Shown one piece after another: positions 1 through 33,125 of a stretch of DNA of 33,125 bases (its first letter is position 1; the number at the start of each line of letters is the position of its first letter). The stretch is from an uncultured Erysipelotrichaceae bacterium (GTDB lineage Bacteria > Bacillota_I > Bacilli_A > RF39 > UBA660): assembly GCA_902766545.1 (NCBI GenBank), contig CACXEC010000045.1, positions 1 through 33,125 of the forward strand. Reading direction: 5' to 3'. The notes beneath the pieces were generated by a model. That model did no database searches and was not told the origin of the DNA. It was given only the letters and a program-made list of their open reading frames with translations. The position numbers and the translations under genes were made by a program.

Positions 1-1
1 A

Positions 2-226
2 AGTGATATTCCAGTTTTAGAGGAAATTCCTACTTTAAGTGAGACTCCTGTGGAAACAACTTCTGTATTAAATGAAGAACCAATTACAGAAGAACTTGAA
101 ATGCCAAAAATGGTTAATGAAGTTGTTAATAATGATATTACAGAAAAAAAGATATGCAAAAATTGCAGTCATGAAAATCCATATACAAGTAAATTTTGTG
201 AAATGTGTGGAAATGTTTTAGAATAA
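2..226 (+). CDS. 3' end of a gene cut by the window edge; C-terminal zinc-ribbon protein
   Basis: Frame 2 is open from the window edge to TAA at 224-226. Translation ends ...ICKNCSHENPYTSKFCEMCGNVLE (CxxC-x10-CxxC). A hairpin terminator follows. Confidence 0.5.
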   Translation, partial: SDIPVLEEIPTLSETPVETTSVLNEEPITEELEMPKMVNEVVNNDITEKKICKNCSHENPYTSKFCEMCGNVLE

Positions 227-248
227 CTAACATTGTTAGTTATTTTTT
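225..248 (+). terminator. Rho-independent terminator
   Basis: AACTAAC(225-231)-att-GTTAGTT(235-241), a 7-bp stem followed by a T-run at 243-248. Confidence 0.6.
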
Positions 249-299
249 AATTATTAGAATTATGCTATACTTATAGCAAGAGATTAGGTGGATAAACAA

Positions 300-935
300 A
301 TGAAGGGTAAGTTAATAGTAATAGAAGGAACTAATTCTTCTGGTAAAGAAACTCAAAGTAATCTTTTAGTGGAGACATTAAATAAAGAAGGTATAATTAC
401 TAAAAAGAAAAGGTTTCCTGATTATGATTCTCCAACTGGGAGAATCATTGGTGAATGCATTTTAGGAAAAAATTCAAAAAGTTTTTTTAATGAATCTATT
501 GATAAAATACCACCTAAGGTAGCAGCATTATATTATGCTGCTGATCGTGCTTATAATATTGATAAAATAAATGAATTATTAAATAGTGGAATAAATGTTG
601 TTCTGGATAGATATGTAGAAAGTAATATGGCATATCAAGCTGCTAAATTTGATGATATTAAAGATAAAATTAATATTCTTTTATGGATGGAACAATTGGA
701 GTTTAATCTTTTAGACTTACCAAGGCCAGATAAAGTTATTTTTTTATACTTACCGTATGAATATCGCAGTGATAAGAATGATGACAATATACATCTTATT
801 AATACAGAAAAAGCTTATAACTTAATAACGGAAAGATATTCATGTGATATAGTTAATTGTATTAAAGATGATAAAATTAGATCAATTGAAGATATTCAAA
901 AAGAAGTGTATACAATAGTCAAAGAAATACTGTAA
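300..935 (+). CDS. tmk: Thymidylate (dTMP) kinase-like nucleotide kinase
   Basis: P-loop KLIVIEGTNSSGKETQ and an LDRYVESNMAYQ (DRY..S..AYQ) motif typical of Tmk. ATG at 300 lies 9 nt after AGGTG; the ORF-track start at 288 is GTG. Confidence 0.7.
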   Translation: MKGKLIVIEGTNSSGKETQSNLLVETLNKEGIITKKKRFPDYDSPTGRIIGECILGKNSKSFFNESIDKIPPKVAALYYAADRAYNIDKINELLNSGINVVLDRYVESNMAYQAAKFDDIKDKINILLWMEQLEFNLLDLPRPDKVIFLYLPYEYRSDKNDDNIHLINTEKAYNLITERYSCDIVNCIKDDKIRSIEDIQKEVYTIVKEIL

Positions 936-1059
936 ACAGTTTGAAAAATAAATGTATAATTTTGTAAAAAATCTAGTTTTGGTTTATAATATATTTGTTT
1001 AGGCAAAATTATACATATTTCACCTTCTTAAAATTCTAGAATAGTTTTAGGAGGTGATT

Positions 1060-1242
1060 ATGCTAGTAAAAGTATTTGATGAATCTCATGAAAAAGATTT
1101 AGAGATGGTCATTAATGCTTTTTTATCAAGTAATGTTGAATTAATTGATATAAAGTATAGTGTTGCTATAACAGCAGTAGGCGAGGATCAAATATATTGT
1201 TTTACTGCTTTGGTTTTATATAGAGATTTGAGTGAAGATTAA
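1060..1242 (+). CDS. Small sporulation protein, Cse60-like
   Basis: 60-aa MLVKVFDESHEKDLEMVINAFL...IDIKYSV...DQIYCFTALVLYR resembles the sigmaE-controlled Cse60 family as I recall it. AGGAGG at 1049-1054 lies 5 nt before the ATG. The stop overlaps the next start (TAATG). Confidence 0.5.
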   Translation: MLVKVFDESHEKDLEMVINAFLSSNVELIDIKYSVAITAVGEDQIYCFTALVLYRDLSED

Positions 1243-2891
1243 TGAAGAAAAACAGTTTTATTGCGGGAACATTTATTGCTACTTTATCCTTGATATTTGT
1301 AAAAATATTAGGAATGCTTTATGTTGTGCCTTTTTATGCAATAGTTGGGACTAAAGGTGGAGCTTTATATAGTTATGCTTATAATATATATAATATATTT
1401 TTGTTAATATCTGCTGCTGGAATACCTAGCGCAATAAGTAAAATTATAAGTGAATATGATGCTTTAGGTAAGTATGAAGCTAAAAATAGAGCTTATAAGC
1501 TAGCTAAAAAATTAATCATGTTGATTAGTACGATTACTTTTGTAATGCTATTCATATTTGCTGAAGAGATTGCTACTTTAATTATTGGTGATTTAAAGGG
1601 TGGAAATACTATTGAAGATGTATGTTTTGTAATTAGATGTATATCATTTTCTGTTCTTTTAATACCTCATTTAAGTGTAACTAAAGGATATTTCCAAGGA
1701 CATAAATATATTGGCCCTTCTTCAGTTTCAAATTTAATTGAACAGATAGTAAGAATTACGATTATTTTAGTTGGGTCTTATATTTCTTTAAAAGTCTTTA
1801 AATCTAGTCTACCTATTGCAGTTGGTATTGCTGTATCTGGGGCTTTTTTTGGAGGATTAGTAGCTTATATATATTTAAGTGCTAAAATGAGAAAACATAA
1901 AAGTGAACTTAATTTAGATAAAACTTATCGAAAAGATGATATTTCTGATAAGGATATTATTAAAGAAATAATTAAATATGCAGTTCCTTTTATAATTATT
2001 AATATTATTGGTAGTATATATAATTTTACGGATATGATATTAATTCTTAGAACTTTAAATCATTTTAATTATAGTGCAGAGGATGTTGAGTTTATTACTA
2101 GTGTTATTTCTACTTGGGGACCTAAAATATCAATGATAGTCAATTCAATGGCCAGTGGAATGAGTTATGCTTTAATTCCTATGATTGTTTCTGCTTATGC
2201 AGTTAGAAATTTTAAGGAATTAAATAATCATTTAAATAAAGCTTTACAAATTATAATATTTGTTTCTTTACCTATGGCTATAGGATTATCTATTTTATCA
2301 ACTCCTGTTTGGACACTTTTTTATAATACTAATCCATATGGTGGCGCAATATTAAAAATTATGATTTTTAATGCTCTTTTGGGTAATATTGCAATGATAA
2401 GTAATTCTATTTTACAAAGTTCTAATAGATTTAAATTAGTTTATTTAAATAATATTATTGGATCATTAATTAATGCACTTTTAGATGTTCCTTTAATGAT
2501 TTTATGTCATAAAATAGGTATTGGAGCTTTTTATGGAGCTATATTTGCTACTTCAATTGGATATATAATTTCAATTTATATAAGCTTGCATTTTATTCAA
2601 AAGGAAGATGGTTTTAAACTAAATTACTCTAATACGTTTAAAACTGTTAGTAAGATTATTATACCAGCAATTTCGATGGTGGTTGTATTATTTATAATTA
2701 ATAAGTTTTTATCGCTTGATATTTATACGAAAATTGGTAGTTTAATTGTTGTAATTATTAATGCTATAATAGGTGCAGTAATATATATTGGAATAAGTTA
2801 TAAAATGGGAATAATCGAAGATATTTTTGGAAAAGAATATATGAATAAACTAATAAAAAAACTTACTTTTGGTAAGTTTCCTAAGAATTAA
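1242..2891 (+). CDS. murJ: MOP-superfamily lipid II flippase, MurJ/YtgP/SpoVB type
   Basis: Multi-TM 549-aa protein. The N-terminus GTFIATLSLIFVKILGMLYVVPFYAIVGTKGGALYSYAYNIYNIFLLISAAGIPSAISKIISEY is colinear with B. subtilis YtgP (GTFVLTLGTYISRILGMVYLIPF...GGALFQYGYNQY...PAAVSKFVSKY). Confidence 0.8.
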   Translation: MKKNSFIAGTFIATLSLIFVKILGMLYVVPFYAIVGTKGGALYSYAYNIYNIFLLISAAGIPSAISKIISEYDALGKYEAKNRAYKLAKKLIMLISTITFVMLFIFAEEIATLIIGDLKGGNTIEDVCFVIRCISFSVLLIPHLSVTKGYFQGHKYIGPSSVSNLIEQIVRITIILVGSYISLKVFKSSLPIAVGIAVSGAFFGGLVAYIYLSAKMRKHKSELNLDKTYRKDDISDKDIIKEIIKYAVPFIIINIIGSIYNFTDMILILRTLNHFNYSAEDVEFITSVISTWGPKISMIVNSMASGMSYALIPMIVSAYAVRNFKELNNHLNKALQIIIFVSLPMAIGLSILSTPVWTLFYNTNPYGGAILKIMIFNALLGNIAMISNSILQSSNRFKLVYLNNIIGSLINALLDVPLMILCHKIGIGAFYGAIFATSIGYIISIYISLHFIQKEDGFKLNYSNTFKTVSKIIIPAISMVVVLFIINKFLSLDIYTKIGSLIVVIINAIIGAVIYIGISYKMGIIEDIFGKEYMNKLIKKLTFGKFPKN

Positions 2892-3178
2892 ACCATATAC
2901 ATGTTGTTAGATGAGTAATCATCTCCATTTATGTTATTATTTTGATTATCACCTTCAAGACGAGAGACTCTATTTTCTAATCTGTTAATTTGTCTTTCTA
3001 TTTTAGATAGTCTAGAATCAATATCACTATACATATTAGGATTTGCATTCATTGGTCCAGTGTAAAAATTGGAATTAGCACTAAAAGAAGTATTTGGAAT
3101 ATTTGGCATCATCATATTAGGCATTGAGTTAATATTATATCCATATTCTTGGAAAAATGCATTACGGTCTTTTTTCAT
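2888..3178 (-). CDS. Hypothetical 96-aa protein, N/M/P-rich low-complexity N-terminus plus short coiled coil; possible spore coat component
   Basis: Good RBS (GAGGTGA, minus strand, 3183-3189) before the ATG at 3178. C-terminal heptad region SRLSKIERQINRLENRVSRLEG. A CATAtatTA element upstream resembles a mother-cell -10. No family recognised. Confidence 0.55.
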   Translation of the reverse strand: MKKDRNAFFQEYGYNINSMPNMMMPNIPNTSFSANSNFYTGPMNANPNMYSDIDSRLSKIERQINRLENRVSRLEGDNQNNNINGDDYSSNNMYMV

Positions 3179-3236
3179 TGTTCACCTCTATTTTAATATA
3201 TGAAATAAATGGAAAAAGTTTAATAAAGGAGTAAAA

Positions 3237-3842
3237 ATGAGATTAAGAAACATTAAAAATGCTAAGGAAAAAGTAAATAATAATCCTTTAGTAATAAATA
3301 AGAATATTTTTGATTCTAAAAAGGAGTTACATATTGAAATTGGTATGGGAAAAGGAGACTTTATTATAAATAAAGCTTTACTTAATCCAGGTATTAATTT
3401 TATTGGAATTGAAAAGTATGAATCCGTCTTAGTTAGAGCATTAGAAAAAGTTCCTCGTGATGTTAATAATTTAAAATTTATGTGTATAGATGCTTTAACG
3501 ATAGGTGAGTATTTTAATCATGATGTAGATAAAATATATTTAAATTTTTCTGATCCATGGCCAAAAAAAAGACACTCTAAAAGAAGACTTACTAGCGAAG
3601 TTTTTTTGCCATTATATGAAAAAATTTCTAAAAATAATGTTAATTTAGAAATTAAGACTGATAATAAAGACTTATTTGCTTATACATTAAAAAATTTAAA
3701 TAATAATGGTTATACTTTTGAGGATGTATCTTTAGATTTACCAAGTGATTATGAAGGTAATATTGAAACTGAATATGAAAGAAAGTTTAGAAGTAAAAAT
3801 ATATCTATTAATTATCTTAAATCAGTTAAAAAGATGAAATAA
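3237..3842 (+). CDS. trmB: tRNA (guanine-N7)-methyltransferase
   Basis: SAM-binding EIGMGKGDF and the TrmB signature NFSDPWPKKRHSKRRL. Confidence 0.9.
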   Translation: MRLRNIKNAKEKVNNNPLVINKNIFDSKKELHIEIGMGKGDFIINKALLNPGINFIGIEKYESVLVRALEKVPRDVNNLKFMCIDALTIGEYFNHDVDKIYLNFSDPWPKKRHSKRRLTSEVFLPLYEKISKNNVNLEIKTDNKDLFAYTLKNLNNNGYTFEDVSLDLPSDYEGNIETEYERKFRSKNISINYLKSVKKMK

Positions 3843-3885
3843 AATAATTAATTTGATATAATATTTTTAGGAGAAAGATAGGATT

Positions 3886-4524
3886 ATGAAAAAAATTATT
3901 ATCTTTATAATTATAGTGTTTGGTTTAACGGGATGTGTAAATATTAAAAAAGATGATATATCCTCTTTAGTTGATAAAATAGTATCAAGTAAGATTAGAT
4001 TGAGTAATGAATATCGTACAGGATATAAGTATTATTTACCAACTAATATGAATGTTACATATTCTGGTTTAATGAATGAAACAATTAATGATGGAAAGTA
4101 TAATTATTATTTATATGTTGATTTAGTTAGCTTTTTTAATAGTGAAAAAGCATCTTATGTTAAACATGAAAACTCTTTTTTTAGTAAAGAAATAACATTT
4201 GATAATAAAACTGGATATTTAGAAATATTTACGAAAAATAATAAATATTTAATTGAAATAATATATAATTATGCTAAAATAGAAGTGATAGTAGATAAAG
4301 AATTTATTAATGAAGCAGTTAGTAATAGTTTAATAGTTTTATCTTCTATAGAGTATAATAAGTCGATTATTGATAATTTAATTGGCGATAATATATTGAG
4401 TTATAGTGAAGAAAAATTTACAATATTCGATGATAAGACAAGGAATAGTAACTTTCTTGAGTATGTTCAAGAATTTGATAACTATGATTCAAATGATATA
4501 CCTGATTATGATTTAATTAACTAA
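3886..4524 (+). CDS. Lipoprotein of unknown function
   Basis: Signal peptide with lipobox: MKKIIIFIIIVFGLTG|C. RBS GGAGAAAG upstream. Confidence 0.75.
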   Translation: MKKIIIFIIIVFGLTGCVNIKKDDISSLVDKIVSSKIRLSNEYRTGYKYYLPTNMNVTYSGLMNETINDGKYNYYLYVDLVSFFNSEKASYVKHENSFFSKEITFDNKTGYLEIFTKNNKYLIEIIYNYAKIEVIVDKEFINEAVSNSLIVLSSIEYNKSIIDNLIGDNILSYSEEKFTIFDDKTRNSNFLEYVQEFDNYDSNDIPDYDLIN

Positions 4525-4539
4525 GGAGTGATATTTTTC

Positions 4540-5301
4540 ATGAGTGTTTTTAAAAAATTAAAAGATGTTTTATTTGACATTGAAGAGGAAGAGATACCTG
4601 TTATTACCAAGGATGAAGAAGACGAGGAAGAGAATCCAATAAAGGAAATAAAGGTTCCTAAAGAAGAATTTCATGAGGAACGCGTTATAGAGCAAAAGAA
4701 AGAAACAAAATTTAATTTTCCTTTGGATGATGATTTTGATGAAATAGTTCCAAGTAGGTCTAAAAGGGATTATTTTGATGATGAAGATTTAAATTTACGT
4801 TCAAGTTTTAAAGATAACAGAATTCAAAATGATTTTAAGAAAAATAATACTTCAAATGATTATGCTAGATTTAATTTAAATGATGTTAAGAAAGAAGAAG
4901 TAAAAACATTTAAACCATCGCCAGTTATATCTCCAGTTTATGGTATTTTAGATCAAAATTATACTAAAGATGATGTAATAGTAAAAAATGATGGTAGTAA
5001 ACGTAAAGACGCAACCTTAAACTTAGATGATGTTAGGAAAAAAGCTTATGGTGAAGATGAAGTAGATCGTGTAAAAAGAATTGATGAAATATTAGACGAT
5101 GACAATGATGAAGTAATCGCCGAAATAAAAAATCCTAAATCTGATATGACAATAAGAGAAGCAGAAGACATAGCAGATAAAAATAGTAAACCAGATATTA
5201 TTGATGATGATAAGAATGATAATGACGTAGAGTCAGATTTGTTTAATTTAATTGATTCTATGTATGAAGATAAGAATAAAATGGAGGAAGATAATGATTG
5301 A
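4540..5301 (+). CDS. Highly acidic protein with an N-terminal amphipathic helix, unknown function
   Basis: AAGGAG lies 11 nt before the ATG at 4540. N-terminus MSVFKKLKDVLFD is followed by D/E-rich low-complexity sequence. The stop overlaps the next gene's start. Confidence 0.6.
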   Translation: MSVFKKLKDVLFDIEEEEIPVITKDEEDEEENPIKEIKVPKEEFHEERVIEQKKETKFNFPLDDDFDEIVPSRSKRDYFDDEDLNLRSSFKDNRIQNDFKKNNTSNDYARFNLNDVKKEEVKTFKPSPVISPVYGILDQNYTKDDVIVKNDGSKRKDATLNLDDVRKKAYGEDEVDRVKRIDEILDDDNDEVIAEIKNPKSDMTIREAEDIADKNSKPDIIDDDKNDNDVESDLFNLIDSMYEDKNKMEEDND

Positions 5302-5590
5302 ATCTCTAAGTAGTGTTTTACCGATATTTATTTATATTTTATTAATAATTTTATTAATTGTTGGAATTATTTTGGGAGTTAAACTTATAATAACAGTAGA
5401 TAAAGTAAATGAGGTATTAGATGATGTCAAAAAGAAAGTTTCTACATTAGATACATTCTTTAATATTGTAAGTGGAATATCTAATAGAGTGGAAAATTTA
5501 TCGTCAAAAGTTGCTGATTTCTTTATATCAATATTTAATAAAGTAAGTAATCTAAAAAAAAGAAAGGATGAATTTGAAGATTATGAGTAA
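5294..5590 (+). CDS. DUF948-like single-TM protein (YtxG-like)
   Basis: GGAGG lies before the ATG at 5294. One N-terminal TM (VLPIFIYILLIILLIVGIILGV) then a helical region, as in DUF948. It sits next to a YtxH-like gene, as in Bacillus ytxGH. Confidence 0.6.
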   Translation: MIESLSSVLPIFIYILLIILLIVGIILGVKLIITVDKVNEVLDDVKKKVSTLDTFFNIVSGISNRVENLSSKVADFFISIFNKVSNLKKRKDEFEDYE

Positions 5591-6005
5591 AAAAGGAACT
5601 GGATTAATCGCTGGATTAGTAGTAGGAGCTGGACTTGGATTATTATTTGCTCCTAAGAAAGGATCTGATTTAAGAAAAGATTTAGCTAATAAATGTAATG
5701 ATTTATGGAATAAAGCTAAAGACTTAGATTATGAAGAAGTTAAACTAGATATTGAAAAAAGACTAAAAAAGATTCAAAAGGAGTTAAAAGATTTAGATAA
5801 AGAAAAAGCTTTAAAAATAGCAAAGAAAAAAGGTGAAGAGATTAAAGCTCAAGCTGAGGATTTATATAACTTAGCTGTTGAAAAAGGGACTCCAGTTTTA
5901 GAAAAAGCGGCAAGTGATGTTAGAGTAAAAACAATTGATGTTTTAAATGATATTGTTTCTAAATTAGAGCAAAGTGAAAAAGCTGCTAAAAAGGCAGCAA
6001 AATAG
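5583..6005 (+). CDS. YtxH-domain protein
   Basis: MSKKGTGLIAGLVVGAGLGLLFAPKKGSDLRKDL matches the YtxH motif (G.l.Ga.aG.LfAPksG.elR), followed by a K/E-rich helical tail. An alternative start is at 5568. Confidence 0.7.
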   Translation: MSKKGTGLIAGLVVGAGLGLLFAPKKGSDLRKDLANKCNDLWNKAKDLDYEEVKLDIEKRLKKIQKELKDLDKEKALKIAKKKGEEIKAQAEDLYNLAVEKGTPVLEKAASDVRVKTIDVLNDIVSKLEQSEKAAKKAAK

Positions 6006-6029
6006 TCTCATCTTTTGATGGGATTTTTT
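6006..6029 (+). terminator. Rho-independent terminator
   Basis: TCTCATC(6006-6012)-tttt-GATGGGA(6017-6023) with one G-U pair, then T6. Confidence 0.55.
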
Positions 6030-6049
6030 CTTTATAAGAGGTATCGATA

Positions 6050-6526
6050 ATGAGAAAATTTGAAAAAATAAGTTTTGAACAATTTAAAAAAGATGTTGCA
6101 GATGATAAGATTTTATATGATAGTTTTATTCTTCCTAAAAGGAAGACAAAATTTTCGGCAGGATACGATTTTGTTTCATTAAAAGATGTTACTTTGCATC
6201 CTGGTGAAGATGCACTAATTCCAACTGGAGTAAAAGCTATGATTGAACCAGATGATGTACTTTTTATAATAATTCGTAGCAGTTTAGGATTTAAATACAA
6301 TATAAGACTAGTTAATCAAGTAGGAGTAATTGATGCCGACTATTATAATAATGAATCAAATGAAGGACATATTTTAGTAAAGTTAAAAAATGAAGGAAAT
6401 AAAGATTACAAAATAGAAGTAGGTAGCGCTATTGCTCAGGGATTAATTATTAAATATAATGCAGTAGATGATGAAGATAATAATATGGAAATAAGAACTG
6501 GAGGAATAGGTTCAACTGATAAATAA
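6050..6526 (+). CDS. dut: dUTP diphosphatase (trimeric dUTPase family)
   Basis: Motifs SAGYDF, GVIDADYYN and C-terminal RTGGIGSTD. Confidence 0.85.
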   Translation: MRKFEKISFEQFKKDVADDKILYDSFILPKRKTKFSAGYDFVSLKDVTLHPGEDALIPTGVKAMIEPDDVLFIIIRSSLGFKYNIRLVNQVGVIDADYYNNESNEGHILVKLKNEGNKDYKIEVGSAIAQGLIIKYNAVDDEDNNMEIRTGGIGSTDK

Positions 6527-6588
6527 AAGTTTTATACTTTTATTTTTTTTTAATATATGATATTCTTTAAATAGAATGGGTGATTGTT

Positions 6589-6792
6589 ATGGAATATGTT
6601 ATTAATGGTAAAAAAATTAAGGTCCTATTTCCTTTTGAAATTAATCAAAAAAAGTATTTGGCATATTTAACCGATAAAAATGAAATAACTGCTTCAATTT
6701 TAGAAGAAGATGGTTTAGATATGAATTTGCTTGCTATAACAGATGATAAAGAATGGCAAATGGTAGAAAAAGTCTTGGAAGAGAGGATTTAA
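6589..6792 (+). CDS. DUF1292-family small protein
   Basis: 67-aa protein with ...YLAYL...ILEEDG...ITDDKEWQMVEKVLEE, typical of DUF1292 (YrzB-like). The start is ambiguous (GTG 6580 or ATG 6589). Confidence 0.6.
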   Translation: MEYVINGKKIKVLFPFEINQKKYLAYLTDKNEITASILEEDGLDMNLLAITDDKEWQMVEKVLEERI

Positions 6793-6793
6793 T

Positions 6794-8521
6794 ATGAAAA
6801 AAATATTAATAGATTTTAAGACAGATAATAGTAAGTTAACGGCTACTATGGTTGACAATGATTATTCACAATCTGTACCTGATGAAAAAGTATATAAACT
6901 AATTGAATTATTAAATGGATTACAAATTCAAAAAATAATTGTGGATGGATCCTTATCAACCATAAAATATGATTCAGGTGAAGTATTTTTTGAAAATTTT
7001 CCTCAATATTTAGATTATGTTCAAAAAAGTTCGAATATTGCTCCAGAAGTAACTGCTTTTTTACAAAAAATTCAAGAATTTGCTAAAGAAAGCATGAAAC
7101 AAAATCTAGAGCTAGCAAGAGCGATTTCAAGTGAAGTTGTTATTAAAGAAGACAGTGAAGAAGCAAAAAATGAAGAAGAAAGAGCTAAAATTGAAGAAAG
7201 ATATATGCAAATTGTTCAAGAATGTGAAGAAAAAGAAGAGTCTAAAAAAGCAATTGAAACAGAGATAACAAAATCACAAAAGAAAAAAGAAGAGATTGCG
7301 GCCTCTATTAAAGATCTTGAAGCACAATTATTAGATATTGATTTAAGAAGTGAAGATGCTAAAACTAAAAGAGAAAGCCTTGAAAGACAAATTGGTGTTT
7401 TAGAAAAAGAAAAAGATCAATTAGATGAACAAATTGCTGGAGCTGAGAAGTGCTTAAAAGAACTTGAAACGCAAATTGAATCGGCTAAAACTGAGCTTAA
7501 AGAATTAAAAGATGAAATAGTAAGGTTAAAAATAGAACTTCATGATTTAAAGGAGCGCATTAAAACTGATAGCTTGGTTCATGAAATAGGGGCAAATGTT
7601 GATAGAATGATTAATGAAAGTACATCTACTCCTGTTATTAGAGATAAGGAGCCTAAAAAGAAAAGAAGATTTAGCCGCGTCGCTGCTGTTGTTGGTAGAA
7701 TGGTTGGTGGTGCTTTAATAATTGGTGTTATGCTTCATTTTGCATATACTGCTGCTATGGAAGTTGTGGAGAATTTTAAGAATTATACTACTCCAGAAAT
7801 TGTTACAACGGCTAACATAGATTATTATAAACCGTATGCTTCTCCAGAGAACACTAGTAGTATTCAATATATATATGCTAGGGAGGCAGATCAAGCTATT
7901 TATGAAGAGTGTAATAATATGTATTATAGAACTTTTAAAAAATATGCTGATTTATATGGATTAGATGAAAGAATTGTAGCTGCTATTGCTACAACAAGCG
8001 GTGGGATTCATTATGAAGATATAAATGATATGGGAAGAGTAGGTATTATGAATTTAAACTATGCACTACTCGTTAATGATTCCGTTGCAGCTTATAATTA
8101 TCAAACTGGTGAATATGAACTTTATCCAGTAACTTATGAAAATATTCAAAAGTTAGATACAAATGTCAAAATAGGATGTATGTATTATCAATCTTTATAT
8201 CGTAGATATAATGGCAATCATATTTTAGCTTTAGAAGCATACTTTTATGGTTATGAATATGTTGATGGGTTATTAAATAGTAAAGCTAAGGAAGCTGGCT
8301 TAGATGTTGCAACTTATATAAGTGAATTGGATAATTCAACTATCAATGAGTTGTTTATGACTGAAGATGGCAGTATATTTGCTTATGATGTATTTATATA
8401 TATACCATCTAATAATGTATTAGAATTTAAAACTGTAAATGGTAGAGAAGCTGGACCAAGTAGGTATAATACTTTCTCTAATTCATATGAAAGAGAAATC
8501 ACACATATAAAAAATACATAA
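6794..8521 (+). CDS. Bitopic protein: cytoplasmic coiled coil, one TM, extracytoplasmic SLT (lytic transglycosylase)-like domain lacking the ES catalytic motif
   Basis: Long E/K heptad region (about aa 110-260). TM is VAAVVGRMVGGALIIGVMLHFAY. The C-terminal LDERIVAAIATTSGG...GRVGIMNL...KIGCMYYQSLYRRYNGNHILALEAYFYGYEYV is colinear with the SLT motifs (ES / GLMQ / AYNaG). Confidence 0.7.
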   Translation: MKKILIDFKTDNSKLTATMVDNDYSQSVPDEKVYKLIELLNGLQIQKIIVDGSLSTIKYDSGEVFFENFPQYLDYVQKSSNIAPEVTAFLQKIQEFAKESMKQNLELARAISSEVVIKEDSEEAKNEEERAKIEERYMQIVQECEEKEESKKAIETEITKSQKKKEEIAASIKDLEAQLLDIDLRSEDAKTKRESLERQIGVLEKEKDQLDEQIAGAEKCLKELETQIESAKTELKELKDEIVRLKIELHDLKERIKTDSLVHEIGANVDRMINESTSTPVIRDKEPKKKRRFSRVAAVVGRMVGGALIIGVMLHFAYTAAMEVVENFKNYTTPEIVTTANIDYYKPYASPENTSSIQYIYAREADQAIYEECNNMYYRTFKKYADLYGLDERIVAAIATTSGGIHYEDINDMGRVGIMNLNYALLVNDSVAAYNYQTGEYELYPVTYENIQKLDTNVKIGCMYYQSLYRRYNGNHILALEAYFYGYEYVDGLLNSKAKEAGLDVATYISELDNSTINELFMTEDGSIFAYDVFIYIPSNNVLEFKTVNGREAGPSRYNTFSNSYEREITHIKNT

Positions 8522-8522
8522 G

Positions 8523-8834
8523 TTATTTCATTTCACTTATGTATTTTTTTAATTGTTTAGCATTTGGTCCAAAGATAATCTTTAATTGATTGTCTATTTC
8601 TACAATACCCTTAGCTCCTAACTTTTGAATTCCATCTTTATCAGCTAAAGATATATCTTTTAAAGTAACTTTTAATCTAGACATATTGACTTCTGAGTCT
8701 ATAATATTATCTTTACCTCCTAAGTATTGAACTAATTTGTTAATTTCAAATGTAAAATTCTTTCTATTTAATTTTACGACTACTAATGATATTAATAATA
8801 ATACTATTAATATAATTAAATATTGCCACCACAT
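8523..8834 (-). CDS. Membrane-anchored PTS EIIB(Glc)-like domain protein without the phospho-cysteine
   Basis: AGGTGA RBS before the ATG at 8834, so the ORF-track start at 8864 is unlikely. N-terminal TM, then LVQYLGGKDNIIDSEVNMSRLKVTLKD...LGAKGIVEIDNQLKIIFGPNA matches the EIIB pattern alGG.eNI...CaTRLR..lkD. Confidence 0.65.
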   Translation of the reverse strand: MWWQYLIILIVLLLISLVVVKLNRKNFTFEINKLVQYLGGKDNIIDSEVNMSRLKVTLKDISLADKDGIQKLGAKGIVEIDNQLKIIFGPNAKQLKKYISEMK

Positions 8835-8884
8835 AAATTTATCACCTAGAAATATTATACACAATTAATCCCAAAAATAAAATC

Positions 8885-8911
8885 ACTTTTTAATATTTTT
8901 CACATAAGATA
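8885..8911 (+). promoter_or_regulatory. Candidate sigmaK-type (late mother-cell) promoter
   Basis: AC(8885-8886)-16 nt-CATAagaTA(8903-8911) fits the AC-N16/17-CATAnnnTA consensus, 29 nt upstream of the coat-protein ATG. Confidence 0.3.
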
Positions 8912-8939
8912 TATTGAATAAATGAAAGGGTGAAAAATT

Positions 8940-9398
8940 ATGTGTAATAATAATGGGTCTGATGGTAATTGCATTGCAGAACTTTTAAAGGTTATATTAG
9001 TTTTACAACAAAATGTTTGTCCAGAAAATGGCTTAGATTCTTGTGATAGACCAATGCTTGGTGGCGGCGGAAACTGTCTAATATGCAATACGAGACCAGT
9101 AATGCTTTATATGTGCTGTGGAAATGGGGTTCCACTTTCAATGCCAACTTCAAAAGATGCAAGACAAGTTTGCTCTAATCCTTCTTTAGGTAGTAGTTGT
9201 CCGGATTGTTCAAATGTCTTTAGGGTCGAAAAAATAGAAGGTAACTGTTGTACATTTAGGGTGCTTACTGCAAATCCAGATGAAAGCTGCTGTAATAGTC
9301 AACCATGGATTGCAACTAATAGTTTCTTTACGATGAATTTAGATTGTTGTTGTATTGTAAGATGTTTAAATGATTGCTACGTTGATTGTGTATGTTAA
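8940..9398 (+). CDS. Cysteine-rich spore coat/exosporium protein, CotY/CotZ/ExsY family
   Basis: 22 Cys in 152 aa. Colinear with B. subtilis CotZ: CIAELLKVILVLQQNV ~ CVREAVENIEDLQNAV; VFRVEKIEGNCCTFRVL ~ FFRVERVHGSCATLSLL; MNLDCCCIVRCLN ~ VDLDCFCAINCLN. Confidence 0.8.
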   Translation: MCNNNGSDGNCIAELLKVILVLQQNVCPENGLDSCDRPMLGGGGNCLICNTRPVMLYMCCGNGVPLSMPTSKDARQVCSNPSLGSSCPDCSNVFRVEKIEGNCCTFRVLTANPDESCCNSQPWIATNSFFTMNLDCCCIVRCLNDCYVDCVC

Positions 9399-9403
9399 AT
9401 TAT

Positions 9404-9442
9404 TAAAAAAACTTCTATGAATTATTTTCATAGAAGTTTTTT
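9404..9442. terminator. Bidirectional intrinsic terminator between convergent genes
   Basis: CTTCTATGAA(9412-9421)-ttatt-TTCATAGAAG(9427-9436), flanked by an A-run upstream and a T-run downstream. It overlaps the last gatD codons. Confidence 0.6.
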
Positions 9443-10110
9443 AAATATTCGTTATAAGCTTTATATTCTGGTGTATTTGTATCAATATGATATTTATAGT
9501 TATTCTTAATACATAAGTCAGATACTATAAGATCTGTTAAATGAGGATTTCTAATTAATAATGGTCCAATTAAATATGTTCCATAGAAGTTCTTATAATT
9601 ATATCCCTCAGTTAGACTTTTATAATTATCGGCTAATCCACTTATAACTTTAAATAAATGATTTTCATTATTTTGTACTATATATTTACGATTTTGAAAT
9701 CCAATAATGGGAGATAGATCTTTATATACCATAAATGAGTGATCTCTTAGTCTTTTATCGCTTTTTGCATAATAATTAAAGATTCCAAGAGATGTAACAT
9801 CATCAATTGATTTTCCAAATAATAAATACGAATTTCCAGTTGCAATTAAATATTTATTATTTTCAATGTATTTTTTTATATCTTTTGCATATTTTTTTAA
9901 ATCGTTTAAGGCAATCATAAGACTTTCATCTGAACCAGAGCCTAGATAGACTAAATCATATGAGGAAAAATTAATTTTATCATTTATAGTTAAATAATCA
10001 ATTCTAATATCAATATTTTGATTTTTAAAAGCATTTTTTATGGCTAGTATGTTTCCTTGTTCACCATATAGATTTAATAAATCATAATATAAATGTGCGA
10101 CTTTAATCAT
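9415..10110 (-). CDS. gatD: GatD-like (CobB/CobQ-type glutamine amidotransferase) partner of MurT; catalytic Cys and His absent
   Basis: Colinear with S. aureus GatD: LNLYGEQGNILAI, LVYLGSGSDES, IIGFQN, EGYNYKNFYGTYLIGPLLIRN. The nucleophile motif AICGGYQFLG reads IATGNSYLLFG here. There is an 8-nt overlap with murT. Confidence 0.8.
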   Translation of the reverse strand: MIKVAHLYYDLLNLYGEQGNILAIKNAFKNQNIDIRIDYLTINDKINFSSYDLVYLGSGSDESLMIALNDLKKYAKDIKKYIENNKYLIATGNSYLLFGKSIDDVTSLGIFNYYAKSDKRLRDHSFMVYKDLSPIIGFQNRKYIVQNNENHLFKVISGLADNYKSLTEGYNYKNFYGTYLIGPLLIRNPHLTDLIVSDLCIKNNYKYHIDTNTPEYKAYNEYLKNFYENNS

Positions 10111-11443
10111 TTTGTTCCTCCAAGAATATTTTTTTTAGTACTGCAGTCATATCAAAGCATACCATAGTAAATATTGTACCTTTAGTTGTTTTTAATAGTT
10201 TGGGAATATCTTCGACATCATCTATAAGAAGTATTTTATCTTCTGGTATATTGGCATTTAATAATCTTGCTAAGCAATCATATCTAAATCTTCCAATAAT
10301 AATTATTTTATCGACATTTTTTAAGTTTAATATTTCAAAATCAACGTCATATAGCCAAGATAAATCATTATATTTATATCTTCTTGATACATTATCAAAT
10401 CCTAATATAATGGTTTTTTCATTAGGATAGTTATTTATATAGTTTAAGGATTGTAAATAGCTTAGATTATTTTCATTTTTAGATTCTATCATTTGAACTA
10501 AGCGATTATCAAAAGTTAAATTCTTAAGACGCTTAGATTCTAAAATATTTTTATTTAATGAATAATTTAATTGTTCGTCTGACAAACCAATTGTTTTACA
10601 TAGTGCAAATGCGGCTAAAGTGTAATATGCAGCAAAGAAAACATTTTTATTTAAGTGATATTCCTGATTATTGATAATCATGTTTTGTTTTTCCAAGTTA
10701 ACATTTTTAGCTAAGAAATCTACTTTTCTTGTAAAATCTTTGTTTGGACAAGTATATTTTCCAAGGTGTCCATAATGATAATAAGAATAATTTAATTTAG
10801 TGTGACAAAATGGACAATAAGCGGCATCTATATTATTAGAATATGGCTTATTTAAACTATATTTAGTTTTATCAATTCCGTATGTAGTAATTTTGTTATT
10901 TAAATAAGTAAGACGATTAACAAAAGGGTCATCAACATTTAGAATTAAGTGAACTTCTTCATTAAATGATTCTTTTATTTTGTTTAGAATAAGCTCTGGT
11001 TCACCATTACGAGCTGGTTGGTCTCTGGTAATATTGGTTATAACTAAATGTGTTAAAGTACTTTTCTTAAATGTTTCTTTAATATATGATTCATCCATTT
11101 CTAGTAGAAGAACATCGCCGTTTAATTTGTGAGTAAACGTATTTGTATTATTTAAAATAATAGTTGTAGTTCCATTAACAACATTTGATCCGCTTTTATT
11201 CCAAATTACTTTGTAGTTGTTGTCTTCTAGAATATGGGCTATCATGGAAGTTGTAGATCCTTTTCCTGAAGAGCCAGTAACTCCTATAACATATTTAGGA
11301 TACTTTATTTTGGATAAAATATTGCTATCTAGTTTTCTTACGATACTAGCAGGGAAAACTGATGCTTGTTTTCTAAATATTTTACAAATGATAGTTATTA
11401 TTTTATTTAGTAGTATTAAAAAGCTTATTTTCAAATTAATCAC
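10103..11443 (-). CDS. murT: Lipid II isoglutaminyl synthase subunit MurT (Mur ligase family)
   Basis: P-loop VIGVTGSSGKGSTTS; NITRDQ; Cys-rich ribbon CPFCHTKLNYSYYHYGHLGKYTCPN, as in MurT; DLSWLYDVDFE (DUF1727 region). The start is ambiguous: GTG 11443, or TTG 11434 which lies 5 nt after AGGTGA. Confidence 0.85.
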   Translation of the reverse strand: MINLKISFLILLNKIITIICKIFRKQASVFPASIVRKLDSNILSKIKYPKYVIGVTGSSGKGSTTSMIAHILEDNNYKVIWNKSGSNVVNGTTTIILNNTNTFTHKLNGDVLLLEMDESYIKETFKKSTLTHLVITNITRDQPARNGEPELILNKIKESFNEEVHLILNVDDPFVNRLTYLNNKITTYGIDKTKYSLNKPYSNNIDAAYCPFCHTKLNYSYYHYGHLGKYTCPNKDFTRKVDFLAKNVNLEKQNMIINNQEYHLNKNVFFAAYYTLAAFALCKTIGLSDEQLNYSLNKNILESKRLKNLTFDNRLVQMIESKNENNLSYLQSLNYINNYPNEKTIILGFDNVSRRYKYNDLSWLYDVDFEILNLKNVDKIIIIGRFRYDCLARLLNANIPEDKILLIDDVEDIPKLLKTTKGTIFTMVCFDMTAVLKKIFLEEQND

Positions 11444-11532
11444 CTATATTTATTATATCACGATTTATCTTATTTTTAAAAAAACTAGCAATATAGTGAT
11501 ATTTATAGTATAATTCTTTTAAGGTAGATAAG

Positions 11533-12762
11533 ATGAGAAAAATATATAGTGCATTAGATATTGGTTCTAGTTATATAAAACTCGTTGTGGGTGAATTTAT
11601 TAATAATCGCCTAAATATTTTGTGTGCTTTAAAAAAAGAAACTAGAGGTTTTAAAAATAATCAAATAACCAATTCTGATACTTTAATAAAATCGATTAAT
11701 TGTATTTTAAATGAAGCTAGTTTAAAATTGAATTTTAAGATAACTAAATTGATTGTTAACATTCCAACTGATTACAATGATTTTTTAATGAGTGATGGAA
11801 TGATAAAACTAGAAAATGAAGTAGTATCTACCAATGATATTATTAAAGTTATGCAAGAATGCACATTAAATAGAATAAAAGCAAATGATGAACTAATTGC
11901 TAGTCTTCCAATTATATTTAATGTAGGAGATAATGAAACTAATAGTCCTTTTGGAAAAAGAGGAAAAACCATTTCCGTAAAGAGTGTTTTAGTTTCAACG
12001 GATAAAAAGAAAGTATACGATTTAGTTAAACTTTTAGAAAAATGTGATATTCAAGTTATTGATATAACTACAACGGGTCTAGTTGATTACTATAATTTTA
12101 AATGTAGGGAATTCGACGGTGTTAATATGGTTGTTGTAAATATAGGTTATACGACTACTAATATTAGTGTATTTAGTAAAGGAATTTATATTAATAATAT
12201 TTGTTTGGAAGTTGGAGCAAGTGCTATTGATGCCCAAACGGCTAAACATTTTAATATAAGAAAAAAAGATGCTATATTTTTAAGAGAGACTTATGGTAGA
12301 CTAGTAAATGATAACTTAAAAGATGAAGATGATGTTTTAATAACTGATTTAGATGGAAAAGAAATAAGAATTAATAGGTATGAATTGTGTAAATTTATTA
12401 GTAAGCAATTACATGATATTATAAAATTAATTAAAAAAAATATAAATGACTTAACAAAAAAAGAAATTAGTTATATAATTATAACAGGGGGCTTAGCTGA
12501 GTTTAAAGATTTAGGAATTTTACTAGATCAAGAATTTGATAATGTTAAATTAGGAAATATAGAAGAAATAGGTGCTAGAGATAATTCGTTTAGTGTATCT
12601 ATTGGTGCTTTAAAGTATTTTAATGAAAAGTTAAGTCTTAGAGGAAAAGATTTTGGAATGTTAAGTGATGAAGATATCGAACTTTTAACTAATGGAAACT
12701 CAAAACTGGAAAGTGGAGAATCTTTGTTAGGAAAAGTTTTCAGTTATTTTTTTGATAATTAA
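11533..12762 (+). CDS. ftsA: Cell division protein FtsA
   Basis: Actin-fold N-terminus SALDIGSSYIKLVVGE and ITGGLAEFKDL. It lies immediately upstream of ftsZ. Confidence 0.9.
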   Translation: MRKIYSALDIGSSYIKLVVGEFINNRLNILCALKKETRGFKNNQITNSDTLIKSINCILNEASLKLNFKITKLIVNIPTDYNDFLMSDGMIKLENEVVSTNDIIKVMQECTLNRIKANDELIASLPIIFNVGDNETNSPFGKRGKTISVKSVLVSTDKKKVYDLVKLLEKCDIQVIDITTTGLVDYYNFKCREFDGVNMVVVNIGYTTTNISVFSKGIYINNICLEVGASAIDAQTAKHFNIRKKDAIFLRETYGRLVNDNLKDEDDVLITDLDGKEIRINRYELCKFISKQLHDIIKLIKKNINDLTKKEISYIIITGGLAEFKDLGILLDQEFDNVKLGNIEEIGARDNSFSVSIGALKYFNEKLSLRGKDFGMLSDEDIELLTNGNSKLESGESLLGKVFSYFFDN

Positions 12763-12780
12763 GAAGAGGAGAATTGTCTT

Positions 12781-13836
12781 ATGTTTGGATTAGAAATGGA
12801 TCAAATTGCAAAAATTAAAGTTATTGGAGTAGGTGGCGGTGGATGCAATGCTGTTAACCGAATGATTGAATCTGGTGTTAAAGGTGTTGAGTTTATTGTT
12901 GCCAATACTGATTTACAGGTTTTAAACGCATCTAAAGCTAGTAATAAACTACAAATAGGTGAAAGTATTACTAACGGGTTAGGTGCTGGGGCAAATCCTG
13001 AAGTTGGTAGACAAGCTGCTATTGAAAGTAAAGAAGAAATTAAGGAAGCTCTAAAGGGCGCTGATATGATTTTTGTTACTTGCGGAATGGGTGGTGGAAC
13101 AGGTACAGGAGCTGCACCTGTAATTGCTGAAATTGCTCAAGATATTGGAGCTTTAACAGTTGGGATTGTTACCAAACCATTTAGGTTCGAGGGTAAAAGA
13201 AGGATGGAACAAGCAATTATTGGGATCGATGAGTTAAAGAAACATGTTGATACATTAATTGTTATTCCTAATGATCGATTAAGAGAAATAATTGATAAAT
13301 CTACACCACTTACTGATGCATTTAAAGAAGTTGATAATGTACTTCATCGTGGTGTTCAATCTATTTCTGATTTAATTGCAGTATCAGGTTTAGTAAACCT
13401 AGACTTTGCAGATGTTAAAACAGTTATGGAAAAAAGAGGATCTGCTCTTATTGGTATTGGACTTGGTGTTGGTGAAAATAGAGCAATTGAAGCTGCTAAG
13501 CAAGCAGTGTCTAGTCCGCTACTTGAAACAAGTATTGAGGGAGCAACTGATGCTATAATTAATGTAACTGGTGGAACAAGTCTTACATTATTTGAAGCTG
13601 AAGATGCTGCTGAAGTTGTAAGACAGTCTTCAAATACAGATATTAATATTATTTTTGGTGCGGTTATTAATGAAAATTTAAATGACGAAGTAATTGTAAC
13701 AGTAATTGCTACGGGGTTTGATCGTGAAGATGAAGCAAATGAACCAGAAAAAAAAGAGGAAACTCCTAAATATCGTTATAATGATGATAATGATTTTGAT
13801 ATTCCTACCTTTTTAAGAGATAGAGATAATTTTTAA
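12781..13836 (+). CDS. ftsZ: Cell division GTPase FtsZ
   Basis: [17 protein letters not shown], the tubulin signature [17 protein letters not shown], and the C-terminal peptide DIPTFLR. Confidence 0.97.
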
Positions 13837-13859
13837 GTCTAGAGTACTAGACTTTTTTT
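13836..13859 (+). terminator. Rho-independent terminator after ftsZ
   Basis: AGTCTAG(13836-13842)-agta-CTAGACT(13847-13853), then T6. Confidence 0.65.
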
Positions 13860-13908
13860 ATGCAAAAATGATATACTGATTATATATGGATAATAAAGGA
13901 GATTTATT

Positions 13909-15579
13909 ATGAACAAGAGTACAAAAATAGTATTAATAATATCAATTATTTCTATGATAGCGGTTGTTTCAGCACTATCTTATGCATATGTTAAAACTTA
14001 TCAAACTCAAACGGGGGTAAATACTATTTCCACTTTAGATTGTTTTGGAATAACATATGGTAATAGAGGTGAATATATTGAATTAACTGATACTTTTCCA
14101 ATGACTGATGCAGATGGCCTTAATACTGAACCATATGATTTTACTTTTACTAATAATTGTGACAGTCCTGTTTATGTAACTATTAATTTAGAAGGAACTA
14201 AAGTAACTGAAAATGCACTTGCTTTAACAAGTTTAAGGTATGCTTTTTATCGTACTGGTAGAACAGGTTATACAGCGGGTTCTGTAAATAGTTTAACTAA
14301 TGGTACAAAGGCAAATAGTTCAAGTACAAGTAGTAAAATACTTACTTATGTAATTTTAGGAGCTAACGAGCAAAGAAATTATTCTTTAAAATTATGGATT
14401 GGTGAAAGTGTTAATGTGAGTGAAATGGGAAAAACATATAAAGGTAAGGTAGTTCTTTCGGCAGTACCAATTAATTATACTAAAAAAACAGTGCCAGATT
14501 GGAATACTTCTAGTGGTACACTTTTAAACGCTATAAAAACTGGTAAGTATATATATGCTAATAACATGACTACACCAGGACGTGCAAATAATGCTAGTAA
14601 TGAAGGTATAATTTCAAGTTCAACTGATGACTATGGAACTAGTTATTACTTTAGAGGTAGAATTGATGATAACTATGTTGAATTTGCTAATATGTGCTGG
14701 AGAATAGTTAGAGTTACTGGTTCTGATGGAGGAACGGGAGAATATAATAATGCGATAAAATTAATATTATATAATTATAATCCAAATAATATTGAGCATC
14801 CATGTTCACAATATGTAGCAGGATCTGCCCTTGCTAAAGAATATGATAGTTCTGCAGATGGATTAAAGGGTTATAGTACTTTTAATTCCTCTAGAGATTC
14901 TAATGCATATATAGGATATATGTATGGAACTAGAAGAAGTACAAGCTATGAAGCCGAACACGCAAATACTAATAACTCAGCGATTTTTACTAGTTTAAAA
15001 AAGTGGTATGATTTAAAATTAAGCGATTATAGTGATTATCTAGCAGATGTAATATGGTGTAATGACAAAAGTGTTACAAGTGGAAGCGGTGCTAGTAATG
15101 TAAATTCACATTATGGAGCTTATGATAGAGTTAATAGTAAGACTACTGCTGTTCCGTCTTTGATATGTCCAGATGCTACTACGAATGATGAAAATTATAA
15201 AAAGATATCTAAGTTTACTGCTAGTTCTTCAACTGACGGTGGATATGGTAATGGTGCTTTGGCAGGATATAAAATAGGTTTAATTACAGCTGATGAATTT
15301 GCTTTTGCTGGTGGTAGTACAGATAATAATACTGTGTACTATTTATCAGAAAACGCTAGTGGAGAAGCTTATTGGATGTTATCACCAAATGGAGTTTTTA
15401 GCGGATATTCGAGGGTTTATGCGGTTAATACTTCAGGAGGTTTATCAACCAATAGTCAAACTTATAGTGCCATGGGTGTAAGACCAATGATAGCTTTAAA
15501 GAGTGATGTTACTGTTAATACTGGTAGTGATGGTACTACTACTAATCCTTATATTATTCAAGGAAGGATTGGTGCATAG
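13909..15579 (+). CDS. Secreted/anchored paralog A: TasA/SipW-type signal-like N-terminus, beta-rich N-domain, Cys-patterned DUF6273-like C-terminal module
   Basis: AAAGGAG RBS. N-terminus MNKSTKIVLIISIISMIAVVSALSYAYVKT. Motifs TDDYGTSYYFRG, FANMCWRIVRVTG, NAYIGYMYGT, YEAEHANT, YLADVIWCNDK, YWMLSPNG and GVRPMIALKS are shared with paralog B. Confidence 0.75.
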   Translation: MNKSTKIVLIISIISMIAVVSALSYAYVKTYQTQTGVNTISTLDCFGITYGNRGEYIELTDTFPMTDADGLNTEPYDFTFTNNCDSPVYVTINLEGTKVTENALALTSLRYAFYRTGRTGYTAGSVNSLTNGTKANSSSTSSKILTYVILGANEQRNYSLKLWIGESVNVSEMGKTYKGKVVLSAVPINYTKKTVPDWNTSSGTLLNAIKTGKYIYANNMTTPGRANNASNEGIISSSTDDYGTSYYFRGRIDDNYVEFANMCWRIVRVTGSDGGTGEYNNAIKLILYNYNPNNIEHPCSQYVAGSALAKEYDSSADGLKGYSTFNSSRDSNAYIGYMYGTRRSTSYEAEHANTNNSAIFTSLKKWYDLKLSDYSDYLADVIWCNDKSVTSGSGASNVNSHYGAYDRVNSKTTAVPSLICPDATTNDENYKKISKFTASSSTDGGYGNGALAGYKIGLITADEFAFAGGSTDNNTVYYLSENASGEAYWMLSPNGVFSGYSRVYAVNTSGGLSTNSQTYSAMGVRPMIALKSDVTVNTGSDGTTTNPYIIQGRIGA

Positions 15580-15580
15580 T

Positions 15581-17230
15581 ATGAATAAGAAAAATATAAT
15601 AATAATGATTGCCTCAATTAGTGTATTATTAATAACCGTTATTGGAGGATCATATGCTTATCTTAGATTATCTTTAGTACAGGATTCTAATTATAATAAT
15701 GTTATTAGTACATTGTCTTGTTTAGAAGTGTCAATAAGTGATGTATCCGCTCCCATAACAATTGAAGATGCACTTCCAACTGCTGACAATACTGGAATGG
15801 GATTAACTGGTTATACTTTTAGGTTAAAAAATAATTGTAATAATAGAGTAGAAGCTGAGATTAATTTAGAAAGTTTATCTGTATCTAATCAATTGTCTTT
15901 CAATTATGTAAATTATTCTATTAATGGAAGTGTGCCAGTTGCCTTAAATACTCGTTCAACAGTTTCACCTGCCACAATTTCTGGTGCTACAAGTAAAAAT
16001 ATTTTTAATACAACCATGGCAGCTCAGGAAGAAAGAGAATTTAATTTAAAACTTTGGATTTTAGAATCTTCAACTTTTGCTCAAGCAGGTAATAAGAATT
16101 TTCAAGGTAAAATTGTAGTTTATGCTAAAGCTATAAAAGATACTTGTTTAGAAAAACCAGCAGATATTGTAAATGCTTCTAATGGAACAATACTAAGTAA
16201 ACTTAATAGTGATAGATACTGTTATAGAAATCCAATAACTACTCCAGGAAAACAACTTTCAACTGAAAAAGAAGATATTCTTGCATCTACTACTGATGAT
16301 TATGGGACATCATATTATTTTAGAGGTAATGTTGGAAATAACTACGTTGTATTTGCTAATATGTGCTGGAGAATAGTGCGTATTACTGGAAATGATGGAA
16401 ATAGTGGAGACTATAATAATGCAACCAAGTTAATTCTTCATAATTATAATCCAAATAATCTAGCAAATCCATGTAACCAAATTAGACGTACATATGCTAT
16501 GGCAAGGCATACTGGAACTACTTATGAAATTGCTTTTAATACTGCAAGAAATTATAATGCTTATATTGGATATATGTATGGTACACCAAATGGTGGTTCA
16601 TATGAAGCAGAACATGCAAATACAAAAGATAGTCAAATGCTTGCTAAACTTAAACTATGGTATGATGCTAAACTTAGAAGTTATGATGAATATTTAGCAG
16701 ATACTGTTTGGTGTAATGATAAAAGACTTGGAGTATCTGGTAGAGGATATGGTAATACTTCAACTAGATATAGAGGATTTGACAGGGTTTATCCGTCAAG
16801 TGCTGTTACCAATGCTGCACCATCACTTGCGTGCGGTGAGTCAGCTGCTGATAATCATATAAGTAAATTTACTGCTCAGGAAACTACATATGGTAATGGA
16901 ATGCTTAAGACTGTGACTAATGGACAACCAACTAAATATTATCCAATTGGTTTATTAACTATTGATGAAGCTGAATATGCTGGATATATATATAATTCAG
17001 TTGCAAATTACAATTATTTAATGGAAAACACTCATTCAGTTTGGCTTTTAATGACTCCGGCTAATGGTAGTTCAAATACTACAATTATGGATGTAAATGG
17101 CAATAAATTAACAACAGCATATTCTAATACTACATATGGCGTAAGGCCAATGATATCATTAAAATCAAATGTTGAGGTTACGGGAACTGGTACTTCTATT
17201 GATCCGTATGTGGTACAACCTCTTTCATAA
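15581..17230 (+). CDS. Secreted/anchored paralog B of the preceding gene
   Basis: The true start is ATG 15581 (AGGAAGGA at 15561-15568), 1 nt after the stop of paralog A. The ORF-track start at 15503 lies inside gene A. N-terminus MNKKNIIIMIASISVLLITVIGGSYAYLRLS. Same motif set, e.g. FANMCWRIVRITG and GVRPMISLKS. Confidence 0.75.
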   Translation: MNKKNIIIMIASISVLLITVIGGSYAYLRLSLVQDSNYNNVISTLSCLEVSISDVSAPITIEDALPTADNTGMGLTGYTFRLKNNCNNRVEAEINLESLSVSNQLSFNYVNYSINGSVPVALNTRSTVSPATISGATSKNIFNTTMAAQEEREFNLKLWILESSTFAQAGNKNFQGKIVVYAKAIKDTCLEKPADIVNASNGTILSKLNSDRYCYRNPITTPGKQLSTEKEDILASTTDDYGTSYYFRGNVGNNYVVFANMCWRIVRITGNDGNSGDYNNATKLILHNYNPNNLANPCNQIRRTYAMARHTGTTYEIAFNTARNYNAYIGYMYGTPNGGSYEAEHANTKDSQMLAKLKLWYDAKLRSYDEYLADTVWCNDKRLGVSGRGYGNTSTRYRGFDRVYPSSAVTNAAPSLACGESAADNHISKFTAQETTYGNGMLKTVTNGQPTKYYPIGLLTIDEAEYAGYIYNSVANYNYLMENTHSVWLLMTPANGSSNTTIMDVNGNKLTTAYSNTTYGVRPMISLKSNVEVTGTGTSIDPYVVQPLS

Positions 17231-17237
17231 AAGATAA

Positions 17238-17271
17238 TTCGACACTTTAATTAGTGTCTTTTTTTTATAAT
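17238..17271 (+). promoter_or_regulatory. Candidate Spo0A-dependent spoIIG-type promoter (0A box / -35-like element, long spacer, TATAAT)
   Basis: TTCGACA(17238-17244) is the complement of the 0A box TGTCGAA and contains the -35-like TCGACA. TATAAT is at 17266-17271, giving a 21-bp spacer; the B. subtilis spoIIG promoter has 22 bp. Confidence 0.35.
17241..17266 (+). terminator. Rho-independent terminator after the paralog pair
   Basis: GACACT(17241-17246)-ttaatt-AGTGTC(17253-17258), then T8 (17259-17266). Confidence 0.6.
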
Positions 17272-17277
17272 TATTTT

Positions 17278-18042
17278 ATGATTATATATATTGATTTATT
17301 AATTATTTTAAACTTTTTTATAGACTTAATTCTTTTAATGGGAACTAGCACTTTACTTAAAAGAAAGGCTTCTATTAAAAGAATCTGTTTGGGTGCTTTA
17401 GTAGGAAGTTTATCTTGTTTATTATTATTTTATATTAATAATAATTATGTTTTATTGTTATATAAATTAATTATTAGTATTTTAATGATTTTAATTGCCT
17501 TTAAGTATGAATCTTTTAAATACTTTAAAGATAATTTAGTTTGGCTTTATATTCTAAGTATTATTTTAGGTGGTGCAATATATCTTTTGAGTGATCAGAT
17601 TACATTAAGTAATAAAGGTCTTGTGTTTGGTGGAAATGGTTTAAAAATCAATTTGTTTATGTTAATTATAATTAGTCCATTTATTATTTATAAATATGTT
17701 AAAGAAAGTAAGAACTATCAAATAACTTATTCTAATTATTATGACATAAGCATATATTATGATGAATATGTTTTAAGTGGGGTTGGTTTTTTAGATACAG
17801 GTAATAATTTAAGGGATCCATTTTTTAATCGGCCGATTATTTTGGTTGATAGAAATTTAATTCATGATAATATTAGTACTTTTTTAGTTCCATATTATAC
17901 GCTTAATAAAAGCGATTTATTAGATGTTTTTAAACCTAAAAAAATTATAATTAATAATAAAACTATTAAAAATGTTTTAATTGGTTTAACAAATGTAAAT
18001 ATTGATGGTATTAAAATTATTTTAAATAAGGAGGCTATATGA
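17278..18042 (+). CDS. spoIIGA: Sporulation sigma-E factor processing aspartic protease SpoIIGA
   Basis: MIIYIDLLIILNFFIDLILLMGT ~ B. subtilis MKIYLDVIWLLNFCFDALLLLLT. Catalytic GFLDTGNNL ~ GLIDSGNQL. The GTG at 17254 lies inside the terminator stem, so ATG 17278 is preferred. ATGA overlap with sigE. Confidence 0.85.
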   Translation: MIIYIDLLIILNFFIDLILLMGTSTLLKRKASIKRICLGALVGSLSCLLLFYINNNYVLLLYKLIISILMILIAFKYESFKYFKDNLVWLYILSIILGGAIYLLSDQITLSNKGLVFGGNGLKINLFMLIIISPFIIYKYVKESKNYQITYSNYYDISIYYDEYVLSGVGFLDTGNNLRDPFFNRPIILVDRNLIHDNISTFLVPYYTLNKSDLLDVFKPKKIIINNKTIKNVLIGLTNVNIDGIKIILNKEAI

Positions 18043-18731
18043 AAAAAGTTTGGTTATGGATTTGTAAAGTTTTAAAAATAAATAGTAAGGTTTTATTTTT
18101 AGGAAGTACTGATGTTTTACCACCGCCACTTGAAAAGAATGAAGAATTAAGTTTAATAACAAAATCTAAGAATGGAGATATTGAAGCTCGTAACAGATTA
18201 GTTGAACATAATCTTAGACTTGTAGTGTTTTTAGCTAAAAAGTATGAAAGTACAGGTTATGATTTAGAAGATTTAGTAAGTATTGGTTCAATTGGTCTTA
18301 TTAAAGGAATAGAAACATATAAAATAGATAAAAATATAAAACTTGCCACTTATGCTTCAAGATGTATTGCTAATGAAATTTTAATGTTTGTTCGAAAAAA
18401 TAAAAAACGTAAGACTGAAGTTAGTTTGGAAGATTCTTTAACTTATGATGCTGAGGGTAATGAACTTCATTTAGAAGATATATTAGGTACAGATGAAAAT
18501 ATTATTTTTAAAGAGTATTCTTTTAAAGCAGATAAAGAATTATTAAAAAAAGAATTAGTTAAACTAAATGACCGTGAAAAACAAATCATGACTTTAAGAT
18601 ATGGCTTAGATAATACAGATGAGTATACGCAAAAAGAAGTTGCTGAAATGCTTGGTATAAGTCAGTCATATATTTCTAGAATAGAAAAAAAGATTATAAA
18701 GAAATTACAATTAGTAATGGATGGAAAATAG
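18039..18731 (+). CDS. sigE: RNA polymerase sporulation sigma factor SigE (pro-sigma-E)
   Basis: Pro-sequence plus ...GSTDVLPPPLEKNEE (B. subtilis GGSEALPPPLSKDEE). Sigma70 regions 2 and 4 are present (QKEVAEMLGISQSYISRIEKK). Confidence 0.9.
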   Translation: MKKVWLWICKVLKINSKVLFLGSTDVLPPPLEKNEELSLITKSKNGDIEARNRLVEHNLRLVVFLAKKYESTGYDLEDLVSIGSIGLIKGIETYKIDKNIKLATYASRCIANEILMFVRKNKKRKTEVSLEDSLTYDAEGNELHLEDILGTDENIIFKEYSFKADKELLKKELVKLNDREKQIMTLRYGLDNTDEYTQKEVAEMLGISQSYISRIEKKIIKKLQLVMDGK

Positions 18732-18734
18732 CAT

Positions 18735-18762
18735 AATTCAAGAATTATTCTTGAATTTTTAT
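18735..18762 (+). terminator. Rho-independent terminator after sigE
   Basis: AATTCAAGAA(18735-18744)-tta-TTCTTGAATT(18748-18757), followed by a T-run. Confidence 0.6.
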
Positions 18763-18767
18763 TTATT

Positions 18768-18798
18768 TGAATAAAAAATTTTTCTTTTCCTCAATATA
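18768..18798 (+). promoter_or_regulatory. Candidate forespore (sigmaF/sigmaG-type) promoter of sigG
   Basis: TGAATA(18768-18773)-18 nt-CAATATA(18792-18798) resembles the sigmaG consensus GAATA-N17/18-CATAcTA. Confidence 0.35.
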
Positions 18799-18814
18799 TT
18801 TTTGAGGGATAAAT

Positions 18815-19585
18815 ATGGCTAAATATAAAGTGGAAATTCCAGGAATAGATACTAATTCTTTAAAAGTTATAAAGAATAGTGATATGGTTAAACTATTTAA
18901 AAAATATCAAAAAGGAGATAAGTTAGCTAAAGAAGAGATTATAAATGGAAATTTAAAATTAGTACTTAGTATTATTAATAAATATAATAATGGTAAACAT
19001 GATATGAATGATTTATTTCAGATTGGTTGTGTTGGTTTAATAAAAGCAGTAGATAATTTTAGTTTAGAATATAATGTTCAATTTTCAACTTATGCTGTTC
19101 CTTTAATACTTGGTGAGGTTAAAAGATTTATAAGAGATTCCAGTGTAGTTAGAATATCTAGAAGTATCAGGGATAATGCATATAACATTTTAAAATTTAG
19201 AGATGAGTACGTCTACAAAAATGGAGTTGAACCATCTAATAAACAAATATGTGCTCATCTTAAAATAAGTGAATATGAGCTTGCATCTTCCTTAGAGAGT
19301 TTAGTAAGTCCGATGAGTATATATGATCCAATTTATAATGATGGAGGAGATCCAATATATTTAATTGATCAAATTGCTGATAAAAATAATGATGGAGCTG
19401 ATGATGCTATAAATTTAAATAATGCTATTAGTAAAATTAGTGATAGAGAAGCAGGAGTATTGTATTCTAGGTATATTTATGGTAAAACTCAGATGGAAAT
19501 AGCAAATGATTTAGGTGTTTCTCAAGCTCAGGTGTCTAGAATAGAAAAAAATGCAATAAAGAATCTTAAAAGACTTATGAAATAA
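18815..19585 (+). CDS. sigG: RNA polymerase sporulation sigma factor SigG
   Basis: Sigma70 family (GNLKLVLSIINKY, FSTYAVPLILGEVKRFIRD, QMEIANDLGVSQAQVSRIEKNA). It holds the conserved position directly after spoIIGA-sigE. Confidence 0.85.
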   Translation: MAKYKVEIPGIDTNSLKVIKNSDMVKLFKKYQKGDKLAKEEIINGNLKLVLSIINKYNNGKHDMNDLFQIGCVGLIKAVDNFSLEYNVQFSTYAVPLILGEVKRFIRDSSVVRISRSIRDNAYNILKFRDEYVYKNGVEPSNKQICAHLKISEYELASSLESLVSPMSIYDPIYNDGGDPIYLIDQIADKNNDGADDAINLNNAISKISDREAGVLYSRYIYGKTQMEIANDLGVSQAQVSRIEKNAIKNLKRLMK

Positions 19586-19617
19586 GAAAAAAATCATATA
19601 ATTAAATGGTGATATTA

Positions 19618-19842
19618 ATGCTAATGAGTGATTTGCAACGTAAAGATATTATTAATATTATAACTGGTGAGAGAATTGGTAAAATAATTGATATTGAAGT
19701 TAATAATGAAGGAAACATCAATTATCTTATTGCTGGTGAAGTAAAAATGATGAAACGATTTAAAGATGGAGCCGAAACTAAAATTACATTTAAACAAATA
19801 AAAAAAATAGGTACTGATGTTATACTTGTTGAATTAATTTAA
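19618..19842 (+). CDS. YlmC/YmxH-family PRC-barrel sporulation protein
   Basis: MSDLQRKDIINIITGERIGKIIDIEVN...KIGTDVILVE is colinear with B. subtilis YlmC (SEFQVKDVVNVSNGKKLGSIGDIDIN...KIGEDVILV). Confidence 0.75.
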   Translation: MLMSDLQRKDIINIITGERIGKIIDIEVNNEGNINYLIAGEVKMMKRFKDGAETKITFKQIKKIGTDVILVELI

Positions 19843-19860
19843 TAATAGTATAATTTAAGT

Positions 19861-20334
19861 ATGAAAAAGAAAATATTAATAGTAACTATTATATCTTTAT
19901 TTGTTGATCAAATTACCAAATTTTTTAGTGATTTATATCTACCTTTATATGATTCAATGAAAGTTATAGATAAATTTTTTTATCTAACTAATTGTCATAA
20001 TTTTGGAGCTGCTTTTAGTATTCTAAATTCAAAAAGATTATTACTTATTATAACTGGTATAATTGCACTATATATAGTTTATACGTTTATTAAAGATTTT
20101 AATGATAATAAAATAAATATTATTGCTTTTGGTTTTTTGTTTGGTGGGATAATGGGTAACTTAATTGATAGAGTATTTTTAGGTTATGTTAGAGATTTTT
20201 TAGATTTTAAAATATTTGGATATAATTATCCGGTATTTAATATGGCTGACTCATTTATTGTAATTGGAGCTGGTCTTATGATAATATCAGTTATTAAGGG
20301 AGATAAAAATGGAAGTAGTAGCAAGAGAAAGTAA
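19861..20334 (+). CDS. lspA: Lipoprotein signal peptidase II
   Basis: Motifs NFGAAFS, VRDFLDF and FNMADS; four TM segments. Confidence 0.9.
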   Translation: MKKKILIVTIISLFVDQITKFFSDLYLPLYDSMKVIDKFFYLTNCHNFGAAFSILNSKRLLLIITGIIALYIVYTFIKDFNDNKINIIAFGFLFGGIMGNLIDRVFLGYVRDFLDFKIFGYNYPVFNMADSFIVIGAGLMIISVIKGDKNGSSSKRK

Positions 20335-21193
20335 AAGAATTGATAAATATTTAAGTGAATGTACTGATTATTCTAGAAGTATAATTCAAAAAATGATTGA
20401 AGAAGAGTTTATTAAAGTTAATGATAAAAATGTAAAAGCAAATTATATATTAAAGGAAAATGATGTAATAAATATTGATGAGTCATATGTAAAGCCTATT
20501 GACTTAAAAGCTGAAAATATTAAATTAAATATTATTTATGAAGATGATTATTTAATGGTAATTAATAAACCTTCTGGAATGGTTGTACATCCTGGTAATG
20601 GAAATATGGAACATACTTTGGTTAATGCTTTAATGGGATATACCAATATCTTAAGTAATGGTAAAGAGGAATTTAGACCAGGAATAGTTCATCGCATTGA
20701 TAAAGATACGAGTGGCATAATTTTAGTAGCTAAAACAGATAAAGCTCATGAATTACTTTCAGATGGATTTAAAAATAAAACAATTAAAAGAGAGTACCTT
20801 GCATTATTAGTAGGAAGTGTTCCTACTGATACAGCTACTATAGATGCTCCAATTGGTAGAGATAAACTTGATCGCAAAAAAATGTGTGTTACTAAGGAAA
20901 ATGCTAAAAATGCAGTAACTCATTTAACTGTTTTAAAAAGATATAAGGGGTATACTTTAGTTAAATTAAAGTTAGAAACGGGAAGAACTCATCAAATTAG
21001 AGTTCATATGAAATATATAGGTTATCCGGTTTATAATGATCCAGTTTATTTAGGTGGAAAATGTACTAGTTTTGGACAATTTTTACATTCTTATAGTGTA
21101 GATTTTACTCATCCTATAACTAAAGAACATTTATATTTTGAATGCGATTTGCCAGATGAATTTCAGGATTTTTTAGACAAATTGTCAGTTTAG
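20309..21193 (+). CDS. rluD: 23S rRNA pseudouridine synthase, RluD/RluA family
   Basis: S4 domain at the N-terminus, catalytic HRIDKDTSG, and GRTHQIRVH. The lspA-rluD pairing matches that in Bacillus. Confidence 0.9.
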   Translation: MEVVARESKRIDKYLSECTDYSRSIIQKMIEEEFIKVNDKNVKANYILKENDVINIDESYVKPIDLKAENIKLNIIYEDDYLMVINKPSGMVVHPGNGNMEHTLVNALMGYTNILSNGKEEFRPGIVHRIDKDTSGIILVAKTDKAHELLSDGFKNKTIKREYLALLVGSVPTDTATIDAPIGRDKLDRKKMCVTKENAKNAVTHLTVLKRYKGYTLVKLKLETGRTHQIRVHMKYIGYPVYNDPVYLGGKCTSFGQFLHSYSVDFTHPITKEHLYFECDLPDEFQDFLDKLSV

Positions 21194-21651
21194 TTTAATG
21201 TGCATATTATAATAAATAGAATTAGTGATATAAAGCTCCATATTAAATAGGGAATTAATAAATAAGAAGATGTCTTATTTATTTTTTTAGCCTCAAGGTA
21301 TAAAAAAATACTAGTGATGGCAGTAGTGGTAGTAGCAATTAATGTAAGAAATAATGAATGAAAAATGGAAAAGAAAAGAGAAAAAGTTTGATTAAATAGA
21401 TAGTTTATAATTAAAATGAAATAATAGTCATTATTAAGTTCATAATTTTTTATTAAAATATAAGTGCTACTTGAATTAAAAATATAAATAATAATCCATA
21501 TAAATGAAATTAAGTAATTATTTGGGAAAAAAGATGGTACTTTTAGAGTTAGGTAGTAGCCTATATCAAAAGGAAAAAATGCACTACTTAAAAACCATAA
21601 TAATAAAATGATTAAAAATGCAATTATTTTTCGGTAAAAGAATCTGGACAT
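21190..21651 (-). CDS. Divergent TspO/MBR-like 5-TM protein (Trp-poor paralog)
   Basis: GGAGG RBS. LKVPSFFPNNYLISFIWIIIYIF ~ IQPSFAPPGWLFPVVWSILYIL, and INKTSSYLLIPYLIWSFISLIL ~ INKTSAYLQIPYLLWIIFAAIL, in the TspO at 31093-31548. Confidence 0.6.
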   Translation of the reverse strand: MSRFFYRKIIAFLIILLLWFLSSAFFPFDIGYYLTLKVPSFFPNNYLISFIWIIIYIFNSSSTYILIKNYELNNDYYFILIINYLFNQTFSLFFSIFHSLFLTLIATTTTAITSIFLYLEAKKINKTSSYLLIPYLIWSFISLILFIIICTLN

Positions 21652-21716
21652 TATTCCTCCACTTTACTAAAATACTTATTTGTTATAAAATATATTATGA
21701 AAAAGCGAGGTAAAAT

Positions 21717-22838
21717 ATGAGTACGTTAGCAAATAAAAAAGACGAAATAATTATGCGATTAGTTCACTATTTTGTAACTGAGGAAAATTATCAACCAATT
21801 ATTGTAAATGGTGTAAAAAATGAGATTTGGTTAGAAAACTTAGACGCTCCATATAAAGTTATAAGAATTAATTCAAATTATATTCATAATGATGATCAGT
21901 TTAAATTTGATAATTTTAAAATAAAAAATATTACTAAACAAATTAGAAAGAAAACTTTTTCTTTTAATTTAAAAACTTTAAATATTTTATTAGATTTAAA
22001 TGAGGATGTTAAGGTAACTAATAATAAAAGTATAGATAACTTTAAAGTTGATTCTCTAAAAGATGTTAGAAAAGATGATGGTTTAGCTGGCTTATTTCCT
22101 AAACTAAAAACTATGACTTTATCTACTGGTGATGAATTTGAAACAATGATTAATCTAACAACGGATATTTCTGAAAAGAATTTAAAAGATAATGAAGAAT
22201 ATGAAAAAATATTTAAACCTAAAAAAATCATTGTTACTAATGCTTTAGTTGTTATTAATGTTATAATGTTCTTTGCTTCATTTATGTATCCTAAAATGTT
22301 TGAGTATTTAGTTTTAGATCCATCATTAGTAAAATATGGAGAGTATTATAGGTTATTTACAAGTATGTTCTTACATGGAAATATTATTCATTTAGCTTCT
22401 AATATGTATGCTTTATATATTTTAGGTAATCAAATTGAGAGCTTTCTTGGTAAATATAAGTTTTTAATTATATATTTCTTTAGTGGAATGACGGCTTCTT
22501 TACTTTCTTGTTTAGCATCATTTTCATCACTTGGCGCTAGTGGAGCGATCTTTGGCTTACTAGGTGCATTATTATATTTTGGATATAATTTTAGATTATA
22601 TTTTGGTAATGTTATTTTAAGACAAATAATCCCTGTAGTTTTATTCAATCTTTTAATTGGATTTACTTTTAGTGGAATAAATAATTTGGCACATATTGGA
22701 GGACTTATTGGCGGATTATTTATTACAATGGGACTTGGTGTTAGTAGTAAAAATGAAAAACAAGGAAGAGTTAATGGATATATTGGTTCTGTTGTTTATG
22801 CTTTATTTTTGATGTATTTAGTATTTATAGCAAAATAA
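21717..22838 (+). CDS. Rhomboid family intramembrane serine protease (GluP-like) with a cytoplasmic N-terminal domain
   Basis: FTSMFLHGNIIHLASNMYALYILG, catalytic GASGAIFGLLGA, and AHIGGLIGG. Confidence 0.85.
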   Translation: MSTLANKKDEIIMRLVHYFVTEENYQPIIVNGVKNEIWLENLDAPYKVIRINSNYIHNDDQFKFDNFKIKNITKQIRKKTFSFNLKTLNILLDLNEDVKVTNNKSIDNFKVDSLKDVRKDDGLAGLFPKLKTMTLSTGDEFETMINLTTDISEKNLKDNEEYEKIFKPKKIIVTNALVVINVIMFFASFMYPKMFEYLVLDPSLVKYGEYYRLFTSMFLHGNIIHLASNMYALYILGNQIESFLGKYKFLIIYFFSGMTASLLSCLASFSSLGASGAIFGLLGALLYFGYNFRLYFGNVILRQIIPVVLFNLLIGFTFSGINNLAHIGGLIGGLFITMGLGVSSKNEKQGRVNGYIGSVVYALFLMYLVFIAK

Positions 22839-22862
22839 AAAGAACAAATCTTTGTTCTTTTT
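22839..22862. terminator. Bidirectional terminator between the rhomboid gene and lexA
   Basis: AAAGAACA...TGTTCTTT inverted repeat (22839-22860), flanked by A and T runs. Confidence 0.5.
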
Positions 22863-23492
22863 TTATATTTTACGATATAAGCCAATAGCTTTTCCTAGTA
22901 TTTGACAATTAGGTAGTATTATAGGTGCCATGGTGTCATTTTCAGGTTGAAGGCGAATATATCCATCTTCTTTATAGAATCTTTTTAGAGTAACTTCATT
23001 TTCTTCAGTCATAGCAACAACTATTTCTCCATTACGAGCAATTTTTTGTTTTTGAACAATAATGATGTCACCATCTAAGATTCCAGCATTAATCATACTT
23101 TCTCCCGATACTTTTAAAGTAAAAATGGTTTCTCTAGCAGGAATTAAATTAGCTGGTAAGGTAAAGAATTCATTTGGATTTTCAATGGCTTCGATGGGAC
23201 TACCTGCAGTAACTTTACCAAGTAGTGGAACTTTTACAAGTTCTTCATCTTTAGGCATAAATTCATTAATTCCATTAACTTCAATTGTTCTAAATTTAGA
23301 TTTAGTTTTAGTAATAGCACCTTTTTTTTCTAATTCCTTTAAGTGAGTATGGACAGTAGCTGGACTTGATAAATTAAGTCCTGCACATATTTCTCTTACA
23401 GCAGGTGGATATCCATGTTTTACAATGTATTTTTTAACAAAATTTAAAACTTCTGTTTGTTTTGGTGTAAGTTTATCATTTTTTATATTCAT
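22863..23492 (-). CDS. lexA: SOS repressor LexA
   Basis: wHTH GYPPAVREICAGLNLSSPATVHTHLKELEKKG; cleavage region KVTAGSP; catalytic GESM...V...LKRF. Confidence 0.95.
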   Translation of the reverse strand: MNIKNDKLTPKQTEVLNFVKKYIVKHGYPPAVREICAGLNLSSPATVHTHLKELEKKGAITKTKSKFRTIEVNGINEFMPKDEELVKVPLLGKVTAGSPIEAIENPNEFFTLPANLIPARETIFTLKVSGESMINAGILDGDIIIVQKQKIARNGEIVVAMTEENEVTLKRFYKEDGYIRLQPENDTMAPIILPNCQILGKAIGLYRKI

Positions 23493-23510
23493 ATGATTCC
23501 TCCTAAAATA

Positions 23511-23539
23511 ATATTAACATGCTAAGTGTAAAATGTCAA
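23511..23539 (-). promoter_or_regulatory. Candidate sigmaA promoter of lexA
   Basis: On the minus strand, TTGACA(23539-23534)-17 nt-TAATAT(23516-23511), followed by GGAGG and the ATG. Confidence 0.5.
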
Positions 23540-23558
23540 ACAATTGTTTAAGTTTTTA

Positions 23559-23588
23559 TTGACTACGAATAAATGTTCGTGCTATGAT
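23559..23588 (+). promoter_or_regulatory. SigmaA-type promoter with an embedded LexA (Cheo/SOS) box
   Basis: TTGACT(23559-23564)-18 nt-TATGAT(23583-23588). CGAATAAATGTTCG(23566-23579) sits in the spacer and has one mismatch to CGAAC-N4-GTTCG. Confidence 0.6.
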
Positions 23589-23615
23589 TTAAATGTAATT
23601 GGAAGGAGTGGTTAT

Positions 23616-23753
23616 ATGTTAATGAAAATTAGTAACTATAAGGGAGTGATTATTTTTTATTTGCTCCTTATACTTTTTATGGTTCTAATATCGAGTCATA
23701 ATAAAAGTATTGATATGAATTTAAGAAGTACTAATATAATTGAAACGTATTAG
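23616..23753 (+). CDS. 45-aa single-TM protein divergent from lexA; candidate SOS-induced division inhibitor (YneA/SosA-like role)
   Basis: GGAAGGAG(23601-23608) lies 7 nt before the ATG at 23616. Sequence is MLMKISNYKGVIIFYLLLILFMVLISSHNKSIDMNLRSTNIIETY. The ORF-track start at 23544 precedes the promoter. Confidence 0.5.
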   Translation: MLMKISNYKGVIIFYLLLILFMVLISSHNKSIDMNLRSTNIIETY

Positions 23754-23812
23754 TACTTTTTTTGTTTTCTAATTTGTGTTATAATTTCTTAACGTGTAGG
23801 GAAGTGATTGCT

Positions 23813-25219
23813 ATGAATTTGCCAAATATGAAAGAAGCTCAAAAGAGAAATATAACACCAACTAAATATATCTATGAAGAAAGAATAAAGTCAGACATTT
23901 TTAAGGGAAGAAAATATTCTATTAAAACATATGGTTGTCAGATGAATGTTCATGATTCTGAAGAGATTAAAGCTTTACTTGAAAGTATGGGATATATAGA
24001 ATGTGATGATTATGAAAAGTGTGATTTAGTTATTTTAAATACTTGTGCTATTAGAGAAAATGCTCATGATAAAGTTTTTGGTTTTTTAGGGCGTTTAAAA
24101 CATTTAAAGAAAACTAATAAAAACTTAATAATTGGTCTTTGTGGCTGTATGGCTCAGGAGGAACATGTAATAAATGAAATTAGGGAAAAACATCCATATA
24201 TAGATATTGTTTTCGGAACTCATAATTTAAATGAATTACCAAGCATTCTTAAAAATTATTATGGTAAACAAGATATTGAAGTTTATAGTAAAGAGGGAGA
24301 TGTTTACGAATTTGGTAATCTTTATAAAAGGGATTCTAAATATAGTGCTTGGGTAAATATTATGTATGGTTGTGATAAGTTTTGTACGTATTGTATAGTT
24401 CCTTATACTAGAGGAAAGCAAAGAAGTAGAAAGTCTATAGATATTTTAAAAGAAGTTAAGGAACTTAAAGAAGAAGGATATAAAGAGATTACTTTACTTG
24501 GTCAAAATGTTAATGCTTATGGAAAAGATTTAGATGGAGAAATTGAATTTAGTGAGCTTTTAAAAAAAGTAAGTGATATTGGTATTGAAAGAATAAGGTT
24601 TGTCACTTCACATCCATGGGATTTTACTGATCAAATGATAGATGTTATAGCCTCTAGGGATAATATTATGCCTTATATCCATTTACCACTTCAAAGTGGA
24701 TCAAGTAGAATTTTAAAATTAATGGGTAGACGTTATACTAAAGAAGAATATATGACTCTATATAATAAAATTAGAACAAAAGTAAAAGGTGCCAGTATTA
24801 CTACAGACATTATTGTAGGTTTTCCTGGTGAAACTGAGGAAGATTTTAAAGATACTTTAGATGTTGTTGATGCATGTAAATATGATGGGGCATTTACTTT
24901 TATTTTTTCACCTAGAGAAAATACTCCAGCGTCTAAAATGGAAGATACTACTTCCCTAAGTGAAAAAGAGGATAGACTTCAAAGATTGAATGAAAAAATA
25001 AATAGTTATTCAAAATTAAGTAACGAAAAAATGCTTGGAACAGTTCAAAAAGTATTAGTTACTGGTATTTCTGAAAAAGATTCTAATAAGGTTTGTGGAT
25101 ACACTGAAAACATGAAATTAGTTAATGTTGAAGCACCAAAAGACGTAATTGGGTCTATTATAAATGTAAAAATACTAGAAGCTAAAAGTTTTAGTTTAGA
25201 TGGAATTATTGAGGAATAA
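23813..25219 (+). CDS. miaB: tRNA-i6A37 methylthiotransferase MiaB (radical SAM)
   Basis: UPF0004 domain TYGCQMN...LNTCAIRE, radical-SAM CDKFCTYCIVP, and a C-terminal TRAM domain. ATG 23813 is preferred over the upstream GTG/TTG-type extension. Confidence 0.9.
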   Translation: MNLPNMKEAQKRNITPTKYIYEERIKSDIFKGRKYSIKTYGCQMNVHDSEEIKALLESMGYIECDDYEKCDLVILNTCAIRENAHDKVFGFLGRLKHLKKTNKNLIIGLCGCMAQEEHVINEIREKHPYIDIVFGTHNLNELPSILKNYYGKQDIEVYSKEGDVYEFGNLYKRDSKYSAWVNIMYGCDKFCTYCIVPYTRGKQRSRKSIDILKEVKELKEEGYKEITLLGQNVNAYGKDLDGEIEFSELLKKVSDIGIERIRFVTSHPWDFTDQMIDVIASRDNIMPYIHLPLQSGSSRILKLMGRRYTKEEYMTLYNKIRTKVKGASITTDIIVGFPGETEEDFKDTLDVVDACKYDGAFTFIFSPRENTPASKMEDTTSLSEKEDRLQRLNEKINSYSKLSNEKMLGTVQKVLVTGISEKDSNKVCGYTENMKLVNVEAPKDVIGSIINVKILEAKSFSLDGIIEE

Positions 25220-25278
25220 TTCCTTTTATTTTTTTTAAATATTTGTTATAATTAATAGATAGAATGGAGGATAATATA

Positions 25279-26187
25279 ATGAATTTAAAAGAACCAATAG
25301 TTTTAGGGCAACTAAAAAAAGAAAAATCTAGTAAGCCTATATTTGTTTTACTCGTTTTTGCGTTACTTATTGGCACTTGTTTTGGACTTCCTTCAATAAA
25401 AAAATATTTAGCAACTAATGAAAATGATTTAACTCGTTTTTATCATACTTATATTGGAAAATATTTTGATGATGATGTTGTAGTAGATAATTCTAAAAAA
25501 GAAGATAATGATAATAATAAAACTAGCTCGGATATTAAACTTATTGATGATAAAACTATTTTAGTTAAAGATAGTATAACAGTTAGTGATATAAAAATTA
25601 ATAATAATACCATAACATATAGCGTAAGTGCATCTATAAATACATATTTAGATTTGGTTAAATATTATATTGAATTATATGATGAAAATACTTCTTTAAT
25701 AGGTAGAGTTAAATTAACCGGACTTGCTAGTTCAAATAATATTACTAATACTCAAAATTTAGCGTTTAATGTTAATTCTTCTGTTTATGGTAAAGTGGTT
25801 CTATTAAATGATGATGATTATCCTGAAGTTACTATTGAAAGACTTGTGTGTAAATATAATGACAATATATATACATATAATTTTAGTGATAATAAGTTAA
25901 GGTCAATATATCATGAATATACTTTTACGAATTTAGATGATTTAAATGTTTATGTAGATTCATTAAATAATAGTAGGATAAAAAGTGCATTTATTAATAA
26001 TTTTATAAATTCTTCTTCAGCTACTACAGAAATAGATAATGGTTATCGTTTTACTGCTTATTTAGATTTAAGTCACTTAAAGATAAGTGATTTAAAAGAA
26101 TATATTGATTATAATTATTATAATTTAGATACATTATCTAAAACAGTAAAATATGAATTGGAGTCTAAAGGACTTGATTGTGCATGA
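25279..26187 (+). CDS. N-terminally anchored extracytoplasmic protein of unknown function
   Basis: GGAGG lies 8 nt before the ATG at 25279. TM is PIFVLLVFALLIGTCFGLP, followed by a D/N-rich linker and a beta-rich domain. The stop overlaps the scpA start (ATGA). Confidence 0.6.
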   Translation: MNLKEPIVLGQLKKEKSSKPIFVLLVFALLIGTCFGLPSIKKYLATNENDLTRFYHTYIGKYFDDDVVVDNSKKEDNDNNKTSSDIKLIDDKTILVKDSITVSDIKINNNTITYSVSASINTYLDLVKYYIELYDENTSLIGRVKLTGLASSNNITNTQNLAFNVNSSVYGKVVLLNDDDYPEVTIERLVCKYNDNIYTYNFSDNKLRSIYHEYTFTNLDDLNVYVDSLNNSRIKSAFINNFINSSSATTEIDNGYRFTAYLDLSHLKISDLKEYIDYNYYNLDTLSKTVKYELESKGLDCA

Positions 26188-26897
26188 ATGTAGAAATTGA
26201 TGATTTTAGTGGACCATTAGATTTGCTTTTACATTTAATAAAAGCTAATAAAATGGATATTTATAATATTAATATAGAAACAATCACTAAAGAATATATT
26301 AATTATATAAATAGTAATAAAGCCCTTACAATAGATGCTTGTAGTGAATATTTAGTAATGGCTTCAGAGCTTGTTCATTTAAAAAGTAAATTACTTTTAA
26401 ACAACCAAAGCAAAGATGAAGATGAGGAAGAATATTCTATTAATTCAGAAGAAGAATTACAAAGAAGACTTTTAGAATATCAAAAGTATAAAGAGTTAAC
26501 GGAGGATTTTAAACAGCTTGAGCTTAAAAGAAGTACTGTGTATACAAAAGTTAGTAGCAATTTACGTGATTATAGTGATGGAATAAGTTTAAATTCTGAT
26601 GTTACTCTAAATGATTTACTTAATGCATTTGAGGACTTTTTAAAAAGAAAAAAAATGCATGAACCATTAAATACAAGAGTTACTAAAAAAGAACTTAGTG
26701 TTGAAGATAGAATAGTATCTATTCGTAAGATTGTTAAAACGAAAGGAAAGTTAAACTTTTTAGATTTATTTGAAGAAGTATCTAAGCCTTATGTTATTGT
26801 AACTTTTTTAAGCATTTTAAATATGACTAAAGATCGGGAAATTATTATTACTCAAGATAAGAATTTTGGGCAAATATATATAGAAGGATGTAATTAA
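26184..26897 (+). CDS. scpA: Segregation and condensation protein A (kleisin)
   Basis: FSGPLDLLLHLIKANKMDIYNINIETITKEY is the typical ScpA N-terminus. scpB follows. Confidence 0.9.
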   Translation: MNVEIDDFSGPLDLLLHLIKANKMDIYNINIETITKEYINYINSNKALTIDACSEYLVMASELVHLKSKLLLNNQSKDEDEEEYSINSEEELQRRLLEYQKYKELTEDFKQLELKRSTVYTKVSSNLRDYSDGISLNSDVTLNDLLNAFEDFLKRKKMHEPLNTRVTKKELSVEDRIVSIRKIVKTKGKLNFLDLFEEVSKPYVIVTFLSILNMTKDREIIITQDKNFGQIYIEGCN

Positions 26898-26898
26898 G

Positions 26899-27456
26899 AT
26901 GAAATATTTAGGGATTTTGGAAGGTTTACTATTCGTAGTTGGTGATGAGGGATTATCTTTAGAATCAATTTGCAAAATAATGGATATTACGGAAACAGAA
27001 GCAAAAGATATACTTACAAAATTAAAAGAAAAGTATGAGAGTGATGATTCTGGTCTTAGAGTAAGTTTTTTAGGTAATGCCTTTAAGTTAACAACTAAAC
27101 CTGAACATAAAGAATATTATAAGAAATTGTTGGATGAACCTGAAAATACTTCTTTAGGTTCATCAGCTTTAGAGGTTTTAGCTATTATTGCTTATAATGG
27201 TCCGATTACAAGAGCTGAAATAGACGAAATAAGAGGGTTATCATCTACTTATACGATGAGAAAATTGCTTGCACAAGATTTAATTAAAGTTTCAGGTAAA
27301 TCTGATCTACCAGGAAAACCTAATTTATATGTAACGACTAAATATTTTTTAGATTATTTTGGACTTGCTACTATAGATGATTTACCAAAGGTTGAAAATT
27401 TAGAAGAATCAGAAGATAATGATTTATACAATACTATTTATAAAGAAAATGAGTAG
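26899..27456 (+). CDS. scpB: Segregation and condensation protein B
   Basis: ILEGLLFVVGDEGLSL...SSALEVLAIIAYNGPITRAEIDEIRG...PGKPNLYVTTKYFLDYFGL. Confidence 0.9.
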   Translation: MKYLGILEGLLFVVGDEGLSLESICKIMDITETEAKDILTKLKEKYESDDSGLRVSFLGNAFKLTTKPEHKEYYKKLLDEPENTSLGSSALEVLAIIAYNGPITRAEIDEIRGLSSTYTMRKLLAQDLIKVSGKSDLPGKPNLYVTTKYFLDYFGLATIDDLPKVENLEESEDNDLYNTIYKENE

Positions 27457-27489
27457 ATTTATATTAAAAATATGATATAATCTATTTAT

Positions 27490-27576
27490 GCCCATGTGGT
27501 GGAATTGGTAGACGCGTTGGACTCAAAATCCAATGATAGCAATATCGTGAGGGTCCGAGTCCCTCCATGGGCACCA
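27490..27576 (+). tRNA. tRNA-Leu (anticodon CAA), long variable arm, encoded CCA
   Basis: Acceptor GCCCATG/CATGGGC; D region GTGGTGGAATTGGTAGACGCG; anticodon stem-loop TTGGA-CTCAAAA-TCCAA; variable arm; T arm GAGGG-TCCGAGT-CCCTC; ACCA end. Confidence 0.9.
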
Positions 27577-27615
27577 GAGACGGATCTGTTCGAACTATTC
27601 GAGCATTAAATAATG

Positions 27616-27638
27616 AGAACTTGTAAGAAGTTCTTTTT
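27616..27638 (+). terminator. Rho-independent terminator after tRNA-Leu
   Basis: AGAACTT(27616-27622)-gtaag-AAGTTCT(27628-27634), followed by a T-run. Confidence 0.6.
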
Positions 27639-27721
27639 ATTATGATATATCAATGAAACATGCATACAAAAAAAGAGGAACGTTCAATATCGCAAGTGGT
27701 CGCTTCAATATAAATTGTGTT

Positions 27722-27757
27722 GACACTCTATCAGTGCTGAAGAGTGTCTATTTTTTT
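27722..27757 (+). terminator. Second, orphan plus-strand intrinsic terminator
   Basis: GACACTCT(27722-27729)-11-nt loop-AGAGTGTC(27741-27748), then tATTTTTTT. No annotated plus-strand gene ends here. Confidence 0.5.
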
Positions 27758-28028
27758 ATTACTAATACCAATTAGGTAAGAAGTGATAAAATGATGCAGA
27801 TGTATCTATTTCAGAGTAACATACTTCTGTATTGGTTTTACTAATAGGTGTGTGCAATGGGAATAATCCCTTTAGAAATCCTAAAACATAATTAAGGAGG
27901 AACTTATTTTTCAAATAATAATTAATTGTAATCGATTCTATATTTTTAAAATTCTTATGAGTTAGCAATTAATCAATGTTTTATGTTATAATTATAGTTG
28001 AAAGAAAACTTTATTTGAGGTTGATTAT

Positions 28029-28661
28029 ATGCAATTACTATATGCTACTAAAAACAATTCAAAAATTTACAATATGAAAAGGCGTTTAAAAGGGATGCCT
28101 ATTGAATTATTAACACCTAATGATATCAATGTAAAAATAGAAGTTACTGAAGATGGTAAAACACCTAGTGAAAATGCTCTGAAAAAGGCTAAAGCATATT
28201 ACGAAAAAACAAATATAGCCACTATTGCTGCTGATTCAGGTCTATATATTTCAGGTTTACCTAAAAATAAGCAACCTGGGTTATATGTTAGAAGAGTTAA
28301 TGGTAAAGAATTAACAGACGATGAAATGATAGATTATTATTCTAATCTAATGAAAACAATAGGAGGTTCTGGAGATGCATATTATATAACAGGACTAGCA
28401 TTAGTAACTGAACATGGTTCTTTTACAATAGATATCGAAGAAGACCATTTTATACTAACTGAAAAGAGAGATGCAAAGCATAATCATAGAGGTAACCCAT
28501 TAGATGTTATTACAATAGATCCTGTTTGTAAAAATTATTATTCTGAAATGACTGATGAAGATTTTAAAAATATGGGATATAAATTTGAAAAAGAATGTTT
28601 AGATTTTATACAAAAAAACTTTATTGATTATGAATATAATGCTATAATTCCTCAAAAATAG
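28029..28661 (+). CDS. Ham1/RdgB-like non-canonical NTP pyrophosphatase family, divergent
   Basis: LLYATKNNSKI...; TEDGKTPSENALKKAKAYY; IAADSGLYISGL...PGLYVRR match the ITPase motifs (ATgN.gK, E.G.Tf.ENA..KA, aDDSGL). The C-terminal GFGYDP motif is not recognisable. Confidence 0.55.
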   Translation: MQLLYATKNNSKIYNMKRRLKGMPIELLTPNDINVKIEVTEDGKTPSENALKKAKAYYEKTNIATIAADSGLYISGLPKNKQPGLYVRRVNGKELTDDEMIDYYSNLMKTIGGSGDAYYITGLALVTEHGSFTIDIEEDHFILTEKRDAKHNHRGNPLDVITIDPVCKNYYSEMTDEDFKNMGYKFEKECLDFIQKNFIDYEYNAIIPQK

Positions 28662-28801
28662 TTATTAATTATTTGACTAGAATATAGAAATGTATTTGAT
28701 AATTATAGTTTTTATGGTACCCATTACAAATGATAAGTAATTTTATATCATTCACACTTGTGAAAAGTCTAGATATCTACAACACTCGCACTATTAATAT
28801 T

Positions 28802-28821
28802 AGGCAATATTGCCTTTTTTG
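28802..28821 (+). terminator. Weak intrinsic terminator, probably the 3' end of the Ham1-like transcript
   Basis: AGGCA-atat-TGCCT followed by T6, about 140 nt after the stop at 28661. Confidence 0.4.
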
Positions 28822-28857
28822 GGGTTATTTTGTAAAATATCTGAAGTGGTGATTTTT

Positions 28858-30573
28858 ATGAAAAGAAAAAAATACTATAAAAAAATATTTGAATATTTTA
28901 AAGATAAAAAGATATTAATTATTAAATATATTATATTAGCATTATTAATCTCTGGCATTAGTTTTTTTAATCCTTATATTAATTCAAGAATTATTGTTTA
29001 TATAACTAATTTTAGTATTTCAAAATTACTTCTTTATTCATTTTTAACTATAATTCTTGGAAGTATGGTATCTTTACTTAGAAATTCATCATATCATGTT
29101 GGAACTAGAATTAGAAATTCAGTTAGTTTAAGAATAAAAGAGGAAGCTTCAAAAGAATTATTTAATATTGAGGTTAAAAACTTCGATAAAGAAGGAACAT
29201 CTTATTTTACTTCGATAATAAATTCTGAACCAGAAACTATTGCTGGTATTTTTGATAGTTTACAATATTCTATAACTGGTTTTTTTACAAATATTGGAGT
29301 ATTTATATATATTTTTATTATTAGTTGGCAAATAGGTATTTTATTTACTTTTTTGATGATAATAAATGCTATTTTATCCAAGAAAAGAATGACTGAATGG
29401 AAAAAAATTAATTCTTTTTTGAAAGATTTAGATAGTAAATATTCAAGTAATTTTTCAGAGCTTGTCAGAGGTATAAGAGATATTAAAGTTTTAAATTTAA
29501 AGAAAAATTTACTTAAGAAAACAATTTATGAGCAAGAAAATTATAAAAAAGAGTCATATGAATTTGATAAGAAGCAAGATAGAAGAAGTTTGTATTTTAG
29601 CATTGTAGATTATGTATCTGACTTTTTAATTATTTTATTAGGTGTTTTTCTTGTATGGACGGGTAAATTAACTAGCGAAAATTTACTTATAATATATATG
29701 TATCGATATCAAGCTTCTGATGTTTTTAGAAATGCTATTAATATATATGAACAAATAACTAGATTTAATTTTTCAATTGATAGGTTATATGGTTTAATTG
29801 ATGGAGAAAAATATTCTAAAGAAAAATTTGGAAAAAAATCGGTTAAATTAAGTGGTAATATTTTAGTTAAAAATCTTTTCTTTAGTTATGGTGAAAATGA
29901 AGTTTTAAAAGATGTAAGTTTTGAAATAAAGGCGAATACAACAGTTGGTTTTGTTGGTAAAAGTGGTCAAGGAAAAACAACTATTTTTAATGTACTTTCT
30001 AAATTATATACTGTGGATGATAATATGATTTTTTATGATGGAATAGATATTAATGAATTAAGTGAAAAGTCTCTTCGAGATAGTATTTCTGAAATAACTC
30101 AAAACCCTTATATTTTTAATATGAGTATTAAGGATAATTTAAGGATTGTTAATTCTAATTTAACTGAGAAAGAAATGATTAAAGTTTGTAAAATGTGTGA
30201 ACTCCACAATTTTATTATGACTTTACCACAACAATATGATACTTTAATTGGAGAAAATGGTATTACATTATCGGGAGGTCAAAGGCAAAGACTAGCTATA
30301 GCTAGAAGTATTGTTAAGAAAAGTAATATAATATTATTTGATGAGGCAACATCTTCATTAGATAATGAAACTCAAAACTATATTCAAGATTCAATAAATA
30401 AGCTTTCTAATAAATATACAATTTTAATTATAGCTCATAGATTATCAACGGTTAGGGATTGTGATAAAATTTTCTTTATTGATAATGGTAAAATTATTGC
30501 TAGTGGAACACATGATGAATTAGTAAATAGTTGTGCAAAATATAGAAATTTATATAAAAAAGAATTGAAATAA
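28858..30573 (+). CDS. ABC exporter, fused permease and ATPase (type I exporter half-transporter)
   Basis: Six-TM N-terminal half. Walker A GKSGQGKTT, signature LSGGQRQRLAIARS, Walker B IILFDEATSSLD, H-loop IAHRLST. ATG 28858 is preferred over TTG 28810. Confidence 0.85.
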   Translation: MKRKKYYKKIFEYFKDKKILIIKYIILALLISGISFFNPYINSRIIVYITNFSISKLLLYSFLTIILGSMVSLLRNSSYHVGTRIRNSVSLRIKEEASKELFNIEVKNFDKEGTSYFTSIINSEPETIAGIFDSLQYSITGFFTNIGVFIYIFIISWQIGILFTFLMIINAILSKKRMTEWKKINSFLKDLDSKYSSNFSELVRGIRDIKVLNLKKNLLKKTIYEQENYKKESYEFDKKQDRRSLYFSIVDYVSDFLIILLGVFLVWTGKLTSENLLIIYMYRYQASDVFRNAINIYEQITRFNFSIDRLYGLIDGEKYSKEKFGKKSVKLSGNILVKNLFFSYGENEVLKDVSFEIKANTTVGFVGKSGQGKTTIFNVLSKLYTVDDNMIFYDGIDINELSEKSLRDSISEITQNPYIFNMSIKDNLRIVNSNLTEKEMIKVCKMCELHNFIMTLPQQYDTLIGENGITLSGGQRQRLAIARSIVKKSNIILFDEATSSLDNETQNYIQDSINKLSNKYTILIIAHRLSTVRDCDKIFFIDNGKIIASGTHDELVNSCAKYRNLYKKELK

Positions 30574-30619
30574 AGTATAAAAATAAGTATATTTTCTCAT
30601 TATATTAATGGAGGATAAT

Positions 30620-31048
30620 ATGAAAGAAAATATAAATGCTTTAGATGAAATTCATAAAGGAGCCTGTATGGGACAAGATGCTTTATCTTTTGTTTTAGAT
30701 AAAGTTGAAGACGAAAAATTTAAAGAAGTTTTACAAAAACATTTTGATAATTATGATGATATATCAAAAGAAATTGAAGAAATGTATCCTAAATATGATG
30801 ATGGAAATCCTCATGATACATCAGCTATGAATAAAGCAATGACTTGGTCGGGAATTGAAATGAAAACTATGAGTGATCACTCAAACTCAAAATTAGCCGA
30901 ATTGTTATTACAAGGAGTTAATATGGGAATAATTGAAGGAAGAAGAATTTTAAATAAAAAAGAAATAAATGAGGAAGTTGAGTCTGTTGTTTCTAAGTAT
31001 GTAAACATGCAAGAGGGAATGTGTGAAACATTAAAAAGTTATCTATAG
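30620..31048 (+). CDS. Small helical protein, ferritin-like four-helix-bundle (PA2169/DUF2383-like) guess
   Basis: GGAGG lies 5 nt before the ATG at 30620. The all-helical sequence INALDEIHKGACMGQDALSFVLDKVEDEKFKEVLQ...ELLLQGVNMGIIEGRR was assigned to this family from memory only. Confidence 0.4.
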   Translation: MKENINALDEIHKGACMGQDALSFVLDKVEDEKFKEVLQKHFDNYDDISKEIEEMYPKYDDGNPHDTSAMNKAMTWSGIEMKTMSDHSNSKLAELLLQGVNMGIIEGRRILNKKEINEEVESVVSKYVNMQEGMCETLKSYL

Positions 31049-31092
31049 CATAACTTTTTTTTAGTATCATATATTTATAAGGGTGAGTTAAT

Positions 31093-31548
31093 TTGAAAAT
31101 AAATATTAAAAAATTGGTAATTAGTATATTAATTCCATTAGGATTAGGTTTTATAGTGGGGCTGTTATCTGGTAGTAGCGATGGATACAAAGATATTATA
31201 CAGCCATCTTTTGCACCACCAGGATGGTTATTTCCGGTTGTATGGAGTATTCTATATATTTTAATGGGAATATCTGATTACTTAATAAAAGATAATTTGA
31301 ATACCAATAGTTCGCTAAAAATTTATAAAATTCAGTTAGTGGTCAATTTAGTATGGAGTTTTATCTTCTTTAAGTTTAAATTATTCTTACTATCTTTTTT
31401 ATGGATAATATTATTAATCTTTTTAGTAGTTAATATGATTAAAAAATATATATCTATTAATAAAACAAGTGCTTATTTACAAATACCTTATTTGCTATGG
31501 ATTATATTTGCAGCAATTTTAAATTTTAGTATATATTTATTAAATTAG
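31093..31548 (+). CDS. tspO: TspO/MBR tryptophan-rich sensory protein
   Basis: PSFAPPGWLFPVVWSILYILMGIS, NLVWSFIFF and AYLQIPYLLWIIFAAILN are canonical TspO motifs. TTG start lies 7 nt after GGGTGA. Confidence 0.8.
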   Translation: MKINIKKLVISILIPLGLGFIVGLLSGSSDGYKDIIQPSFAPPGWLFPVVWSILYILMGISDYLIKDNLNTNSSLKIYKIQLVVNLVWSFIFFKFKLFLLSFLWIILLIFLVVNMIKKYISINKTSAYLQIPYLLWIIFAAILNFSIYLLN

Positions 31549-31569
31549 ACATATTTTGTCTTTTTTTTT
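31547..31569 (+). terminator. Intrinsic terminator after tspO
   Basis: AGACA-tattt-TGTCT followed by a long T-run. Confidence 0.45.
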
Positions 31570-31591
31570 ATATATTTTAGAAGGTGGTTAT

Positions 31592-32434
31592 ATGAATCAA
31601 ACTTATACTGTTAAAGCTGGAGATACTTTATATGGAATAAGTAATCAGTTTGGAGTTTCTGTTGTTGAATTAGCTAATTTGAATAATGTAGACGCAAATT
31701 CTTTAAGAATTGGGACAGTATTAATTATTCCATCAAATCAGGGAACTAATCCCGATAATATGTTTCTATATACAGTTAAAAAGGGGGATACTTTATATTC
31801 TATTGCTACAAGATATAATACAACTGTTCAAAAAATAATAAGTTTAAATAATTTAAAAAATAGTAGTTTATCAATTAATCAGGTGTTAAAAATACCAGAA
31901 ACATATAGTAATATTTCAGATGAAGTATTACCAGAATTTATAAATTATGTGGTTAAAAAAGGCGATAATTTGTATTCAATTGCTAGAAATAATAATCTTA
32001 CAGTCGATACAATAATTAAAGATAATAATTTATCTACAAATGTATTAATGATTGGTCAAATAATAAAATTAAGACTTACAAGTAATATAGGTGCAACTAT
32101 TGAAGAATGTTTTGGAGATGATTACATACCTAAAGACGAGATAAAATATACTAATTATACGGTTAAAAAAGGCGATTCACTTTATAAAATTGCTAATAAT
32201 TATAATACTAGTGTCAGTGCTATTGTTAATTTAAATAATTTAAAAAGTAATAATTTATCAATTGGTCAAGTATTAAAAATTCCTGTGATGTCAAATGAGA
32301 ATGTTTATACAGTAAAGTCTGGAGATAGTTTATATTCGATAGCTAGAAAATTTAATACGACTGTTGATAACATTAAAAGAAAGAATAATTTAAAATCTAA
32401 TCTTTTATCGATTGGACAAAAAATAATAATATAA
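31592..32434 (+). CDS. Protein made of five LysM peptidoglycan-binding repeats (spore coat/cortex-associated candidate)
   Basis: Five copies of Y(T/V)VK.GD.LY.IA...N..V..I...NNL....L.IGQ.L.IP. AAGGTGG RBS before the ATG at 31592. No signal peptide is visible. Confidence 0.85.
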   Translation: MNQTYTVKAGDTLYGISNQFGVSVVELANLNNVDANSLRIGTVLIIPSNQGTNPDNMFLYTVKKGDTLYSIATRYNTTVQKIISLNNLKNSSLSINQVLKIPETYSNISDEVLPEFINYVVKKGDNLYSIARNNNLTVDTIIKDNNLSTNVLMIGQIIKLRLTSNIGATIEECFGDDYIPKDEIKYTNYTVKKGDSLYKIANNYNTSVSAIVNLNNLKSNNLSIGQVLKIPVMSNENVYTVKSGDSLYSIARKFNTTVDNIKRKNNLKSNLLSIGQKIII

Positions 32435-32445
32435 AGGGGTAATTT

Positions 32446-32865
32446 ATGAATATTTATACTATTAACGATGATGAATTTACATCTTCTTTAGAATTTCAAA
32501 ATTTTTTAAAGGAGAATCCTACAAGTGGAAATCTGAGAATAAGAGCTTATTCAGCTAGTGAAGCTATTCCTATAAAAGGATTAAAGATTGAAGTTTCAAC
32601 ATTAATCGGAGATGATAAAGTTATTTTTTTTGAGGGTGAAACGGATAGTTCAGGATTAATTGATAGGATTAGTCTGCCAGCGCCTCTGTTAAATACTGAT
32701 AATATGATTAAACCTACTTCAACAGTTTATGATATTTATGCTAATTATCCACCTAATAATGTATCTGCTATTTATAAAGTTAATATGTACGAGGATATTT
32801 GTGTAGTTCAAAATATTAATATAGCTCCACTTATTCAAATTATGGAGGTTAGTGATGGCCGTTAG
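32446..32865 (+). CDS. Stand-alone homolog of the SleC N-terminal pre/pro region
   Basis: NLRIRAYSASEAIPIKGLKIEVS...ETDSSGLIDRISLPAPLLN is colinear with the C. difficile SleC N-terminus (LTVSIIDATNNRPIQNAVVNIYS...NESGQVTGLVLPAPDVD). Confidence 0.6.
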   Translation: MNIYTINDDEFTSSLEFQNFLKENPTSGNLRIRAYSASEAIPIKGLKIEVSTLIGDDKVIFFEGETDSSGLIDRISLPAPLLNTDNMIKPTSTVYDIYANYPPNNVSAIYKVNMYEDICVVQNINIAPLIQIMEVSDGR

Positions 32866-33125
32866 GTATCCAGTTGTGCCTAATAATATTACGGTTCATT
32901 TAGGTGCACCTAATACTGCTGGTAGAAATATTACTGTGCCTTTTACAGATTATATTGCTAATGTTGCCTCATCAGAACTTTATCCAACTTGGCCAAGAAA
33001 TGCTTTAATCGCGAATATTTATGCAATAATTTCTTTTACTTTAAATAGAGTATATAATGAATGGTATCGCTCAAAGGGATATAATTTTGATATTACATCA
33101 TCTCCAATATATGATCAAACTTATA
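32855..33125 (+). CDS. sleC: SleC-type spore cortex-lytic enzyme, catalytic (mature) region; 3' end cut by the window
   Basis: Not in the ORF track because it has no stop in the window. GGAGG(32844-32848) lies 6 nt before the ATG at 32855. MAVRYPVVPNNITVHLG...VPFTDYIANVASSELYPTWPRNALIANIYAIISFTLNRVYNEWYRSKGYNFDITSS closely matches C. difficile SleC (IPFKEYIKNIASSEIYSTWPEQTIYANVIAIISFTLNRVFTEWYRNKGYNFTITST). Confidence 0.8.
   Translation, partial: MAVRYPVVPNNITVHLGAPNTAGRNITVPFTDYIANVASSELYPTWPRNALIANIYAIISFTLNRVYNEWYRSKGYNFDITSSPIYDQTY

Follow-up and report, generated by a model that had tools for sequence, protein, structure and literature searches.

Two neighbouring genes, here called A and B, separate ftsZ from spoIIGA and most likely encode surface-displayed binding proteins. 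They lie in a window of 33,125 nt, which is the whole stretch of DNA that was analysed. On balance we judge it probable that the pair is a two-gene operon of exported modular proteins, each with a SipW-type signal, a TasA-like carrier and a lectin-like head, a fibre being the favoured form of display. The features of the region are as follows (↓, predicted cut).

13835..13859, forward strand: intrinsic terminator of ftsZ and end of the upstream division operon; 8-bp stem (13835-13854) with 3 GC pairs, then a T-run
13848..13877, forward strand: candidate sigma-70-type promoter with extended -10; TAGACT, 18 nt, TG-n-TATACT; 9/12 consensus matches; proposed from its position only
13895..13901, forward strand: ribosome-binding site of gene A, AAAGGAG, 7 nt upstream of the ATG, read directly from the sequence
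13909..15579, forward strand: gene A, ORF of 556 aa with signal box, N-domain and C-domain
13909..13986, forward strand: signal of gene A, aa 1-26; Sec-type, with K-rich n-region and 18-aa hydrophobic core, ending ALSYA↓YV at a predicted SipW-type cleavage site
13987..14472, forward strand: N-domain of gene A, aa 27-188; flexible extension (aa 27-45) and jelly-roll beta-sandwich, Cys45/Cys84 pair
14491..15561, forward strand: C-domain of gene A, aa 195-551; enlarged DUF6273-type, C-type-lectin-like; Cys263/299 and Cys384/420
14682..14708, forward strand: 27-nt block repeated exactly at 16351-16377
15319..15468, forward strand: most variable stretch of the C-domain, aa 471-520 of gene A, between ADExAFAG and GVRP
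15581..17230, forward strand: gene B, ORF of 549 aa with ATG start at 15581 and the same three-part architecture as gene A
15581..15658, forward strand: signal of gene B, aa 1-26, ending IGGSYA↓YL
17241..17266, forward strand: terminator ending the two-gene unit just before spoIIGA; 6-bp stem (17241-17258), then T8
17254-18042: spoIIGA, as given by the ORF tool

The ORFs and the flanking terminators agree with the preliminary description, in which back-to-back genes for 556 and 549 aa, 1 nt apart and with a terminator on each side, formed a unit of their own. Both hairpins are followed by T-runs, and the scanned region contained three terminator-like sites against 0.9 expected. Translational coupling of A and B is suggested because gene B starts 1 nt past the stop of gene A. 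The extended -10 described earlier was found as TG before TATACT, but promoter-like matches overall were not above chance in the AT-rich DNA of this region. A and B are full-length paralogs, as had been proposed (BLASTP identity 41% over the full length, E 5e-126). The product of gene A was 100% identical to protein P0001. Domain HMMs matched gene A with E 9e-63 (N-domain) and 5e-142 (C-domain) and gene B with E 6e-61 and 1e-144, respectively. The 27-nt block noted before is indeed exact; it is the longest word common to the two genes and encodes part of the invariant FANMCWRIV motif.

Signals at the N-termini suggest how the two proteins leave the cell. Each has a single hydrophobic segment, by which it would enter the Sec pathway. 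Across 122 family sequences the segment is followed by a near-invariant box, G-[VLI]-[ST]-[YF]-A↓[YWLF]-[FLY]: position -3 is S/T in 100% and position -1 is A in 99% of them, and +1 and +2 are aromatic or Leu. Only three columns of the N-domain alignment are invariant, and Ala26 is among them. In hhalign Ala26 stood opposite the cleavage-site Ala of TasA, and the alignment stayed in register over the box (TasA site G-G-T-W-A↓A-F) and the first three strands. The family-wide box and this register bore out the earlier impression that the basic-hydrophobic-SYAY N-terminus is of the SipW/TasA type. Judged by its residues, the signal is of the SipW class, with a small residue at -3, Ala at -1 and an aromatic residue just past the cut. 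An aromatic residue at P2' has been reported to require SipW (PMC10269814). We expect that both signals are cleaved and that cleavage is SipW-dependent: the cut would fall after the invariant [ST]-[YF]-A and would most likely be made by an archaeal-type (SipW-like) peptidase encoded elsewhere in the genome; the aromatic P1'/P2' residues disfavour the ordinary enzyme.

Neither a SipW gene nor a gene for signal peptidase I was seen in the 33-kb window, as the preliminary description had noted for signal peptidases in general; lspA (Peptidase_A8, by synteny with locus L002) was the only signal peptidase seen there. In two related MAGs, SipW-type peptidases of the TIGR02228 class were encoded no more than about 6 kb from family members and scored above the cutoff (L011, 11403-12296, 61 bits; L022, 2943-3392, 79 bits). 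The signal region of gene B matched TIGR04090, the SipW-dependent BsaA family, weakly (E 0.2; range for this model 0.1-0.2), and no TIGR04088 match was reported for A or B. A and B were also considered as sortase-anchored proteins or lipoproteins and rejected: neither protein has an LPxTG-like motif, a C-terminal hydrophobic segment, a lipobox or any Cys within the first 40 residues.

The N-domain, of about 160 aa, was modelled by AF2 as an all-beta jelly-roll (pLDDT 86.7) with strands over aa 46-187 and disorder at aa 31-41. No Pfam or NCBIfam model matched it. Its best PDB match in Foldseek was AbpA, a TasA-like archaeal bundling pilin of the donor-strand kind (7ueg, E 2e-4, TM 0.35-0.37); CanA (9hdi) ranked 18th and TasA itself was not among the best 50 matches. 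TM-scores of this size (0.35-0.39) are modest, and they were similar for other, unrelated jelly-rolls such as Pgp3 and C1q. Neither protein matched Peptidase_M73 (PF12389; gathering score 22.5 bits) at E<=1, nor did 26 of the 27 N-domains searched with that model, the remaining one being relative P0078 (17.2 bits, E 0.0046). When aligned by hhalign with 24 TasA-family proteins, the A/B-type (A2) N-domain gave a probability of 34% (E 4.3e-4, 81 columns) and the sister type-2 N-domain one of 68% (E 4.7e-5), low values that concern the N-terminal half only; A2 and type 2 matched each other at 99.6%. Of the TasA-like character proposed earlier, a jelly-roll with AbpA as its best solved match is supported; neither Peptidase_M73 nor TIGR04088 backs a closer link, and membership of the TasA family is not established.

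TasA, CalY and BsaA, the SipW-dependent biofilm-matrix fibre proteins, and AbpA resemble A and B in a signal that ends small-x-Ala followed by aromatic residues and probably in an all-beta jelly-roll of about 150 aa. The order of motifs in TasA and A/B is also alike: the cleavage box, a first strand AGxL (TasA) or (C)hxh (A/B), L-x-N/D-x-x-P, F-x-h-x-N-x-(G/C), and a terminal strand K-x-(Y/F/W)-x-G-K-h-h-h. SipW-type peptidases in the related genomes add to the likeness, as do the multiple paralogs per genome known for BsaA/TasA (PMC11580942). However, A and B differ in that PF12389 does not match, the similarity is limited to the N-terminal half, a Cys pair replaces the N-x-G turn, and no sipW or tapA-like gene adjoins them. 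They also carry a C-terminal payload of about 355 aa, which was not found described for TasA, BsaA or AbpA in the literature searched.

The N-domain would serve as a carrier. After cleavage, the mature N-terminus would be a flexible, beta-prone extension of about 18 residues, followed by a disulfide-braced jelly-roll of the TasA/BsaA/AbpA kind that presents the head at the cell surface. In the favoured mode the protein would be a TasA-like fibre subunit whose extension completes the sandwich of the next subunit. Such polymerisation by donor-strand exchange is proposed only from the disordered, beta-prone stretch of about 18 aa past the predicted cut in the model.

It is possible, though clearly less probable, that A and B are signal-anchored monomers, i.e. 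type II membrane proteins whose hydrophobic segment stays uncleaved and whose jelly-roll is a mere stalk that forms no polymer. In the AF2 model aa 3-32 of gene A form one continuous helix that runs unbroken through the SYAY box, and that single segment, without any other anchor and without a SipW gene in the window, would fit such a protein, as would the weak resemblance of the N-termini to models for the N-terminal part of mycoplasma membrane proteins and adhesins. Polymers of BsaA also remain membrane-associated (PMC11580942). On the other hand, a plain anchor needs neither the invariant Ala at -1 nor the S/T at -3, the box lines up with the site at which TasA is cut, and relatives have SipW-type peptidases beside family members. 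Complete N-domains also occur as stand-alone genes of 178-185 aa, which would be odd as bare stalks.

The head of the proposed binding protein is the C-domain, with about 355 aa and four Cys. Its AF2 model was of moderate confidence (pLDDT 74.4, pTM 0.83). Foldseek gave one significant PDB match, the IgA peptidase of Thomasclavelia ramosa (9qa6, E 6.7e-4, 352 columns), which we provisionally place, without aligned coordinates, on its N-terminal domain, annotated as DUF6273. In BFVD the best matches were phage proteins; several proteins named as DUF6273 domain-containing were among the hits, and phage DUF6273 proteins matched with E 1.7e-5 to 1e-2. Tail-fibre-type proteins were among the other structural relatives. 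DUF6273 is a C-lectin-like, phage receptor-binding module (PMC10743442; bioRxiv 2024.10.15.618418). In Pfam, gene B reached 19.3 bits with DUF6273 (PF19789), for which the gathering score is 23.5, and only over aa 478-529 (profile positions 126-172), and gene A had no match; six of 16 relatives matched at E<=0.1 (best E 2e-5). The resemblance to DUF6273 seen earlier therefore stands at the level of fold and in some relatives, but not by the Pfam cutoff for A and B themselves. Judging from the models, the C-domain is an enlarged and divergent relative that shares the C-type-lectin-like fold of known DUF6273 proteins.

Like the DUF6273 proteins (phage DGR targets such as tentaclins and Mtd-like proteins, and 9qa6), A and B show the series W-R-I-V, W-x-L-S-P and G-V-R-P-x-I-x-L, a Pfam match in the C-terminal third (in gene B and the six relatives) and a variable stretch just before the conserved G-V-R-P end. 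They differ in a C-domain of 355 aa, roughly double the 172 aa of the Pfam model, in the extra conserved segments NAYxGxMYG, HANT, WCNDK and PSLxC and two Cys pairs, in scores below the gathering cutoff, and in being chromosomal and multi-copy, not phage-borne, with no DGR link.

Conservation is uneven along the C-domain. The motifs previously reported as shared by the C-terminal halves fall in columns of the family alignment that vary little or not at all, and about 58 columns are invariant, many of them polar (DDYG, R, N, HAN, WCNDK, SK, TADE, VRP). These invariant polar residues could mark a catalytic rather than a binding site. Six Cys are common to both proteins (45, 84, 263, 299, 384 and 420 in A; 47, 86, 262, 298, 378 and 418 in B) and co-vary as three pairs, in line with the earlier count; gene B encodes two additional Cys. 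Column entropy was 1.7-2.65 bits over aa 471-520, compared with 0.1-0.9 in the core motifs. This stretch is equivalent in position to the region of DUF6273/C-lectin DGR targets that varies and binds the ligand (PMC10743442; bioRxiv 2024.10.15.618418). The head, braced by two further disulfides, would thus have its most variable loops where DUF6273 proteins vary their ligand-binding surface, and it may bind an external ligand, e.g. a host or microbial glycan or protein.

That the C-domain is instead the catalytic part of a secreted enzyme, glycan- or peptide-modifying for example, with an N-domain that only targets or tethers it, appears improbable. Its invariant columns exceed the need of a scaffold, and the one relative of known structure is one domain of a secreted peptidase. 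The protease gene bpr occupies the same ftsZ-spoIIGA junction in B. subtilis. However, no characterised enzyme family matched the C-terminal half by sequence or profile in Pfam, NCBIfam or the PDB, in keeping with the preliminary description, and phage DUF6273 proteins and proteins of the tail-fibre type make up the remaining structural relatives. The related domain of the IgA peptidase is itself non-catalytic and dispensable for catalysis (PMC12402451), the variable region coincides with the DUF6273 binding surface, and elsewhere the same carrier bears binding modules of the repeat or propeller type in place of the C-domain.

Both modules recur in other combinations. The N-domain is always N-terminal, heads 7,487 protein clusters and precedes PARCEL/DUF285, RCC1 or Gly-rich payloads, or none. 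In related MAGs the C-domain is also fused to type IV pilin (N_methyl, PF07963) N-termini next to pilin or Tad genes (L034, 32.6 bits; L039, 23.8 bits). A and B recall type IV pilin-adhesin fusions and tip adhesins in joining a filament-forming N-terminal module, inferred in their case, to a large C-terminal binding head. As type IV pilins themselves they were rejected: G↓F-T-L-x-E and PF07963 are absent, and the hydrophobic segment precedes the box instead of following the cleavage site. PARCEL/DUF285 surface proteins of Mycoplasma, Listeria and relatives share the display logic and occur in the same lineages, but PARCEL repeats are missing from A and B, neither of which is a lipoprotein.

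The earlier view of exported, Cys-pair-containing, two-module paralogs is supported, but not that of a duplicated module private to this locus: the pair is one in a family of thousands, with many copies per genome (5 to at least 11 in related MAGs). Family members were found at dozens of unrelated housekeeping loci, beside ezrA, fmt, pilin genes, tRNA synthetases and others. The ftsZ/spoIIGA site is occupied likewise only in the closest relative. There FtsZ is 92% identical, but the inserted genes are only 32-49% identical and the second combines the same N-domain with a DUF285/PARCEL head. Because that second head differs, what looked like a "pair of paralogs" is an arrangement of cassettes rather than a fixed heterodimer.

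No link of the pair to division or sporulation was found, and a tie to the ftsAZ-spoIIGA-sigE-sigG cluster as suggested before, e.g. in remodelling of the septum or forespore surface, is very unlikely. The position is common to a related genome and the window contains sporulation genes, including one for a CotZ-like protein; against this stand the unit's own terminators and vegetative-type promoter candidate, the scattered homologs, the divergent junction occupants and the presence of the family in related MAGs labelled Tenericutes. Least probable of all are DGR targets or prophage-derived receptor-binding proteins with a head diversified by a retroelement, as in gut phages: DGRs are documented to target the DUF6273 fold (PMC10743442; bioRxiv 2024.10.15.618418), the variable stretch has the equivalent C-terminal position and phage proteins are the best BFVD matches, but the window and 50 related loci contained no RT-like ORF (by a rough two-motif pattern, YxDD and G..SQ, rather than a profile) and no adenine-biased template/variable repeat pair (maximal A-bias 0.64; DGR >0.9), the flanks are housekeeping genes without phage genes, and the GC content is native.

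A and B belong to a very large, unnamed, fast-evolving family of surface proteins of uncultured gut Bacilli. For the proposed binding proteins, the site between ftsZ and spoIIGA would be an incidental point of insertion, and their diversity would arise by gene multiplication and cassette exchange rather than by a retroelement.

Genes A and B, the adjacent paralogs between ftsZ and spoIIGA, fit a reading as exported, fast-evolving modular binding proteins in which a carrier (the N-domain) presents interchangeable heads (the C-domain and its counterparts). The window has a GC content of 26% over 33,125 bp, and the gene order is murT/gatD (minus strand), ftsA, ftsZ, A, B, spoIIGA, sigE, sigG, lspA and further genes. 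The features of the gene pair, together with the sole Rfam or ARAGORN match in the window, were as follows.

13835-13854, + strand: terminator-like hairpin upstream of A (hairpin scan)
13848-13877, + strand: candidate -35/extended -10
13895-13901, + strand: AAAGGAG ribosome-binding site of A
13909-15579, + strand: gene A, ORF of 556 aa
15581-17230, + strand: gene B, ATG at 15581, 549 aa
17241-17258, + strand: terminator-like hairpin after B (hairpin scan)
27490-27576, + strand: tRNA-Leu(CAA)

Terminator-like sites numbered 3 in the scanned region versus 0.9 expected. A longer GTG start of B at 15503 was listed by the ORF tool; started at the ATG, B lines up with A from its first residue. A and B were 41% identical over the full length (E 5e-126). 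The 27-nt identical block, the six common Cys and all the shared motifs given for the two genes in the preliminary description were confirmed. The GC contents of A and B (0.31-0.32) lie within the native range, between those of ftsZ (0.35) and spoIIGA (0.20), so there is no GC anomaly to signal horizontal transfer of the pair. The spoIIGA gene as listed (17254-18042) has a GTG start at 17254 that falls inside the T-run of the B terminator (17241-17266). Its ortholog in L002, the most closely related locus, encodes 254 aa versus 262 aa in the window, and the true start is probably one of the in-frame starts downstream of 17254.

The ftsZ-spoIIGA junction was occupied by the family only in the window and L002. 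FtsZ was 92% and SpoIIGA 66.5% identical between these two, while the inserted genes of L002 shared just 32-49% identity with A and B, the second of them bearing a DUF285 head. When 894 ORFs of 51 loci were clustered all against all, no neighbour family besides the family itself was common to more than 5 loci; the genes have no dedicated operon partner. A tie to division or sporulation, as proposed earlier, was disfavoured by direct tests, and the neighbours give no reason to annotate A and B as division or sporulation genes.

Several other genes of the window were recorded. A very Cys-rich 152-aa protein (8940-9398, + strand), encoded between a PTS EIIB-like gene and gatD/murT, is a Spore-coat_CotZ match according to precomputed annotation for the identical contig. 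The 575-aa product of 6794-8521 (+ strand) combines a long coiled-coil rich in Glu and Lys with a single TM segment and a weak C-terminal SLT lytic-transglycosylase-like region; L002 has tyrS in place of this gene. The 292-aa ORF at 31556-32434 (+ strand) carries a repeat of about 108 nt in four direct copies (31769-32413, 65-74% identity); every copy opens with YTVK.GD(T/S)LY, and the copies look like LysM repeats.

A and B each contain one hydrophobic segment, which is N-terminal (aa 6/7-24) and lies between a Lys-rich start and the conserved signal-end box. No lipobox Cys, prepilin motif or LPXTG was found in either protein. Residue frequencies in the box were computed over 122 family sequences.

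Residues of the signal-end box in the family (n=122)
Position -5: G, 95%
Position -4: V, L or I
Position -3: S or T, 100%
Position -2: Y or F, 98%
Position -1: A, 99%
Position +1: Y, L, W or F
Position +2: F, Y or L

Only three columns of a 26-sequence alignment of the N-domain (24-37% identity to A) were invariant, Ala26 among them. In profile-profile alignment against 24 TasA-family proteins, which bear the name TasA or CalY and a PF12389 annotation, the box fell exactly on the TasA G-G-T-W-A|A-F site. TasA requires the archaeal-type peptidase SipW because its residue at P2' is aromatic (PMC10269814); the family has an aromatic residue or Leu at P1' and also at P2'. In related MAGs, TIGR02228-class peptidases above the curated cutoff were encoded within about 6 kb of family members, at 11403-12296 of locus L011, where the gene belongs to a small cluster of signal-bearing proteins, and at 2943-3392 of locus L022. 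The TIGR04088 model was never listed for the N-terminal peptides in an NCBIfam search at E<=10 and TIGR04090 reached E 0.1-0.2 only, so the signal-model result is unusable as proof. We predict that the signals of A and B are likely cleaved by a SipW-type enzyme. Two side observations concern the peptidase loci. L011 contains at 10237-13816 two SipW-like genes, a strong and a weak one, interleaved with genes of unknown family for small signal-bearing proteins. At 2943-3956 of L022 the gene after the peptidase encodes a 183-aa protein ending in a DUF6273-like WW-x-SP...RPV-x-L tail.

The N-domain (aa ~27-188, ~160 aa) matched no Pfam or NCBIfam model. The AlphaFold2 model built on the 26-sequence alignment was confident (pLDDT 86.7) and comprised a signal helix (3-32), a disordered stretch (31-41) and an eight- to nine-stranded beta-sandwich (46-187). 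The top Foldseek PDB match of this model was AbpA (7ueg, E 2e-4), the bundling pilin of Pyrobaculum, which forms a TasA-like donor-strand filament (PMC9245690). CanA, likewise a donor-strand polymer, was at rank 18; Pgp3, C1q and other jelly-rolls had comparable scores, and TasA was not among the top 50 matches. By hhalign, the window-type N-domain aligned with TasA over 81 columns at a probability of 34% (E 4.3e-4). A sister type seen in paralogs (type-2; motif GxSYAFFTA..AGxMxIxY..NIYP..KTFTVTGNNTTD) aligned with the window type at a probability of 99.6% and with TasA at a probability of 68% (E 4.7e-5). Cys45 and Cys84 covaried perfectly, with both present in 119 sequences and neither in 3. 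A BsaA-like Lys/Asn/Glu isopeptide triad was dropped because K175, which is kept together with N82 in the window type, is not conserved in type-2. The N-domain is thus probably a very divergent relative of the TasA/BsaA/AbpA class, short of proven membership, and such distant kinship is consistent with the extreme sequence divergence reported for that class (PMC11580942).

The C-domain (aa ~195-551) had about 58 invariant columns among 16 sequences with 43-53% identity to A, as well as two further co-varying Cys pairs (263/299 and 384/420). Pfam, NCBIfam and PDB sequence/profile searches gave no significant named family for A, B or the domain profiles; matches to ATG7, penicillin acylase, CyaY and HYDIN were rejected as chance hits, and the only other result was DUF6273. 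The Pfam DUF6273 match was sub-threshold and confined to the C-terminal third in B, absent in A, and found in 6 of 16 relatives (best E 2e-5). In Foldseek searches with an AF2 model of moderate quality (pLDDT 74, pTM 0.83), just one PDB neighbour was significant, 9qa6 (E 6.7e-4 over 352 aligned columns), the IgA peptidase of T. ramosa, whose N-terminal domain is annotated DUF6273 and is not needed for catalysis (PMC12402451). The best BFVD matches included several gut-phage DUF6273 domain-containing proteins and tail-fibre-like proteins. DUF6273 has been described as a C-type-lectin-like, receptor-binding target of diversity-generating retroelements (DGRs) (PMC10743442; bioRxiv 2024.10.15.618418), and its variable region is placed near the C-terminus in the literature. 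The entropy peak of the family lay at A residues 471-520, directly ahead of the conserved GVRP end, and strain-level differences of B also clustered (310-324 and 498-516).

Homologs of the full-length query numbered more than 5,000 (90% clustering), and none of those listed bears a functional name. The N-domain profile matched 7,487 clusters at 50% identity (4,081 of them at E<=1e-10), always at the N-terminus of proteins of 168-945 aa. Its payloads were DUF6273-type heads, DUF285/PARCEL repeats, an RCC1 propeller, an ALK/LTK-type Gly-rich domain with Flg_new repeats, or none, the last being complete stand-alone genes with their own terminator. Conversely, the C-domain was preceded by the window-type N-domain, the type-2 N-domain, other TM-plus-Ig-like leaders, or genuine type IV prepilin N-termini (N_methyl E 5e-8 and 3e-5) with pilin or Tad-type genes adjacent.

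The prepilin fusions were located at 9236-10981 of L034, 7125-10130 of L039, 9287-12555 of L035 and 5225-8546 of L046, and in L034 and L039 N_methyl exceeded the Pfam cutoff; they adjoin further pilin genes or, judged from N-terminal sequences only, follow directly downstream of a Tad-like locus. In L039 this locus (1380-5868) comprises a TadE-like pilin, CpaE-/CpaF-like ATPases and TadB/C-like genes, and a single 1001-aa protein of L039 contains two C-domains. Longer paralogs (630-740 aa) carry one or two extra modules of ~90-100 aa between the N- and C-domains (proteins P0005, P0024, P0039, P0083 and P0087; loci L018, L023, L024, L029 and L033), with the motif Y(Y/W)TYGTG...(F/K)(N/T)LTGV...Y..L.GKY(I/L)V, for which no family name was found.

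A scan of species-representative genomes gave 46 family loci, often tandem pairs, and single MAGs, titled uncultured Erysipelotrichaceae, Bacilli or Tenericutes, carried 5 to 11 or more copies. The family comes from low-GC Bacilli of the human and animal gut, little known and for the most part uncultured. Family contigs in MAGs titled Methanobrevibacter sp. and Phocaeicola vulgatus (L009, L010, L020 and L042) most likely reflect mis-binning or contamination instead of true occurrence, since their genes look low-GC Bacilli-type.

Presentation of A and B as subunits of a TasA-like donor-strand fibre is a plausible, if tentative, prediction. It is favoured by the similarities to AbpA and TasA, by the free beta-prone N-terminal extension, by the existence of bare N-domain genes and by the parallel case of type IV pilins that carry the same head. 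A wider proposal, which we regard as less likely than not, is that the N-domain is an unnamed branch of TasA/BsaA-type donor-strand pilins that serves uncultured gut Bacilli as their universal carrier subunit and is processed by SipW. The shaft would consist of bare copies, with head-fused copies as the decoration (enlarged DUF6273 lectin-like, PARCEL/DUF285, RCC1 propeller and Gly-rich heads), the same heads would alternatively be mounted on type IV pilins, and A and B would each supply a head-bearing subunit to a combinatorial adhesive fibre system.

Chief among the rivals is a signal that stays uncleaved and anchors each protein singly, with no polymer formed. DGR-driven diversification of the heads is disfavoured, and was rejected at the local level: no adenine-biased repeats and, by a rough two-motif ORF scan, no reverse transcriptase motifs were found in 50 loci, and the window has no template/variable repeats. 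An enzymatic head could be argued from the many invariant polar residues of the C-domain (DDYG, HAN, WCNDK and TADE mark a conserved polar pocket), but nothing positive supports it.

The building blocks are of known kinds: a fold and a signal of TasA/BsaA type, and the C-lectin-like fold of DUF6273. No Pfam or NCBIfam threshold was reached by the N-domain or by the C-domain of A. New are the nameless N-domain family, the C-domain as a strongly enlarged DUF6273 variant, and the joining of carrier and head on the scale seen in gut Bacilli, an architecture that was not found in the literature searched. The TasA/BsaA fibre family has so far comprised plain matrix subunits, whereas cargo-bearing subunits here would extend it. 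DUF6273 has mainly been a phage DGR target and an unexplained IgA protease domain, whereas here it would be cellular and non-DGR. Should the model hold, each of these MAGs would devote 5 to 11 or more genes to a modular display system whose variable heads, lectin-like or made of repeats, are borne either by a TasA-like carrier or by type IV pilins, and surface biology would gain a testable entry point.
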